A stretch of DNA of 62,580 nucleotides, filler included, from Candidatus Fermentibacterota bacterium (GTDB lineage: Bacteria > JAFGKV01), in the NCBI GenBank assembly GCA_016928395.1. It is 8 parts of 8 records of this genome, joined end to end, with 100 filler letters (N's around TTAATTAATTAA, not from the genome) between each part and the next. Parts side by side here need not be neighbours in the genome. Positions count along the whole stretch, not along the records: positions 20,009 to 30,769 come from JAFGKV010000316.1; 7 more parts are not named here. The stretch is one strand, 5' to 3'. Position 1 is the stretch's first letter, and every line of letters starts with the position of its first letter. Below are positions 1 to 62,580 of the stretch, piece by piece. Both the position numbers and the translations under genes were made by a program. The notes beneath the pieces are model-generated. The model searched no databases and was not told where the DNA came from. It saw nothing but the letters and a program-made list of their open reading frames with translations.

Positions 1-90
1 CACGATCTCGAAGAGGAAGGTGGCCTCAGGGCGTTCCAGGGGTGTGTAGCCGATCTCGTCGAGGATGAGGAGTCGGGGTCGCAGCAGTGA
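1..90 (-). mobile_element. istB: IS21-family IstB ATPase fragment (runs off the window edge)
   Basis: Minus strand reads PRLLILDEIGYTPLERPEATFLFEIV, matching the IstB Walker B region (LLILDEIGY). Confidence 0.75.
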
Positions 91-1098
91 TAGCGAGCTA
101 GGGACGCAGGTAAAATGTCAAGTTGCGGGGAACCGCAGGCGCTGGTTTCGAGGTTGCCGAATGAGAATCTGCGCTGTGGAGGCGGCACGGGAGCATGACG
201 GCGGGATCAGGCAGTGCATTGGGGGATTTGATGGGTTCGCGCTTCGGGCACGTTGGGGAAGCGCCGGAAGACCGGCGATGTGGAGCGAATGATCATGGTC
301 GCACGGGGAAGGAGCAAGGAACCTGCCAACTGGCGGACTCCTGTCTGCGTGCAGCCAGCTTCAAGCCCACTGGCCGCCACTATTCTCAGGGGAGAATAGT
401 GCCCAAGGTCATCCGATCTCGCCTCTCACGCTCCGCCATTCCCAAACTGCCAACGCTTCCCGGTTCAATTCATGCAGCACAACGCCCCGCTCATCCGTTC
501 TCCACGGGTGGTCGGTCGAAGTTCGGCTGCCTTCTTCGATCAGGGAGCTGCCTGGTGCCAGGGCTTCTCCTGTGACAAATCGGATGAGTGGTGAGCCATT
601 TCTCCTGAAAGCACACAAGAGGATGACGAACGAGGCGATCAGGGAGGTGCGTGGGAGCTATTCGGCGGTTTCACAAACGCACCGGCGGTGCGTCTGCCGG
701 GGACGGCACGCCGGGCATTCGCTAAGCGGATCGCGGTGATTGAGAAGAGACTGTCACATGTCAAAGCTTGGCCCCGCACCTGCGGATGCGGGGTACTGAC
801 CCTAATGCCTTCGCCTCGGTGCCATGCTCGTTTCGACGGTGAGCGCGAGGCCGCGGGCGGCCTCTGCTCTTCTCGGCCCCTGAACAAACGGCCGAGCCGC
901 ACCCTTGCCTCGTGCAGTGACTTCTTCAAGCAGATCCGGACGCGTGTCCTTGCCCGCAGTCGGTTTCCCACTGCGCTCCGCGTCCGCAATCGACGTGGCT
1001 TGGTCTCGCACCTGCGGGTGCTGGGTAGGCTGATTGGTTCACAGCCTTGATATCACGGCCTGCGCGTGCGACCTTCTTCGGTTGAGGAGGTGAATGAG

Positions 1099-1335
1099 AT
1101 GGTTGTTGTTCAGGCAAGGGTCTTGGACCCCACACACCTGGAGCTGGCCAAGCCCATTGCCATCAGCCGCGGCCGCAACGTGTTTGTTGTGGTTACCGAA
1201 TCGACCGGCGCGGATGCTGAGAGACAGCAGTGGCTTGCCGGGTCCTCGGAATCGCTCCGGAACGCGTACGGCGAGTCTGAACCCGAATACACCCCTTCGA
1301 TGGTTCGGGAGGCCAATCCAGGTTACGGAGCATGA
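1099..1335 (+). CDS. Small antitoxin-like protein coupled to the PemK toxin
   Basis: RBS GAGGAGGTG upstream; ATGA overlap with next gene; C-terminal AYGESEPEY motif typical of this antitoxin class. Confidence 0.6.
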   Translation: MVVVQARVLDPTHLELAKPIAISRGRNVFVVVTESTGADAERQQWLAGSSESLRNAYGESEPEYTPSMVREANPGYGA

Positions 1336-1712
1336 AGGAAGGTGATGTCATCCTGACACCGCTGCCTCAGGCAGACGGCGCAACGAAGAATCGCCCGGCG
1401 CTCCTGCTTCGAGAACTCCCACCTTTCGGAGACTACCTCGCCTGCGGCATCAGCACGCAGCTTCATCAAGCGGTTCCGGAATTCGACGAGATCATATCGA
1501 AGGCCGACGTGGACTTCGCGGACTCCGGCCTTCTTTCAAGCTCTGTCATTCGCCTGGGTTTCCTCGCTGTCCTGCCGAGTCAGAGAATCCTCGGAGCGAT
1601 CGGTCATGTCGCACCTGATCGTCACGCACGACTCCTAAGAACACTCAGCAAGCATCTGGTCGCCAATCTGAATGGATCTGCCGCCAAGGCAATGGGCAGC
1701 GGGAAGAGGTAG
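1332..1712 (+). CDS. PemK/MazF-family toxin
   Basis: GDVILTPLPQADGATKNRPALLL...CGIST motif. Confidence 0.85.
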   Translation: MKEGDVILTPLPQADGATKNRPALLLRELPPFGDYLACGISTQLHQAVPEFDEIISKADVDFADSGLLSSSVIRLGFLAVLPSQRILGAIGHVAPDRHARLLRTLSKHLVANLNGSAAKAMGSGKR

Positions 1713-2079
1713 ACGCGCTTCGCACGGTCCCTTCTCGCATAGCTGCTTAGGGTCAGAGTACCAGGAGAAAGTCAAGGGGTTTCTTTGGATTTGTGACACA
1801 AGGATCTCTTCCCGTTCCGGCATCTGCCGGTTTTCGAACTCCTTCCCGTTCAGGACTTCGGCTCTCGACGCGCGACGTCCTCGAGGTCTGACGACGTCGG
1901 TGGCCGACCCTCTCCGTGTGCGGGGCGAACACGGTTCGGGAACCGAATAGCCGCGGACGCGAGGAATCGCGTGGAGCGAATGGAAGAATCGGAGGGTGAA
2001 GGATAGCATTGTCCCCGTGCAATGGACTCCGCTGGACATGCGTGTAGATTGTCTGACAATCTGAACCTGGAGGCAGACC

Positions 2080-2316
2080 ATGAGAAGACTTGATCGAATC
2101 ACATTCAATCCTCATCTGATGGGGGGCAAGCCCTGCATCAGAGGGTTGCGCGTCACGGTCGGGATGATCGTCGGTCTCGTGGCGGCTTCGCACGACCGCG
2201 CGGAGATACTGCGGCTGTATCCATACTTGGAGCCCGAGGATATCGACCAGGCCCTCGAATACGCCGCCTGGCGCGTTGAGGAGGTGGATGTTCCTCTCGC
2301 GACGGCTTCGGCGTGA
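2080..2316 (+). CDS. DUF433 antitoxin
   Basis: RITFNPHLMGGKPCIRGLRVTV...YPYLEPEDI..ALEYAA; RBS GGAGG. Confidence 0.9.
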   Translation: MRRLDRITFNPHLMGGKPCIRGLRVTVGMIVGLVAASHDRAEILRLYPYLEPEDIDQALEYAAWRVEEVDVPLATASA

Positions 2317-2678
2317 AGATCATCATCGACATGAACCTCTCTCCTGAGTGGGAGGTCGTGTTTCGCAACTTTGGCCATGCCGCCAGCCACTGGTCGCGAA
2401 TCGGGGCTCCTGACGCATCGGATGAGGACATTCTTGGTTGGGCCAGGTTGCACGAGCATGTCGTCCTGACCCACGATCTGGACTTCGGCGCGATCCTTGC
2501 CGCAACGGGAATGGATTCCCCCAGCGTCCTGCAGGTTCGAGCACAGGATGTCAGCCCTTCACATCTGGGACCACTCGTATTGTCCGTCCTCAGGCAGTTT
2601 GAGGACACGCTGAAGTCAGGGGCCCTCATCAGCATAGACGAGGCCGGGTCCCGAGCTAGAATCCTGCCGATCCGATAG
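2313..2678 (+). CDS. DUF5615 PIN-like (VapC45-type) toxin
   Basis: MKIIIDMNLSP...DEDIL...VLTHDLDFG; GTGA overlap with DUF433. Confidence 0.9.
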   Translation: MKIIIDMNLSPEWEVVFRNFGHAASHWSRIGAPDASDEDILGWARLHEHVVLTHDLDFGAILAATGMDSPSVLQVRAQDVSPSHLGPLVLSVLRQFEDTLKSGALISIDEAGSRARILPIR

Positions 2679-2876
2679 TCACACAAAAGGGACGGCTGGT
2701 GGGGTCAGGGACGGCTGGTGGGGCACCAGGTAGTGCATTGGGGGATTTGATGGGGTCACGCTTCGGGTACGTCGTCATGAGACTGCGCATTGAATCACCG
2801 GCCGTAGACAGGGCGGCGGCGGATAGGTATATTTCTGCGATTGGATTCACCTGATCCCCCAGCACGAGGGAAGGAC

Positions 2877-3425
2877 ATGCACCCGAGATACAATGAGGAG
2901 AAGGCGACCCAGGCTGCGGCCCGCTTGCTGAAGCTTGCTGGGGGGCGGATGAACCACATGAAGCTCATCAAGCTCCTCTACATCGCGGATCGGAATGCCA
3001 TCTTGCGGTGGGGTCGGCCGATCACTTTCGATTGGTACTACTCGCTCCCTCATGGGCCAGTCCTGAGCCTGACACTCAACAAGGTCAGCGAGGAGCCTGA
3101 TCCTTCGTCACCTTCGTATTGGCATCGTTTCATTTCACCGAGCCAAGAGTACCAGGTTCGTCTTGTCCGCACCCCGCCCTCGGATGCCCTGTCACGTGCG
3201 GAGGAGACCCTACTCGACGAGGTCCACGCGGAGTTTGGGTCCATGGACCAGTGGCAGCTTCGCGACTACTCGCACACGCTGCCCGAGTGGCAGGACCCAC
3301 AGGGCTCGAGGTTGCCGATTGACCTCAGGGACATCCTCGCGGCAGAGGGGTTCGACGAAGAAAGGATAGGGGAGGTCGAGGAGGCCCTCTCCGCGGAGGC
3401 CTTCGCGGAATCGCTCGGGGCATAG
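2877..3425 (+). CDS. Panacea (DUF4065/SocA-like) antitoxin
   Basis: MKLIKLLYIADR...GRPITFD.Y.SLPHGPV...YSHTLPEW motifs; likely start MHPRYNEEK. Confidence 0.85.
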   Translation: MHPRYNEEKATQAAARLLKLAGGRMNHMKLIKLLYIADRNAILRWGRPITFDWYYSLPHGPVLSLTLNKVSEEPDPSSPSYWHRFISPSQEYQVRLVRTPPSDALSRAEETLLDEVHAEFGSMDQWQLRDYSHTLPEWQDPQGSRLPIDLRDILAAEGFDEERIGEVEEALSAEAFAESLGA

Positions 3426-3817
3426 ATGGAGCTCTTCCGGTCCGGGAGAGCTTTCCTTCTGCGGGAGACTCCGGATGCGAAGCCCCACCTGTGGTTCATA
3501 CTGACCGAACCTGAAGGCGACCCGCCCGTGTGGTGGCGGTCATGCTCCGCACGTCCCAGAGCTTCACGGATGACACAGTCATCCTGGCGCCAGGTGACCA
3601 CCGTTTCGTGCGACACAGGTCATCAGTTCACTACTCGACCGCGCGGTGGTTCTCCATTCAAGCGCTCCAGAGGGCATACGAGTCCGGTCACTGCTCCTTT
3701 CAGGCCGATATGTCCGGAGCTTTGTTGGAGCGCGTCCGGGAGGGGCTCATGCGATCTCCCTTTACGGTCAACGCAATCCGGCACTACTGCGCGGCTCGGT
3801 TCGGGGCATCAGGCTAG
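3426..3817 (+). pseudogene. PemK-like partner toxin of Panacea, split by a 1-nt frameshift near 3528
   Basis: N-part (PHLWFILTEPEGDPP) in one frame continues as VVAVMLRT..DDTVILAPGDHRFVRHRS in another. Confidence 0.65.
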
Positions 3818-4385
3818 GCCGCGCGTGTGATCGACCCGCGGCCATGCGCAGGCCGGCTGGCGGGGTCAGGGGACCAGGAGGAAGCTCCTGGATTGCGGAT
3901 TGCGGAATGTGGAAGGCAGGATGACGACTGGCAAGCGATGACTGATCACTGAAGATGATCTCCTCCCGTTCCGGTGTGGGTGACTCTAAGGATGCTGGGA
4001 GAGCACCGGATAGCTGGCGAGGTGGAGCGAATGAGAGAGTCGTACGGTGAAGGAGGAAGCCAGTCGGCAGTTGGCGGTAGCCAGTCGGCAGTCCGGGCTG
4101 TCTCTTCACTCCTCATTGCCATCTCAGCGAGCGAAGTGAGGTATGCATCCACCTTTCTATCATTCCAAGATCACAGACGCGCCAGTAGTCGCCGGTAGCC
4201 AATTGGTACCGGCCCTCAGTTATGCGGCGAAGGCAGTAACAATATTGGGGCACCGTGGGGACGCAGGCTCCGAGGTCCCATAGCGGGGCGTTAGCCTAGA
4301 GGGAGCTGGCAGGCAACGGACCAGGGTCGAGTATTGCTATGGGCGAACCATCGGCAGACCCGAGTGGCGGGACGAAGTTGGGGTC

Positions 4386-4413
4386 TTGACTGAACCATAA
4401 TGAGGTCTATAAT
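4386..4413 (+). promoter_or_regulatory. Sigma70 promoter, near-leaderless, for the RelE-Phd pair
   Basis: TTGACT-16nt-TATAAT ending 8 nt before ATG 4422. Confidence 0.65.
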
Positions 4414-4421
4414 TGAGGCCT

Positions 4422-4745
4422 ATGGAACACGCGAAGGGATTCAGACTCGTGTTTGCGCCGGAGGTTGTGGGCCACCTTGAAAGGATCAAACGCAGGTACC
4501 ATGCCCTCATCCGACAGACGGTCAGCGAACGGTTGACTCATGAGCCCAACCGGCCGGCGCGAAACCGGAAGCAGCTTGAACAGCCTGCGCTCTATGAGGC
4601 AACCTGGGAACTCAGATTCGGGCCAGGCAATCGGTTCAGGGTGTTTTACGATGTAGACCTGGCGGAACGAGTCGTGTACGTGCTGGCGATCGGTGTCAAA
4701 AGGCGGGAGCGTCTGTCAATAGGGAGAGAGGAGTTCGGGCCATGA
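4422..4745 (+). CDS. RelE/ParE-family toxin
   Basis: WELRFGPGNRFRVFYDVD..ERVVYVLAIGVK. Confidence 0.85.
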   Translation: MEHAKGFRLVFAPEVVGHLERIKRRYHALIRQTVSERLTHEPNRPARNRKQLEQPALYEATWELRFGPGNRFRVFYDVDLAERVVYVLAIGVKRRERLSIGREEFGP

Positions 4746-5032
4746 GAATCGCATCACTCGCAGAAGTGAAGGCGCGGCTGAGCGCCTATGTGGACGAAAG
4801 CGTGACCAGCGGGCCCGTGGTGATCACGCGTAACGGGAAGGCGGTAGCGGTCTTGGTAGCCCCGGCAGATGATGATGATCTAGAGTCGCTGCTGCTCAGT
4901 CGCTCACCCCGTTTTCAGCGGATGATGGCACGGTCCCGCAGGAGCATCGAGTCGGGAACGGGGCTGTCTGAGGATGAGTTCTGGCGGGCGGTTTCGAGAG
5001 GGAGAAGCCCTCAGGAAGGCCAGCCGGAGTGA
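4742..5032 (+). CDS. Phd/YefM-family antitoxin
   Basis: LAEVKARLSAYVDE...GPVVITRNGKAVAVL. Confidence 0.9.
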   Translation: MRIASLAEVKARLSAYVDESVTSGPVVITRNGKAVAVLVAPADDDDLESLLLSRSPRFQRMMARSRRSIESGTGLSEDEFWRAVSRGRSPQEGQPE

Positions 5033-5423
5033 CGCAAGAGCGGATGGGCGATTCAGCGTAGGGGAATGCCGGTCTAGGCCGGCGCACGGGGCGTTGGCGA
5101 AATGTCAATCTGCTGAGCGAAAGAGCCATCCAGACAAGGCTTCATCGTCCTGCAGAGCACGCTGACATCATCCTCCGACTGCACTCCTGCATGGACCGGG
5201 GATTCGGCGCCTTGACGGAGCGGGCCGCGGCCCCTCTTTCCCCTATTCCCTTCCGAGAAAGGCCTTCACCAGGGGCCGTGACGGATACGATTGGATCTCG
5301 TGGAGCTTCCTCTCCCTTCCGAGGGCATTTCACCTCCCTTCCGAGGGCATTTCACCTTCACGAGGGGTATCTGTCTCTGGGAGAAACCGTGTCGGCGTCT
5401 GGCCGCATGCCCATCCCCTTACG

Positions 5424-5565
5424 ATGTACCTTCTGGAATCCGGCTACGACATCCGCAGGACATAAGAGCTTCTTGGCCAGAGGGCCGTGAGCGCGACCAT
5501 AATCTACGCGCACGTGTTGAACAAGGGAGGGCAAGGTGTTCGCAGCCTCGCGGATAACCTGTGGG
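5424..5565 (+). pseudogene. intI: Decayed integron integrase C-terminus
   Basis: [44 protein letters not shown] vs IntI consensus [40 protein letters not shown]; TAA at 5463-5465. Confidence 0.8.
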
Positions 5566-5764
5566 GGAGCCATGATGCGTGCGAACCATCGAGTTGTGAT
5601 AGGCTGCAATTCCCGCAGCCTATCACAACTCGGTGTTTGCGTTACTGGCGGCGTGAATGCGAAGTACTACAATGTTCTCCACGATTCGCTCGGTGAGAAC
5701 TACAGACGCTATGGACTGCACGATCTGCAGCCTGTCTCGTCTGTCTACTGCAGCATATCACTAG

Positions 5765-5864
5765 NNNNNNNNNNNNNNNNNNNNNNNNNNNNNNNNNNNN
5801 NNNNNNNNTTAATTAATTAANNNNNNNNNNNNNNNNNNNNNNNNNNNNNNNNNNNNNNNNNNNN
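5765..5864. other. Artificial contig linker; identical linkers at 9069-9168, 19909-20008, 30770-30869, 40493-40592, 54985-55084, 59749-59848
   Basis: N44-TTAATTAATTAA-N44 (stops in all frames). Confidence 0.98.
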
Positions 5865-6003
5865 GACAACGCTCACAGAACCAGTGCTCACAGGTTTCGC
5901 AGTAGCTGATGCTCGTCAGCTCGCCGCAGATGTGGCACTTGCCGTGTTGGTCGTCGGTGGTTGAGAGCATTTGCGGATTCCAGCCTGCCGGGGCGGCCAG
6001 GAT

Positions 6004-7896
6004 TCACGGCGACGACCCGCGGAGCTCATCGAGGAACTCCCTTAGGATACCGTCGCCGGTCTGGGCTTCCGTCTCGAGCGCAGCTTCGATGGAGGGGATG
6101 ACACCATCGCCGAGCGACTTGAGGCAGTTCAAGACTCGCAGCCGAAACCTTGGTTGGATGTTCTCCGTGTAAAACGGGAGCCACTCGCGAATCGTCCCCA
6201 GTGCTCGCTGAATCGCGAAACTCGTGTCGGAATGCAGATCGAGCAGGTGCCACCCGTCGAGTTGCTGCCAGCCGTGGTCGACAGTCGTAATGACTCTCAG
6301 CCTCACTCCCCCGACGACGGCGTCCCGCCGGGGCTTTGGGAGCCCCTCAACGATGCTGCGAACAAGCTGAACAGCCCACGGCGCATCTTCCACGATCAGA
6401 ACCTCACCAAGGTGCTCGTCAAGCTCGGCTGGCAGAGCCATCTGGTCCTTGGCGAGCTCCTCCGACAAATACGCCACCAGCGGGAATTGCCTCCTGGAGA
6501 CTGACCCGGCCTTCAGGCGCTGGGCAAGGGTTCTCTCGACCTCTGGCCGGATCCCCCGGCGGCCGCGCATCAAGTCCATCGCGATTGCCAACCCCCGACT
6601 GCGATCGACCTTGGGAGCCGGCCCCACATTGCTTGGGCTAGCAAGCCACTGCACCACCTCCAACATCGACTCGACATCCAACTCCTGCGCCATCTTCCGA
6701 AACGCGCACTCCGGTACGATTTCCAAGAACACGCCGCGCAACCACTTGTACAGCGGCCAAGTCCCCTCGTGGTCTGGCGGCGCTGGGAAACGCTGGTACT
6801 CGTCCACAGCCGGCATCAATCCCAGGTAGCACCGTTGCGCATCTGCCATGGTCATGTTTGCCGTGGGGGCAACGGGAACACCACGAGCCACCAACAGCCG
6901 CATGGCAGTGTCGCCCGAATGGAGATCCGTCGTTAGCTTGAGAAGTTCTAGCTGGACCCAGGTCAAATCCTCCGGAGCCTTCTCCACCCACGCGCTTGCC
7001 GGCGACGATTCGTTCAGCGACTCTCCGAAGAAGGCCAGAATGCAGGCATCCACCAAGTCCGAGAGCTCCCACCGCTTCAGCTTCCCGTCCGTCAGCGGTC
7101 CCCGCAGCCGCTCCAGCAAGCGTTCGTTGTCCCGACTCAGCTCGGCAGGCGCATCCGCCAACATCTGACACATCAACACGAACAGGCTGCCGCCCCCGAA
7201 CGGCAGATATCTGGTCTGACTGCTCCTTTTCGGGAGCACCTTCAGCGCCGCGTCGTAGGCGGTCTGGCTCGGAGCCATCTGCAGCCACGCAATCGCGGCC
7301 AGTGCCTTCTCGTTCCCGCGGCCCTTCCTCGCACGGTGCTCGATCTCCGGTAGGACACCCGCCCGTTCCCCAGCGTACACCCCCCAACGGCCCAGTGCCA
7401 ATACCGCCAGTCCCCGTACCAGCGCACTCTTGTCGTCCAGTGCACGCCGTAGCGGTTCGGGATCCTTCGGCGGCACGTTCGCAAGTAACCCCAGCGCTCC
7501 AGCGCGGACGCCCTCGCTCTTCTCGCCGAGGAGATCGACCACGGTTTGCAGCGAATCGCGCACCGCGTTGAAGCACAGGTCGCTCTCCAACTCGCTCCAG
7601 TTCGTCTCCCGCACCATCTCATCAGGGTACTGAACGGCGATGTGGCTCAAGAACATCAGCATTCGGAAGCGGTCCGGCCCATCTGGAAGCTTCAGCACAT
7701 CGATCAGCGCCGGAAGCGCCGCCAGAGTCGCATCATACCGATGCCCCTGGTGGTAGAGCTTCTCCTCCAATGCGTCTAGCGCCTGCTCCTGCGTATCTTT
7801 GTTCCGGCTCCTCAACGCCTCCAACAGAGATGGGATATCGCCCGCTGGACCGTAAGCATGCTCAATGCCACTCCAGTCAGTCTCGTCGGTCATCAT
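6004..7896 (-). CDS. HEAT-repeat protein
   Basis: N-terminal DWSGIEHAYGPAGDIPSLL..LYHQG..YDAT motif, followed by HEAT-like helices. Confidence 0.75.
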   Translation of the reverse strand: MMTDETDWSGIEHAYGPAGDIPSLLEALRSRNKDTQEQALDALEEKLYHQGHRYDATLAALPALIDVLKLPDGPDRFRMLMFLSHIAVQYPDEMVRETNWSELESDLCFNAVRDSLQTVVDLLGEKSEGVRAGALGLLANVPPKDPEPLRRALDDKSALVRGLAVLALGRWGVYAGERAGVLPEIEHRARKGRGNEKALAAIAWLQMAPSQTAYDAALKVLPKRSSQTRYLPFGGGSLFVLMCQMLADAPAELSRDNERLLERLRGPLTDGKLKRWELSDLVDACILAFFGESLNESSPASAWVEKAPEDLTWVQLELLKLTTDLHSGDTAMRLLVARGVPVAPTANMTMADAQRCYLGLMPAVDEYQRFPAPPDHEGTWPLYKWLRGVFLEIVPECAFRKMAQELDVESMLEVVQWLASPSNVGPAPKVDRSRGLAIAMDLMRGRRGIRPEVERTLAQRLKAGSVSRRQFPLVAYLSEELAKDQMALPAELDEHLGEVLIVEDAPWAVQLVRSIVEGLPKPRRDAVVGGVRLRVITTVDHGWQQLDGWHLLDLHSDTSFAIQRALGTIREWLPFYTENIQPRFRLRVLNCLKSLGDGVIPSIEAALETEAQTGDGILREFLDELRGSSP

Positions 7897-8148
7897 TCGC
7901 TCCCATCCGCGGATAAGACAAATCATCGAACAAATCCCTCATGTCTTGAAATATCCGGTGCCTGATGGATCTGGTCAAGGACGGCCAGTATTTGCGGCGT
8001 GATGTCAGCGCAGGAGCCCGTGTCGTTGCGGTTTTGGCGGCGGCAGCTTGGACGTCGCGGGCGCAGGGAGACGGTCGTCCGGGCCTACTGAATCGGTCCG
8101 GGGGCCTTGTATGGGTGTTGTGCTGTGGTCGGGCGGCCGAGGCAGGGA

Positions 8149-8319
8149 TTACCGCCATAGGGTCACGGGGGGCCGCGAGCCCACCTGCTCGATGGGTTTC
8201 TCTTTGCGGACCCGTTGGACGCTGGGTCGAGAGACTCCAGTGAGCCGCACCACCTCTTGGACGGAGTGCCCGGCCCGCAGGAGAACCTGAATCTCATGCC
8301 GCATCATCATCGAAATCAT
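8149..8319 (-). mobile_element. istA: Truncated IS21 IstA N-terminal HTH
   Basis: MMRHEIQVLLRAGHSVQEVVRLTGVSRPSVQRV; good RBS; stops after about 56 aa. Confidence 0.65.
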
Positions 8320-8393
8320 CCCCGCCTCCGTCACGGCACACGACGATGCCCGTGACGGACTGTTGTACGTCATTTCGAACCCACACTTTCCGA

Positions 8394-8980
8394 GGGATAG
8401 GAAAAACAAACGGCCTTTTTCGGCTCTCCTGACCAGGGCATGTTGATGACTTCCACTCTGAAATCCTACCGTCGCACGCACTCCCACGTCAACTCCAGAG
8501 CTGAGATCCAGATGGCGAGTCCGTCAGTTTTTGGAGTATTCGTGTGCTCCAAGGCGCACCGTTCCCGTGTTCCCCTGCGGTCCCACCGGTGGGACCGCAG
8601 GGCGCGACTCGGAGTGGCTCTCGAAGGCATCTGCAGAAATGGCGGCAGAGTCACTCCCACGGAGGCACCTGGACGACCAGGTCAAGGTCCAGGTCCATCT
8701 GCGGCGGCCCGCGAGCCGGCGAAAGCGGCGGGGGTCTTGTGGGCTCGCCGAGGGAGTCCAGGATTTTGGAGACCGCAGAAGGTTCCAAGATGAAGGCGAT
8801 GAGCTTCATCGGCTGGCCACAGCGTGGGCACAGAAGCGGAAGAGCCTCGTAGATGCGGGCGATCAGCATGGCCCACAGGTAAGACGCGCGGCGCCTGGAT
8901 GCCTTGGGCTGGCCAGCTCGATCATCCTGTCGCATATCGACGGCAGCATCTTCTTGCTCGGGTAGAGCCCCATGCACCTG
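8394..8980 (-). mobile_element. IS91/ISCR-like transposase C-terminal remnant with oriIS-like end
   Basis: WAMLIARIYEALPLLCPRCGQPMKLIAFI..KILDSLG..PPPLSPARGPP (8651-8900); minus-strand CCGTTTGTTTTTCCTATCCC at 8394-8413 resembles ISCR oriIS. Confidence 0.75.
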
Positions 8981-9441
8981 GCAGCGTCCGCAAGGCGCTC
9001 GAAAAGGGCCGGGGACGGTCCGGCGGTCTGGATCACCTGCTGGCGCATGCTAGAGTTGGGTGCCAGCANNNNNNNNNNNNNNNNNNNNNNNNNNNNNNNN
9101 NNNNNNNNNNNNTTAATTAATTAANNNNNNNNNNNNNNNNNNNNNNNNNNNNNNNNNNNNNNNNNNNNCACCCAAGGGCGCAATCGCTATCGCTATCGGA
9201 GCCGCAGCTCCGAGTACGAGTATGAGTACGAGGTCAGGATGTACTCTCAAACAAGGGCTGGGTCAGGACTGCCTACCAGCCCCTCCCTTTGGCAAAGGGA
9301 GGTTGGGAGGGATTTGCTCCTTCGCGACTGACGTCGCTCCTACAACCAGGTCGAACCACCACCCCACGTTTCGGATTTCCCGCGCAGCTTGGTCCAACAC
9401 CTGCGGATGCTGGGCGGCCCTACTGACGACCGGCTGAGCGT

Positions 9442-11010
9442 ATGCTGCCCTACATCGCCGCGGGTTTCGGGTTCGGCCTGCTGCTCTATCCCTGGTTCAG
9501 CCCCGCCCAGGGGATCCTCACCCTGTCCCAGGAGATAGCGAGGCAATTCGTACTTCTGCTTATAACTCTCTTCATCGCCGCCAACGTGAAGGAGATGCCG
9601 AAGCAGAAACGCCTCCCGCTGTGGGTCGCGCCGCTGGTGGTTGTGGCACTGGCAGTGCTGCTTCGGCACACGGTGCTGGCCCACCTGCCCTTTGTTCCCG
9701 GCGATGAAGACGAATACCTCTTCCAGGCCCGCATCTTCGCCCGGGGCCGCATCAGTGCGCCCGCGCCGCCCGGGGCCGCCAGCTTCTGGGCGCCGGGTCT
9801 TTTGATCCACAAAGGGCGATGGTTCGGCCACCACCAGCCGGGGCACAGCCTGCTGTTGGCCGCAGGCGTGCTCTTGGGCGCACCAGGCCTCGTTCCGGCT
9901 CTCTCCTCAGGCCTCACCGTGCTGCTGCTGTCACTGACAGCCCAAAAGATCGGCGGCCGCGACGCGGGGATCCTGACCGGGCTGCTGGCCCTGAGTAGCC
10001 CGATGCTGCTCATGACCGGCGCGACGCTGGTAAGCGAGACCACGTCGTTGCTCCTGGTAGTTGCGGTGATATGGCTGCTCATCGCGCAACCATGCGGTGA
10101 CCGGCGGTCGCCCCTATGGGCGGGCCTTGTCCTGGGTGCGCTGCTCAATGTACGGATCATCACCGGTATGGGCGCTCTCCTGGCCGCGCTGCTGCTGGTG
10201 GGCCGTGGGTACCGGCGGCTGATACCGGGGATTGCCGTGGGCCTGGCGGCACTGGTCCTCCACAATACGATGACCACGGGCGCCCCTCTGATGCTGCCGT
10301 TTCAGCTCTATGAGCCACAAGCCATGGGCTTCAAGGGGAACTTCGGGCCGGCCAAGGCGGTGGCCCATCTGGTGCGCAACGTGATCTTACTCAACTTCTG
10401 GCTTCTGGGCTGGCCCCTGTCATTGATCTTGGTACGTCGGGGGTGCAGAGAGAGAGGCCGAGTCGCATGGGCAGGGGTGGTCTTCGTCGCATGGATCGCT
10501 TTGGCCACAGCGTTTTACTGGCACCCCGGCCAGGTCGCCACGGGGCCGCTGCGGTTCCATGAGACGCTGGCCTTTCTCCTTCTCTTTTCAGGCCTCGGCT
10601 GGCATCACGTTGCGGCGTCAGGATCCTTTCTGGCCCGCTACGTTCCCATTGCCATGGCAGCGGCGCATCTTGGGTTCATGCCGGTACGCCAGGCGGTCCT
10701 TGAGACTTTCATCACCAGGGTGCACGAACCGCGACAGGCCTTAGCTCAACTTGTGCTGGATGAGCATGTTGTCGTGCTCGCCGGCGCCGGCGATCTCTTC
10801 CACTATCCGGTGAACGATCCCTGGCTCAGGGCTCAGAGTCAGCCGGTCTTCATGAGGGGTGGCCCCCACTTGGAAGATGCGCCCTTCCGAAACCGCTCTC
10901 ACCTTTGGCTTACACAGCGGTGCGATTCCACCGGCTGCCCGTGGAGGCTAACCGCGGCGCCGCCCGTCCCGGCGCCATCGGTGCCATTGCGGCATGTCCT
11001 GGTGCAGTAA
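9442..11010 (+). CDS. GT-C fold membrane glycosyltransferase (ArnT/PMT-like)
   Basis: Many TM segments; GDEDEYLFQARIFARG acidic loop after an early TM helix. Confidence 0.7.
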   Translation: MLPYIAAGFGFGLLLYPWFSPAQGILTLSQEIARQFVLLLITLFIAANVKEMPKQKRLPLWVAPLVVVALAVLLRHTVLAHLPFVPGDEDEYLFQARIFARGRISAPAPPGAASFWAPGLLIHKGRWFGHHQPGHSLLLAAGVLLGAPGLVPALSSGLTVLLLSLTAQKIGGRDAGILTGLLALSSPMLLMTGATLVSETTSLLLVVAVIWLLIAQPCGDRRSPLWAGLVLGALLNVRIITGMGALLAALLLVGRGYRRLIPGIAVGLAALVLHNTMTTGAPLMLPFQLYEPQAMGFKGNFGPAKAVAHLVRNVILLNFWLLGWPLSLILVRRGCRERGRVAWAGVVFVAWIALATAFYWHPGQVATGPLRFHETLAFLLLFSGLGWHHVAASGSFLARYVPIAMAAAHLGFMPVRQAVLETFITRVHEPRQALAQLVLDEHVVVLAGAGDLFHYPVNDPWLRAQSQPVFMRGGPHLEDAPFRNRSHLWLTQRCDSTGCPWRLTAAPPVPAPSVPLRHVLVQ

Positions 11011-11141
11011 GGCCATGATGCGTCCGAACGCCGGGCCGTGGAGTGTTTCGCCCCGCCCAACCGCCCGGGACCTTGTCTATTCCCTCGCATGTCAACGACC
11101 CCTCATCTCGTGTCGGTGAATGCCTCAGAAAGGATGCGCCC

Positions 11142-14100
11142 ATGAGTGCCTCTTCCCGTGTGCTGCTTCGAGTCGTGTGTGTCGCAGGCATCTGTGCTGC
11201 AGCCGGATGGTGCGGGGAGACCGCAGTCTCTTCCTTCCCATTGCCCGGCGGCGGGGCCGGCGTCAGAGTCGCCCATCGGCACGAAGAGGGCGTGGCCGTC
11301 GCCTTGTCCTTCCCCCGGATCGACTGGCAGGATGTCCAAACCCCGCGCGGCACCATGGCGCTCATCGGCATGCCCGGTCTGAGCCACACGACCCGGATTG
11401 GTTTCCCGAAGCTCCCCGCGAGCCGGCGGATCATTGCCGTACCCTTTGGCGCCACCGTCGAGGTGGAGGCGACCGCTGCCGATACGCGGGAGTTCATGCT
11501 GGCCGACATGGGAATTCAGTATCCGCTGGCGCCGGCACAGCCGCCGATGCCCAAGAACCGATCGCCGGGCGATATGCCATTCTTGTTCGACACGGGAGCC
11601 TACGGCGCGGGCGGATTCGGGGAGAGCCCCCTCGCCTCGGCCCATGAGCTGGGGATTCTCCGTGGCCTCCGCCTGTTTTTGCTTGTCGTGGAGCCGGTGC
11701 GGTATGATCCGGTCGAACGAAAGATCATGGTCTACAATGACATCAAAGTCGAGGTGAGGTTCAACGGAGGGGATCGCCTCGAGACCCAGAGCCGCAGAGC
11801 CGCCTCATGGTCGCCATACTTCGAGGCCCACTACCGGCGCAACGTGCTCAACTACGAACCGCCGGCTCTTCTCTCGGATCTGACCCGCTATCCCGTGAAG
11901 TATGCCATCGTGGCCCATCCCCTTTTCCAGGCCCAGCTCCAGCCCTTCATCCAGTGGAAGACAATGAAGGGATTCGAGGTGGTGGTCGCCTATGTCGGCG
12001 ATCCCGATGTGGGAACGACCCCCGCCTCCATCAAGAACTACCTTCAGGGCCTGTATGATGGGGCAACCCCGACGAGCCCCGCGCCCAGTTTCGTGCTCCT
12101 GGTCGGAGATGTGGCCCAGGTGCCGCCTTGGCAGGGTACCACCGGCCAGCATGTCACCGATCTACCCTACGTGACTCTGGAGGGCGCCGACTACGTGCCG
12201 GATGTCTATGTCGGGCGTTTCTCGGCCAACACCTCCGACGAGCTGCAGCCCCAGATCGACAAGACCCTGGAGTATGAGCGATTCCAGATGGAGGATGCTG
12301 CGTTCCTGGGCGAGACGGTGATGATTGCCGGCATGGATCCGAACTTCGCGAATATCTGGGCCAATGGGCAGATCAATTACGGCACGACCTACTACTTCAA
12401 CGAGGATCACGGTATCCTCTCCCACACCTATCTGTACCCGGCCTCAGGGAGCCAGGCTGCCAGCATCATCGCGGATATCTCCCGCGGCGTCGGCTATGCG
12501 AACTACACCGCCCACGGCTCCGACCAGGGGTGGGGGAACCCCGCATTCGACGTCGGCGATATCAACGGTCTTCAGAACGCCCATCGGTATCCGACAGTAG
12601 TGGGCAACTGCTGCGAGACCAGCAGATTCGAGGTGCAGACCTGTTTCGCGGAAGCATGGCTCCGCGCCGAGGCCAAAGGCGCGGTCGGCTACATCGGCGC
12701 CAGTAACAGCTCGTTGTGGGACGAGGACTTCTGGTGGGGTGTGGGCGCCGGCACCGCGACGCAGCACCCAACCTATGAGGGCACCGGCCCCGGCGCGTAT
12801 GACGGCATGTTCCATGACCACGGCGAGCCGTTTCCCGACTGGTTCACCACGCAGTATGCCTTCATCATGGCCGGGTGCCTGGCGGTGGTGGAAGCCGGGA
12901 GCCAGGCTGCCGCGTACTACTGGGAGATCTACTCCCTGATGGGCGATCCCTCCCTGAGCACATACTTCGGAGTTCCATCGGCCAATCCCGTCGGCCATCC
13001 GTCCCAGCTTACCATCGGTGACATGGCCATGGAGGTGTTCGCCGAGCCCTGGTCATACGCGGCGCTGAGCCGCGAGGGGGCACTGCTGGCCTCGGCTCTC
13101 GTCGGCGAGAGCGGATCCGCGACCATGACCTTCCCGGCCCTGGCCTTGACAAGGGATCTGGACTTGGTGGTCACGCGCCAGAACCGGATACCCGCCTCTT
13201 CCCGCATCCAGGTGGCGCCAGGTGAGGGTCCCTGGCTCGTCATCTCCGGGGTGCAGATTGACGATACCCAGGGCGGCAATGGCGATGGCCAGGCCGACTT
13301 CGGCGAGGATCTTCTCCTGGCCCTTACCCTGCGCAACAGCGGCACCGAAGGCGCCCACGGCGTCGAGGCACTCCTCTGGACCATGGATCCCCATGTTGCC
13401 ATTGGTGACTCCCTGGAGTTCTACGGCGACATCCTTCCGGGGCAGGAGGTAACGCTCCCCGGGGCGTTCCTCCTGTCCGTCGCGCCCGAGGTCCCCGACA
13501 ACCGGGAACTCCGCATGGAGCTTGCGCTGAGTGATTCCGCCGGTCGAACCTGGCAGGACTACTTCGTCCTGACGGCCCATGCGCCGGTGATCCAGATCAC
13601 GGGCATCGAGGTGAACGACTCCGTGGGCAATGCCGACGGAGTCCTGGATCCCGGAGAAGGGGCCGATATCGAGATCACCATCGGTAACGATGGCGGCGCC
13701 GGGATTCTGGATGTGGTCGCAGTGCTCGTTTCGCTGGATCCGGCGGTCGCAGTCGGCGAGAGCCTTCAGACTACCGCTACCCTCTCACCCGGTGCGGAGT
13801 TCAGGGCCGTCTATCCCGTGACGGCGTCTCCCACCACTCTGCCCGGACACAGCGCCCGATTCCTGCTCCACATCACGGGAACCGATTATGCCGCCTGCGA
13901 TTCCTTCACCATCATGGTGGGCAGAGTCATCGAAGACTTCGAGACCGGAGATTTCTCCCTCTTTCCGTGGGTCATGGATGGCCATCAGCCATGGCGCATC
14001 ACGTCGGAGAATGCCGCCCAGGGGTCGTATGGCGCCGTGTCCGGCGCCATCGGCAACTCCCAGCGCTCGGGCATGATGGTCAGCCTCACCGTGGCGGAGC

Positions 14101-15608
14101 CGGGGGTCGTGTCGTTCCACTATCGGGTTTCCTCCGAGGCCTCCTACGACTTCCTCAGGTTCTACGTCGACGGCCAGCAGAAGCTGGCGGCCTCAGGCAA
14201 TGTCCCGTGGACCGTGGCCAGCATCGCCGTGGCGCCGGGAAGCCACAGCTTCAAGTGGAGCTACGAGAAGGACCAGTCAGTCAACCAGGGGCAGGACCGT
14301 GCCTGGGTCGACTACATCGTGTTTCCGGCTCTGGCTGATTCGTCGGTCTTTCCCGAGATCGAGGTATCGCCTTCTGGGTTCGACATCACCCTCTCTGCCG
14401 GGCAGTCGGTTGATGGACAACTCTTCGTCTCCAATCTCGGTACGGCAGATCTGATCTATGCGGTGCATGTCGCCGCCGCCGGCGGCCTGGCGATACGGTT
14501 TCCCACAAAGGCGGCCAAGGGCGCACCACGCCCGCTTGCCACATGCCCGCCACCCAAGGGGCAGGGTGGCCCGGATGGCCACGGCTACCGCTGGACCGAC
14601 AGCGACAGCGGCGAGGTGTTCTTCGAGTGGATTGACATCGGCGGATCCGGAACCTGCCCGGGCACGGACGATGACGGCAACTTCGGCCCCTTCGATCTGG
14701 GATTCCCGTTCTTGTTCTACGGCGCGGAGCGCACGGCTGTTCGGATCTGCTCAAATGGCTGGCTGTCGTTTACCTCGGAGGCGACCTCCTTCGCCCATGA
14801 GGATATCCCGTGTCCGGGTGAACCCAACAGCCTCATCGCACCCCTGTGGACCGACCTCGATCCGAGCAGCGGCGGCACCATCCGGTATCTCAGCGATCCC
14901 GGAGCCGGGCGTTTCATCGTGCAGTGGGATCAGGTGCCGTCCTACAGCGACACGCCCGATTCCTCATCCTATACATTCCAGGCCGTGCTGCACGCGGACG
15001 GCCAGATCCGCTACCACTACCTGAGGCTTGTTGGATCCGTGGAATTGTGCACCGTGGGCACGGAAGACTCCTCGGGCATGGACGGGCTGCGGATCGCGTA
15101 CAACCAGCCCTACCTCCACGATTCCCTGGCAGTGCTCATCGAGCCGGGCGAACCGTGGCTTCGCGTGGAACCCACCGCTGGCGTGATCGCTCCGGACAGC
15201 ACGAACGCCCTTGTGGTGACGTTCACCGGCGCGGGGCTCGCCGGGGGTTTCTACGAAGGCACGATCACGGTGCTCTCGAACGATCCAGACGAGTCGTCGG
15301 TGGCCATCCCCGTGGCACTTCGCATTGACCCCGCGGCGGCCGGCGAGGCTCGGGCACTCCCAATTCGCCTGTCGCTGGAGGCGGCGCCCAACCCGTTCCG
15401 GGGGTCGTGTCGATTCTTCGGTCAGGGTTTCGTCTCGCCGGACGCAGTGAGGATCTACGATATCCGGGGAGATTTGATCTGGCAGTGGGACGAGGGTACA
15501 AAGCCGGTGAGGTGGACTCCTGAAGCATCGGTGGGAAGCGGCGTGTTCGTCGTGCGCGCTTCCTTCGGCGAGCATGTCGATTCCAAGCGAATCGTGTACC
15601 TGAGGTAG
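11142..15608 (+). CDS. Gingipain-like C25 cysteine peptidase (propeptide, Kgp-like catalytic domain, Ig-like repeats, C-terminal sorting domain)
   Basis: LVGD, DVYVGRFSA, YANYTAHGS (catalytic His), GNCCETS (catalytic Cys), YWEIYSLMGDPS; C-terminal PNPF..IYDIRG..SGVFVVR. Confidence 0.9.
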   Translation: MSASSRVLLRVVCVAGICAAAGWCGETAVSSFPLPGGGAGVRVAHRHEEGVAVALSFPRIDWQDVQTPRGTMALIGMPGLSHTTRIGFPKLPASRRIIAVPFGATVEVEATAADTREFMLADMGIQYPLAPAQPPMPKNRSPGDMPFLFDTGAYGAGGFGESPLASAHELGILRGLRLFLLVVEPVRYDPVERKIMVYNDIKVEVRFNGGDRLETQSRRAASWSPYFEAHYRRNVLNYEPPALLSDLTRYPVKYAIVAHPLFQAQLQPFIQWKTMKGFEVVVAYVGDPDVGTTPASIKNYLQGLYDGATPTSPAPSFVLLVGDVAQVPPWQGTTGQHVTDLPYVTLEGADYVPDVYVGRFSANTSDELQPQIDKTLEYERFQMEDAAFLGETVMIAGMDPNFANIWANGQINYGTTYYFNEDHGILSHTYLYPASGSQAASIIADISRGVGYANYTAHGSDQGWGNPAFDVGDINGLQNAHRYPTVVGNCCETSRFEVQTCFAEAWLRAEAKGAVGYIGASNSSLWDEDFWWGVGAGTATQHPTYEGTGPGAYDGMFHDHGEPFPDWFTTQYAFIMAGCLAVVEAGSQAAAYYWEIYSLMGDPSLSTYFGVPSANPVGHPSQLTIGDMAMEVFAEPWSYAALSREGALLASALVGESGSATMTFPALALTRDLDLVVTRQNRIPASSRIQVAPGEGPWLVISGVQIDDTQGGNGDGQADFGEDLLLALTLRNSGTEGAHGVEALLWTMDPHVAIGDSLEFYGDILPGQEVTLPGAFLLSVAPEVPDNRELRMELALSDSAGRTWQDYFVLTAHAPVIQITGIEVNDSVGNADGVLDPGEGADIEITIGNDGGAGILDVVAVLVSLDPAVAVGESLQTTATLSPGAEFRAVYPVTASPTTLPGHSARFLLHITGTDYAACDSFTIMVGRVIEDFETGDFSLFPWVMDGHQPWRITSENAAQGSYGAVSGAIGNSQRSGMMVSLTVAEPGVVSFHYRVSSEASYDFLRFYVDGQQKLAASGNVPWTVASIAVAPGSHSFKWSYEKDQSVNQGQDRAWVDYIVFPALADSSVFPEIEVSPSGFDITLSAGQSVDGQLFVSNLGTADLIYAVHVAAAGGLAIRFPTKAAKGAPRPLATCPPPKGQGGPDGHGYRWTDSDSGEVFFEWIDIGGSGTCPGTDDDGNFGPFDLGFPFLFYGAERTAVRICSNGWLSFTSEATSFAHEDIPCPGEPNSLIAPLWTDLDPSSGGTIRYLSDPGAGRFIVQWDQVPSYSDTPDSSSYTFQAVLHADGQIRYHYLRLVGSVELCTVGTEDSSGMDGLRIAYNQPYLHDSLAVLIEPGEPWLRVEPTAGVIAPDSTNALVVTFTGAGLAGGFYEGTITVLSNDPDESSVAIPVALRIDPAAAGEARALPIRLSLEAAPNPFRGSCRFFGQGFVSPDAVRIYDIRGDLIWQWDEGTKPVRWTPEASVGSGVFVVRASFGEHVDSKRIVYLR

Positions 15609-15737
15609 GTGTCGGCCGTCATCCGAGCGCGGTCGCGCCGGTTCTGACGGCAGGATACCATCGGCAGGAACGGTAGGGGGCTTCGAACTCCGCAATCGGC
15701 GCGAGGAAACCTGCGACTGGCGCCCCGAGACGGGCAC

Positions 15738-15761
15738 GGGCGCCGGCCTGAGCCGGCGTCC
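15738..15761. terminator. GC hairpin between convergent genes
   Basis: GGGCGCCGGC-CTGA-GCCGGCGTCC. Confidence 0.45.
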
Positions 15762-15780
15762 GCAGGGTTCGGTTTCGCCC

Positions 15781-16161
15781 TTACTCGCAGAAGACTTTCA
15801 CGATGTCGCCATCGTGGGAGTCGACATTGACTTCCAGCTCCTGCAAGGCTTCGATCAGCTCCTCGGTATCCATGGATGAAAGGGTGCTCAGATCGATCCC
15901 CTTCTCCTCCATATGCTCCCGGGCCTCCCGGGGCACCAAGGCGCTGAACTTCATCCCGGCCCGGACCAAGGCCAGCGGCACCCGGATATTGACCTTATCA
16001 CCCTCCGAGCTGTCTACCGTGACGCGCAGGTACCGCGGCGCCTTCCGAACAACCGGGGCAGGAGCTTCCTTGCCCACCGCGTCGAACAGGCGCTCGGCCT
16101 CTTCGGGGGTCGCCTTGCCTTCGGCCACCAGCTTCAAGATGCGGATCCTCTCCTCACTCAT
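15781..16161 (-). CDS. SHOCT-like/YvlB-LiaX N-terminal domain protein (DUF2089-associated)
   Basis: MSEERIRILKLVAEGKATPEEAERL; KVNIRVPLALV. Confidence 0.8.
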   Translation of the reverse strand: MSEERIRILKLVAEGKATPEEAERLFDAVGKEAPAPVVRKAPRYLRVTVDSSEGDKVNIRVPLALVRAGMKFSALVPREAREHMEEKGIDLSTLSSMDTEELIEALQELEVNVDSHDGDIVKVFCE

Positions 16162-16194
16162 GGGACTACTCCTTTCTCGCCGGAGGTTCTCACC

Positions 16195-16449
16195 TCACAC
16201 AACGATGACGCGAATCGCCGGCCCATCGGCCGGGTCGACCGCAATACGGGTACCATTCATGGCGGCGCACACTCTGGGCACCGCACCCATCGCCGCCAGG
16301 ATCGACCGGGCGCTGCTTTCGTCACGGAGCAGATAGCGCACCAGCGATGCCAGCCAGAGCACGGCTAAGAGGGGCCAGAACAACAGAAACGGAATCGGGA
16401 TCCAGGCCCATTTGCCTATCCGCAGGATAACCAGAGCCGGCCAGATCAT
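16195..16449 (-). CDS. Small membrane protein
   Basis: MIWPALVILRI..WIPIPFLLFWPLL; ATGA overlap with DUF2089. Confidence 0.7.
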   Translation of the reverse strand: MIWPALVILRIGKWAWIPIPFLLFWPLLAVLWLASLVRYLLRDESSARSILAAMGAVPRVCAAMNGTRIAVDPADGPAIRVIVV

Positions 16450-16796
16450 GACAGCAGATCCAATGCCTGACCTGCGTCGATCTCGCCCCGTTCGACGCGG
16501 GCGAGCACATCGTCCACGTGCGGCTTTCGCGCAGACGGCCTGTCCAGCTTCTCCAGCAGCACGGCGAGTCTGTTCTTCATCGTCGGGTAGGAGATCCCGA
16601 ACATCTCCCCAGTCTTGGTCAGGTTGCCGCCGCTGAATAGAAAGGCCAGCACGAACTGCTGATCGTCCCGCGAGAGCCTGCCCAGCGGCGAGACCTCCAA
16701 GGCGCCTTCTACCGTGATGCCGCAGTCCGCGCATACCGCGCGGGTGAGGCGCATTCCCTTGCCGCACGATGGGCATCTAAGGTCAGACACGTTCAT
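16446..16796 (-). CDS. DUF2089 zinc-ribbon/HTH protein
   Basis: CPSCG..C.DCG..EG; GNL..GISYPTMKNRL. Confidence 0.88.
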   Translation of the reverse strand: MNVSDLRCPSCGKGMRLTRAVCADCGITVEGALEVSPLGRLSRDDQQFVLAFLFSGGNLTKTGEMFGISYPTMKNRLAVLLEKLDRPSARKPHVDDVLARVERGEIDAGQALDLLS

Positions 16797-17122
16797 TTCC
16801 ACCTCCTGACCGGTCCTCTGACCCGGAAAACACGATTCACGAAGGAAATATACACCAGGAATCAGTTTTCCGCAAGTGGATTTCTTATTTCCGAAAATTG
16901 CAGGGGTTTCAAGATTCGTTTTCGTATTAGGAATCGGTGTTTTCTGATGGGCAAGGCGGCGATGCGATGCCACTATTCTAAAATTAGAATAGCTCGGACA
17001 AGACCGGAGTCAGCCCGGGCGAGGTGAGAATCGGCAGTCTCGCCTGAACCTGGCGGCATCCGTACACGCAACCGGGGCAGAATCCCACTGGATCCTGCCC
17101 CGGGAGGCAAATGCCCGATACG

Positions 17123-17689
17123 CTAGACGATCGAGCCGCTGTGGCGCGCTTTGATGGATTTGACGACCAGATAGACACCCAACGCGATGGGCGCCACGGG
17201 CCACCACTCCTCGAGCCAGACCAGCGACACGTCGAACTTGAGATTCAGCAGCAAGAGGAGCCCGACGATGATGAGTACGACGCCCCCGAAGAGCGAACCG
17301 CCGGTCTCCGGCAGCTTGATCGGTGCTCCGATATCCAGCTCTTCGCCCCGCTCCATCGCGCGGTTGAGCATCTTTGCCAGGCGGTGGGCATCTATCATGT
17401 TGTAAATCCAGAAAAACGAGAGCGAAAACCCGAAGAGCGCCTCAAGGCTGCCCACGCCCGCATTGAGAATGGTGATCAGGAGTGCCACGATTCCCATGTA
17501 GGCAAAACCGTGGCGATAGAAGCCGAGATACACCTGGCCCATGCCGGGCATGAGAGACAGAAGCGCCGCAAGGCCGGGAGATTTCCTGACCACCTCGCGA
17601 ACCGGGCGCCGCGGGGGCAGGGGATCCGCCCCGGGAGCCTGAGCCTTGGGGGGAAGCGGGTAGTCCTGAGTCGTGTCATTGGTGTTCAT
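17123..17689 (-). CDS. LiaF/DUF5668-like membrane protein
   Basis: KSPGLAALLSLMPGMGQVYLG; GGVVLIIVGLLLLL..WWPVAPIALGV. Confidence 0.7.
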   Translation of the reverse strand: MNTNDTTQDYPLPPKAQAPGADPLPPRRPVREVVRKSPGLAALLSLMPGMGQVYLGFYRHGFAYMGIVALLITILNAGVGSLEALFGFSLSFFWIYNMIDAHRLAKMLNRAMERGEELDIGAPIKLPETGGSLFGGVVLIIVGLLLLLNLKFDVSLVWLEEWWPVAPIALGVYLVVKSIKARHSGSIV

Positions 17690-17707
17690 TGCATCCTCCT
17701 TCTTGGA

Positions 17708-18694
17708 TTACGCAAGGGGTGTGATAGCAGGTCGATTCGATGGGATGGTACGGGCGTGATCGGCGACCTCGTCCGCTCCCGTACTGCGGACAGGGACGCC
17801 TCCATATCGAATCGCCTTCCAGAAAGACGCTATAGCGTTTCGCATGCCGCGGGCGTGGGCGCTGGCGGCGAGAAAATCGCCGTGGCGTACCGCCCCCACG
17901 AAACGCCCCGCGCCGCCCCAGAGGGAGCCGGCAGCCGTGGCCGTCACGTGGTACCGTAGCGACACCTTGTCAATCGTGAATTTCACAGGTTCTAGTATGC
18001 GCACCGCTGAAGCCGACCAGGCGGCGTCGGCATACTCGGCGATCTGTGCAGATGCCGCCTCCGCATAGGAGGCAGCCTGTCCCAGGCGAAGACCTGCGGT
18101 GCTCAGGAGAGCCTCGACGCCTCGGATCGGCGCCAGCGGGGATACCCCGACAACCACCAGCAGGGCCGCGCCCACATAGGCGGCCTGCAGCTCGAACAAG
18201 GGAACGGAGGTGAAGTGTTCCCACCACTCGCCCACACGGACCCACCACGCCTGCCTCCCCCGCGCTCGGGATGTCGCCTGAATCACGTCCGCGGCAAATG
18301 CGCGGTCTGGCATTGCCTCCGCCATGGCGGGCAGCAGAGGTACTATCCAGTTCAGGACGGCCTCCAAGGCGCGGCAGGAAGGGCAATGCTCAAGATGTCG
18401 GCGTACCATGGCATGGTGTTCCATGTCAAGATGTGCAACCTCACGGGACGCCAGCGTGCGTTCGACCACGCCACAGGCAGGGCCGCTGGTGCGGGCCAGC
18501 ACCGCCTCGGTCAGATCGGGCAAGGCCTCCGCGGGAGACTCGCCGTCACGCAGCGCCGCCAGCAGCGGAGCGCACTTCGTGCATGCATCGGCATGCCGCT
18601 GGAAGGCACGCTTCGATTCCGGCGCCAGTCGACCATCGAGATAGTCCGCCAACATGTCCAGCCAGACGCGGCAGCTCATCGTGTCGCGAGTCAT
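17708..18694 (-). CDS. Anti-sigma factor with two zf-HC2 motifs
   Basis: HADACTKC and HLEHCPSC, then a TM helix; directly downstream of the ECF sigma. Confidence 0.8.
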   Translation of the reverse strand: MTRDTMSCRVWLDMLADYLDGRLAPESKRAFQRHADACTKCAPLLAALRDGESPAEALPDLTEAVLARTSGPACGVVERTLASREVAHLDMEHHAMVRRHLEHCPSCRALEAVLNWIVPLLPAMAEAMPDRAFAADVIQATSRARGRQAWWVRVGEWWEHFTSVPLFELQAAYVGAALLVVVGVSPLAPIRGVEALLSTAGLRLGQAASYAEAASAQIAEYADAAWSASAVRILEPVKFTIDKVSLRYHVTATAAGSLWGGAGRFVGAVRHGDFLAASAHARGMRNAIASFWKAIRYGGVPVRSTGADEVADHARTIPSNRPAITPLA

Positions 18695-18701
18695 GACGCC
18701 G

Positions 18702-19268
18702 CTACTCCTGCAACTCTGGGCCGCCGCCCAGGGTGACGACGGCTTTCGCCAGTTCGATCCGGGCCCTGTTTGCCCGGGACTTTACTGTTCCCAGGGGCAC
18801 GCGGAGCATGGAGGCGATTTCCTCTTGCGGCATCCCCTGCATTTCCTTCAATACGATGATCTCCCGGTTGATGGCGCTCAGCATCCGTAACGCGCGATAG
18901 ATGAGCCGCTTGCGGGCGTTCAGCATGGCGCTCTGTTCGGGATCGGGCCCGTCGGCCGCGAGATGGATATCTTCATCGACGGGCACGTCGTGCGCTGGCG
19001 GCCGGGCCTTGACCCGCCGCAGGTGATCCACACATACCCCGCGCGTAATCCGAACCATCCACGGCAGGAACCGCTCGGGGTCTCGGCAGGTATGCAGTTT
19101 TCGGTAGATTCGCACGAACACCTCTTGCGCAAGATCCCGCGCTTCCTCAGTAGTGCCGACATAGCCGTAGGCGATACCGTAGATGCGGCCCTGATACGCA
19201 CGCACCAACGTTTCCCAGGCCAGCTCGTCGCCGGTTCGGCATCGCTGAAGCAGTTCGGGTAGATCCAT
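18702..19268 (-). CDS. ECF RNA polymerase sigma factor
   Basis: EARDLAQEVF (region 2); EIASMLRVPLGTVKSRANRAR (region 4). Confidence 0.92.
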   Translation of the reverse strand: MDLPELLQRCRTGDELAWETLVRAYQGRIYGIAYGYVGTTEEARDLAQEVFVRIYRKLHTCRDPERFLPWMVRITRGVCVDHLRRVKARPPAHDVPVDEDIHLAADGPDPEQSAMLNARKRLIYRALRMLSAINREIIVLKEMQGMPQEEIASMLRVPLGTVKSRANRARIELAKAVVTLGGGPELQE

Positions 19269-19589
19269 GGTTCGTCTCGCCTCGTGTGGACAGGATGTCC
19301 CGTTCATGGACTTCGTGGTCTCTGTACTCTAAGACGCAGGCATCTTTGAGTTGGTTCGGTGCGCAGGACTGCCGGAGTATGGAGATCATTTGTAGCATCG
19401 GCAAGGGGGTTGCTGGGCGGAGGTGGTTAACGCGAGGCATCACACGCCGCAGAGCCATGTGGCCTCGGTGGGAAAGGCTTCTGTGGAGGGCGTGAATGCA
19501 CGACATGAGTCATCAGTGGGGCCTCTGGATGCGAGAGCACCCAGGTTTTTCGAGGTTGAGAGTACGGCGGCAGCAGCGCCGGCTGCGCG

Positions 19590-19908
19590 GGCGGGCACAG
19601 AGTCTCGCCCCTACGGAGACGACGTCAATCCACCGTGTAGGGGCAAAGCTCTGACTCCGCCCGTCGTAGGGGCGACCGCCCATGGTCGCCCGCGGGGCCG
19701 GGGTGGGGTTCGCTCTCGCAATCGCTATCGGTATCGAGAGACGCGCTTCCGTGAACGAGTAAGTGAACGAATACGAGTACGGGCTCTGCATGTACTCTCA
19801 CACGAGTGGGGGCCCCGGGCCCGCCCGGACGATACATCTTGTAACTTCCGGTGCCGTGGCGTGGAGCTACAGGTTAGGGTTCAGGGTTCAGGGTTCGGGG
19901 TTCAGGCG
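19590..19908. repeat. Cluster of GTAG-type REP palindromes and short tandem repeats at contig end; related sequence at 9180-9345 and 59625-59748
   Basis: GTAGGGGCGACCGCCCATGGTCGCCC, CGCCCCTAC, (GAGTAC)n, (GGGTTCA)n. Confidence 0.65.
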
Positions 19909-20008
19909 NNNNNNNNNNNNNNNNNNNNNNNNNNNNNNNNNNNNNNNNNNNNTTAATTAATTAANNNNNNNNNNNNNNNNNNNNNNNNNNNNNNNNNNNN
20001 NNNNNNNN

Positions 20009-20101
20009 ATCCCGGGGATCATCAAGACGGAGACTTCGATTCTGATGAGCTACGAAAAGCGAGACTACTACTGGGGCACCGCTTCAGACGAAAACGGTTA
20101 G
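20009..20101 (+). CDS. Lrp/AsnC regulator C-terminus (partial)
   Basis: IPGIIKTETSILMSYEKRDYYW* resembles the end of the AsnC ligand-binding domain. Confidence 0.55.
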   Translation: MPGIIKTETSILMSYEKRDYYWGTASDENG

Positions 20102-20328
20102 CAGCCTCCGGCAACGTGTCTGTTCAACTCAAAGATTAGCCGTTCCGGATCCTCAACTCCTTTCAAGGACAACAGCTCGCCAAGGCTGCCCCAAAACGGG
20201 TCTCCGCACTGGACGCATACTACACCGCGCTGAAGCAGCCAGTGCATCGCTTCGGGCCAAGTATCCACAATCCACTGGATCGGTGTCTCGGCGGTGATCG
20301 GTAGCTCCTGAGCCGCACTGTCAACCAT
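20098..20328 (-). CDS. DUF1858-domain small protein
   Basis: IT..TPI..IVDTWPEA...GVVCVQCG...SLGEL...KGV. Confidence 0.7.
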   Translation of the reverse strand: MVDSAAQELPITAETPIQWIVDTWPEAMHWLLQRGVVCVQCGDPFWGSLGELLSLKGVEDPERLIFELNRHVAGGC

Positions 20329-20445
20329 GCTTCGCCTCCCGACGCGCGTGTGGGATGCTCGGGGCTCGCCGTGGCGGGCCGTCCCACTTTTCGATTTTTT
20401 TTTCGCCCAAACTTCGGTTTTTCCACGATACTACCAACTCTTTCC

Positions 20446-20474
20446 TTGATTTCCGCAGTATGTGCCACTATAAT
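20446..20474 (+). promoter_or_regulatory. Sigma70 promoter of the methylamine operon
   Basis: TTGATT-17nt-TATAAT; RBS AAGGAGG before GTG 20512. Confidence 0.7.
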
Positions 20475-20511
20475 CAGAAAACAGAGTCACGTCGAGTCAA
20501 GGAGGGTTGTC

Positions 20512-22002
20512 GTGAAAGTAGTAATTCCGAAAGAACTGCTGGATAAGGCCAATCTGATAGGGGGGGTTTGGAGTAATGCAGAATCCGGGAAGACCTTCGA
20601 GGTTCAGAGCCCGGTGACGGGCGAGGTGATTGCCAAGGTCCCGCTCTGCGATACTGCGGATGTGGAAAAGGCCGTGCAGGCCGCCAGAAGAGTACGAGAC
20701 GAGTTCAAGGACACTCCCGTGCTGCGGAGAGTGGAGCTGTGCAACAGAATCAAGCAGCTCGTTCTGGAGAGGAAGGAGATCATTGCGAAGGTCATGACCC
20801 TGGAACAGGGGAAGCCCTGCGAGGGAGAGTCGATTCCGGATTTGGACGAAACCGCCCTGTTGTTCACGGACTTCGCCGAAGACATCGTCAGGCTGGAAAT
20901 GGACACGTATCCTCTGAAGGACCCAAACAAGATGGCCTTCTCGGTGCGCGAGGCGATAGGTGTGACTGCGGTGATCACTCCGTGGAACTACCCGGTGTTG
21001 ATCCCGGCGGAATACATCGCTCCTGCTCTTGTCGTCGGTAACCCGATCGTCTTCAAGCCCGCATCGTACACTCCCCTGTCGGCGATCCTGTTCGCGCGCT
21101 GCATTCAGGACGCTCTGGACGAGCTTGGGTTCCCCAAAGGGATCTTCAACTTGATCACGGGCCCCGGAGGCAGTGTGGGCAACCATCTGGTCGGTCACCC
21201 TCACGTGGACTGCATCGCGTTCACGGGGGAAACGGTCACAGGGCAGGCGATCTGCAGCCGTGCCGGACTCAAACGAACGCTCATGGAGCTCGGGGGCAAT
21301 GGCCCTCAGATCGTGTGTGACGATGCAGACCTCGCAAAAGCTGCCGCCGCTGCCGCCTTCGGCTGCTACACGAACGCGGGGCAGGTTTGCTGTGCAACGG
21401 AACGAATCCTGGTAGACGCGAGGGTCCACGACAAGTTCGTGAAGCTAATGCTCGAGGAAACGGAGAAATGGAAGGTGGGGGACCCATTTGACAAGAAGAC
21501 GAACGTGGGGCCTCTGAACAACGAGCCTACGGCCGCGAAGACGGAAACTCACCTGGACGATGCGGTGAAAAAGGGCGCCAGGATCCTGGTGGGTGGCAAG
21601 CGGGAATCCGGACGGCCCACCGGGTTGTACTTCCAGCCCACCGTCATCGACGGGGTGACCCCGAGCATGCTCCTGAACAAGGAGGAGACCTTTGGGCCCG
21701 TTGCTCCCATCATCAGCTTCGAGAGCGACGAGGAAGCAGTCCAGATCGCTAACGGCAGCGGGTACGGGCTGCAGATGGCGGTCTTCACATCCTCGATCAA
21801 GAAATGCTTCTTCTATTCCAAGAAGCTGAGAACCGGCACGATCGTGGTCAACGACACCACCGACTACTGGGAAGACCTGTATGTTCCTTTTGGTGGAGGC
21901 GGCGGGACCAAGAGCGGGCACGGTCGCATTGCCACCCATTTTACCATGGAGGATCTCACGTATATCAAGACGACGACCATTGATTTTGCCAACGCAAAGT
22001 GA
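20512..22002 (+). CDS. NAD(P)-dependent aldehyde dehydrogenase
   Basis: ITPWNYP, KPA, FTGE, MELGGN, NAGQVCCA, EETFGP. Confidence 0.95.
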   Translation: MKVVIPKELLDKANLIGGVWSNAESGKTFEVQSPVTGEVIAKVPLCDTADVEKAVQAARRVRDEFKDTPVLRRVELCNRIKQLVLERKEIIAKVMTLEQGKPCEGESIPDLDETALLFTDFAEDIVRLEMDTYPLKDPNKMAFSVREAIGVTAVITPWNYPVLIPAEYIAPALVVGNPIVFKPASYTPLSAILFARCIQDALDELGFPKGIFNLITGPGGSVGNHLVGHPHVDCIAFTGETVTGQAICSRAGLKRTLMELGGNGPQIVCDDADLAKAAAAAAFGCYTNAGQVCCATERILVDARVHDKFVKLMLEETEKWKVGDPFDKKTNVGPLNNEPTAAKTETHLDDAVKKGARILVGGKRESGRPTGLYFQPTVIDGVTPSMLLNKEETFGPVAPIISFESDEEAVQIANGSGYGLQMAVFTSSIKKCFFYSKKLRTGTIVVNDTTDYWEDLYVPFGGGGGTKSGHGRIATHFTMEDLTYIKTTTIDFANAK

Positions 22003-22026
22003 GAACAGAACACTAAGGAGGAGAGC

Positions 22027-23292
22027 ATGAAACGTGTCCTGTACGTAGGCCTGTTGCTGCTCGTAGGCGCGGCAGTCGTGTTCGCTGGGGGAAAGAAGGA
22101 GGCGCCGGCCGTGGAGGGAACCGCCGCGTCCGGAGTCGTCAAGATCGGCTTCCTGGCTCCACTTACCGGGGATGCTGCAGCTTGGGGGCTGCCCGGGCTC
22201 TATGGGGCGCAGATGTGGATGGAGGATGTCAACGCCGCGGGAGGAATCAAGGCCGGCGGCAAGTCGTACAAGGTCGAGCTCGTGACGTACGACGAGGAGA
22301 ACGTGGCCTCGAAGGCGTTGCTCGGGGCCAAGAAGTTGGTTCTGGAAGACAAGGTGGCGGTTGTGCTCATGATGGCGGGAGCCACGGTAACGGCCTGCCA
22401 GTCCTTCTTCACCGAGAACAAGGTTCTCTCGATGAGCCTGGCACCGTACGACACCAGGGCGGAAGCGCCGTACCACCTCTGTGCTGCGGAGCCGTCCCTA
22501 GTGTATCATCTCGCCTCAATCCCTTATATCGCGAAGACGTACCCCAACGTGAAGCGGGTGGCGATTGTCGCCCAAGATGACGAAATCGGCCGCCAGGGGC
22601 TTGCGTATCTGCGCGCTGCCTGCGAGTCCGCGGGCCTGCAGGTCGTGTACGACAAGTTCTACGGGTTCGAGACCACGGATTTCGCGCCGATCATGACGGC
22701 GATCCTCAATGCCAAGCCCGACCTGATCAGTTTCGACGGGGGCTATTCCTACTACGTCGAGCTCCTGGCCGAGCAAGCGTATCTGATGGGGTTCGAGGGT
22801 ATCATCGAGAGCTCGGAGTTCTTCCTCAGCTCGCTACTGGCGAAAGTCCCTGCAGACTGGGCCGAAGGCGCCGTGGCGTCCTTCGCCGACTGGGACGACC
22901 CGAAACTCCCGAAGTACTGCCACGATTTCTATGCGGAGTACACCCAGCGCTGGCCTGGGCAGTGGGGTGCGGTTTCCTGGGAGTACGCCGCCAACCTCGA
23001 CATCTGGAAGTTCGGAGTGGAGAGTGCCGACAGCATTGATCCCATGGAAGTCTTCAAGGCACTCAAGTCCGCCGAGACGATTCCGCACGTGTACGGTGAG
23101 GGTGTGTGGTCCGGCAAAGAGATCTGGGGCATCGACAACTTCCTGGCGACACCGTGGCACAACACGGAGGTCAGGAATGGGAAACACGTCATCGTGAACA
23201 CTCAGCCGATTCTCGGGTGGTTCTATCAACCAGGGAACAAAGAGATACTGCTCAAGCATCTGAAGGCGGCGGGTGTGTACTACGTGAAGTAA
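22027..23292 (+). CDS. Branched-chain amino acid-type ABC substrate-binding protein
   Basis: Signal peptide; VKIGFLAPLTGDAAAWG..VNAAGGI. Confidence 0.9.
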   Translation: MKRVLYVGLLLLVGAAVVFAGGKKEAPAVEGTAASGVVKIGFLAPLTGDAAAWGLPGLYGAQMWMEDVNAAGGIKAGGKSYKVELVTYDEENVASKALLGAKKLVLEDKVAVVLMMAGATVTACQSFFTENKVLSMSLAPYDTRAEAPYHLCAAEPSLVYHLASIPYIAKTYPNVKRVAIVAQDDEIGRQGLAYLRAACESAGLQVVYDKFYGFETTDFAPIMTAILNAKPDLISFDGGYSYYVELLAEQAYLMGFEGIIESSEFFLSSLLAKVPADWAEGAVASFADWDDPKLPKYCHDFYAEYTQRWPGQWGAVSWEYAANLDIWKFGVESADSIDPMEVFKALKSAETIPHVYGEGVWSGKEIWGIDNFLATPWHNTEVRNGKHVIVNTQPILGWFYQPGNKEILLKHLKAAGVYYVK

Positions 23293-23377
23293 GAGGCACC
23301 TGGTAGACAGTGCGCGGCCCGTTGGCCTGCAGCCAGAGTCATCGGCGTCTGCCGACGGGCCGCATCTGCTCCAAGCC

Positions 23378-24238
23378 ATGTCAATCATCCTGCAGACCTT
23401 GGTCAACAGCCTTATCACCAGCTCCTTCTACATGCTGATCGCAGTCGGGTTGACTCTCGTCTTTGGAGTGATGAACATCGCCAATTTTGCCCATGGCGAG
23501 TTCTACATGGTGGGAGCCTACACGGTCTGGCTTCTCTACAGTGTGGGAAAGATCCCTTTCTTTGTCTCCGTCCTCGTCGCACTTGTGGTGGTGTGTGCGA
23601 TAGGGGTCGTCGCCGAACGGGTCTTGTTTCGCCGAGTGTACGGCAATGTCCTCGGCGGCTTCATCATCTCGATAGGACTGGTGTTCATTCTACAGGTCCT
23701 GGTGGGTCAGATATGGGGCGTAGGCATGATGAAGCCGGTCCCCAAGGTCTTTCCCGGCTCGTTGAGCGTCCTTGGAATCAGTGTTGGCTGGCAGAGATTC
23801 ATCGTCGTCCCCTGCACTGGGTTCCTGCTGGCGGTTCTGTGGTTCTTTCTCGCCAAGACGAAGACGGGGAGGGGACTGCGGGCGGTAGCCCAGGATCGCG
23901 AAGCCGCGATTCTGCATGGGATCGACGTGAATCGGTGCTGTGCCGTCGCCATGGGCCTCGGCAGCGCCATGGCTGCGGCCGGTGGAGCCCTCATGGCTCC
24001 GATTGTTTCGGTGTACCCTTACATGGGGCACTCGGTGGTCTGGACCGGATTCGTTATCGTCATCGTGGGAGGGGCAGGCAACATCAAAGGCACGATCCTG
24101 TCCGCCCTGTTCTTCGGATTCCTGCACACCATCGTGGCGACGGTCCTTGACTCGACGATCGGGAATCTCGTAGGTGTGCTTTGCATGCTCATCATCCTGG
24201 CGATCAAGCCCGAAGGTCTCGCAGGTGAGAGGGAATAG
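23378..24238 (+). CDS. livH: ABC permease LivH-like
   Basis: GLTLVFGVMNIANFAHGEFYM; GRGLRAVAQD. Confidence 0.92.
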   Translation: MSIILQTLVNSLITSSFYMLIAVGLTLVFGVMNIANFAHGEFYMVGAYTVWLLYSVGKIPFFVSVLVALVVVCAIGVVAERVLFRRVYGNVLGGFIISIGLVFILQVLVGQIWGVGMMKPVPKVFPGSLSVLGISVGWQRFIVVPCTGFLLAVLWFFLAKTKTGRGLRAVAQDREAAILHGIDVNRCCAVAMGLGSAMAAAGGALMAPIVSVYPYMGHSVVWTGFVIVIVGGAGNIKGTILSALFFGFLHTIVATVLDSTIGNLVGVLCMLIILAIKPEGLAGERE

Positions 24239-25226
24239 CGCTTCCCTGCCCATTACGCTGATCTCCTGGATCGCCGTCATCGCGGTCTTTCTTGTCCTCC
24301 CCTTTGTCGTCGGTCCGTATCTGCTGGAAGTGATGATCATGCTCCTCATCAACATCGTGGTCGTGGCCAGCTTCCGGCTCATTACCATGACCGGGGGGTG
24401 GTCGCTGGCTCACATCCCCTTGGTCGGGGTCGGCGCCTACTCGGCGGCCCTTCTGTCGAAGCACTTCGGGGTCTCGTTCTGGCTGAACCTTCCCCTGGGA
24501 GGATTGACTGCCGCGTTTGTTGCCGCGGCGATCTGCTATCCGCTGCTGCGCATGAAGGGCTTCGCGTTCTTCATCGGCTCTTTTGCGGCCGGCGAAGCCA
24601 TCCGCTTGTGCTGGATCCGTTTCCGCAATCCCTTCGGCGGTCCGCGGGGGCTGATCGACATAGCCGGTGCGGGAAGCCTTCGGGTGGCCGGGCTGTTCTC
24701 CTTGAATCTGGATTCCGGGATTCCGTTCTACTTCCTGACAGTCCTGGTCACGCTGATTTGCCTATACCTCATGCACCGGCTGGGCGATTCCCGCATAGGC
24801 GTCACCCTCGAAGCGATTCATATCCATGACAATCTGGCGAAGAGTCTGGGGATTCCGGTCACGAAATACCGGGCCCTTGCCTTCATTGCAGGCGGCTTTT
24901 TCGCCGGGGTGGCCGGCGCGATGCTCGCTCACCGCTTGCGAACTATCGATCCGCATCAGTTCGGGTTCACCACGACGCTGTACCTGCTGCTTTGGGCAAT
25001 CGTCGGCGGCACGACCACGTTCGCGGGCCCGCTGCTGGGCATTGTTGCTCTAACGGCAATCGGAGAGCTGATACGGCGGTTCAGCGAGTGGGTGCCCCTG
25101 ATCTATGGCGTCATTCTGATTGTTGTGGTTCTCTTTTTCCCGCAGGGGCTCGAGAGTCTTCCCGCGCGGATTCCGTTCTTGCTGAAGAAGTACGGGATCG
25201 CCCAGAAAGGGAAGCCGAGAAAATGA
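24225..25226 (+). CDS. livM: ABC permease LivM-like
   Basis: GGWSLAH..GVGAY; AIVGG...GPLLG; FFPQGL; probable GTG start at 24225. Confidence 0.9.
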   Translation: MRGNSASLPITLISWIAVIAVFLVLPFVVGPYLLEVMIMLLINIVVVASFRLITMTGGWSLAHIPLVGVGAYSAALLSKHFGVSFWLNLPLGGLTAAFVAAAICYPLLRMKGFAFFIGSFAAGEAIRLCWIRFRNPFGGPRGLIDIAGAGSLRVAGLFSLNLDSGIPFYFLTVLVTLICLYLMHRLGDSRIGVTLEAIHIHDNLAKSLGIPVTKYRALAFIAGGFFAGVAGAMLAHRLRTIDPHQFGFTTTLYLLLWAIVGGTTTFAGPLLGIVALTAIGELIRRFSEWVPLIYGVILIVVVLFFPQGLESLPARIPFLLKKYGIAQKGKPRK

Positions 25227-25269
25227 CCCACAGGGGCAACCGAGGCGTGATGGAGGGCGGACTGCAGAG

Positions 25270-26028
25270 ATGGCCCTGTTAGAGCTGGCAGGTCTCACCA
25301 AACGTTTCGGTGCCCTGGTTGCCGTGGACGAGTTGAACGTCTCCATCGAAAGGGGGGAGATTCGGGGACTGATCGGCCCGAACGGCTCCGGCAAGACCAC
25401 GGTTTTTAACCTGGCCACCGGCTTCTACAGGCCGTCGGCCGGACGAGTCCTATGGCAGGGCGAAGACGTCACGCTCTTGTCCCCGGAACGCAGAGCGAAA
25501 TTGGGCATCATCAGGACATTTCAGCAAGCAGCCCTTTTCGGCGAGATGACAGTGGTGAACAACGTGATCGTGGCCTGTCATCTTCATCTGGACGTCGGGC
25601 TTGCGGGTCAGTTCTTGAAAACCCCCAAGATGAGAGCCGTCCAGAGAAGGATCGAGGCCAGGGCTGACGAGATCCTGGAATTGATGGGGCTTCTCGAGGT
25701 GAAGCACGAAGTCGCGGGCGATCTGCCTCACGGTTCGCAGCGTGTCTTGGGCATCGCCATGGCGCTGGCGTCGCAGCCGCAGCTCCTGCTGCTCGATGAA
25801 CCGGCCGCAGGCATGAATCCGGTGGAGACCGAGCGCTTGATGTCGATCATCCGTATGCTGCGCGACAAGGGAACAACGATGTTCCTGGTGGAGCATGACA
25901 TGAAAGCAGTCATGAGCACTTGCGACAGAATCACGGTCATGGACTTTGGGCAAGGGATCGCGGAGGGTACGCCGCACGAGGTTGCAAAGAACGCTGCGGT
26001 TATCGAAGCGTACCTCGGCGGGGGATAG
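25270..26028 (+). CDS. livG: ABC ATPase LivG-like
   Basis: GPNGSGKTT, LLLDEPAAG, VEHDM, VIEAYLG. Confidence 0.93.
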   Translation: MALLELAGLTKRFGALVAVDELNVSIERGEIRGLIGPNGSGKTTVFNLATGFYRPSAGRVLWQGEDVTLLSPERRAKLGIIRTFQQAALFGEMTVVNNVIVACHLHLDVGLAGQFLKTPKMRAVQRRIEARADEILELMGLLEVKHEVAGDLPHGSQRVLGIAMALASQPQLLLLDEPAAGMNPVETERLMSIIRMLRDKGTTMFLVEHDMKAVMSTCDRITVMDFGQGIAEGTPHEVAKNAAVIEAYLGGG

Positions 26029-26031
26029 GCT

Positions 26032-26736
26032 ATGCTGCGCATAGAGAATCTTGTCGTTCACTACGGGGGAGTCGCAGCGCTAGACGGGATATCCCTGGAG
26101 GTCGAAGAGGGGAGCATCGTCACCCTCATCGGAGCGAACGGTGCCGGCAAGAGCACCTGCCTCAAGGCGGTATCCGGTCTCGTGAGGCCGACCTCCGGCG
26201 AGATCTGGTTTCAGGGCACACGCATCGACGGTATGAAACCGCAGCGAATCGTGAAGATGGGTATCGTGCAGGTTCCTGAAGGGCGCAGATTGTTCCCGTA
26301 CATGAGCGTCTTTGACAATTTGCTGACGGGGGCTCATCTCCGAAAGGACCAGGAGCAGATTGCCCGCGATTTGGACGGGGTGTACCGGTACTTCCCGATC
26401 TTGCTAGAGAAGCGCAAACAGGCCGCCCGGAGCCTGAGCGGCGGGCAGCAGCAGATGGTTGCGTTCGGCCGCGGGCTCATGGCCCACCCGAAGGTGTTTC
26501 TCTTTGACGAGCCGTCACTCGGCTTGGCGCCGATGCTGGTGCGGGAAGTTGGAGAGCATATCAGGCAGCATGCAGAGGAAGGATACACGATCGTGCTGGT
26601 GGAACAGAACGCGAACTTGGCCCTCGCGCTGGCGGACCGGGCGTACGTTCTGGAAAGAGGAAGAATCGTCCTGGAAGGAGCCGCCAAAGAGCTTCGGGAC
26701 AACGAATACGTGAGGAAGGCGTACCTCGGCATATGA
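26032..26736 (+). CDS. livF: ABC ATPase LivF-like
   Basis: GANGAGKST, VPEGRRLF, LSGGQQQM, DEPSLGLAP, VEQN. Confidence 0.93.
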   Translation: MLRIENLVVHYGGVAALDGISLEVEEGSIVTLIGANGAGKSTCLKAVSGLVRPTSGEIWFQGTRIDGMKPQRIVKMGIVQVPEGRRLFPYMSVFDNLLTGAHLRKDQEQIARDLDGVYRYFPILLEKRKQAARSLSGGQQQMVAFGRGLMAHPKVFLFDEPSLGLAPMLVREVGEHIRQHAEEGYTIVLVEQNANLALALADRAYVLERGRIVLEGAAKELRDNEYVRKAYLGI

Positions 26737-26781
26737 TCGTGCTGTCGGCGAAGCCGGGCATGCAGCCGTCCGGAGGCGAAT

Positions 26782-28206
26782 ATGAAGGGTGACAAGATAC
26801 TGACCCGCATGGGTGACGGCGAACGTGTATGGATGGCGATCGAACAGGCCAGGGAGGACGTGGCTCTGGGCAGTCAGGACGCGGGGAAGAAGGGCAACAT
26901 CGCGGAACTGTGCGCCGAGGATCAGGAACGGCTGCTGGCGATCCTGGCCGAGCCCGGACGGATCGTGAGCGTCAGCCCCGGCGAAGAAGTGGTTGTCACT
27001 GACGACGGCGCTGCGCTCATTCTCTGCAGCGGCTCAACGGACGGCGGGTCCGGACTGGCGATCGACCGCCAGCCCGCGATCTTGGCCTACGAGCGGACCT
27101 TCGCCCCCGATACGGTCTCCACGGGGATTCATGACTACAGCTTCAAGCCGGTCAAGGCGATCATGAGCAATGAGCGCCAAGCCTACGCTTCGACGGTTCT
27201 CTTGACGACTGCACCGCTGTTCTACGGTTCCCAGCCCAACCTCGGGTTGTACTTCCAGCCCGACGGGCCTCATCCCAACCCCGCGGAGCTGCTGCCGAAG
27301 GGTGACGTTCAGGGTGCTCGGCAGTCGCAGGAGGAAGCGGCAGCCCACCTTACCAGAGACATGGTGTTCGTCGGAGAGAGCCTCTACGAGATGGGGTGCG
27401 AGGGGCTCAATTTCGACACAGCCGGATCAGCCGGCGATGCCGATTTTTATGCCGCCCTGATGGCGATTGAGCAGCTCAAGATGTCGGCGCCAAACATGGC
27501 GATCGAGGTCGGCATGGCGGGGGAGTTCGTCCTGGGGATGCACGGGCAAATCGTCTATCGCGGCGAGCGCCTGGCCGGCATGTTCCCCCATCAGCAGGTC
27601 AAGATGGCCGAGGCGGCGGGGGCGGACATCTTCGGCCCTGCGGTCAACGTGAACACTTCCCGTTCGTTCGCGTGGAATCTCGCTCGGGCCGTGACCTTCG
27701 TGAAGGCCACGGTGGAAGCTGCCGGGATTCCCGTGCACGCCAATGTCGGCATGGGGGTGTGCGGTGTTCCGATGTGCGTGGAAACCCCGATCGACTGCGT
27801 TACGCGAACCACGAAAGCCCTGGTGCAGATTGGGAAGATCGATGGGTTGTAGCTGGGCGTAGGGGACGCTTTCGGGATGCCCCTGGCGCATATCATGGCT
27901 GCAGGCATGGGAGGCATCCGGACTTCCGGAGATCTGGTGGCCTGGATGCAGATGCGACGAAAGATGCGGATTGCCGAAGCCAAGCGGTATGTGGCGAAAA
28001 ACCTGGGCATAGACCTGATCGACTTGACGAACGAGGAGGTCATGTACCAGCTGCGGCAGGATCTGGGAATAGGAGTGGTGACCGGGGTGCCAGGAGACCC
28101 GGAAGGAATCGTGGCAAAGTGCAGGATTGCCCAGCTGCTGGGGATATCCATCAACTCCGTCGATCGCTTTGTATCGAGTCTGTCGTTCTTGAAGGGAAGT
28201 CAATAG
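26782..28206 (+). CDS. mtbB: Dimethylamine:corrinoid methyltransferase MtbB, 474 aa, with pyrrolysine (TAG) at codon 357 (27850-27852)
   Basis: RMGDG, DYSFKPVK, PLFYG.QPNLGLY..PDGP, NFDT...GD.D, WNLARAVTF; DGL*LGVGD aligns with methanogen DGI(O)IGVGD; homology continues in frame (MPLAHIMAAGMGGIRTSGDLVA). Confidence 0.93.
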
Positions 28207-28224
28207 AGGGGAGCTGACCGGAGC

Positions 28225-28872
28225 ATGCTTTCAGACGACCTGATCGAGCGCGCCAATCAGACGGTTCTCGGCTTTGACACACAAGGTGCCGTCGCTCTCG
28301 TCGAAGAGCTCATCTCCTCCGGAGGAGATCTCCTGGAATTGATGGACAGGGCCTACATCCCCGCAATCGGTGAGATCGGCGAGCGCTTCAGCTGCGGGCA
28401 GGTGTTTCTGCCGGAGCTCATTCAAGCGGCCAACGTGATGAAAGCGGTCACGGAAATGGTGAGCCGGGCCTTACCCAAAGAGGCGACGAGGCCCGCAGGG
28501 GCAAAGTTCGTCATCGGTACCGTCGAGGGCGATATCCACGACATCGGGAAGACCCTGGTCGTGACCCTGCTCGAGGTGCACGGCTTCACGGTCTATGACC
28601 TGGGAAGAGACGTCAGCTCCAAAAGACTCATCGCGAAAGCAGTCGAAGTGGATGCCGGCATCATCGGAACGAGCGCCCTGCTGTCTACCACAATGGAGAA
28701 ACAGAAAGAGCTCGTGCAGGCGCTCACGAAACCCGAATACAAGGGGCGCTTCAAGACGATGGTCGGCGGTGCTCCGGTGACGCGCCGTTGGGCCGAGAGG
28801 ATCGGAGCGGACGGTTACGGCGAGAATGCTCACGAGGCGGTGGTGAAGGCGAAGGAGCTTAGCGGCCCGTAG
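28225..28872 (+). CDS. mtbC: Cognate corrinoid protein
   Basis: FLPELIQAA; GTVEGDIHDIGK (DxHxxG B12 motif); SALLSTTM; VGGAPVT..WAERIGADGY. Confidence 0.92.
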   Translation: MLSDDLIERANQTVLGFDTQGAVALVEELISSGGDLLELMDRAYIPAIGEIGERFSCGQVFLPELIQAANVMKAVTEMVSRALPKEATRPAGAKFVIGTVEGDIHDIGKTLVVTLLEVHGFTVYDLGRDVSSKRLIAKAVEVDAGIIGTSALLSTTMEKQKELVQALTKPEYKGRFKTMVGGAPVTRRWAERIGADGYGENAHEAVVKAKELSGP

Positions 28873-29014
28873 GAGCCATCCGGCGGATGTCAAGACCGCT
28901 CGCCGCGACGCCGCCATCCTGCCCGCAGCGGGGGCGCCTTCGCCAGTTTCCATATCGAAATCACGAATTATGCAAGGAAGACCGCTTTCAATTTCGAAAT
29001 ATGCGATGGAATAC

Positions 29015-29043
29015 TTGAGTATTCTTGAATTACGTACTAAGGT
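29015..29043 (+). promoter_or_regulatory. Possible internal promoter in an AT-rich gap
   Basis: TTGAGT-17nt-TAAGGT. Confidence 0.4.
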
Positions 29044-29102
29044 AGGAGTGAAATAACGCTATCTCCAGCGGCCAAGCGTGCCTGCACCGAGGAGGTTCGA
29101 TC

Positions 29103-30302
29103 GTGAAGATTGCGGTATTGGGAGGGGCGGGCCTGATGGGCTCGGGGACCGTGCGAGATCTGGTTTCCCGGGAATCCGCTGGAATCGACCGGGTGATCGT
29201 AGCAGACATAGACCTGGACAAGGCGCGGCGGCTTGTCGATAGCCTCGGTGACAAACGGCTGGAGCCAGCCCGCCTAGACGTTCGGGATCGCCGGAGCTGC
29301 CTGGCGGTTCTGAAGGCAGTGGACATCTGCATCAACGGCGTACCTACGTTTGCGGGATTTCAGATGGACATCTTCCACTGCTGCCTGGAGGCCAAGTGCC
29401 ACTACATTGACTTCGGCGGAATGGGGATCTACACACCCCAGCAGAAAGCCGAGCACGACGCTTGGAGCCGAGCCGGGGTGACCGCGATCCTGGGCCTGGG
29501 GTCCGACCCCGGCATGTCGAATGTACTGTGCAAGGCCGTGGCGGAACAGCTGGAGGAGATCGACAAGATCAGTCTCTATTGGGCGTCGAAGTTGGTGGGT
29601 GACGAGAATCCGGTACTCGTGCCTCCGTACAGTATTTCGACGCTGCTCGGGGAATACGCCAACAACAGCAAGCAATTCATAAACGGCGAGCTTGTGGACA
29701 AACCACCGCTCAGCGGAGAGGTGTCTCTCGTGCTGCCGCCGCCCTTTGGCCAAACCGAGTTCGTGCATTCGCAGCATTCGGAACCGCTCACCGTTCCCTT
29801 CGCCAAGGGAATCAAGGACAAGGGGATCAGAGAATTCACCTGGCGTCTCCATCTCCCGGAGAAGGAACATGAGGTGTACAAGAGTCTCGTCAAAGTAGGA
29901 TTCGGGGAGTTTGCCGTTCCGATCGACTTTAGAGGCATGAGCGTCGCGCCCGCCGAGTTCCTCGAGGCTCTGATCGCCCGAAACATCGAGAGGAACCGGC
30001 ACAGGATCCCCCACCAGGATGCCTACGAGATCCACCTGGCCATCGGCGAAGGCAGAATGAACCGCAAGAAGACCACCGTGCAGTGCATGGTTTTCGTGGC
30101 TCCGGATCCGTTCTACACAGACTACAACGATGCGGCTACTTCGATGAACGCCTCGATTGGAGCTCAGCTCCTGGGACGACCGAAGCCAGTTCCCGGCGTA
30201 TGGGGGCCGGAGGAATACTACAATGTACAGGAATACTTCTCGGAACTAAAGAAGAGGCACTTCAAGATTACTCTCGCGGTGACAACGGAAGAGGAACTCT
30301 AG
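29103..30302 (+). CDS. Saccharopine dehydrogenase / lysine 6-dehydrogenase-family oxidoreductase
   Basis: MKIAVLGGAGLMG Rossmann fold; HYIDFGG; GLGSDPGMSN; HSEP; PGVWGPE. Confidence 0.85.
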   Translation: MKIAVLGGAGLMGSGTVRDLVSRESAGIDRVIVADIDLDKARRLVDSLGDKRLEPARLDVRDRRSCLAVLKAVDICINGVPTFAGFQMDIFHCCLEAKCHYIDFGGMGIYTPQQKAEHDAWSRAGVTAILGLGSDPGMSNVLCKAVAEQLEEIDKISLYWASKLVGDENPVLVPPYSISTLLGEYANNSKQFINGELVDKPPLSGEVSLVLPPPFGQTEFVHSQHSEPLTVPFAKGIKDKGIREFTWRLHLPEKEHEVYKSLVKVGFGEFAVPIDFRGMSVAPAEFLEALIARNIERNRHRIPHQDAYEIHLAIGEGRMNRKKTTVQCMVFVAPDPFYTDYNDAATSMNASIGAQLLGRPKPVPGVWGPEEYYNVQEYFSELKKRHFKITLAVTTEEEL

Positions 30303-30430
30303 CCGGTCCGAGGCCTTTCGGTCGGGGGGTACTCGGGCCGCAGACCTCTCACCCCCATCTCGCCGGGGTTTCACCTTGACATTCCTGCACGCCTCCACTC
30401 TCATAGACAATCAGGGCACCGCCTAGAAAC

Positions 30431-30769
30431 ATGGACTACCGACTGTCCAAGTCCAAGTATCTCACCGGCCTGAACTGCCTGAAGGCGCTCTGGCTCACGA
30501 TCCGCGATCCGGGCAAGGCCGCTCCGCCCTCGCCCGCCCAGGAGTACATCTTTGCGCAGGGCACGAGGGTCGGGCTCGTGGCCCAGGAGTGCTTCCCTGA
30601 GGGGGTTCTGGTGGCCGCACCCTCGTACCAGGCTCCTGCTGCCCTGGCGGAGACCCGGGCGCTCGTAGCCGGAGGGGTGCCGGCTGTGTTCGAGGCCGCC
30701 TTCTTCCACGATAACATCCTGGTGCGGGTCGACGTGCTGCGCCGCTCGGCCGAGGTCGGGCACGATGCC
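30431..30769 (+). CDS. DUF2779-associated PD-(D/E)XK-like protein N-terminus (partial)
   Basis: LSKSKYLTGLNCLKALWL..G..VG..A...FP.G..FEAAF..RVDVL. Confidence 0.7.
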
Positions 30770-30949
30770 NNNNNNNNNNNNNNNNNNNNNNNNNNNNNNN
30801 NNNNNNNNNNNNNTTAATTAATTAANNNNNNNNNNNNNNNNNNNNNNNNNNNNNNNNNNNNNNNNNNNNGAGATAGGTGCGCTGTCCACCAGCGAGCGGT
30901 GCGCCGGAGACGGGCGCGGGAGCGCCGACGTCGGAGGCGTCAGCGTGAG

Positions 30950-31180
30950 CAAAATCCCTCCCCCGCCTCCCTTTGCCAAAGGGACGGGACGCGTGAACGC
31001 TGAATATCGAACACTCAACATCCAACGTCGAACCGGAGCGCGGGCGAGGGGCGCGGAGCGCTTGGAGAGCCTCCCCCTTTGTCAAAGGGGGAATGAGGGG
31101 GATTTGGAAATCCCACGCGACCTCCCTTTGCGAAAGGGAGGGGATTGAGAAGCATGAGCATTCAACGTCGAACGTCGAGG
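30950..31180. repeat. CCCTTT..AAAGGG palindromes and (TYGAACG)-type heptamer repeats; same heptamers at 39528-39680
   Basis: CTCCCCCTTTGTCAAAGGGGG; AACGTCGAACGTTGAACGTTG. Confidence 0.7.
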
Positions 31181-31227
31181 CCCTTGAGCAGTGAGGAGAA
31201 TGCAGTGAGCACATCCCGGGGGATCAG

Positions 31228-32829
31228 ATGCTGATGTACCAAGCCGGAAGCGTGGTGATCGGGAGATTCGAGCTTCGGCAGAAGCTCGGGGCCGGGGGCA
31301 TGGGGATCGTCTTCGGCGCCATGGACCGGAAGCTCGACGAAGAAGTCGCGCTTAAGTTTCTCCCACCGGCAATGGCCGGGGATCGCGATTCGCTGGATCT
31401 GTTTGCCAGGGAGGTGAAGCGAGCGAGGAAGGTTCCCGGGAAGTACATCCTACGGGTCTATGACATCTGGGACGACGGCGAAGGCGGCGTGTTCGTGACC
31501 ATGGAATGGGCAAAGGGGGGAGATCTCAATGGCTATCGGAAGCAACATGGACTGGTCGGTTTGCTGACGTGGGACCAGGTTAGGGGTTTACTGCACCCGA
31601 TCTTGCTGGGCCTGCAGACGGTGCATGAGGCGGGGATCGTGCATCGGGATGTGAAACCGGCGAATATCCTGTTCCGGGAGGATGGGACACCCGTCGTGGC
31701 GGACTTCGGAATATCGAAGTCAATCAAGGCCTCCATGAGCCGCATCTCGCAAGATGCGACTATCAGCGGCACGCCGGCCTATATGGCACCCGAAGCGATT
31801 CGCGGTGAAGGCGTGAGCCCCGCGACGGATTTGTACGCGATGGGGTGCATGGCATACGAGCTGCTGACAGGCCATACGCCCTTTGTCGGCGATCCCATGT
31901 CGATAATGTACAACCAGACCCATGCAGACCCGTCGTTCCGGGGAATCGAAAGGAATGCGTTGCGGTGGGTCGGTGCATGCCTGGCGAAAGATCCCGCGCG
32001 CAGGGTGCAGACCGCGGAGGCGCTGATCCGAGGCCTGGAGGATCCGAGTCGGTTGCCGATGTATGTGCCGACCGGTCCTTCGGCGGTGGCCACGGTAGTG
32101 CCCGTTCACCAACCGGGGGAGGCGGCACATGCGTCGAGTCCCCCGGCCGCGCCCGCTGACTTGACCCGCCGAGTGGGGACTCTGCCGAGCGCACAGACTG
32201 CGACTCCGGAATCCGCTAGATCCACCGGTGGTCGCGCGGCTTCTCCCCGAGGACCTGCGGTCTCGAGTTCAGACGTGCGGCCGAGACGCAAACCATCGTC
32301 CAATTGGTGGGTTTATGTACCGGTGGGGCTTATCGCACTGCTGGTGATCCTCATTGTGTCGGTTGCCTCTGTGGCACAAAGGAACAGGGCGCAGCGAGCT
32401 ATCGGTTCGCCCGCGGCTTCCACAGGCCAGTATCGCACGCCGGCCACGGCGGCCGGCCCATCAGGCTCTGGCACTGGCCAGGTTCAAGACCAGTTGGGAG
32501 TCAGGTCGCAGACGGCCGGTTCGGGATCTGGGGCAACCTCTCAAAGCGACGACCGCGCCGGAGCCTCCGAGAAGACCCGAACCCCAGTGATTCCCGAGTC
32601 GGTTGTTCGCCCCGAAGAGGTCAAACCTCAAGCCAAAGCGGTCAAGCCTTCACCGCCCAAGGTGCAGGCACTGTGCCCGAAATGTGGCAAGATGACTGCC
32701 AAGACCTCGGACGGGCGATGTACGGAATGCGGCGTACGGCTGGGAAACCGGACCGTTGTGTGCCCGACCTGCAAGAAATGGACGTCCCCCGGGACTGTCT
32801 GTGACCAATGCGGTTCGCGGCTGAGGTAG
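31228..32829 (+). CDS. Hanks-type Ser/Thr kinase with TM helix and C-terminal double zinc ribbon
   Basis: GAGGMG, VALK, HRDVKPAN, DFG, APE; TM about aa 360-385; four CxxC at the C-terminus. Confidence 0.93.
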   Translation: MLMYQAGSVVIGRFELRQKLGAGGMGIVFGAMDRKLDEEVALKFLPPAMAGDRDSLDLFAREVKRARKVPGKYILRVYDIWDDGEGGVFVTMEWAKGGDLNGYRKQHGLVGLLTWDQVRGLLHPILLGLQTVHEAGIVHRDVKPANILFREDGTPVVADFGISKSIKASMSRISQDATISGTPAYMAPEAIRGEGVSPATDLYAMGCMAYELLTGHTPFVGDPMSIMYNQTHADPSFRGIERNALRWVGACLAKDPARRVQTAEALIRGLEDPSRLPMYVPTGPSAVATVVPVHQPGEAAHASSPPAAPADLTRRVGTLPSAQTATPESARSTGGRAASPRGPAVSSSDVRPRRKPSSNWWVYVPVGLIALLVILIVSVASVAQRNRAQRAIGSPAASTGQYRTPATAAGPSGSGTGQVQDQLGVRSQTAGSGSGATSQSDDRAGASEKTRTPVIPESVVRPEEVKPQAKAVKPSPPKVQALCPKCGKMTAKTSDGRCTECGVRLGNRTVVCPTCKKWTSPGTVCDQCGSRLR

Positions 32830-32874
32830 GCGGATGTCGTCACCGATGAGAGCATCCAGCCCAAGGAGGTTGAT

Positions 32875-34281
32875 ATGAGGGTGGCTGCTTTGTTCGTGGC
32901 AATGCTATCCTTGGCGGCCACGCTTTGGGCAAAGCCCTGCCCCCGATGCGGGACGGAGAATGATGAGTTGGCGAAGTTCTGCAAGTCAGGGTGTGGGTAT
33001 GAGTTCGTCGAGCAGGAGGTGGAGCAAGAAGAGCCGGATCCCGCAACCATCCTCCTGAGGGCAAATGAGGCCTATGCAGAAGGACGATGGGACGAGGCAC
33101 TGCGCATCTACGAGGCTTTGCTGAAGAAGGACCCTGAGAACGCTCTGGCGAAGGTACGGATTCCCGACTGTGAGAGAAGAGTCAGCGAACTCAGGAGACA
33201 ACGCCAGGCTGAGGAACGAGCCAGAGAGGAGGTTCGCGTCTTCGAACACTGGCTGAGACAAGCCTCCGAGCAGCGGCAGTATCGATTGGCTACCGCACGA
33301 GGTCTCGTCGACGAGGGCAAGCTGGTGGAGGCTGCCACCTACACCTTGCTTGCGCTGGCGCCGGACTGGAGTTGGCACGAGGGCAGGTCTCTTCTTTGTG
33401 ATATTGCCGAGAAGTCGAACTGGAGTCATGGCATTGATCAGGCGGCCGGGGTCTTCGCAGACGCCCCGATTGCATCACGATTTCGTGAGCAGTTGCAGCA
33501 GAGTGCTCTCTCTCTCTGTTTGGAGATGATCTCCGGTCTGGTGAAAGTCGATGTCTCGAACGAGCACGCCCGAGTTCTCGTTGACTCGGTGTTCGTGGGC
33601 CTGACTCCGGTTGAACAGCGGCTTGGTGTCGGCCGGCATGCCATCGTCGTTGAGTTGGAGGGCTACTACGCAGTCAGGGAGAGCCTTGAAGTCGCGCCGG
33701 GAGATACCGTGCGCCTCACATTCGATCTTACGCCCCTTTTCGGACATGCCGTGTTCCTCTCGCATCCCGAGGGCGCAGCCGTTCAGGTGAACGGACTGCT
33801 CAAAGGCATCACGCCATTGGGACCGATTCGACTCCAGGGCGGCCGCAAGAATCTCTCGTTGGTGCGCAAGGGATACGAGCCCTGGGGAGGAGTTTTCGAG
33901 GTCGGGGAAGGGGACACGGTCTCTGTGTACGGGGATCTGGCGCGCAAGAGCGCCGGGAAGGCGTTCATCCGTTCGCTCGTGATCCCCGGGTCGGGTCAAC
34001 GCTACAGGGATCGTGGCACGATGGGCGCGTTCTACACTCTGGCGGAGATGGCTGCCATCGTGGTCAGTGTGAGGTCCTATGTCTCTTACAACGATGCGGT
34101 CGATGAATATGACAGAGCCAAGAGTGCGTATGATCGCGCGACGTCCGGATATGAGCCTCTCTGGAACTCGATGAACGTGAAGTACGAGGCAGCGAATAGG
34201 AAGCGAAAGGACTATAATCTCGCGATTTCTCTCGCGGGGGTAGTCTACGCGGTGAATCTCATAGACTGCGTGTTGTTCTAG
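32875..34281 (+). CDS. Secreted zinc-ribbon/TPR/2xPEGA/DUF5683-like protein
   Basis: Signal peptide; CPRCG..FCKSGCG; TPR; VGLTP and SHPEGAAV..GITP; RSLVIPGSGQRY. Confidence 0.8.
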   Translation: MRVAALFVAMLSLAATLWAKPCPRCGTENDELAKFCKSGCGYEFVEQEVEQEEPDPATILLRANEAYAEGRWDEALRIYEALLKKDPENALAKVRIPDCERRVSELRRQRQAEERAREEVRVFEHWLRQASEQRQYRLATARGLVDEGKLVEAATYTLLALAPDWSWHEGRSLLCDIAEKSNWSHGIDQAAGVFADAPIASRFREQLQQSALSLCLEMISGLVKVDVSNEHARVLVDSVFVGLTPVEQRLGVGRHAIVVELEGYYAVRESLEVAPGDTVRLTFDLTPLFGHAVFLSHPEGAAVQVNGLLKGITPLGPIRLQGGRKNLSLVRKGYEPWGGVFEVGEGDTVSVYGDLARKSAGKAFIRSLVIPGSGQRYRDRGTMGAFYTLAEMAAIVVSVRSYVSYNDAVDEYDRAKSAYDRATSGYEPLWNSMNVKYEAANRKRKDYNLAISLAGVVYAVNLIDCVLF

Positions 34282-34307
34282 ACCGCGCAATTGCTTCAGG
34301 AGGAGCC

Positions 34308-36854
34308 ATGGCACTGAGAGGATCGCCGATTGGTCGGCTGTTGCTCCTGTTAGCAGCGGTATCGATCGGTAGCTTCGTTCTGCACTGTGCGCGCGAGCTG
34401 GAAGCGCCTCAGGAGGCCGAGTGGATCGAGGTCAGTTCGCCGCGCGAGGACACCAGTTGGACGGTGGGCACGACGGGTCATGTCCGGTGGACATCGAGGG
34501 GCACCTCAGGGACAGTATGCCTCGATGTGAGCAGTGACTCGGCCCAATCCTGGCTGGCCATTGCTCCCGAGGCGCCTGACATCGGAAGCTATGCATGGAC
34601 GGTGACTGGCACGGCTTGTTCGTATTGTGTGCTGCGTGTCAGGGATGTCGACGGGCAGCCGACGGGCATCAGTAAGGCTTTCCGCATTCTCCTGCCAGCT
34701 CCTGCTCTCGTGGAGCCAGACAGCGGGACCACAACGCAGAACCGCCGACCGTACTTCGGATGGGCTGATGCTCCCGGCGCAACCAGCTATCGTCTGCAGA
34801 TCGATAGTGGAACAGCGTTTTCTTCGCCACACTCGGATACTGTTGTGACCGTCTCGGAGTACGTGCCTCACGCCGATCTCTCCTATGGGACTCATTGGTG
34901 GCGGGTGTGCGCAGGCTGCGGCGTTTCTTGGAGTGCATGGAGTGCGCCTTGGAGCGTCATGGTGACCACCACGATCGGGGTCCCTCTCCTCACTCAACCA
35001 TCGGCAGGCGATACCCTCTACGTCGCGATGCCGTATTTCGGGTGGAGTGATGTGCCCGGGGCCACGAAGTATGAGATCACCATCGGTCTGGATTCGCTCT
35101 TGTCCAATCCAGAGGTTCAGGACACCACGGTTGTCTCCGAGTATCAGCAGGCGTTGGCCCTCCCGGCGGAGCGGCACTACTGGCGAGTTAGAGCAGGAGA
35201 CGGGTTTGGGTGGGGCGCCTATGCGGGTCCTCAATCCTTCGTCATCCTCAACGGGATCGGCGTCCCCGTGCTCGACCTACCCCCGGATGGCAGCACGACC
35301 TATGACCGCACGCCGTTTCTTCGGTGGTATCCGTTGGTCGATGCCGAGAGGTACCGAGTGGAGATTGCTGCTGATTCAGACTTCGTATTCGTCGAGGTCG
35401 CTGATGAAGTGATGGCAACGGAACTCACGGTGAATGAGATGCTGGCGCTGGGGACTCACTATTGGCGAGTGCGTGCCGGCGTCGGATCCCTGTGGGGTCA
35501 ATGGACATCTCCGAGGTCGTTTATTGTCAGCGTCGAGCCGGGCGTCCCTGAGCTCCTGTCACCTGCTGATGGGGCTACATTGCAGGATCAGACACCTTCC
35601 CTGACATGGTCGAGTATCCTGGGTGCGACGAGCTACGCTGTGCAGGTTGCGGACAACACCGCTTTTGTGTCGCCGCTTATGGACGCCATCGCGGTTGACA
35701 CGACAGCAACTGTCTCCCCAGCGTTGGTTTCGGGGGCCTACTACTGGCATGTCAGGGCCGGCAATGGTCTTGAGTGGGGTGACTGGTCTGATCACTGGCA
35801 ATTCTTGATTGCGACCGTGCCGGCAGTGCCGGGGTTGGTATGGCCGGACAGCGGAGCGATCGTGGAAAGTGGTGTACCCACGTTCGACTGGACCGATGTA
35901 GAGGCTGCCACGGGCTATCAACTCCAGGTGGACAACACGAATTCGTTTGCGCTGCCGATAGAGATCGACGTAGAGACCACGCTCTCGACTTACACGCCTT
36001 TGGATAGCCTGATCCGGGGTCGGCACTACTGGCGAGTGCGTGCGGGCAATGATCAGGGATGGAGCGCGTGGACTAATCCGTGGAGTTTTACCTTCCCCGG
36101 GCCGACACTACTCGACATGGTGTCACTTCCGGGCGGGGCATTCATGATGGGGTTCTGCGACTCGACGGGTGCGGGGTATGATCAACAGCCGGTTCACGAG
36201 GTGACCCTGAGTCCGTTCAGCATCTCCCGTTATGAGGTCACCCAGGAGCAGTATGCGTTGTACGACCCGTCGCACGGGTCTGAGTTCCAGAACACCGAGG
36301 GGCCGGTCGAGAATGTGAGTTGGTTCGATGCGGCGCGGTTCTGCAACTGGTTGAGCCGACGCGAAGGCCACACGGAGTTCTACGTCGAATCAGACTGGAG
36401 CTGCAACTGGACGGCCGACGGCTACCGGCTTCCCACCGAGGCGGAATGGGAATACGCCTGCCGTGGAGGCACCACGAGTCACTACTACGGTGGGGACACC
36501 GACACGCTTTACAACCTGTGTGAACCGCTTGACCCGACGCTCGATCCCATAGCCTGGTATTGCGGCAACACATCCGCTCCCCACGAGGTGGGAGGGAAGA
36601 CACCGAATGCCTTCGGGCTATATGACACCAGCGGAAACGTGTACGAGTGGTGCAATGACTGGTACCTGTGGAACTACTACGAGTATTCGCCATCCAGCGA
36701 TCCTCCCGGTCCCGAGAGCGAGCTGCAGCGTGTGAACCGAGGGGGCTCGTGGTATGGCTATGCCATGAACTGCCGATCTGCGGCCAGAGCCGCGGACGAT
36801 CCCGGCGTTGTGTATCCGGATCTCGGGTTCAGGGTGGTGCGGAGAGGCGGGTGA
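34308..36854 (+). CDS. Lipoprotein-like protein with five Fn3/Ig-like repeats and an FGE-sulfatase (SUMF1) domain
   Basis: Repeated P.L..P..G....PxFxW..V.GA..Y..Q..YWRVRA; RLPTEAEWEYACRGG, PNAFGLYD.SGNVYEWC, RGGSW, GFRVVR. Confidence 0.88.
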   Translation: MALRGSPIGRLLLLLAAVSIGSFVLHCARELEAPQEAEWIEVSSPREDTSWTVGTTGHVRWTSRGTSGTVCLDVSSDSAQSWLAIAPEAPDIGSYAWTVTGTACSYCVLRVRDVDGQPTGISKAFRILLPAPALVEPDSGTTTQNRRPYFGWADAPGATSYRLQIDSGTAFSSPHSDTVVTVSEYVPHADLSYGTHWWRVCAGCGVSWSAWSAPWSVMVTTTIGVPLLTQPSAGDTLYVAMPYFGWSDVPGATKYEITIGLDSLLSNPEVQDTTVVSEYQQALALPAERHYWRVRAGDGFGWGAYAGPQSFVILNGIGVPVLDLPPDGSTTYDRTPFLRWYPLVDAERYRVEIAADSDFVFVEVADEVMATELTVNEMLALGTHYWRVRAGVGSLWGQWTSPRSFIVSVEPGVPELLSPADGATLQDQTPSLTWSSILGATSYAVQVADNTAFVSPLMDAIAVDTTATVSPALVSGAYYWHVRAGNGLEWGDWSDHWQFLIATVPAVPGLVWPDSGAIVESGVPTFDWTDVEAATGYQLQVDNTNSFALPIEIDVETTLSTYTPLDSLIRGRHYWRVRAGNDQGWSAWTNPWSFTFPGPTLLDMVSLPGGAFMMGFCDSTGAGYDQQPVHEVTLSPFSISRYEVTQEQYALYDPSHGSEFQNTEGPVENVSWFDAARFCNWLSRREGHTEFYVESDWSCNWTADGYRLPTEAEWEYACRGGTTSHYYGGDTDTLYNLCEPLDPTLDPIAWYCGNTSAPHEVGGKTPNAFGLYDTSGNVYEWCNDWYLWNYYEYSPSSDPPGPESELQRVNRGGSWYGYAMNCRSAARAADDPGVVYPDLGFRVVRRGG

Positions 36855-36959
36855 GGAGTCACAAAAGGTCAGGAGAAGTTGCAGGCCGGCGAATGATGAG
36901 GGAAGAACGCCAGCCTGCCAGGTCTGTGGAGTCGACACACTGCCGAAAGGTGGAATGAC

Positions 36960-38003
36960 ATGAAGGCAGCAGCAATCCTCCTCATGCTCGCAATCCTCAC
37001 GGGCAATGCCCGGGCCAAACCCTGCCCTGATTGCGGGACTGAGAACGATGACCTGGCGAAATTCTGCAAGTCGGGGTGTGGGTTCGAGTTCCAGAAGGCC
37101 GGGGATAAGGTCTATGTGAAGGGCGTTGCCGACGAGGCATTCGATGCGGGGAGATGGGAGAGCGCGAAGCGGCTGTACGAGCACCTGTTGAGTCTGGACC
37201 AGGGGAATGCGTGGGCGGAACGTCGGAAGGCTGATTGTGAGCGAGAGTTAGCGGAGGAGACGCGGCGGCAGAGAGAACGAGCGGCGGCGGAGCGGGCTGC
37301 CAGGGAGAAGCGAGAGTACGACGCATGGGTTGCGAATGAGCACCGCAACCAGGCTTTCAATCTTCAGACAGCGCAGGGCTTGTTGGAGATCGACGACTAC
37401 GCAAGCGCCGGCAAGTACGCGCTTCTGGCGTTGGTGGGAGATTGGGAGAATGTAGCGGCACGCACCATTCTCTGGGAAGTTTTCGAGAACGGATTGCCCG
37501 GAGAGTGGGTCGATGTGCAGAAGGAATTTCGTGGTGTACCGGTGGCGAAGAAGTACCGAGATGAGCTGACGGAGAATAGTGCGAAAGTTGGCGCCGACAT
37601 TGTGGTCGGGATGGCCGGGAACGCAGAGCAACGAGGTGACAAGAAGGTGGCAGTGGCCCTATACGCTTTGGCGGTGCAGTACGACCCGAGCAATTCAGCA
37701 GGACGGGAAGGATTGCAGAGGTATTCGCCGCAATCGGGCGAGGATCCAGACTCCCGGCTGCGCAAGCGTTTGAGGACCATTGAACCCGAGGTGCCAAAAT
37801 GGGTAGTGGAGCAAGAGATCGAGGCCTTCGCCAAAGTGCGCATCCAGATTCGGGAAGATGGGCGCATCGGCACGACCGAGTTGACCATGTCGTCCGGGCA
37901 CCGGGAGCTGGACAACCTCGCCATCGGCGCAGTCAAGGAGTGGCTGTATGAACCAGGGCTCGTTGAGTATCGCGTTGTCCGTGTGAATTTCAAGAAGCGA
38001 TAA
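36960..38003 (+). CDS. Secreted zinc-ribbon/TPR protein with TonB C-terminal domain
   Basis: Same N-terminus as the 32875 gene; IREDG....SSGHRELDNLAI.AVKEW.YEP. Confidence 0.8.
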   Translation: MKAAAILLMLAILTGNARAKPCPDCGTENDDLAKFCKSGCGFEFQKAGDKVYVKGVADEAFDAGRWESAKRLYEHLLSLDQGNAWAERRKADCERELAEETRRQRERAAAERAAREKREYDAWVANEHRNQAFNLQTAQGLLEIDDYASAGKYALLALVGDWENVAARTILWEVFENGLPGEWVDVQKEFRGVPVAKKYRDELTENSAKVGADIVVGMAGNAEQRGDKKVAVALYALAVQYDPSNSAGREGLQRYSPQSGEDPDSRLRKRLRTIEPEVPKWVVEQEIEAFAKVRIQIREDGRIGTTELTMSSGHRELDNLAIGAVKEWLYEPGLVEYRVVRVNFKKR

Positions 38004-38089
38004 TGGCTTCCCGGCATTTCCCACGGTGGGTGCTGATCGCCATGGTGCTTGGTACGAACGGAGGCCTCTAAGCCTAAAACCTTGACGCC

Positions 38090-38335
38090 AGCGCGTTGTG
38101 TCGGTATGCAGCAAGCCACGATAACATGCATGGGAGCAGGTGGGAGTGGTTCTGGGATTGGTATGGGCTCGATGCGTCGCGGTTTGAGAGTGATCTGGTT
38201 GGTTCCTCGTTGGTCCGAGAGCGAATCCATCGTGGCGGTGCCTGGGACGACCTGACCCAGGACCGCCGCTCGGCGAGCCGTGGCGGGAACGATCCCGGTC
38301 TTCAAGGCATCGGCTTGGGATTCCGGGGGTGAGCA
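38090..38335 (+). pseudogene. Degenerate FGE-sulfatase C-terminal fragment
   Basis: NMHGSRWEWFWDWYG..RIHRGGAW..RSASR..DPG..GLGFR. Confidence 0.65.
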
Positions 38336-38390
38336 GCGCTCGCTGCTATAGGCTCGGTCTGGGAGAAAACCGGGAAGTCGGAGGTGTGAC

Positions 38391-39500
38391 ATGAAGTCTG
38401 TGGCTGTGATTGGGTTCCTTGTGGTGGTGGGAGCAGGTGGAAAGGGCGCTGCGCAGGTCGAGCTGACGCCGCCGATTCCGACGGCGCAGGGAACGCTGCG
38501 GTCCATCGTAACGGTTCGGGACGGGGCCGGAGCCATTGTCAGCGGACTTGCGGCTGATCGGTTCTCGATCACCATCGAGGGCCAGTCGGCGGCGGTGTCG
38601 TCGGTTCGCCCGATCACGGAGCAGTGGCTGGCCGTGGCCATGCTCATCGACAAGAGTGGGAGTATGAAGGGCCGGCCCTTGGCCGCGGCCAAAGAGGCCG
38701 CAAAGGACTTTGTCCGTAGATGTGGGGGACAGACGCTGTTTGCGGTCGTGCCCTTTGATGAGGACAGCCTGCCGCCGCCGCAGTTCCTAAGGGCCGACCA
38801 GGGGGTCGGGCAGCTCATCGACGGCATCCAGCTCGGCAACAACACCGCCTTGTACGATGCGATACTGACCATTCTGCCTTCGTTGGCTGATCATTGGGCG
38901 CCGCGCAAGGCAATGATCGCCTTGACCGACGGGAAGGATACGCGGAGCAAGGCAACCTTCAACGCCCTGGAGAGCCGGATTAAGGGTTCGGCAGTGCCCG
39001 TCTACACGGTGGGCCTTGGGAACGATATCGAGGCCCGCAAGCTGGAGGCAGTGGCGGCAGCGACGGGTGGGAGGTACTTGCACGCCCCGGAACCGAGCGA
39101 TCTCATACGAATCTACCAGGCCATCGCGGCGGAGCTGGAGAGCGGGTATGTGGTGGAGTTCGAGGAGCCCGGTGGTCCCGGAGCGACCGGGGGCCGCCAA
39201 CTTGTGCTGACCGTGCAGACGCCGGGAGGACCGGTCACGCACACGATGCTGTTCGAGCAAGGGGGTGAACCGGTGGCCGTGGAGCCTGGGCCGACCCACG
39301 CGACGGTCACCGTGTCGCCGAAAGAAGAGGCGTTCCGCTGGGAGCCCGTGGCCATTGGAGCGGCCGTTGGTCTCCTGCTTGGGCTGGCGGTTGCCTTGAT
39401 CGCCCGAACCCGCGTGGCGGCCGTGCGAGTTCTGGCGGTTGCGTTGGCCGTGCTGTTGGGCGCTTTGGCAGGTGGAGTCGTGTCGCTTATCGCGAAGTAG
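38391..39500 (+). CDS. VWA-domain membrane-anchored protein
   Basis: MIDAS DKSGSM; TALYDA; LTDGKD; VYTVGLG; ATGGRY; two C-terminal TM helices. Confidence 0.9.
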   Translation: MKSVAVIGFLVVVGAGGKGAAQVELTPPIPTAQGTLRSIVTVRDGAGAIVSGLAADRFSITIEGQSAAVSSVRPITEQWLAVAMLIDKSGSMKGRPLAAAKEAAKDFVRRCGGQTLFAVVPFDEDSLPPPQFLRADQGVGQLIDGIQLGNNTALYDAILTILPSLADHWAPRKAMIALTDGKDTRSKATFNALESRIKGSAVPVYTVGLGNDIEARKLEAVAAATGGRYLHAPEPSDLIRIYQAIAAELESGYVVEFEEPGGPGATGGRQLVLTVQTPGGPVTHTMLFEQGGEPVAVEPGPTHATVTVSPKEEAFRWEPVAIGAAVGLLLGLAVALIARTRVAAVRVLAVALAVLLGALAGGVVSLIAK

Positions 39501-39869
39501 GGGGGGGAAGAGAGGGGGACAAGTCCCAACATCGAACGTCGAACGTTGAACGTTGAACGTTGAAGGGGAAGGACGGAATCTCGCTCGACTACGCCTCTGG
39601 AGGGAGAGGGTTCGCGGTTGACACCGCTCCTACATTGGGGAAGGGAGCGGGGAGGGGAACGTTGAGCATCGAACGTTCAGGGGAAACTGGAAGAGATAGA
39701 ACAGGGGAAACAGCAAACTTTGTTTTTTAAAGTTGGATGGTAGAGATACTTTATATTTTCAAGTAAGTGTTGATTCCCTGCTGGGTCAGGCCCGAGTTTC
39801 ACACTTACTGATTTCGATTCTCTTTTGACCTTGCGCTGCAAGGGATTCGATGGCCCTTTGTGTAGTTAC

Positions 39870-40492
39870 CTAGAAATGGCGATCCAGCCCGTATAGATCG
39901 CTCAGCTGTTCCGCCAGCGGGCTGTTCTTCTCCAGCACCCGGCCACCGCTCTCGTCAGGGTACACCAGATACGCCTCCCGTATGCCTCCCATTGCCAGCA
40001 GCCATACCCGCGCACTCATGCTCAGTCCCGCCTGTTCCGCTTCCAGTAGCAGCAGCTTCAAGAGCAGCAATCCTAACACACAGCAGAACGCATGCATCCG
40101 GATCTTCGTGTCCGTCCAGTTCCGGATCGGCCACATGCTTACTTCACTCCGATCCTTCAGCTCCTTGAATACATCCTCCACCTTCCGCCTCTCCCCATCC
40201 AGCTCGATCATCTCCTCCGCCCGCATCCCCATCCGGTTCGTGAACAACACCCGCTTCCCAAACTGCTTCTTCTTCTCCCGACACTCGAATCCCCTCCGCC
40301 TCACCCGGAGCGTGTCTCCCTCGATCTCGTACTCCACATACCTCCGCGCCTGCGCTCCCTGCACCTGCTGCTCCCGTAACACCTGATCCAGCCGCCCCCG
40401 CGTCCGCGTTCCCTCCTCCTCTCCCCAGTACTGCCTCCACACCTTCCGAAGCTCCTCCTTCGCTCCCTCGATCCGATGGTTGAATCCCCGTA
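39870..40492 (-). mobile_element. IS1634-family transposase C-terminal part (cut by contig end)
   Basis: GKRVLFTN..VEDVFKELK...PIRNWTDTKIRMHAFCCVLGL. Confidence 0.8.
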
Positions 40493-40865
40493 NNNNNNNN
40501 NNNNNNNNNNNNNNNNNNNNNNNNNNNNNNNNNNNNTTAATTAATTAANNNNNNNNNNNNNNNNNNNNNNNNNNNNNNNNNNNNNNNNNNNNAGGCTAGT
40601 GGTCTCAGTAATACACTTTCAACACCAACGTCCCGTACGCCCGTGATAAGGATTCAGGGTGAAGACCATCGGCGCCGGCTGACTGTGCCGCCCTTTGGCC
40701 CTGACGGATGAGAGCATTGGAACGATTTGCAGTTGCCCCTGCGCCACTCACGATGCTTCGAGAAGGAAGTCAGCCAGGTTGAGGCGACGGATGCCGTCGA
40801 TGTCGTCTCCAAAAGCGGGGTCCATGCTGACGACGAGCTTGAAGTAGTTGTCAGGTGGGGCTTGC

Positions 40866-40922
40866 TTGAACCCAACGTTGCAGCGGACTCGCTCCGCTCG
40901 TTGTTGAGCGCCAAGGTTAGGC
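40866..40922 (+). other. Degenerate attC-like integron cassette site
   Basis: TTGAAC-ccaacg-TTGCAGC-GGACTCGCTCCGCTCG-TTGTTGAGC-gccaag-GTTAGGC; ends 35 nt before an ATG. Confidence 0.55.
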
Positions 40923-40957
40923 CTCAAACCACTACTGACGGGAAGAGTCGCAGGCCT

Positions 40958-42130
40958 ATGCAAGACAAACGCACGATGCTGCTAAACTGGCTCTACTACA
41001 GGCCGGTTGGCCACGCGGTCGAGAGCTTCGCTGCGGCAGCTGACTACTACGCACCAGACAAGAACCTTCGGGTGTCGGTGTTGCTCAATTCGGAGACGCC
41101 CTTCGAACTTGCCGCCAACTGCCCGTGGATCCATGCCGCGTACCCGGTCAATGTCGATGACGTTGCGGAGAAGGGCACTGGTGCCCAATGCCTAGAGGCC
41201 ATTCCTCGCGTCTGGGACTACGTGGTTACATCCGAACGTCGGTTCCTGACTCCCCATGTGTACACTGGCTCGATGGCTCGGTGCCAGGAGGTGATCGATG
41301 AGTTCGCTACCGCCAGAATGTGGAAGGGGATCCGTGGCCAGGTAGGCGAAGGCATCGGCCCCATTCCCGACTGCGTTCCCTTCGCCAAGTTCAGAATGGT
41401 GCCACACGACGCAGCCAAGAGATGGGTTGCCGCCCACGCGAATCGCAAGCCCATCTTCACGGTGATGCTTGGCGGGGCCTCAGGCGCTTTCCTATACCCG
41501 AGAGTGGAGACATGGATCAGCATCCTGAAGGCTTTGCGACAACGCTTCCCAGCTGTCTGCTTCGCGATCACTGGTTCAACCGACTCTTCCGCACGTCGGA
41601 ACACCACCCTCAAGTACTCCAAGCAAGACGTGGGAGAGATAGTTGACAAGCTCGGGAATGCCATCGACTGCTACGATATCGGAATCGACAGCCAGCTCGC
41701 GCTGCTGGAGGCGTCTGACCTGTTCGTTTCGGCACACACTGGGTTTGCGTTTCTTGCGCCCTGCGTGGGAACTCCTTGGTTGGCAGTTTCAGGAGCACAC
41801 TGGCCAGATCCGGCCTATGCCAGAAATCCCTTCTATAGCGTTCTGCCCACATGTCCCGAGTACCCGTGCTACACAGGGATGCTTCCCGAATGTCAGTCCC
41901 GCAAAGGGAGGGGGGAACCGGTCTACTGCATGGACACCGCGCTTGAGTCGCGCATACCCGAGATTGTGGAAGGGGCGGCTCGCTGCCTTGACCCAACCTT
42001 CGACTTGGCCCAGGCAGCCCAAGTCTACGAGTTGCAGGCAAAGGCCAAGGGCGTCAAACTCGAGCGCATGTACACCCTGGACATGCTGAGGGCACACATG
42101 CTGAACACTCAGGACCCGAGTGCGACATGA
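40958..42130 (+). CDS. Glycosyltransferase family 9-like protein
   Basis: QLALLEASDLFVSAHTGFAFLAPCVGTPW (GT-B, heptosyltransferase-like C-domain). Confidence 0.7.
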   Translation: MQDKRTMLLNWLYYRPVGHAVESFAAAADYYAPDKNLRVSVLLNSETPFELAANCPWIHAAYPVNVDDVAEKGTGAQCLEAIPRVWDYVVTSERRFLTPHVYTGSMARCQEVIDEFATARMWKGIRGQVGEGIGPIPDCVPFAKFRMVPHDAAKRWVAAHANRKPIFTVMLGGASGAFLYPRVETWISILKALRQRFPAVCFAITGSTDSSARRNTTLKYSKQDVGEIVDKLGNAIDCYDIGIDSQLALLEASDLFVSAHTGFAFLAPCVGTPWLAVSGAHWPDPAYARNPFYSVLPTCPEYPCYTGMLPECQSRKGRGEPVYCMDTALESRIPEIVEGAARCLDPTFDLAQAAQVYELQAKAKGVKLERMYTLDMLRAHMLNTQDPSAT

Positions 42131-42557
42131 ACTACGAGCATGCCACGGGTCGGGCGCACGGCCGTTTGTACAATGTGAACTCTCTGGAGGGGGATGGAGC
42201 AGGTAGAGGAGGTCTGCGGTCAATGGACTCTGGAGAGACTCGGGTTGTCCAGACACCTAAGAGATCAAGATCATGGAATGAGGATTTGACCCCGAAGCGG
42301 ACAGGGGCTTGGGGGCCGCTGGGGGATTAGGACTTGCTTCTTGGTCTTTGGGCATCTGGTAGAATCAGCCATGTGGGCAGGATGGCGGGCGACTGAGCCC
42401 CGAGGGCATCGGAGGGGCACTATTACAATGTGAGAATAGTGCCCCCCGGGCAGCTTTCAGACTCATCCGTGGGCAGTAGGGGCCGCCAAGGCTCGTCCGT
42501 CAACCTCGGAACTTGAGTTCTCTCCGCCGTCTCACCACCGGAACCCCGATCCGGTTC

Positions 42558-42875
42558 TCATCCCCGTTCCTCGAATCCCACAATGCAATACACGACCCCA
42601 CTCTCCCGTATTCCTTCGATTTCGGGATAGGAGTATTCGCCGCTTCCGGTGCCGTCAGAGGAATAATCCATCACGATAAGGTGGAACGTCGTGTCCGCAG
42701 CGATGGCGGCGAGGTCAGCTTCCTGCAGTTGATATGCCCATGAATCAACCCCAGGGATTTGAGCGTCGCATGGAGCGAGGGGAAAGAAAGACATCCCGAA
42801 GCACGAGAGACAGGGGATCCACGCGTGCCTATGTCTTCGGGATGCATGCGTCCGTGTGATGCAGTGTAGGTTCAT
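42558..42875 (-). pseudogene. Truncated TM1410/GH114-like endo-alpha-1,4-polygalactosaminidase N-terminus
   Basis: WAYQLQEADLAAIAA...LIVMDYSSDG..GEYSYPEIEGIRESG, then homology ends. Confidence 0.65.
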
Positions 42876-43594
42876 GTTGCTTTCTCCGAGCTCGATTTGG
42901 GAACCTGAGCGCTCCGCATATGAGGGGAGATAACTCATCATCTTCTGGTCTGCTCACCAATTCCTCCTCCAGGCGATCCCCCGGGCAGGCGGTGGAATGC
43001 CAGAGCCTGGAACAACACACGCACCAAGATCGAGAGTTGGGCACTTTGGGGACATTCCATGCCTCCAGAGTCAAATGGTGCCGCCATACCTTGCTCAACG
43101 ACCCTTTCGATGTCCCCACGCTCCCGGCAGCCCAGCACCTCCTCCTCCCCCTCGTGGACAGCATCGCCCTGGATACCGACCGTACTCGACCCCCCAGGGG
43201 GAGCCTTCAGGTCGCCTTACACCCCAGACCTTGTTGAAAGGGCACCTCTTCAAGAAAGGGCGTAGGGATGTCGGCAGGATGGAAACCTACTGGCACGATC
43301 GGAGGTTGTCGCGGGCCTCTTCAAGGCCCGGAATCTGACGGATTCGCTCAACCAACCGCGAGCTCCCTTCCCACACGCCGATCACCTCATATAGGATCTG
43401 TCCTAGCTTGGACTTGTCCTATATGCCTCTTCACCATGCACAGCGGCGGTATAACGGCCCAGCGACGTTGGCAAAATGGTAAATTGCTGGGAGAGAAGTT
43501 GGTGAGCGCGGAAGGTCTCAGGTTCGCTGTGGTGACGTAACTTGACAACTCCCAACGTCCCGTGCGCCACGCCAAATGCCGCAGGCTTTCCACG

Positions 43595-43819
43595 CTACCC
43601 CCCTCCTATGGGAGGAAAGATCGAGACCGCGTCATTGTCCTGAAGAACATCCTTAGGGGCCGCATGACGTCCATTACGAAAGATGATGGCAGCTTCACCG
43701 GGGGGAATGGCGAGATCATCCAGTATGTTCTGGATCGTCGTGTTCTCGAGGCATTCCCGTTGTGCGGTGTCGAACCGCCCGTGTTTCAGCATCGCGAACA
43801 GCTTGATCGTCACCTGCAT
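43595..43819 (-). CDS. MoaD/ThiS sulfur-carrier protein
   Basis: 74 aa; VTIKLFAML; ends IFPPIGGG. Confidence 0.9.
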   Translation of the reverse strand: MQVTIKLFAMLKHGRFDTAQRECLENTTIQNILDDLAIPPGEAAIIFRNGRHAAPKDVLQDNDAVSIFPPIGGG

Positions 43820-43886
43820 ACGCCGCCCATTACCTGAGAGCCTGTCTCAAGACACGCACCGGTGACCCAGAAACTGGGGACTGTGA

Positions 43887-44471
43887 TCAAGAGGCGGCGC
43901 CCGTAACCGCTATCGTCAACAGCGCCATTTCGCCGGAAAAGAGAGCATGGTCCCTCCGCAATCTCTGGCATTCGATTCGTTCACCGTTGACGGTGAGATT
44001 CCTGCACTTCTCCCAGAAGTCATCCGGTTGCCGCGCGAGAGCGCGGGCGAGATCACGGCATTTCACGAGAACGCCTCTCTTGAGGAAGCCGGGCCCGAGC
44101 TCATCCATGATCAGATTGAAGAGTTTCAATCTGACGGGCACCATTCCCGCACGCCAGGACTCCCCACTCTCGGCATGAGTGATGGAACTCCTGAAGGAGG
44201 AATAGAAGCCTCCGCGTCTCATTGTCGCTCCCACCAATCCTGGCATGGCAGCGGAAAGAGCGACAATCGAGCCATCCCGGATCAGCGCGGAATCGATATC
44301 GTCAATCGGGCTCCCGTCGAGGAAGATGGTGCTGATCCGTGTGTCTATATACTCGGGAGGTATTCTGCATTCCTCGGTGAGGAACTCCCTCAGTGAGCAC
44401 CCGGCCCGCGACGTCAGAATGACGCCATCTTGAACGACCTGGGAAACCAGCGAGGAAGGATATTCCTCCAT
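43887..44471 (-). CDS. AOR-associated conserved hypothetical protein
   Basis: YIDTRISTIFLDG.PIDDID...ALSAAMPGLVGATMRRGG. Confidence 0.75.
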   Translation of the reverse strand: MEEYPSSLVSQVVQDGVILTSRAGCSLREFLTEECRIPPEYIDTRISTIFLDGSPIDDIDSALIRDGSIVALSAAMPGLVGATMRRGGFYSSFRSSITHAESGESWRAGMVPVRLKLFNLIMDELGPGFLKRGVLVKCRDLARALARQPDDFWEKCRNLTVNGERIECQRLRRDHALFSGEMALLTIAVTGAAS

Positions 44472-44592
44472 GGAAAGCCTAAGACCGAGGGGAGGCGGCT
44501 CTCTCTGCGGCGCCGTGCTGTTAGTGCTCAGAGGAACCTCGTGCCAACGGCAATGAGGAAAGGGGTGCGCTTCGTCGACATGCCCCTGTCAT

Positions 44593-44625
44593 GAAGAGGG
44601 AGAGGCCTGGCGCCTCTCCCTCTTC
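44593..44625 (-). terminator. Perfect 14-bp hairpin after aor
   Basis: GAAGAGGGAGAGGC-CTGGC-GCCTCTCCCTCTTC. Confidence 0.65.
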
Positions 44626-44639
44626 CAGTCCACGAAGGG

Positions 44640-46376
44640 TCACCAGTTGAAGACCTTGTCGAGATCCTCGTCCTTGACGGTGAATGTCACGTTGTGCGGT
44701 GCAACAGGCTCGGTTGAGAAATACCGGGGCAGCCGGTCGTGCAGCGCGGTGAAACCGGCCCGCGCGTTGAAATCCCGCTCCATGCTGAGCACCTTCTTGC
44801 CCAGCTCAACGACGCCGTCGCCGGTGAGACTCAGGCCGTAGAAGGCATTGAGCAGGTCCAGAAGGGCCTGGAATGTGTCTGGCTGATCGAGGATCGCGAA
44901 TGCGATGAAGAGGCACATGCCGGTGGAGTCGACCGCCGCGGTCGCGATCTGGAGATTGCGCGAAAGCTCAATCTGTCCCTCCGTCTTGAGCGGATCGACA
45001 TAGCCGCCGACCTTGAGGATGTTGGTTGCGATGGCGTATCCGGCGGTATGGTCAGCTCCCATGGTCGACGTGGCATAGGTGACCCCGATTCCTTGTACCG
45101 CCCGCGGATCGTAGGCAGGCATCGCCTGGCCCTTGACCACGGGAACGCGTTCGACACCGTAGACTTTGCCGGTGACCGCCGCGCCGCCGCCGAGGATGCG
45201 GCCAAGATGCGAGCCTTTGCCCACTTCCTTCACGAGATTGATGGCCGCCTCGGCATCGCCGAACGTGGCAAGACCTGCTTCCATCGCAACACCAATCGTG
45301 GCGCCCATTTCAATGGTGTCGATTCCGTACGTGTCATCGAGGAAGTCGAGCATGGCGATGGCATCAAGATCGTCGATGCCGCAGTTGGCTCCGTGTGCCC
45401 AGACCGTTTCGTATTCAGGCTGCTTGGTCAGGTAGTGCCCGTCTTTGTCGTGATAGATACCCGAGCAGCGGATGACGCAGCCTTCATGACAGCCATGCGT
45501 TGCAAGGCCACCCCGTTTCACCTCGATCTCGGCTTCGGTCTCGCCGCTGATCTTGGCGGTGCCCTCAAAGCGGCCCTCCTTGAAGTTTCTGGTCGGATAG
45601 GCTCCCGCCTCGTTGATGATATTCGCCAAGACATTCGTGCCGTACGCGGGGAGGGCCTGGCCGGTGACCGGGTGCTTCAGAAGCCCCGCGGTGAATCGCT
45701 TGTTGGCATCCTTGAACCCCTCGGGATCCTTGGCTTCACGCATGGGCATGCCCGTGTCGTCGAGCACGATCACCTTGACCCCCTTTGAGCCCATGACCGC
45801 TCCAACGCCGCCACGGCCTGCATGCCGGGAAGGGTGAAGCTCCATGTCGGTGCAGGCGATTGAGGCAACATTCATCTTCATCTCGCCGGCAGTCCCGATC
45901 GACATACAGGCGACGTTGTCACCGAATTCAGCCGTTATCCTGGGGATAAGGTCGTAGTTCGTGAGCATTCTGAGGCTGTTGTCGATGGTGATCGCTGCGC
46001 CATCTTTGTTGATGAGGATCTTGTAGATATCGTCGGTCTTGGGGTTACCTTCGAGAATGATTGCCGCGTAGCCGAGCCGTGCGATGACTTGCGCAGCCTG
46101 GCCTCCCGAGTTCGCCTCCTTGATCCCGCCGGTGAGAGGGCTCTTGCAGCCGACTGAGATTCTGCCCGACATAGACGCGATCGTCCCGCTCAAGAGGCCG
46201 GGCGCGATGACCAGCTTGTTTTCTTCGCCCAGGGGATGGCACAGGGGAGGGACCTCGCGCGACACGACGGCGGTCGTCATGGCTCGTCCGCCCAGGCCGG
46301 CGTAATCGCCAACCGGTGAGACCGTGGCTTTGGGCCCTCCATCGGCGCCCATGTCAATCCTTAGTATCTTGTCCAT
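44640..46376 (-). CDS. aor: Tungsten-dependent aldehyde:ferredoxin oxidoreductase
   Basis: KSPLTGGIKEANSGG, GRGGVGAVMGSK, CHEGCVIRC, EYET, DTIEMG, DSTGMC. Confidence 0.93.
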   Translation of the reverse strand: MDKILRIDMGADGGPKATVSPVGDYAGLGGRAMTTAVVSREVPPLCHPLGEENKLVIAPGLLSGTIASMSGRISVGCKSPLTGGIKEANSGGQAAQVIARLGYAAIILEGNPKTDDIYKILINKDGAAITIDNSLRMLTNYDLIPRITAEFGDNVACMSIGTAGEMKMNVASIACTDMELHPSRHAGRGGVGAVMGSKGVKVIVLDDTGMPMREAKDPEGFKDANKRFTAGLLKHPVTGQALPAYGTNVLANIINEAGAYPTRNFKEGRFEGTAKISGETEAEIEVKRGGLATHGCHEGCVIRCSGIYHDKDGHYLTKQPEYETVWAHGANCGIDDLDAIAMLDFLDDTYGIDTIEMGATIGVAMEAGLATFGDAEAAINLVKEVGKGSHLGRILGGGAAVTGKVYGVERVPVVKGQAMPAYDPRAVQGIGVTYATSTMGADHTAGYAIATNILKVGGYVDPLKTEGQIELSRNLQIATAAVDSTGMCLFIAFAILDQPDTFQALLDLLNAFYGLSLTGDGVVELGKKVLSMERDFNARAGFTALHDRLPRYFSTEPVAPHNVTFTVKDEDLDKVFNW

Positions 46377-46835
46377 TCAAGACCTCCCTCCTGATTGCGC
46401 GCGTCCGAACACTTTGATGAGTTCATCATCGCGCATCGGATCCTGTAGGCCCGGTCCCAGATCGAGAGCCCCGGCCGATTCTCACGGCGGCGATGATGGC
46501 TGCGAGAAAGTGGAGTCTGAGGCTTGGGACGTCACCTCCTCCCGCTCCAAGCGTGGATGCTGGTTTCTGAGCCCCCAGTCTATGGGTTCTGCCTATTCTG
46601 GCCGCAGATCATAGGGAGTTCCCCGTGAGTGTAGCATCAGGGTTCGGGATTCGTCAAGGGTGGTGCGGGGGGCCTCATCGCGGGCCCGTCGAGCGTCTGG
46701 GCATGACGGCGGGTGTCCTTCCTCCTCCGCGCCTTTGGACCCTTGACACGACCTCGCCGGCCTTCCAACATCGACCAGAGCGGTGCGGTATCGTGCCGTG
46801 CGCCCTTTCATGCTCCAACATGCGGGGATGTGACC

Positions 46836-48755
46836 ATGACCGCAGGATCCACGTTGTGTCCGGTGCGTAGACTCAGATCATCCGTCACAACATTCCGCAT
46901 TCCGCTCCTCTGCCTGATCGGATGCGCGACTATGGTGGCAGCACAGACGATCCATGTGGACATTGCGAATACATCGGGGATCGAAGATGGGACGGTCGAG
47001 CATCCCTTCAACACCATTCAGGAAGCATTGAGCCCGGCGCAGAATGGAGATTCCCTCTCGATCGCCCCCGGGACGTATGCCGAAGGTCGGCTCCTGATCG
47101 AGGCGTGTGTTGCCATTGCCGGGCACGACCGGGGCTCGACGATCGTCGATGGGATGTTTGTCCTGTCTACCCATCTCGACAGCCTTCCCGTGTCAATCAC
47201 CCGGTTGTGGTGTCAGAACGTGATGCACAGCGACAGCGGCGTAACCATGACGCCCCTGGCGGTAGAGGACTGCGGATTGCAGGTGTTCAACGACTCGACG
47301 GCATCGGTCTCGATGCCGGGGAGTGTGCTCCTCAAGAATTGCACCGTGACTGACAGCATTCGCGTGTGGAACGCCGCATGCAGCGCCCCCCGGGAGATCA
47401 CCAACTGCCAGTCGAGCGGCGGGCTGAAGGTACACGCGACCAGCTCGCACGGGGACATCATCCGCATCCACGGCAACCAGGTGCAGGGGAGCATCGAGGT
47501 GACCGCCGTGTCCAAGAGCGACACGATCTACGTTACCAACAACACCGTCGGCGACAGCCTCGTGGTGACCGCCACTGCCTCCAGTGAGCCGAACATCGTG
47601 ACGGCCAACACCATCGGCCATGGGGCACGGATGGAGGCCGTTGCCAGCGACGGGTTCCAGTTGCGGGGCAATTTGATCCTGAGCGGGTCGCTCTCGATGC
47701 AGTTCACCGCCCTCTCGAGCAGTGACGTGACCACCAACGATTTCCTCAACGGGGGCATCGACCTCCGCGCCGTCTCCGCCGACTTCGTCGCGGAGGGGAA
47801 CCGTATCTGTACTGATGGTACCGTGAACGGGGTACGCCTGCACACCACCGCGGGAGGCGAGATCGTCGATAACACCATCACGCTTCCCTATGTGCCACCA
47901 ACCGGTGAACCGTTCGAGTCGGATACCAGCGGGATCTGCGGCGTCCGCGTCAGGGCGGTATCGTACACGGGAACGCGAGGGAACACCATCCAGGGCGGTA
48001 CCTACGGCGTGTACACGTGGTCCACCTCCTCGGGCCACATCTCAGGCAACACCGTCAGAAGTTCCCACCATGGGGTCTACCTTGCCGCGGTATCGGCGTG
48101 GGTCGACAGCAACCTGGTGGAGAACTGCGTGGCCGATGGCGTGATTTTGAGCTACCAGCCCGACTACGGCGACACCAACTCGATCAGGGTCAACCACAAC
48201 ACGATTCGGAACAACGGGGGACACGGGATCTGGACCAAAGGCGGCCTCTCCATGGGCAGTGTGGATGATCCGAGCACGGGCTTCAACATCCTGAAGACCA
48301 ACGGCGGATACGACCTCTATGTGGAGACCCCGGCCACCTTCGTCGACACTGTATGGGCGCAGAACAATGCGTGGACGCATGACTCGGAGGCCGCGGTGGC
48401 CCGACAAGACATCTACGACGCGACTGACGACCCCAGCAGAGCGAGGGTGGTGTTCATGCCCATGATCATTCTCGATGCGGATGACGGTGTGCCGGTTCCA
48501 GAGGCTCTGCTTCGAATCTCGCCGAACCCAACACGCGGCAGGTTCACTATCGAAGCGCTGAGGGGGCACAGCCCGATTGCGAGAGTCAGGCTGCTGGACC
48601 TGTGTGGGCGCGTCGTCGCGTCTGTGTCGATTCCGGAATCAGGCTCGGACACGGTGGGGTTCGACGTCAGCGACCTGCCCGCGGGGGTGTATCCGGTGCG
48701 AGTTCATCCGGACGATGGATCTGGGACCAGGGGCATTCTTCTGATCAAGCGATAG
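46836..48755 (+). CDS. Secreted right-handed beta-helix protein (DUF1565-like N-terminus) with T9SS-type C-terminal domain
   Basis: DGTVEHPFNTIQEAL..PGTY; repeated I.GN.I; ISPNPT..DVSDLPAGVY. Confidence 0.8.
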   Translation: MTAGSTLCPVRRLRSSVTTFRIPLLCLIGCATMVAAQTIHVDIANTSGIEDGTVEHPFNTIQEALSPAQNGDSLSIAPGTYAEGRLLIEACVAIAGHDRGSTIVDGMFVLSTHLDSLPVSITRLWCQNVMHSDSGVTMTPLAVEDCGLQVFNDSTASVSMPGSVLLKNCTVTDSIRVWNAACSAPREITNCQSSGGLKVHATSSHGDIIRIHGNQVQGSIEVTAVSKSDTIYVTNNTVGDSLVVTATASSEPNIVTANTIGHGARMEAVASDGFQLRGNLILSGSLSMQFTALSSSDVTTNDFLNGGIDLRAVSADFVAEGNRICTDGTVNGVRLHTTAGGEIVDNTITLPYVPPTGEPFESDTSGICGVRVRAVSYTGTRGNTIQGGTYGVYTWSTSSGHISGNTVRSSHHGVYLAAVSAWVDSNLVENCVADGVILSYQPDYGDTNSIRVNHNTIRNNGGHGIWTKGGLSMGSVDDPSTGFNILKTNGGYDLYVETPATFVDTVWAQNNAWTHDSEAAVARQDIYDATDDPSRARVVFMPMIILDADDGVPVPEALLRISPNPTRGRFTIEALRGHSPIARVRLLDLCGRVVASVSIPESGSDTVGFDVSDLPAGVYPVRVHPDDGSGTRGILLIKR

Positions 48756-49123
48756 TGGGAATGAGGGGCCAGAACTGCACCCAGAGGATGTATGTCGACG
48801 CCGGCGCGAAATGTCCCAGAATCGCCGGTGAGCGGATTGCCTCCGAATCCGTGCGGTACGCGGGCCCGGCCACGCGGAACGCTCTCTTGGAGTGCGCAGG
48901 CTTGCCACAGCGCCGTGGCTGTCGGCAAGAGTGGGGGATTCGATGGGAAGCGTGCCGGATTCCGACCCAAGGTGCTGGACTGCCGCGTGCGCTTTGGATG
49001 GTGGGAGCTGGGGGGATTTCGGGGTCAGGTATTGCTTTTTGTGTTTTGAAGGTCAGCTTTCACCTTCTCCAAGCGTTGACGCACACCTTTGTCCCAGTCC
49101 ATCGCCATCCGCGCAATGACGAA

Positions 49124-49173
49124 GTGTTACCTATGTTCTGAACCTGAAACGTTACCCATGTTCTGACTTGACC
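49124..49173 (+). mobile_element. Orphan IS end (IS481-like) with two internal direct repeats
   Basis: GTTACCTATGTTCTGA ... GTTACCCATGTTCTGA-CTTGAC. Confidence 0.55.
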
Positions 49174-49364
49174 CGTCGGCTGGTAGAGAGCTGATAGCTG
49201 ATAGCTGAGAGCTGCCGCGCAGTGGCTACGTGCCCGCTGTGAGACTTTGCCCCCATTCGGTTCTCCCGACGGCCACATTGCCACCACCTGCCAGTTCTGT
49301 CACAAGTCAAAGCTTGGCCCCGCACCTCCGGATGCGGGGGCCTGACCCCAGGCAGCTACCTACG

Positions 49365-51119
49365 CTATTCCTGTTCATCCATTGAATCAGTCTCCTGGTC
49401 CATTGAATCAGTCTCCTGAGTCTTTGATGCAATGGGAGACTGATTCAATAGGCGTCGTCCAGGCAGGTAATAGGCCCCCGCACCCCGTCGTCCTGTTCCC
49501 GCAAGCCATTCCGCTTCAACGAGTTCCTTGAGCGCACGCCCCGCCGATATTCGGTTCGTACAAAGGATCTTGCGTGCGTCCCCATTGCGCAGTTTGCCGA
49601 CCTTCTGCAACCGGGGAAGCAAGCGAATCAACGTTTCGGGCATCTCAGGACCGGCGCGTAGCGGCTCGCGGACCTCGTAAACTTTGCCTCGCTTCACCGG
49701 GAGAACGGCCACCCCCTTGCGAATCATGTCCTTGATCGCGTTCGAAGCGCCGTAGATGTCAGTCCCGATGACCTTCTGAAACTCCCGGCTGGTGAAACGG
49801 TCGCCATGGGCGTGGGCATAGGCCAGTATGCGTTTCTGGTCGCCGGACAGCTCGACCTCCGCGAATTGCTTCAGCCACTCCAGCGTTTTACGGTCGTAGA
49901 TGGGCTCGTTTCGCAACGTCACCTGGAAAACGAAGCCCCCGACCATTTCAAAGCGCGGAGGGTAGCAACCGGCGCGATCCATCTCGTCGAAAATCCGAGG
50001 CACGCCTTCGCCGACATCGCGCATGTATTGCAGGTCCGACAGCACGCGGACGAGCATGGGGTTGCGCGAGAAATGCACCCGCTTTCGCCGGTTCAGCGCT
50101 TCGATCGTCACCGGCGCGGGCGGCAAGCCCGGACTGCGAATCTCCATGCGGTCATCGTACATCCAGACCTCGATGGGCGCGCCCTGCAGGCTGTAGTCCC
50201 GATGAGCGACCGCGTTCACGATGGCCTCCTGCCACGCGAATGTCGGGTACTCCAGCTTTTCGACAAAGAACAGGTCATGAAGCTGCTGTCGCTCCCGAAT
50301 GAACGGCTGGATCGCCTCGCGTGCCTCGCGGATCAGCACTGACAGCGGCTCTTCGATACGGAAACGTTTGGCGATATTCAACTCCGCGCCGGTCTTGCTT
50401 GCCGTGCCTTCCCAGCGGATGAAATCCAGGCCGCAACGCGGATGCCAGCGCGTAGGCTCCAGCCCGAACAGCAGAAGGGCCGCCAACGTCGGAACGGACT
50501 GACCATTACGCCCCGAAATCAGTCCGTAGCGACGCAAGGCGTCCTCCGGCGACAAACCTGGCCAGACTTTGCCGAGCTCGTCGGCCACCAGTTCCAGGTT
50601 CAAGTCGTCCAACCGCGCGCCAGGCGGGAAGGATCGCTCCAGCAGGCCCTGCGCTTTTGCGGCCTTCAGCGCCGCCACCTTGTCTGATGCGAAAGGCAAA
50701 CTCGTATCGTTCACCCGGAGCAAGCATCGGCTGTCGGCCAACAGGTGAACATCCGGGCTCCAATCCACCTCGAAATGGAGCAGCTTCTTTCCATCAGGCG
50801 CTTCGACTTTGCACGCCTGGCACGGCAGGGCGGGATTCACGTAGTTGCGATCCTTCGGCACACCTAGCAGCAGGCGGAGCTTGTCCTGCGCGTGCGGCAC
50901 TCCCGAGAGCGTGCCGTCATCCTCCATGCCAATCACCAGTTCCCCGCCGTCGGCATTGGCCATGGCCGCCAGCGTCTCGGCCACGTCCCGAGCAATATCT
51001 GCCGCCTTGCGCTGCTTCGGTCGGGAGCCGGACCGGTCCTACGCCGATTTCCGCTCGAAGAACTGTCCTTCCTCGGCGGCGGCCCAGCGGGCGATGTCCT
51101 TTTCTTCATGCGTCGGCAT
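49365..51119 (-). CDS. Schlafen/AlbA_2 + HATPase_c_4 + HTH protein, interrupted by an in-frame TAG at codon 27 (51039-51041)
   Basis: EGQFFERKSA*DR...AMANADGGELVIG; EAIVNAVAHRDY; RMEIRSPG; SRNP; GEGV. Confidence 0.85.
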
Positions 51120-51380
51120 TCGCTCTGCTCATTTCTTCGGCTTCGTGTTCGATTCGATCATGCGTTTCGCGTCAACGGAAATGCGCTCAAATGCCTCGCG
51201 GGCAAGAAGCAAGTTGGCAGGCCCTCTGCTCCTTCACCGTACGACTCTTCCCTTCGCTCCACCTCGCCGATTATCCGGTGCTCTCCCTGCGTCAGGTGCG
51301 GGCGCTTCCGAGAGTCATAGTTTCATCTACGGCCCCTCTCTGCGACTCTGAGGACGTTTGGATCGTGGAGTGGACCACCG

Positions 51381-51725
51381 CTACACCCAGAGCCGAGAGA
51401 GCAACAGGTAGACGCAGGAGGCAACAAGGAAGAAGCCGACAATAGCGAGCGCCCGCTTGCGCCTTGACCGTCGAAGCCCGGCGTATTCGTCCGGCCGAAG
51501 AAAGTAGCGGCCTCCTTCGGTGAGGCCGATGGCACCCGCAGAAGACAGGCGAGATAGTCGCCACAGGAGCAGGGGATTGCGAACCGAGACGTAGATCGCG
51601 CCCTCAGGCGAGTTGGCTCTATGCCGGACAAGCAACTTCACGAACCGCCTCTCCAGGGCAATGGAAGTAAAGCCGAGCGCCGCGACAATTGAGCCCAGCA
51701 CCTTCAGGATCTCAACAGCTCTCAT
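51381..51725 (-). CDS. Small two-TM hypothetical protein
   Basis: 114-aa ORF with GGAG RBS and hydrophobic termini. Confidence 0.55.
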   Translation of the reverse strand: MRAVEILKVLGSIVAALGFTSIALERRFVKLLVRHRANSPEGAIYVSVRNPLLLWRLSRLSSAGAIGLTEGGRYFLRPDEYAGLRRSRRKRALAIVGFFLVASCVYLLLSRLWV

Positions 51726-52583
51726 GCAGGCTCCGGAATCTCATGGTGTGACTGAGCGGTGGCTGCGTGGTTGCCTAATGGGTCGAAAGAAGCCCCGCCG
51801 CTCCCTACCGTCAAGCGGAGAACTGCCGGCAGTAGGCTGTCGGCTGGTAGAGAGCAGAAAGCTGAGAGCTGCCGCGCAGTGGCCACGTGCCCCCTCCGCA
51901 GCGCAGACTCTCGTTCGGCAACCTCGGAATCGGCGCCCGTGGCTCCCCGTAACTTGACATTTTACCTACGTCCCTAGCCCGCTACACGGCGATAGCGAGA
52001 AGACCAGATGATGATGCGCCTGCCCCCCACTCCTCTGGGGAGTTCTCATCCGGAAATGCGTGCCATGAGCTGTTCACATCTGGGCGGCACCAGGCCCTTG
52101 GGAAGACGCCGAGGCGCGTGACCCTCGCTGATCGAGCCTGCTCCGCACCAGGAGCAGTTCTCCCGCTGAGGGGGGGGACAAGCGGGTCGATCCGAAGGGC
52201 GCGTGTGGCGTCTTTGCTCAACGCGTAGACCCCGGGTGATCGACAATGAGATACTGCCGGCGCGGGAAGAAAGGAACGTCATCGAAATGGTCAAGCAGCA
52301 TTACGATTTCATCCCTTTGGCCATGCCGGGGACGGCATCCGGCTCGATGCCCCGGCGGCCTACCAGCAGACCCTGTGGGCTGGTTCCCCTGCACCAACGT
52401 GCCCGAGGTGGCGATCCGCCAATCTCTGAAGAACGTCTTGCCACGGAGGGTGCAGCCCCGCGCGGGAAGCTGCAAAAGGCAAGCTCCGCATCGGCAGAGC
52501 ATTCTCATATAGGACTTGTCCTATGTGAGACACGTCCTATATGCTCAAGACGGAGGTGCTGAGGTGTTGACAGCCGGTCGAAA

Positions 52584-54287
52584 CTACCGAGGGCTCTCTC
52601 TTGTGAGATGCTGGATCTTCTGGAGTTCTCGTTCCCGGAGCTCGGGGTAGAGAAACGAGTCACGCTCCGCCGTTGCGGAGCGGTCGAGGCGCTTCTCCTC
52701 ATAACCCTTGCGCTTGGCGACGACGCGGTACATGAACGCTGCGTCGCTCTGGCCTCCAGCGAGTTCCACCACATCGAAGCCGGTTTCACCTCTGATGACA
52801 CGGGTCCCTGCGCACTCATCGAGAAGCTGGATGAAGACCTTCATCGGGTTGGCGCCATCGATGGTCACGGTCTCAAGGAAGAGCGGGTCGAAATCGACGT
52901 GGCATCGGCCCTCCACCAGCCTCCCCTCGCCGAAGTCTTCGAACCAGTTCTCAGGGCTTTCCTGGCAGTAAAGAAGTCTCGGCCCCTCCGATGTCTTGAC
53001 GACACAGCTCTTAGTACCGCTGCAGGCGAGATTGCCCTGGGCGTACACCGCATCTCCCGAGGCTGAGTATGCCACGCCGAGCACTCCGACGGTAACGCCC
53101 GTCGTCGAGGTAGTCCACCCTTGGGCGCCTTTGCCGGTCGGAGACCAATTCACGAACCGCCCGCCATACCCGGTGCTGCTGGTTCCCGCTCCCAAGCCGA
53201 AGACACCGGCGCCTTCCGGGGAGTCGGTCACACCATAGACCCCCATGGTATTGCCACCGGTGGCGGTGTGGCTGCCGTGAACCGCCGCAGCATACTCCCC
53301 TGCGGTCACGCCGTATACGCCCTGGCCTGCCCCGTTGTTGGACAGGAGCATGATGGGGTTGCCGCTTGATCCAATCAGCTCACAGGGGATGGCGACCGAG
53401 AGTTGCACATCGCCCGATTCTCCTCCCCCGGTCAATCCCTCTCCCGCGACCACTGCCGTGATGTCGCCGAAACCTGTGGCATTGAGGGTTCCATCGACCG
53501 TCAGGTCCCCCGTGACACGTGTTCTTCCCACGAAGTAGCCAGCCCAGCCGGCTGTCGAATTCGTCTTCCCGTACACCCCGTACGTTGTTCCCGTGGCGGC
53601 CATGGCCTCCCCATACACGGCGGTGCCCGAGACCGAGCTGGTGGTCCCCCGAACCCCGAAGTTCATCCCCGTGGATGACGATGCATTCCCCAGGACGCCT
53701 CGTCCATCGATCGACTGACTCTCGAACCGGCCACCGAAGGTGTATCCGGTGGTCGATGTGGCCCAACCCTCGACTCCCCGGCCCGTGTTTGCCGAGGCGC
53801 TGCCGAACAACCCGCGCGCCGTGGCCGTCGACGTATTGGTCGCGCTGAATGTAGCCAGGTTCCCGGTGGAAATGGCGCCACTCACCTCGGTCCCCGCCAC
53901 TAAGCCGCTGGCCATGTAGGCATAGCCGACCGATCCCATTCTGGCGCGTGGGCTCTGGACATCCCCCTCGATGCTGGTCTCCACCCAGTAGTCAGCATCA
54001 AAAGGGAGATTGAGCGCAGGTTGAGGCGATTCCCCGAGCAGCACAGAGAAGATGCCCCCGCTGACCGTGGTCGCCACGGTGCCACTCGTCCACAGCGACG
54101 AGCCGCCGGAGGCGGCACCATAGATGGCGAAGGTCATGTCATAGTTCCCGTCGGCAACGGGTGCTCCTGCGCTGTCGGTCACCTTGCCCTGGTAGGTGAT
54201 CACTGTCGGGATGTCGGCACGACTCACGGTCGGGGTGACTGCGAGCAGAACCAAGAGCGAGATGAGAACACTGCGCGGCAGAGGCAT
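52584..54287 (-). CDS. Secreted Gly-rich beta-repeat protein with C-terminal intramolecular-chaperone-like domain
   Basis: Signal peptide; ITYQGKVTD..G.PV; GVYG repeats; GTKSCVV..LYCQESPENWFEDFG..YRVVAKRKGYE. Confidence 0.75.
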   Translation of the reverse strand: MPLPRSVLISLLVLLAVTPTVSRADIPTVITYQGKVTDSAGAPVADGNYDMTFAIYGAASGGSSLWTSGTVATTVSGGIFSVLLGESPQPALNLPFDADYWVETSIEGDVQSPRARMGSVGYAYMASGLVAGTEVSGAISTGNLATFSATNTSTATARGLFGSASANTGRGVEGWATSTTGYTFGGRFESQSIDGRGVLGNASSSTGMNFGVRGTTSSVSGTAVYGEAMAATGTTYGVYGKTNSTAGWAGYFVGRTRVTGDLTVDGTLNATGFGDITAVVAGEGLTGGGESGDVQLSVAIPCELIGSSGNPIMLLSNNGAGQGVYGVTAGEYAAAVHGSHTATGGNTMGVYGVTDSPEGAGVFGLGAGTSSTGYGGRFVNWSPTGKGAQGWTTSTTGVTVGVLGVAYSASGDAVYAQGNLACSGTKSCVVKTSEGPRLLYCQESPENWFEDFGEGRLVEGRCHVDFDPLFLETVTIDGANPMKVFIQLLDECAGTRVIRGETGFDVVELAGGQSDAAFMYRVVAKRKGYEEKRLDRSATAERDSFLYPELRERELQKIQHLTRESPR

Positions 54288-54700
54288 GGTAGCACTCCTG
54301 TGGGTTGGGGCATCCCTAGCCTGAAGCATGGATCTATGCCCGTTTGGCATTATCCGTCACAGCTTCTGTCGCGCGAAGCTATCTCTCATTTCTAGTGGAA
54401 ACAAGCATCCCACGCATCGACCATAGCCATTCTGCTTAAAGAGCCTCGTCAACGTGAGGAAGTATGGTGGATCCGGCCTTGCGACACCCATCGGCACGCG
54501 CTCCGACGCCAGGTTGGGCGACGAGGCGCGGACACGGTGGAGCGTGTCCCTTCAGAGATCTCAGCGGTAGGGATCAAAATCACGCGCGAAGAGGGTCTTC
54601 CTCTTGCACTTGCAGCATGAAACAGGGATCGGGTTCTTATCAGAGGTGGATGAACCGGCAGACGCGAGTGCCGACGGAGCCGTGGCGAAGAAGTGTTACC

Positions 54701-54922
54701 ATGAAGACCACCATCAGGCATTGCGAAAGCGAAGACTACTACTGGCGGATTCGACAGTTTCTGCGGGAGGTGTTCCTCCTGAATGACCGGCGGGAGGTGA
54801 GTTGGCAGACAGCACGAATGGACTACTGGCGCTGGCACGGTATCGAGAATATGGGCGATGGGACGCTTGAACACGATGTGTTCATCTGGGAGACCTCTGG
54901 AGGGTGTGCCATACTTAGTTGA
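54701..54922 (+). pseudogene. GNAT acetyltransferase N-terminus truncated at a probable IS end (about 54900)
   Basis: DYYWRIRQFLREVF..WQTARMDYWRWH..FIWET, then an abrupt switch to GAGGGTGTGCCATACTTAG. Confidence 0.5.
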
Positions 54923-55084
54923 GAATTGAGGCGGCCTCCCCGCCTCTGGTTATCTTGAGATAGACACGAACTCAAGGATCCAGANNNNNNNNNNNNNNNN
55001 NNNNNNNNNNNNNNNNNNNNNNNNNNNNTTAATTAATTAANNNNNNNNNNNNNNNNNNNNNNNNNNNNNNNNNNNNNNNNNNNN

Positions 55085-55150
55085 CATTCCATCATTCCAT
55101 CATTCCATCATTCCATCATTCCATCCACTCGTCCATTCATCCATTCTTCC
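55085..55150. repeat. (CATTCCAT)n microsatellite
   Basis: Direct inspection. Confidence 0.85.
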
Positions 55151-58100
55151 ATGTCCTGCCCGTGCGGAATGCACGCGTAGGGTGGTCGCAGCCTGCGGCG
55201 TGTGCCGGTACACGATGGGCCGCATGGGTACGAGACGGCGAATTTCGACGGTACACACACTCCAGTCCTGTGTGATCTCGCCTTCGATGACATAGGCCCG
55301 ATCGGGATGCAGGTCGTGACGCACCTGGCGATACTGCTCGGGGAAGATGACGGTCTCGAACAGCGATTCGCGGTCTTCAAAGGAGACGAATGCCATATCC
55401 TCCCGGCTTCTGGTTTGCACCGGCTTGGCCGTGACGTACCAGCCCATGAGCCGGATCGGTTCTCCGACGCGCTTTGGGATTTCCGCCGATCCCACGACAT
55501 TGGGGGCAGGCGTCTCCACCAGGTCCAAAGGATGCCCCTCTAGCGGGAAACCCAGAGTCTGTATCTCCTGCATCCGTGCCAAGCGCGAAGGCATGGGGGT
55601 CGCATGCCAGGTTGCCGGGGGAGGGATGAGTAGGGGATTCCGGGAACGCGGCCGGGCCGCCAGGTCCGCCAGGCGGTGCAGGAGTGGGATTCGACATCCA
55701 GGGCCGTGCAGCGAGTCCAACGCTCCGGCCAGGATCAGCCCCTGGGCCGCCTGCACCGGCATGGGGCACCGCGCCAGCATGTCTTCCAGCGACACGAAGG
55801 GGCCGTCGGCCCGGGCTTCAACCAGATGGCGGGCGGCGTCCTCTCCCAGGGCCTTGATCTGCCCCAAGCCGATCCGAATGGCGTCCTCCAAGGGAGTGTA
55901 TGCAACGGCGGACGCATTCACGTCGGGGCCGTGGATCGCCAGGCCCATCCGGCGGGCCTCAGAGACATAGGCCTGGGCCGAGTAGTAGCCGCCTCCGTTG
56001 GACAGCACGGCCGCCATGAACTCGGCCGGATGGTGGGCTTTCAGGTAGGCCGATTTGAACGACAGCAGGGCATAGCTCGCCGAATGCGCCTTGCAGAACG
56101 AATAGCCGGCGAAGCTCTCCACCATGGACCACAGCGTGGCGACCTGATCCTTTGAAAGCCCCTTGGCGCGCAAGCCCTCCTTGAACCGAACCGCCAGGTT
56201 GGGCAGAGGAATCCCTCGCTTTCCCGAGAGTGTCCGCCGCAACTGGTCTGCCAGGCCGTGATCGAAGCCGGCGAGCTCCACCGCGACCCGCATGACGTCT
56301 TCCTGGTAGCACAGAATGCCCCGGCTCTGGGCCAGCAGGTGATCAAGAAACGGATGAATCCGCGCATAGGAGCCTCCCCGCAGGCGGCGCACATACTCGG
56401 CGATCCACCGGTTGGCTGCGGGACGTATGAGGGAGCTGTGCACCACGAGGCTCTCGAATGACCCTGTCGCCGCCTTGGCCTGGAGCTGGCGCATGGCCGG
56501 CGACTCCACGTAGAAGATGCCCATGGTAGCACCTCTGGCCAGCATGGCCTGGGTTTCCCCATCGTCGAGCGGGCTGAACGCGCCGTACGTCAGTTTCACG
56601 CCAGTGCGGTTCACCGACTGGATGGCGTCGCGCACCACCGACAGTGAACGGTTGCCCAGGAGGTCAACCTTGACCAGCCCCGCATCCTCCGCCTGGTCTT
56701 TCTCCCACTGGATGACCGACAATCCGTCGGGCAAGGGTTCGCACGGGACCACGGTATCCACGCCGCCGGGTACGATCACCACGCCTCCGCAATGGCGTGA
56801 GAGATGCCGCGGAAAACCCCGCAGCAGGGCCGCCATGCGCAGCACCTCGCCAGCGGGGGAGGTGCGGGGGTCTTTGCCGACGTCTGCGTTGGCATCGCGC
56901 GTCGTCGCCCCGTGGCGTTGTACCTGGCGCCACAGCTCGGAGACCCGGGCCTCGGGCAGGCCCAGAACGCGCCCAGCCTCGCGGAACGCCCCGCGGCTGC
57001 GGAACGTGACATGGTTGGCCACTAAGGCGACCTCCCCCGGGGGCCGCGAGGCGAACACCCGCTGCAGGGCCCGGGGGCGTTCATCCCACGGGAAATCGAC
57101 GTCGATATCGGGAATGTCGGCCCGGCCCGGCCCCAGAAATCGCTCGAAGTACAGGTTGGCGGCGATGGGATCCACATCGGTGATGCCCAGGCAGTACGCC
57201 ACGACGCTGGATGCGCCGGAACCCCGGCCACAGGTGGCGTAGACGCCGGCGGTATGCACGATCTCGTGAACCAGGAGGAAGTAGTCGGCCAAACCCCGCG
57301 CGCCTATGACCCCCAGCTCGCCCTCCAACCGGGCCTGGAGGTCGCAGGGTGGCGGCCGGGGGTAGCGGCGCTCGGCTCCTTGTTCGGCCAAGCCGCGCAG
57401 CATTCTGATCGCTTCGACGGGGGATTCGCAGGTCCGCGGCACGATGGGCCGCTGGAACTCCCATCCGACGGCACATCGTTCGCCCAACTCCATCGTATGT
57501 CGCCACGCCTCTGGCCAGGCCTCCTTCCACCGGCGAACTTCCTCAGCCGGCGGTATCACGCCCGTTGTCGGCCAGAGGTCGGCGGGACGCACGTGATTCA
57601 GGGAAGACTGCAGCGCCACTGCCCGCTGGAGACGATGCACGAAGGCATCCTCCGGCTGCGCCAAGTAGATGTGGGGCGCCACTACGAGCCGGACCCCCCA
57701 GGTTTTGGCGAATCGGGCTGCGTCCGGCGCCCTTGGTCCCGGATTCAACACGGCGTAGACCCGGTCCTGCCCTGCCCAGGTGATGGCCGCGCCAAGCCCC
57801 CCCGGGTCACCCCCCAGAATCACCAGATCGGTGGGATCGAATGCTTCACCCAGTAGGCGGATACCCCATTCGGGATGAGCGTGATGCCCGGAGATCAGCC
57901 GCGACAGCGATGTGTAACCCCTTCGTGACGCGGCGAGGAATGTGAGAGGGCCCCCCGGAAACATGAGCGTCGTCCCGGCCACCGGGGTGATGCCATGCTG
58001 TCGCGCCAGCCGCATGAAGTCAATCAGCCCGTAGACGCCGCCTGTGTCCACAAGCGCCACGTGGGTGATACCTCGCTGCGCCGCGTTGCGGCACAGCGCT

Positions 58101-58162
58101 TCAAGCGAGAGCACGCCCCTGCCGAAGGAGTAGAACGAGAAGCAGCGCAGCAGCGGGATCAC
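55100..58162 (-). CDS. dnaE2: Error-prone DNA polymerase III alpha
   Basis: PHP-like N-terminus; GRGSGASS, FERFL, PDIDVDF, KVDLLG, YSFCKAHS; C-terminal OB fold; GTGA overlap with imuB. Confidence 0.9.
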   Translation of the reverse strand: MIPLLRCFSFYSFGRGVLSLEALCRNAAQRGITHVALVDTGGVYGLIDFMRLARQHGITPVAGTTLMFPGGPLTFLAASRRGYTSLSRLISGHHAHPEWGIRLLGEAFDPTDLVILGGDPGGLGAAITWAGQDRVYAVLNPGPRAPDAARFAKTWGVRLVVAPHIYLAQPEDAFVHRLQRAVALQSSLNHVRPADLWPTTGVIPPAEEVRRWKEAWPEAWRHTMELGERCAVGWEFQRPIVPRTCESPVEAIRMLRGLAEQGAERRYPRPPPCDLQARLEGELGVIGARGLADYFLLVHEIVHTAGVYATCGRGSGASSVVAYCLGITDVDPIAANLYFERFLGPGRADIPDIDVDFPWDERPRALQRVFASRPPGEVALVANHVTFRSRGAFREAGRVLGLPEARVSELWRQVQRHGATTRDANADVGKDPRTSPAGEVLRMAALLRGFPRHLSRHCGGVVIVPGGVDTVVPCEPLPDGLSVIQWEKDQAEDAGLVKVDLLGNRSLSVVRDAIQSVNRTGVKLTYGAFSPLDDGETQAMLARGATMGIFYVESPAMRQLQAKAATGSFESLVVHSSLIRPAANRWIAEYVRRLRGGSYARIHPFLDHLLAQSRGILCYQEDVMRVAVELAGFDHGLADQLRRTLSGKRGIPLPNLAVRFKEGLRAKGLSKDQVATLWSMVESFAGYSFCKAHSASYALLSFKSAYLKAHHPAEFMAAVLSNGGGYYSAQAYVSEARRMGLAIHGPDVNASAVAYTPLEDAIRIGLGQIKALGEDAARHLVEARADGPFVSLEDMLARCPMPVQAAQGLILAGALDSLHGPGCRIPLLHRLADLAARPRSRNPLLIPPPATWHATPMPSRLARMQEIQTLGFPLEGHPLDLVETPAPNVVGSAEIPKRVGEPIRLMGWYVTAKPVQTRSREDMAFVSFEDRESLFETVIFPEQYRQVRHDLHPDRAYVIEGEITQDWSVCTVEIRRLVPMRPIVYRHTPQAATTLRVHSARAGHGRMDEWTSGWNDGMME

Positions 58163-59280
58163 GGAACGAGGCCGATGGTGCTGCCCCGGCGAACGCAGGC
58201 CTGGCCGTACCGCTGACCCAGCAGGGCCAGCGTTGCGCCCAACCTCGCAACTCTGAACGCCTTCCTTTGGGGGAACAGGGGCAGCTGCATGCCGGCTGGC
58301 GCACCCCCCCACAGGCGAACGTCGACCGAACTCACCGCGGCACGCGACCAGAGGTCGCTCACGAGCCGGCAGGCCTCGGCGCCGACGGTCATGGGGTCTT
58401 CCGCCTCCGGATCGAAGATGGCCGTGCGTCTCGACGGAGCACGCCCGGCCTGCCAGACCCGAATCTCCACGCGCCGAACGCCCAGCCCCCGGCACGACAG
58501 CGTATGCCAGGCTCGATCCGCCGCGGCGAGCACTGCCCGGCGGCTCCCCGCCGCGTCGTTGCTGGGCGGCGACAAGGCTACCCGGGCCTGGGCATCGGCC
58601 TGGGTTTCAACGCGGTGCCCCCGGGCCAGGGCGTGAAGATCCAACCCCTCGCGGCCCAAGAGCTTGAGCGACAGCGCGCCGGGAAGCTCGGCCAGGTCGC
58701 CCACCGTGAACACGGCCCATCCATGGGCCAACGTCTCCACGCCGCGCCACGGTAGCCACGGAAGACCCGTCAGAGGCGCGGGGCCGAGGTCTGCCGATTC
58801 GCACCCCGGCATGATGACGGGGGGGACCGTCTCACCGGAGAAGGCCGCCACCCGGGCGGCGAGGCCGCCCCTGGCAGCCGCGGCATGAGCCTCCACGCCC
58901 AAAGTGGTCTCAAACCACGCCTCAATTCTGTTCACCTGCGCCGCGGGCGCTGATTCCCACACGGCCAGGCCGACCTCGTCATGCCCCACGAACGTAGTGT
59001 CATCTTCGAAGGCATCGACCAGCATCACCCGCAACGCTTCACGGGTGGCACGAGGGGAGGAGATAGCCTGGCCCTCAGGGCAGCGCGCCATCGCCTGCGC
59101 CACCCGCATGCCGCGTACGACGCCGGCGGAGAGAGCAGACGGCGATGCATACTCGACCGTCTGATCGTCGCAGCCCTTCACCAAGACCACAGGTTTGCCC
59201 GCCAGCGACGGCACCCGGCACGCGACGGCCGCGGCTACGGCGCCGGGCGCCACACCATGAATCCGCCACCGCGACATCAT
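58159..59280 (-). CDS. imuB: Catalytically degenerate Y-family polymerase ImuB
   Basis: [28 protein letters not shown]; clamp motif QLPLF; lacks the DinB N-terminal acidic motif. Confidence 0.75.
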
Positions 59281-59446
59281 GGCGACGTCGACCGTGCCGC
59301 CGTGGTGGTCGCCGCCTCCCCCAGGAGATCAACCCTCGACGGGCCTTGTGTCCGCCCGGTTCCGCGCGACATCCTGATACCTCCGGTGCGAGTACTATAC
59401 AAATGAACAGTAGTAACATAGGCGGGCGCGGCGGAAAGGCAAGAAG

Positions 59447-59600
59447 GATGGACGAATGGATGAATGGATGAATGGACGGAGGGAAGGATGGAAGGGGGGA
59501 CGAATGGATGAATGGATGGACGAATGGATGAATGGACGGAGGGATGAATGGACGGAGGGATGGATGGACGGAGGGAAGGATGGAACGGGATGGAAGGATG
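59447..59600. repeat. (GGAT/GAAT/GGAC) tetramer-based purine-rich tract
   Basis: Direct inspection. Confidence 0.85.
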
Positions 59601-59848
59601 GCTCGCTTCGCGAGCCGGCTCGGAGTTCAGGGTTCGGGGTTCAGTCTGGCCTCTGAGGACGCGGGCTCCCTCAGAATTCTCAGGGTTGAGAGTACGCTAC
59701 ACAGTGGCAAATCGGTCGCCCTTCGCTGCACGGGCGGGCACAGAGTCCNNNNNNNNNNNNNNNNNNNNNNNNNNNNNNNNNNNNNNNNNNNNTTAATTAA
59801 TTAANNNNNNNNNNNNNNNNNNNNNNNNNNNNNNNNNNNNNNNNNNNN

Positions 59849-62357
59849 CCAGCCTTCCCGCAGTCCCGAGGTGGGAACTCCCGCCCAGTCAGGAGCGCAG
59901 ACGCCGCCCGGCTTCGTTTTCGCTGCGGCCGGCATCAGCGGGTTCGCCTTCTTCCTCATGGAATTGGTGTGGTACCGGATGCTGAGCCCGATCCTGGGCG
60001 GATCGACCTATACTTTCGGGCTCATCCTCGCTCTGGCCCTGGCCGGCATCGGTCTGGGAGGATTTCTCTACGCGCTGCGCGACCAGCGCAGCGCACCGTC
60101 GCCGATGGATTTGGCTGTCACTTTCGCCCTCGAAGCCTTGTTCATCGCACTTCCCTTGGCTCTGGGAGACCGGTTGGCGGTGATGGCCGGCCTCGTGGCG
60201 CCATTGGGCAATATAGGGCTGCTGGGATCGGTAGCCGGATGGACCATCGTGGCCTCGATGGTCTTGCTTCCCGCGGCGGTCGTCTCTGGGTTTCAGTTTC
60301 CCCTGCTCATCGCACTCCTGGGCAGAGGGGAGGATGAGATCGGCAGGCATGCCGGGTTTGCGTATGCCTGGAATACCTTTGGCGCCATCATCGGCTCCCT
60401 GGCCGGGGGATTCCTCCTTGTTCCCATACTGAGTGCGCCCGGGGCATGGCGTCTCGTGGTGATCTGCCTCGCACTCCTGAGCGTGGCTTCTCTCGTTGTG
60501 GGGCGCCGGGGACGAGACGGGTCGCCGAGCTGGGCATCCGCCATCGTGGTGGCTTGCGCGCTGGCATGTCTGGTGGCGCCGGGTCCAACCGCGCCATGGA
60601 GGCACGGCGGCATTGGCGCGGGACGGGTTGACCTCTCTGCGCGCGACCGTCACATGATCCGCGATTGGGCTTCGGCGCAACGGAGGGCGCTCGTGTGGGA
60701 GAGGGAGGGGCGTGAGAGCAGCATTGGTGTATTCCGAACCAGCGGCCTTTCCCTGATGATCAATGGCAAGTCAGACGGGAACGCCATCGCGGATGCCTCC
60801 ACCCAGATCATGCTGGGCCTAGTCGGCGCGACGATGCACCATGAGCCGCGTACGGCCTTGGTCATCGGGCTGGGTACCGGTGAGACCGCGGGATGGTTGG
60901 CGGATATTGCGGGTATGGAGAGAGTCGACGTGGTCGAGTTCGAACCGGCGGTGCTGGACATGGCCCGCATGTGCGGCCCGGCCAACCGGGAGGCACTGAA
61001 CAATCCGAGAGTCCGCCTGTACATCGGCGACGGGCGGGAGATGGTGCTCGTTGCCAAGGAGCGCTACGACCTCATAGTCTCGGAGCCGTCCAATCCTTTC
61101 AGGGCCGGCATTGCCAGCCTCTACACCCAGGAGTTCTATCGGGCAGTGGCACAGCGGCTGGGGACCGGCGGAATCTTCACCCAGTGGGTGCAGGCCTATG
61201 AGGTGGACACTGAGACCATACTGTCCATCTACGCGACTCTGGGAGAGGTGTTTCCCTGGGTCGAGACGTGGCAGACCAATCCGATTGACATGTTGCTGGT
61301 ATGCTCGCTGGATTCGTTGCGCATGGATCGACAGGCGATGGCTCGGCGCCTGGAGGAGGAACCGCTTCGCAGCGGGGTATTGATGGCATGGGGTGCTTCC
61401 GACGTGGAGGGGCTTTTGGCGCGACGGATTGCCGGGCCAGAGCTGGGGCGGCGGTCGGCAGATATCGGGAGGGCGTTCGGCCTCACCACCGATGATCGCA
61501 CGCTCGTGGAGTATGGGTTTGCCCGGGCAGTGGGCAAAGCGAGGGCATTCAGGCTTGCCGACCTGCGGCAGGTTGGCGAGGGCGCGGTTGAAGAGCCGGA
61601 GTCGCCCGGGGCCGTAGCTATTCGTCGGAATCGGCAGGCGATGTATGCCCTTCAAGGCATTCCGGTTCCTCTCTCGGAGATCCAGGGTGAAGACGAGCAT
61701 GCCCGGGCTCAGGGATACAGCCACTTCTTGGCGGGGGAGTATGGGCCGTGCCTGGCAGCGTGGAGGAGACAAGACGCGCCGGCAACCTATCCCCTGGAAC
61801 TGGCCATGGTTGGGGAAGCGACCGCCGATGAGGGAGATGACGAAGCCTTGGCTCTGGCCCAGAGACTGGCGCCTCTGTGGCCTGCCGAGGCCGCAGTGAT
61901 CCGTGCCCGGCTCTGGGTTCGAACGGGGGAGAGTGAGATGGCCCTTGGCTCATTGGAAGAGGCCTTCGCTCACATGAGGCTCGAACCTCTTCCATGTTCC
62001 CGCGTCATGGAGCGGGGCCTCAGGCTAGCGGTCGAGATCGCCAGTTCTCGTCCTGATCTCGCGTCGCGGTGTCGGGCGGGAGTGGCGGTACCGTTCAGTG
62101 TCGACGCACTTCATGACGCGCGATTGCGCGCCCTCCTGGATGTGTCTCGTGTCATCGGGCCGAAGGAGGCGGCCGACGTGATCCACCAGTATGAGCCGCA
62201 CATACCGTGGGATCGTGAGTTCCTGGCTCTTCGGGCGACATGCTACCGTGAGGCCGACGATCCGCTGGCCGGCGTGGCCATGGCGGACTGGGAAGACTAT
62301 GTTGCCGATGCCCCGTTGGCCGTGAATGAAGACCTGTTTGCTCGCGCTGCCCCGTAG
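59849..62357 (+). CDS. Fused membrane/spermidine-synthase-like methyltransferase (N-terminus missing)
   Basis: MELVWYRML..GGSTYTF; NTFGAIIGS; ALVIGLGTGET; DGRE; YDLIVSEPSNP; LYTQEFY. Confidence 0.88.
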
Positions 62358-62370
62358 AAGCGGTACTGGC

Positions 62371-62580
62371 TCAATGCGCCTTGAGCGGCAGGGTTAGCTC
62401 CAGCGACGTGGCGTCTCGTGGTATGCGGCCAAGCCTGATGAGGGCCGGCCCCGCAATCTCGAAATCGGTGCCGCCGAGCCACCATGTGTAGACATAGTCA
62501 AGGGTCTCGGCCAGCGTATCCAGCCCGCCCTGATGCTCTATCACGCGGCATCGAGCGGGAGGCAATGCTCTGACTGAAAG
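62371..62580 (-). CDS. GyrI-like effector-binding domain C-terminus (partial)
   Basis: HQGGLDTLAETLDYVYTWWL...LELTLPL. Confidence 0.55.
   Translation of the reverse strand, partial: LSVRALPPARCRVIEHQGGLDTLAETLDYVYTWWLGGTDFEIAGPALIRLGRIPRDATSLELTLPLKAH

Follow-up and report, generated by a model that had tools for sequence, protein, structure and literature searches.

Known methyltransferase systems and the MtbB gene of the locus

The closest described systems are those of methanogens (Methanosarcina, Methanomassiliicoccales), which contain the methyltransferase MtbB and the corrinoid protein MtbC. Members of the MttB superfamily that lack pyrrolysine (non-Pyl) and have corrinoid partners include the glycine betaine, proline betaine, carnitine and gamma-butyrobetaine systems. 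Encoded together with transporters and corrinoid proteins, they are a precedent for the spread of a methylamine methyltransferase family to larger N-methyl substrates in anaerobic bacteria. However, they act on quaternary amines without pyrrolysine, whereas the MtbB described here retains Pyl, an indication that its substrate is a non-quaternary amine. We know of no Pyl enzyme shown to date to act on an amine larger than dimethylamine. Pyl-encoding marine Deltaproteobacteria, as presented in the main text of the study describing them, contain several MttB copies and one MtbB and were read as trimethylamine and dimethylamine users (PMC8318568). They share with our locus a bacterial MtbB with in-frame Pyl. 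The words "aminotransferase" and "aldehyde dehydrogenase" do not occur in that main text, and the linkage of MtbB to saccharopine dehydrogenase (SDH)-family, aldehyde dehydrogenase (ALDH) and Liv genes that we found is not described there.

The window, i.e. the whole 62,580-nucleotide stretch of DNA that was analysed, is a chain of contigs joined via N44-TTAATTAATTAA-N44 linkers. The cluster occupies one entire contig of 10,761 bp (20009-30769). The remaining genes of the window have no physical linkage to the cluster. Other contigs of the bin encode an ECF sigma factor and a T9SS sorting domain; from these the host is read as bacterial, unlike the methanogens. The pylTSBCD genes, a corrinoid:tetrahydrofolate methyltransferase and a corrinoid activase were absent from both the contig and the window.

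The mtbB gene (26782-28206, + strand) matches PF09505 with 613 bits and exceeds the dimethylamine methyltransferase equivalog cut-off of TIGR02368 (519 against 369 bits), placing its product in the same family as the methanogen enzymes and making plain dimethylamine the default substrate. Its single in-frame TAG, pyrrolysine codon 357 (27850-27852), aligns with the lone TAG in each of the 15 full-length homologues used for comparison. A pyrrolysine insertion sequence (PYLIS_2, Rfam RF02509) begins at this TAG (27850-27949, + strand; 66.9 bits against a gathering threshold of 36, E 5.7e-14). The terminal stop of mtbB is also TAG, and five of the nine cluster genes in total end in TAG; thus pyrrolysine read-through must be conditional. 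The protein groups with bacterial copies (L001, L002, L108 and L142; 60-64% identity) and is just 47-49% identical to six archaeal copies. A search of solved structures with MtbB gave no match. The adjacent gene (28225-28872, + strand) encodes a B12-binding corrinoid protein with PF02310 and PF02607, whose DxHxxG motif reads GDIHDIG in translation. It is named MtbC from its position; its scores with NF041607 (182 bits, cut-off 350) and TIGR02370 (181 bits) are each under the cut-off.

Gene layout, regulator and importer

The contig reads, in order, a 3' fragment of an Lrp/AsnC gene, a promoter-like site, and genes for ALDH, a LivKHMGF-type ABC importer, MtbB, the corrinoid protein and an SDH-family oxidoreductase. 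All are on the + strand and tightly spaced, and profile searches recovered every gene that the original prediction had named in its co-oriented cluster. The gaps from the ALDH to the SDH gene are, in order, 24, 85, an overlap, 43, 3, 45, 18 and 230 bp. The genes are regularly spaced, ribosome-binding sites are present at their junctions, and all nine genes are even in GC (0.58-0.62) and GC3 (0.74-0.80). No terminator-like site was found between genes on the + strand. Because there is one promoter-like site, no such terminator, gaps of 3-85 bp (the one ahead of SDH, 230 bp, excepted) and even GC3, the cluster looks like a single operon for an imported amine. The operon-like layout that had been predicted is borne out, and so is the pairing of SDH and ALDH discussed below, but the predicted order of steps finds no direct support.

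The regulator lies on the same strand next to the cluster, as expected, but only its last 30 codons and stop are present by translation (20009-20101, + strand), truncated by the contig start. This fragment matches the AsnC protein (8709-9248; PF13404 and PF01037) of a metagenome locus, L015, with 64% identity over 25 residues. A sigma-70-like promoter candidate 5' of the ALDH gene (20446-20474, + strand; TTGATT-17-TATAAT, 10/12) was found by consensus match only; its -35 hexamer is at 20446, where the predicted cluster started. The 230-bp gap 5' of the SDH gene contains two 15-nt boxes, TTTC(C/A)AT(A/T)TCGAAAT, 39 nt apart (28947-29000, + strand), a possible operator. With these repeated boxes in the gap, the SDH gene may be its own transcription unit.

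The ALDH gene (20512-22002, + strand; PF00171, 490 bits) has a GTG start after AAGGAGG. Its product met no NCBIfam equivalog cut-off (best 411 against 650). The importer genes follow on the + strand. The LivK-type substrate-binding protein (22027-23292; Peripla_BP_6, PF13458, 161 bits) has weak PDB relatives only (4n0q and 3ipc, E ~1e-12). The LivH/UrtB-type permease (23378-24238; BPD_transp_2, PF02653) scores 178.6 bits with TIGR03409, under the cut-off. The LivM-type permease (24174-25226; PF02653 over residues 50-319) shares 65 bp with the preceding permease gene as listed, and its real start is probably downstream of 24174. The two ATPases are of LivG type (25270-26028; PF00005 and PF12399; NF008449 267 bits, cut-off 362) and LivF type (26032-26736; PF00005; NF008626 243 bits, cut-off 441), each scoring short of its cut-off.

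The SDH-family enzyme and the neighbours of bacterial MtbB

Carboxyspermidine/carboxynorspermidine dehydrogenase, saccharopine reductase and L-lysine 6-dehydrogenase, of the PF03435 family, interconvert amines and aldehydes via an imine in an NAD(P)-linked reaction. The SDH-family protein of the locus (29103-30302, + strand; PF03435 and PF16653) has at least 1271 relatives (best 72% identity), named merely "saccharopine dehydrogenase family", and belongs to a well conserved, uncharacterised subfamily of its own. It shares the N-terminal GxGxxG motif and the two-domain fold with these three kinds of enzyme. Its structure model (pLDDT 92) is nearest to the carboxyspermidine dehydrogenases 8h4z and 8deb (TM 0.82-0.84, 19% identity) and farther from lysine dehydrogenase 3abi and saccharopine reductase 1ff9 (TM 0.72). 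Identities are 18-20% to carboxyspermidine dehydrogenases and lysine dehydrogenase and 13-15% to saccharopine reductases, and NF043000 gives 21.8 bits, far under its cut-off of 800. In lysine catabolism, lysine 6-dehydrogenase is followed by piperideine-6-carboxylate dehydrogenase. The same two-step logic, an SDH-family amine dehydrogenase and then an ALDH, is proposed here, but the SDH enzyme is distant from solved lysine dehydrogenase and the ALDH is not of the piperideine-6-carboxylate type (NF050084 243 bits, cut-off 730).

The predicted joining of the SDH-family enzyme to ALDH is a conserved pair. An ALDH gene lies within 3 kb of the SDH orthologue in 29 of 80 metagenome loci, only 56 of which have at least 3 kb of flank on one side or both, and within 300 bp in 21. 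The closest relatives of our ALDH are the SDH-adjacent enzymes of L015 (60%) and L045 (52%). The L015 order, ALDH (60%), MFS transporter, AsnC, SDH (58%), matches the frame of our locus, with Liv and MtbB/MtbC in place of the transporter. In another genome (G814), the SDH orthologue (60%) comes after a LivK/G/F/H/M-type importer and an aldehyde:ferredoxin oxidoreductase (AFOR). Since the subfamily is mostly paired with ALDH or AFOR, catabolism is indicated rather than polyamine synthesis.

Conservation of the four-part set across genomes, which had been expected, did not hold: MtbB, MtbC and LivK/H/M are in none of the 80 SDH-orthologue loci. The SDH orthologue, ALDH and a Liv importer occur together in none of 43 annotated bacterial MtbB regions. 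Nine genomes with MtbB yielded no SDH orthologue (best matches 27-35% identical), and 23 further ones yielded it once, distant from all listed MtbB. Among the loci and genomes searched, the complete gene set is in this contig alone, with its parts recurring pairwise elsewhere.

Of the 69 MtbB places in 23 genomes, 5 have an SDH-family gene under 4 kb away, measured between gene starts, where 0.69 are expected (P = 7e-4, or 5e-3 with two orthologous loci counted once, under a simple uniform-placement null with genomes related to one another). One more neighbour in G812 brings the total to six. These six proteins form three subfamilies with 24-29% mutual identity and 23-26% identity to our SDH protein, so that at least four independent SDH lineages, ours included, adjoin bacterial MtbB. 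Two of 20 further loci, L201 and L210, have Liv-type importer genes beside MtbB. The association of SDH, Liv and AsnC genes with Pyl MtbB is therefore upheld, since genes of all three types recur by bacterial MtbB. Class-III aminotransferases are present in the retrieved regions around bacterial MtbB at 8 of 23 loci in one set and 4 of 20 in another. Together with ALDH/AFOR and transporters for amino acids or polyamines, they are frequent neighbours of bacterial MtbB, and all of these are absent from six archaeal loci, which also lack ABC importer and SDH-family neighbours. L107 reads aminotransferase, FMN reductase, ALDH (43%), MtbB, SDR, amino-acid permease; among 29 ALDHs sampled, the L107 enzyme is closest to the clade of our locus, L015 and L045 (quick tree, SH-aLRT 99). 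L142 reads permease, aminotransferase, MttB, MtbB, MtbC, MttB, Pot-type ABC, agmatinase-like. Bacterial genomes contain up to 10 MtbB paralogues, 44-62% identical to ours, with one TAG each, and a search of 5 MtbB-rich bacterial genomes gave no MtmB carrying an in-frame stop. Many divergent MtbB paralogues without Pyl-type MtmB fit primary-amine end products, not methylamine.

Order of reactions and substrate

We tentatively propose, at somewhat less than an even chance, that the locus is one AsnC-controlled operon degrading an imported N-methylated amine or amino-acid-like compound, with N-demethylation preceding C-N oxidation. Corrinoid/pyrrolysine N-demethylation would thereby be coupled to oxidative C-N cleavage and aldehyde oxidation. 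The Liv-type system would bring in a compound bearing a secondary N-methylamine group, R-CH2-NH-CH3. MtbB, via pyrrolysine, would transfer the N-methyl group to the Co(I) form of the adjacently encoded corrinoid protein, yielding R-CH2-NH2, and the methyl group would pass onward to tetrahydrofolate via a methyltransferase encoded elsewhere. The SDH-family enzyme, like lysine 6-dehydrogenase, would use NAD(P)+ to oxidise the primary amine through an imine to an aldehyde and ammonia, and ALDH would oxidise the aldehyde to the acid. Several observations count against this explanation: MtbB scores at equivalog level for dimethylamine, the complete gene set is in this contig only, the nearest SDH folds, the carboxyspermidine dehydrogenases, use secondary amines as substrates, the SDH gene may be transcribed separately, contig and window lack pylTSBCD and the genes for methyl transfer to tetrahydrofolate and corrinoid activation, and the frequent TAG stops require conditional read-through.

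In the original prediction, the SDH enzyme frees a methylamine for MtbB. Such an order would start from an imported tertiary amine, R-CH2-N(CH3)2, which the SDH enzyme would convert via an iminium to an aldehyde and dimethylamine, with ALDH and MtbB/MtbC (yielding methylamine) following. We consider it rather unlikely. The operon and pairing evidence is the same for both orders, and MtbB would retain its canonical substrate in agreement with its equivalog-level score. The nearest SDH folds make or break C-N bonds of an aldehyde with an amine partner, not ammonia, but to our knowledge no SDH-family member takes a tertiary amine. In L191, L192 and L194, where a non-Pyl MttB is beside MtbB and an SDH-family gene, a quaternary amine could lose one methyl and then yield dimethylamine. 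However, methylamine would be left, and the five related MtbB-rich genomes have no Pyl-type MtmB. SDH and ALDH pairs are common without MtbB, so dimethylamine there would need another fate. Class-III aminotransferases convert a primary amine to an aldehyde and are unable to release dimethylamine. Dimethylamine release does not explain why they take the place of SDH at many MtbB loci of bacteria. We favour demethylation first (R-NH-CH3 → R-NH2 → aldehyde → acid).

It is likewise rather unlikely that MtbB/MtbC form an ordinary system for free dimethylamine, maybe taken up by the Liv-type importer, and that ALDH and SDH are a separate pair sharing a regulon or genomic island. The equivalog-level score, the restriction of the exact gene set to this contig, the 230-bp gap that sets SDH apart and several loci with MtbB and MtbC but no other partners (L001, L108, L199, L203 and L209) agree with it, as does the published reading of the Pyl-MttB/Pyl-MtbB marine Deltaproteobacteria in the main text of PMC8318568. 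Yet mtbB and mtbC lie between ALDH and SDH genes that are elsewhere adjacent or split just by a transporter and regulator. The four independent SDH lineages by MtbB, against 0.69 pairs expected, and the recurrence of amine-to-aldehyde and aldehyde-oxidising genes at bacterial but not archaeal MtbB loci also argue against it. We know of no Liv-type system that takes up dimethylamine.

A chimera joining two organisms' DNA, with the linkage of mtbBC to the ALDH, Liv and SDH genes an artefact, is very improbable: the contig is short and metagenomic, from a binned concatenated assembly, and no single public contig aligned to it spans the junctions, but composition and spacing are even, with ribosome-binding sites at the junctions, and a run from a different study (X2) covers 27 of 30 contig bins at similarly low depth, with near-identical short pieces mapping to the ALDH, LivK, LivM, LivG, mtbC and SDH genes.

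An alternative in the original prediction, MtbB acting on a larger secondary amine, fits the comparative data better than the order that prediction preferred. No paper linking mtbB with saccharopine dehydrogenase was found in the literature searched. These data suggest that pyrrolysine-dependent dimethylamine-type methyltransferases may act on N-methylated compounds bigger than dimethylamine.

Contig and operon layout

The genes under study fill one whole contig (window positions 20009-30769, 10,761 bp). The window consists of eight contigs or contig pieces of a binned assembly, joined by seven linkers of the form N44-TTAATTAATTAA-N44 (5765-5864, 9069-9168, 19909-20008, 30770-30869, 40493-40592, 54985-55084 and 59749-59848), and gene adjacency across these linkers is meaningless. 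On the plus strand the contig opens with the 3' end (30 codons) of a regulator gene of the Lrp/AsnC type (20009-20101), followed by a promoter-like site (20446-20474), an aldehyde dehydrogenase (ALDH) gene (20512-22002), the genes of a Liv-type importer (LivK-type binding protein, two permeases, two ATPases; 22027-26736), mtbB (26782-28206), the gene of a corrinoid protein (28225-28872) and a gene for an oxidoreductase of the saccharopine dehydrogenase (SDH) family (29103-30302). The gaps between cluster genes are 3-85 bp, with the exception of 230 bp ahead of the SDH gene, and the GC3 of all nine cluster genes lies between 0.74 and 0.80. Pfam and NCBIfam matches, together with translation of the contig edge, confirmed the gene cluster described in the original prediction, with the regulator left only as a fragment. 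This fragment was found by tblastn and is absent from the Pfam results on ORFs of at least 90 aa. Its 30 residues align with the C-terminal end of an AsnC protein that has HTH and ligand-binding domains and is encoded at L015, a locus fetched from outside the window (64% identity over 25 residues).

Two 15-nt boxes, TTTC(C/A)AT(A/T)TCGAAAT, lie with a spacing of 39 nt inside the 230-bp gap 5' of the SDH gene (28947-29000). They may form an operator; no counterpart of them is present in the promoter region of the ALDH gene. A 155-nt contig from an RNA library matches mtbC at 28681-28826 with zero differences, which is not proof of transcription. The stretch from the AsnC fragment to the promoter contains an ORF of 76 residues with a CxxC motif (20098-20328, minus strand), and the contig end a partial ORF of 113 residues (30431-30769, plus strand); both are without a Pfam match. 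An aldehyde:ferredoxin oxidoreductase (AFOR) gene lies on another contig of the bin (44643-46376, minus strand; PF01314 and PF02730) and encodes an enzyme type that adjoins SDH orthologues, that is, members of the window enzyme's own subfamily, in locus L009 and genome G814. A T9SS C-terminal sorting domain and a C25 (gingipain-type) peptidase are encoded on other contigs (46713-48752, 11043-15605) and hint at a host of the FCB group or a candidate phylum, provided that the bin is clean.

Proteins encoded by the cluster

MtbB scored 519.4 bits with TIGR02368, against a curated equivalog cut-off of 369.1, and 613 bits with PF09505 in a full-length match (residues 7-464, profile length 463). Its single internal TAG, codon 357, falls in the same alignment column as the TAG of each of the 15 full-length homologues in the comparison, and a PYLIS_2 element (Rfam, 66.9 bits) follows it. 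The window contains no tRNA and no Pyl gene among its ORFs; in the related locus L106, PylC-like and PylD domains adjoin MtbB. A PDB sequence search with MtbB gave 0 matches. TAG is also the stop codon of five of the nine operon genes (LivH, LivG, MtbB, MtbC and SDH). Amber is thus a common stop in this organism, and termination must be in competition with pyrrolysine insertion. The mtbC ATG lies six codons downstream of the terminal TAG of mtbB and in the same frame (28204-28227), which may be fortuitous, with chance odds of 1/3; if this TAG were read as pyrrolysine, a 696-residue MtbB-MtbC fusion would be made.

The corrinoid protein matched PF02607 (59.5 bits) and PF02310 (84.8 bits) and has the DxHxxG motif as GDIHDIG. 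It scored under the MtbC/pyl_corrinoid cut-offs (NF041607, 182.4 vs. 350; TIGR02370, 181.2 vs. 215.3), so that the name MtbC is given by gene position alone. The importer belongs to the HAAT family (LivKHMGF/Urt-type), with a Peripla_BP_6 binding protein, two BPD_transp_2 permeases and two ATPases with a BCA C-terminal motif. None of its genes reached a Liv or Urt subunit equivalog cut-off in NCBIfam, and solved amino-acid binders are only distant relatives of the binding protein.

The ALDH matched PF00171 with 490 bits over profile positions 1-460 of 461, and its catalytic Glu and Cys motifs are present (ELGGNGP, GQVCC). Among solved structures, its best relatives are dehydrogenases of omega-amino or omega-carboxy aldehydes. 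The scores with named ALDH equivalogs, aminobutyraldehyde dehydrogenase among them, all fell short of the cut-offs: lactaldehyde DH, the best of them, reached 411 vs. 650, BADH 377 vs. 669, SSADH 368 vs. 646 and P6C-DH 243 vs. 730. The nearest relatives of the window ALDH all adjoin SDH genes (L015, 60% identity; L033, 59%; L045, 52%; L010, 47%). Among 29 sampled ALDHs, the one nearest to this clade in a quick tree is that of L107, an MtbB locus.

The SDH-family enzyme matched PF03435 (76.8 bits) and PF16653 (35.1 bits), both over cut-off, and reached no NCBIfam equivalog cut-off. The folds nearest to its predicted model (pLDDT 92.3) are the carboxyspermidine dehydrogenases 8h4z and 8deb (TM 0.82-0.84, 19% identity), followed by lysine 6-dehydrogenase 3abi (TM 0.72, 18% identity) and saccharopine reductase (TM 0.72). 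These relatives all interconvert amine and aldehyde via an imine. The profile match to 3abi (E 3e-9) covers the N-terminal half only. The match to carboxy(nor)spermidine dehydrogenase falls short of equivalog level, with 21.8 bits against the NF043000 cut-off of 800 and the 19% identity in the fold alignment. The subfamily has 1271 matches, the best at 72% identity, and is well conserved under generic names only; the closest homologues (P0003-P0008) are 66-72% identical. P0006, a 70% relative, is labelled 'lysine 6-dehydrogenase' in one source, which is an automatic name, and ESM Atlas names the relatives just 'saccharopine dehydrogenase family'.

Gene neighbourhoods in other genomes

The original prediction called for a check of neighbourhood conservation. 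The full gene set was not conserved, but several of its pairs were: SDH-ALDH, SDH-Liv, MtbB-SDH family and MtbB-Liv. In species-representative genomes, MtbB as the query recovered eight loci, two bacterial at 61-62% and six archaeal at 47-49%, and no SDH, ALDH or LivK/H/M relative was found within 10 kb of any of them. When metagenomes were searched with an alignment of SDH orthologues, 80 loci of 51-67% identity were recovered; MtbB, MtbC and LivK/H/M were present in 0/80. No SDH orthologue was found in nine MtbB-bearing genomes, where the best match was 27-35% identical.

An ALDH gene lies within 3 kb of the SDH orthologue in 29 of the 80 metagenome loci and within 300 bp in 21. This constant pairing with an aldehyde-oxidising enzyme suggests that the SDH enzyme runs catabolically, from amine to aldehyde. 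L015, with the order ALDH, MFS transporter, AsnC and SDH, has the frame of the window's operon with another transporter and without mtbBC. In G814, the genes upstream of an SDH orthologue of 60% identity encode a Peripla_BP_6 protein, LivG/F/H/M-type components, a glycosyltransferase-like protein, an APH-type kinase and AFOR. In the metagenome loci, commoner companions of the SDH orthologue than N-demethylating flavoenzymes are a Cupin_3 protein (18/80), a Pot-type ATPase (11/80) and an APH-type kinase (6/80). A recurring set was seen at many SDH orthologues (loci L016, L057, L060, L064, L076, L077 and L196), in the order transporter, glycosyltransferase-like gene, APH-type kinase, sometimes NTP transferase, Cupin_3 protein, ALDH or AFOR, and SDH. 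It suggests an undescribed pathway missing from the window's minimal cluster. The flavoenzymes beside SDH orthologues were considered and set aside as sporadic (Oxidored_FMN type 2/80, DAO type 2/80, GCV_T 1/80, amine oxidase 1/80).

MtbB is rare in two sampled phyla (1/401 and 3/401 genomes) and is common and multiplied in two orders (7/13 genomes, one with a 36-residue fragment only, and 23/151 genomes), with up to 10 copies per genome. At five of 69 MtbB places in the 23 genomes, an SDH-family gene starts less than 4 kb from the MtbB start, against 0.69 expected under a uniform-placement null (P = 7e-4, or 5e-3 with two orthologous loci taken as one). Four of the five genes are Pfam-confirmed (L191, L193, L194 and L195), and the one at L192 is known by tblastn alone. 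A sixth was found in G812. The six represent three subfamilies, 24-29% identical to each other and 23-26% to the window's enzyme; together with the latter, at least four SDH lineages thus stand beside MtbB. In L191 and L192, MtbB is separated from the SDH gene by an AsnC gene, and a Liv-type importer adjoins MtbB in two of 20 fetched loci (L201 and L210).

Class-III aminotransferase genes are present in 8 of 23 MtbB loci in one set and 4 of 20 in another, often with MttB paralogues, Pot-type ABC or amino-acid permeases, ALDH/AFOR and agmatinase-like genes. Two such orders are aminotransferase, FMN reductase, ALDH, MtbB, SDR and permease (L107), and permease, aminotransferase, MttB, MtbB, MtbC, MttB, Pot ABC and agmatinase-like gene (L142). 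None of the six archaeal MtbB loci has an SDH-family, Liv, aminotransferase or ALDH/AFOR neighbour. The class-III aminotransferase adjoining MtbB in L002 (13042-14370) scored 541 bits with NF041362, over the equivalog cut-off of 525; the transaminase that this model represents is known from a pathway whose amine product is later N,N-dimethylated.

Five genomes (G814, G882, G002, G911 and G812) have 5-10 MtbB paralogues each, 44-62% identical to the window's and with one TAG apiece, and G814 has 21 SDH-family matches. MtmB-family genes without an in-frame stop (236-324 bits) were seen in G810 (e.g. contig C41, 6318-7670), G812, G002 and G801. Up to 15 MtmB-family matches per genome, full-length or fragmentary, occur in the same genomes that are rich in Pyl-MtbB, and no Pyl-type MtmB was seen in five MtbB-rich genomes. 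This looks like an expansion of non-Pyl MtmB.

Order of reactions and substrate range

The window operon is real and unusual. The location of mtbB and mtbC inside the ALDH-SDH pair, behind a single promoter-like site, and the independent recruitment of SDH-family genes to MtbB loci several times argue for functional coupling and not chance adjacency. We tentatively favour an order in which demethylation comes first, at a little less than even confidence. MtbB would convert R-NH-CH3 to R-NH2, the SDH enzyme would then deaminate R-NH2, and ALDH would oxidise the resulting aldehyde. Demethylation first would explain the SDH-ALDH pairs without MtbB in many organisms, with the unmethylated amine as input, as well as the many divergent MtbB paralogues and the varied amino-acid and polyamine transporters. 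In the five MtbB-rich genomes the MtmB-family genes are only of the non-stop kind, which makes methylamine an improbable end product in them and likewise favours demethylation first. The equivalog-level score of MtbB, the SDH fold, which is closer to enzymes of secondary amines, and the uniqueness of the full gene set count against it.

The original prediction had the reverse order, with cleavage to a methylamine ahead of demethylation; here the SDH enzyme would free dimethylamine from a tertiary amine and MtbB would consume it. We consider this unlikely, because class-III aminotransferases hold the SDH position in many bacterial MtbB loci; such enzymes can use a primary amine, as demethylation first would supply, but cannot release dimethylamine. 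That the operon is a plain dimethylamine system with unrelated neighbours is also doubtful, given the placement of mtbBC within the ALDH-SDH pair and the repeated SDH recruitment. An assembly chimera is very improbable: the short contigs from sequencing runs do not span any gene junction, but composition is uniform along the contig, and a run from another study covers 27 of 30 contig bins, with near-identical short pieces on ALDH, Liv, mtbC and SDH. A small share of the probability falls on none of these four readings.

To our knowledge, pyrrolysine is known only from enzymes demethylating tri-, di- and monomethylamine. Outside supplementary tables, which possibly list gene neighbourhoods, the literature searched contained no paper linking mtbB with an SDH-family gene, none that has mtbB, pyrrolysine and saccharopine dehydrogenase together, none on an SDH-family and ALDH gene cluster, and no description of the recurrent pairing of bacterial MtbB with the neighbour genes seen here. 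Bacterial Pyl-MtbB itself has been published, and a study of marine Deltaproteobacteria reports several MttB copies and an MtbB (PMC8318568). Within the titles and abstracts of matching papers, PMC6778437 included, a larger secondary amine is not proposed as an MtbB substrate.

Judged from gene context, the operon may bear on the substrate range of pyrrolysine enzymes, an implication that is testable and potentially important. That the Pyl-MtbB paralogues of anaerobic bacteria are demethylases of larger secondary N-methylamines (for example N-methylated amino acids, omega-amino acids or polyamines) and not dimethylamine enzymes, is a possibility we hold with low confidence. Even on a conservative reading, bacterial MtbB is recurrently paired with SDH-family, aminotransferase, ALDH/AFOR and amino-acid or polyamine transporter genes, which is a testable pattern. 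If larger amines are the substrates, the window operon would encode a complete route: the amine would be imported and demethylated by the Pyl enzyme and its corrinoid partner, then deaminated with NAD(P) by an SDH enzyme of a new subfamily, and the aldehyde would be oxidised. With MttB paralogues of both the Pyl and the non-Pyl kind, betaine-type osmolytes would lose all their methyls stepwise and anaerobically, with a primary amine and not methylamine as the end product. This would give sediments an anaerobic route of full demethylation for abundant methylated osmolytes and N-methyl amino acids. It would also provide the first clue to function for an SDH subfamily that is large (at least 1271 proteins) and unnamed. 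A Pyl-MtbB acting on a bigger N-methyl compound within an amine-to-acid operon would broaden the range of substrates handled with the 22nd amino acid.

Follow-up and report, generated by a model that had tools for sequence, protein, structure and literature searches.

A pyrrolysine-type mtbB gene with an in-frame TAG on a contig of a candidate-phylum bin in which no pyl gene was found

The DNA analysed (the window, 62,580 nt) is not one locus. It consists of eight contigs (C47–C52, C54 and C60) of the Candidatus Fermentibacterota bin G000, joined with N spacers. ORFs listed across the spacers, for example 30431–30817, were rejected as artefacts of joining. The bin amounts to 4.79 Mb in 343 contigs, with 94.2% completeness and 3.0% contamination. 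The mtbB gene is located on contig C50 (window 20009–30769, 10.8 kb), where all genes lie on one strand in the order regulator fragment, aldehyde dehydrogenase, Liv-type importer, mtbB, corrinoid protein and saccharopine-dehydrogenase-like enzyme (Table 1).

Table 1. Features of contig C50, in window coordinates
Feature	Position	Strand	Basis or remark
Probable AsnC/Lrp-type regulator, 3' end	20009..20101	+	Cut by the start of C50; 48% over 29 aa to the C-terminus of the regulator in locus L060, E 0.02 (weak)
Aldehyde dehydrogenase, 496 aa, GTG start at 20512	20512..22002	+	PF00171
Liv-type (HAAT) solute-binding protein with N-terminal FAGGKKE signal motif	22027..23292	+	PF13458
Liv-type ABC importer, two permeases and two ATPases	23378..26736	+	PF02653 (twice), PF00005 (twice)
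mtbB, dimethylamine:corrinoid methyltransferase family, 474 codons with one TAG read through	26782..28206	+	PF09505, TIGR02368
In-frame TAG, codon 357, at the pyrrolysine position of the family	27850..27852	+	Column alignment to relatives
Rfam PYLIS_2 (RF02509, mtbB) match, beginning on the TAG	27850..27949	+	66.9 bits (gathering threshold 36), model 1–100 of 100
Corrinoid (B12-binding) protein, probable methyl acceptor	28225..28872	+	PF02310 and PF02607
Saccharopine-dehydrogenase-family oxidoreductase, 399 aa	29103..30302	+	PF03435 and PF16653; in the PDB, weakly similar to carboxyspermidine dehydrogenase
Unrelated, G+C-richer ORF truncated at the contig end	30431..30769	+	Without Pfam or NCBIfam match; final 260 bp with G+C 0.72

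The regulator fragment presumably belongs to the AsnC/Lrp family. The aldehyde dehydrogenase gave KauB and succinate-semialdehyde dehydrogenases as its best PDB sequence matches, and none of the 25 NCBIfam families shown for it scored above its own cut-off. The permeases and the binding protein have no paralogue in genome G000. For the corrinoid protein, the best NCBIfam models were NF041607 (MtbC) and TIGR02370, both under cut-off; the MtbC models are archaeal. A 70% relative of the oxidoreductase bears the automatic name lysine 6-dehydrogenase. The region of the ORF at the contig end is covered by short contigs of depth 11–19 in sequencing run X1. This ORF may be a DUF2779 protein; a profile search with PF11074 matched nothing, controls included.

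Two gene runs on other contigs of the window were also noted. On C54 (55100–59280, minus strand), a DNA polymerase III alpha gene overlaps an ImpB/MucB-family gene, in the arrangement of an imuB-dnaE2 mutagenesis cassette. On C51 (31228–39500, plus strand), Ser/Thr kinase, PEGA, FGE-sulfatase-like, TonB-C and VWA genes lie in one run.

Translation of 26782–28206 on the plus strand gave 474 codons, with the TAG at codon 357 as the sole internal stop (context IGKIDGL*LGVGDAF). In a Pfam scan of the two ORFs, the upstream part matched PF09505 at positions 4–353 and the downstream part at 356–461, collinear and in frame. This agreed with the sequence-only reading, which had described a 356-aa ORF ending at the TAG and homology running on in frame to 28206. 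A PF09505 search of the genome returned a single match, 4–461 of 463, with one TAG inside. The read-through protein scored 519.4 bits against TIGR02368 (cut-off 369.1), and MtbB forms were searched within 261–832 residues. An open frame of 117 or more codons behind a terminal TAG is not rare by itself, being found here for 174 of the 961 TAG-ended long frames. A chance open frame was nevertheless ruled out, because the downstream part matches the family (E 1.9e-42). The splitting of the gene by standard gene callers, also proposed earlier, was borne out by the 119 other homologues listed, of which 118 cover 71–75% of the read-through query.

Relatives of the gene were compared in 84 loci, namely the best 80 of 282 metagenome hits and four genome loci. 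Eighty of these loci provided 86 copies across the aligned column, and all 86 have TAG there; the other four loci are cut before it. After the TAG, 79 copies run for 110–121 codons to a stop, six leave the contig and one (L083) is broken. The TAG was also present in all eight named-genome loci, from a Myxococcota MAG (64% identity), a deltaproteobacterial MAG (62%) and six Methanomassiliicoccales (48–49%). The codon had been said to occupy the pyrrolysine (Pyl) position of methanogen MtbB. The named loci, six of them methanogens, placed it there and the curated family models agreed; a misalignment with the Pyl column, raised beforehand as a possible refutation, was seen in none of the 86 copies.

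The part of the gene behind the TAG appeared to be maintained. Mean identity to the window protein was 60% before the TAG and 66% after it (78 copies), and five close relatives had no excess of amino-acid change behind the codon. No close homologue with a sense codon was found among the 86 aligned copies or the 120 proteins listed. This suggested that no ordinary residue serves at position 357. At the level of the gene, we conclude that C50 almost certainly carries one intact Pyl-type mtbB.

The sequencing runs were inspected around the codon. Run X1 contains 99% of the sampled words, and about 56% of it was inspected. Among the pieces listed from four runs, none spans 27850, and no other letter appears there in the 40 rows listed. 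Run X2 differs behind the TAG at 27919 and 27924; both differences are silent and may stem from other organisms. No RNA run was among the listed sources of the sequence; RNA run X3 contained one exact 155-nt piece of the corrinoid gene, which may be DNA and was not counted.

An AlphaFold model of MtbB, built from 44 sequences (pLDDT 82.8), showed a TIM barrel over about residues 66–380. Its best fold match was the homocysteine domain of MetH (Z 18.4, rmsd 3.5, 250 aligned residues). A sequence search found no solved MtbB structure, and MtmB and MttB were absent among the fold matches listed. Residue 357 falls in the last predicted barrel strand (355–358). A stop at 357 would cut this strand, so that the 356-aa product is predicted to be incomplete. 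The RF02509 match probably represents coding conservation, because folding of 27850–27960 was no better than that of shuffled sequences (z −0.03). A stable PYLIS hairpin thus gained no support from folding, although the score lies above the threshold.

The sequence-only reading had held that the host of this contig uses the 22nd amino acid. This was not supported for the bin: the near-complete G000 yielded no pyl gene, an outcome that the reading itself had named as speaking against it. In profile searches of G000, the best scores were 21.7 bits for pylSc (cut-off 178) and 24.2 bits for pylB (cut-off 348), and pylC, pylD and pylSn gave no match. Each of these protein models scored above cut-off in a Methanosarcina control. 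When the Pyl proteins from both of the closest named relatives were searched against G000 by tblastn, one weak synthetase paralogue was the only match. ARAGORN listed 45 tRNAs in G000, tRNA-Sec among them (contig C59:4177–4274), and none with a CUA anticodon at the normal threshold. Seven CUA candidates obtained at low threshold were rejected for their lack of resemblance to pylT. No pylT was found in G000 by ARAGORN, by blastn or with a covariance model. The covariance model, made from nine bacterial pylT, detected the positive control G035 at 84.9 bits, and it detected none in G000, in its two relatives G001 and G002, or in G094 (see below).

The earlier reading had also stated that pylT, pylS, pylBCD, MT2 and RamA are absent from the window. 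No tRNA and, by Pfam, no such family was present in its 33 ORFs, so the statement stood as far as it went. Its reach is limited to the 10.8 kb of C50, because the window is made of eight separate contigs.

The candidate phylum comprises three genomes. In the other two, which are 82% and 98% complete, no mtbB, pylSc or pylT was found. The sole MttB of G000 has no internal stop, and there is no second amber methyltransferase. A TGA inside the MttB match of G002 was dismissed, since it lies upstream of the gene start. A non-Pyl MttB and a corrinoid activator are native to all three genomes, and the lineage of the bin could therefore use an acquired methyltransferase. The same pair suggests a supply of methyl groups for methionine from a methylated amine. 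On contig C73 (L034:83–3020), genes for a corrinoid protein, a homocysteine-methyltransferase-like protein and the non-Pyl MttB stand in a row.

How often an amber mtbB occurs apart from pyl genes was estimated from 301 genomes of the class of the deltaproteobacterial relative. Eighteen of them contain mtbB, in 45 copies with one TAG each, and pylSc is present in 17 of the 18. The remaining genome (G094) has mtbB and neither pylSc nor pylT. An amber mtbB without pylSc is thus the exception. Both genomes that hold the closest named mtbB have pylSc and tRNA-Pyl. Pyl genes were found inside 11 of the 80 metagenome loci, a set with many short members. In L056 (69% mtbB), pylT, pylSc, pylB and pylSn adjoin mtbB-mtbC.

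Further features of these loci were recorded. The pyl cluster of L056 (4182–6080) has an apparent frameshift in pylSc; its pylB is open for 320 codons up to a TAG, and another 20 codons follow without a stop. Tandem divergent amber mtbB paralogues (about 49% and 64–70% to the window gene) precede mtbC in L042, L048, L051, L053 and L056, often behind a polyamine-type ABC importer, which hints at different substrates. In L041, L046, L049 and L050, close mtbB copies adjoin genes that resemble those for amidinotransferase, carbamoyltransferase and carbamate kinase; one of these neighbours was scanned in Pfam and had no family at 1e-6.

We interpreted the lack of pyl genes in the bin as a consequence of misbinning. 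C50 most likely derives from a Pyl-using, spirochaete-like sediment bacterium, in which the gene would encode a working Pyl-MtbB; we hold this statement, taken as a whole, with moderate confidence. The earlier claim of pyrrolysine use may then still apply to the true owner of C50.

Comparison with the two kin genomes gave matches to C50 only in the corrinoid gene; the binding protein had no match there, and the saccharopine-dehydrogenase-like enzyme one marginal match. The control contig C49 matched the kin genomes over most of its length and carries the repeats of the bin. C50 has none of these repeats, as is also the case for 16 of 113 contigs of 7–16 kb. In composition it is mildly odd only, ranking 11th of 342 pieces with a G+C of 0.598 (bin 0.622 ± 0.011), and at third positions nine of the ten C50 gene stretches lie inside or at the edge of the 5–95% range of the genome. 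A lack of homology to kin would also be expected of an acquired island, and this counts against misbinning.

The nearest named relative of the binding protein is Spirochaetes bacterium HEB31681.1 (70%), followed by Desulfobacterales proteins at 47–49%. The FAGGKKE signal motif is of a type that we take to be spirochaetal. Its pattern occurs in two long ORFs of G000, one each on C50 and C137; C264 has a similar motif, and the same type is present in L038, L039 and L042, which hold close mtbB relatives. L042 is 84% identical to the pyl-bearing L056 over 3.7 kb. For MtbB itself, the near clusters contain Olavius delta-1 (68% cluster), Spirochaetota HEB31660.1 (67% cluster) and a Planctomycetota fragment. 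In a quick tree without bootstrap, the gene formed a long branch within a clade of 39 rows, a Myxococcota copy among them, and the tree did not place it. The saccharopine-dehydrogenase-like enzyme has no named close match, C50 carries no marker gene, and the ends of C50 gave no blastn overlap with other contigs and no matching regulator N-terminus. With two named proteins and the signal motif as its basis, the origin is probably spirochaete-like.

By tetranucleotides, the three nearest contigs to C50 are C244, C137 and C264. These are peptide, sugar and TRAP uptake operons with little or no homology to kin. C137 (L037), C264 (L128) and C244 (L127) are likely further foreign contigs, two of them with spirochaete-type signal motifs, and C244 ends in a URO-D family (MT2-like) gene. 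The strongest composition outlier of the bin is C109 (L129), which has no shared repeats; its genes include one for a type VI secretion/phage baseplate OB-domain protein, besides several unnamed ORFs.

Among the alternatives, a stranded gene survived best, and it is still unlikely. The operon would truly belong to the candidate-phylum genome, as a recent acquisition from a donor resembling spirochaetes, and the pyl cassette would not have come with it. UAG357 would then be a stop that leaves a 356-aa barrel without its last helix and C-terminal domain, and the other operon genes may serve. That no pyl gene was found in the genome, 94% complete, or in its kin is as expected from this, and so is the mildness of the compositional difference. 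TAG is also a usual stop here, ending 687 of the 1937 long ORFs in the bin and five of the nine C50 genes; the frequency itself was not weighed either way. High TAG use does not exclude Pyl, according to the part of 10.1101/2024.09.30.615893 consulted, and this was counted against a stranded gene. So were the absence of decay behind the TAG and the absence from C50 of all repeats of the bin. The same operon was, moreover, present at 96–100% identity in at least eight pieces of run X2, which comes from another study and another habitat. This suggested that the operon is a real, maintained sequence.

Somewhat less probable is that the organism of the bin owns the operon and uses Pyl, with the pyl cassette in the unassembled or unbinned part. 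The assembly, with its 343 contigs and about 6% incompleteness, leaves room for this; one of the 18 mtbB genomes elsewhere (G094) is likewise without pylSc and pylT, and the bin has a native corrinoid activator and a homocysteine methyltransferase-like partner. On the other hand, all six pyl genes must be missing together, which is possible since they are clustered. Neither relative, one of them 98% complete, has mtbB, pylSc or pylT, and the only methyltransferase of this kind besides MtbB is the MttB without internal stop. In its full form, with C50 truly in the three-genome phylum, an unassembled cassette, the first Pyl user of the phylum and a lone MtbB in an N-methylated amino acid pathway, this reading is slightly more doubtful again.

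Very improbable is a TAG read by a non-Pyl suppressor or by leaky read-through, or a 356-aa product that works alone. The finding of mtbB but no pyl gene in a nearly complete bin would fit. At the normal threshold, however, no CUA tRNA was present, the seven low-score candidates did not resemble pylT, and no sense-codon homologue was listed; the shortened product would lose part of its predicted last barrel strand. Equally improbable is the extreme form of Pyl use by the phylum, in which the TAG is read without any pyl gene. An error of sequencing or assembly, or a nonsense mutation that arose recently, is the least credible explanation: no listed read or contig piece spans 27850, but the same codon is TAG in 86 of 86 copies and 8 of 8 named relatives, and the Rfam mtbB element starts on it.

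MtbB proteins carry pyrrolysine inserted at the in-frame amber codon and act in methyl transfer. In the misbinned-contig reading preferred here, tRNA-Pyl would read UAG357 in the true host and thereby set Pyl on the last TIM-barrel strand. The enzyme is predicted to bind a methylated secondary amine, by family dimethylamine, and would transfer one of its methyl groups to the corrinoid protein of the neighbouring gene, in the Co(I) state. According to PMC9842639, MtbB demethylates dimethylamine and hands the methyl group to the corrinoid protein that is its partner, and in MtmB the Pyl residue lies at the barrel centre. No gene for a downstream methyl acceptor is on C50.

The neighbouring genes suggest a pathway for a methylated amino acid. 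The importer may bring in an amino acid or amine that is N-methylated. The C-N bond of this compound may be cleaved by the saccharopine-dehydrogenase-like enzyme to an aldehyde and dimethylamine, and the aldehyde dehydrogenase may oxidise the aldehyde while MtbB harvests the methyl group. This proposal draws on the names of relatives, PDB matches and gene neighbours, a thin support. The best PDB matches of the aldehyde dehydrogenase act on amino- and semialdehydes. In the loci of relatives, an aldehyde dehydrogenase neighbours mtbB in one distant case (L061, 35%), and saccharopine-dehydrogenase family members are near mtbB in 5 of 80, at only 24–26% identity.

At 28204–28227, the terminal TAG of mtbB is followed after 18 nt by the corrinoid gene in the same frame, with no other stop. 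Read-through could therefore give some MtbB-MtbC fusion protein. This was rejected: the passage is open likewise in two of 29 relatives (L048 and L051 only), in frame in 11 of 29 and TAG-ended in 7 of 29, about what chance would give.

Pyl-MtbB in bacteria is already published and common, and the window gene adds one more copy to a known family. In 2007, the Olavius delta-1 symbiont was reported to have six Pyl-MtbB copies together with a complete pyl set (PMC1976440), and in 2021 marine Deltaproteobacteria with an in-frame-Pyl dimethylamine methyltransferase were described (PMC8318568). A PylRS survey counted 81 bacterial genomes, one of them a spirochaete (PMC9630628), and truncation at Pyl was linked to missed annotation (PMC10653893). 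Among the papers listed for pyrrolysine and spirochaetes together, none had Pyl-MtbB in spirochaetes as its subject; the lineage may be named in the genome list of PMC9630628.

The case calls for caution: use of Pyl by a binned organism does not follow from the presence of an amber mtbB in its bin. Taken at face value, C50 would have given a new phylum a Pyl trait, probably by misbinning. The case also draws attention to spirochaete-like bacteria of sediments that have both mtbB and pyl genes, a group that the literature found hardly covers. Their operon layout suggests that the methyl group is taken from a methylated amino acid and not from free dimethylamine.

Compared with known systems, the window gene resembles MtbB1–3 of Methanosarcina barkeri and the Methanomassiliicoccales MtbB in its full-length match over cut-off, its single TAG in the same column and its adjoining corrinoid protein. 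The Methanosarcina comparison is based on curated models and methanogen loci. It differs from the methanogen genes in being bacterial and in its surroundings, which lack MtbA, a methylamine permease and pyl genes and consist of two dehydrogenases and an importer of the amino-acid type.

The non-Pyl MttB superfamily (MtgB type), of which the bin has one member on C73, shares with it the expected corrinoid-dependent N-demethylation by a TIM-barrel enzyme. MtbB is a separate family, with no sense-codon form among its close relatives.

The remaining comparisons are with bacteria. The mtbB genes of Olavius algarvensis delta-1 (PMC1976440) and of marine Deltaproteobacteria (PMC8318568) are likewise bacterial, with an in-frame Pyl codon and split by gene callers. 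Named delta/Myxococcota copies are 62–64% identical to the window MtbB, and the delta-1 protein is in the 68% cluster. The delta genomes carry pylTSBCD, often with several mtbB/mttB copies, whereas G000 has one mtbB and no pyl gene. Among named proteins, those of Spirochaetota are closest to the binding protein (70%) and to one MtbB cluster (67%); in spirochaete-like loci, pyl genes adjoin mtbB-mtbC. C50 differs from L038, L042 and L056 in its G+C (0.60 vs 0.48–0.52) and in its importer and dehydrogenase set.
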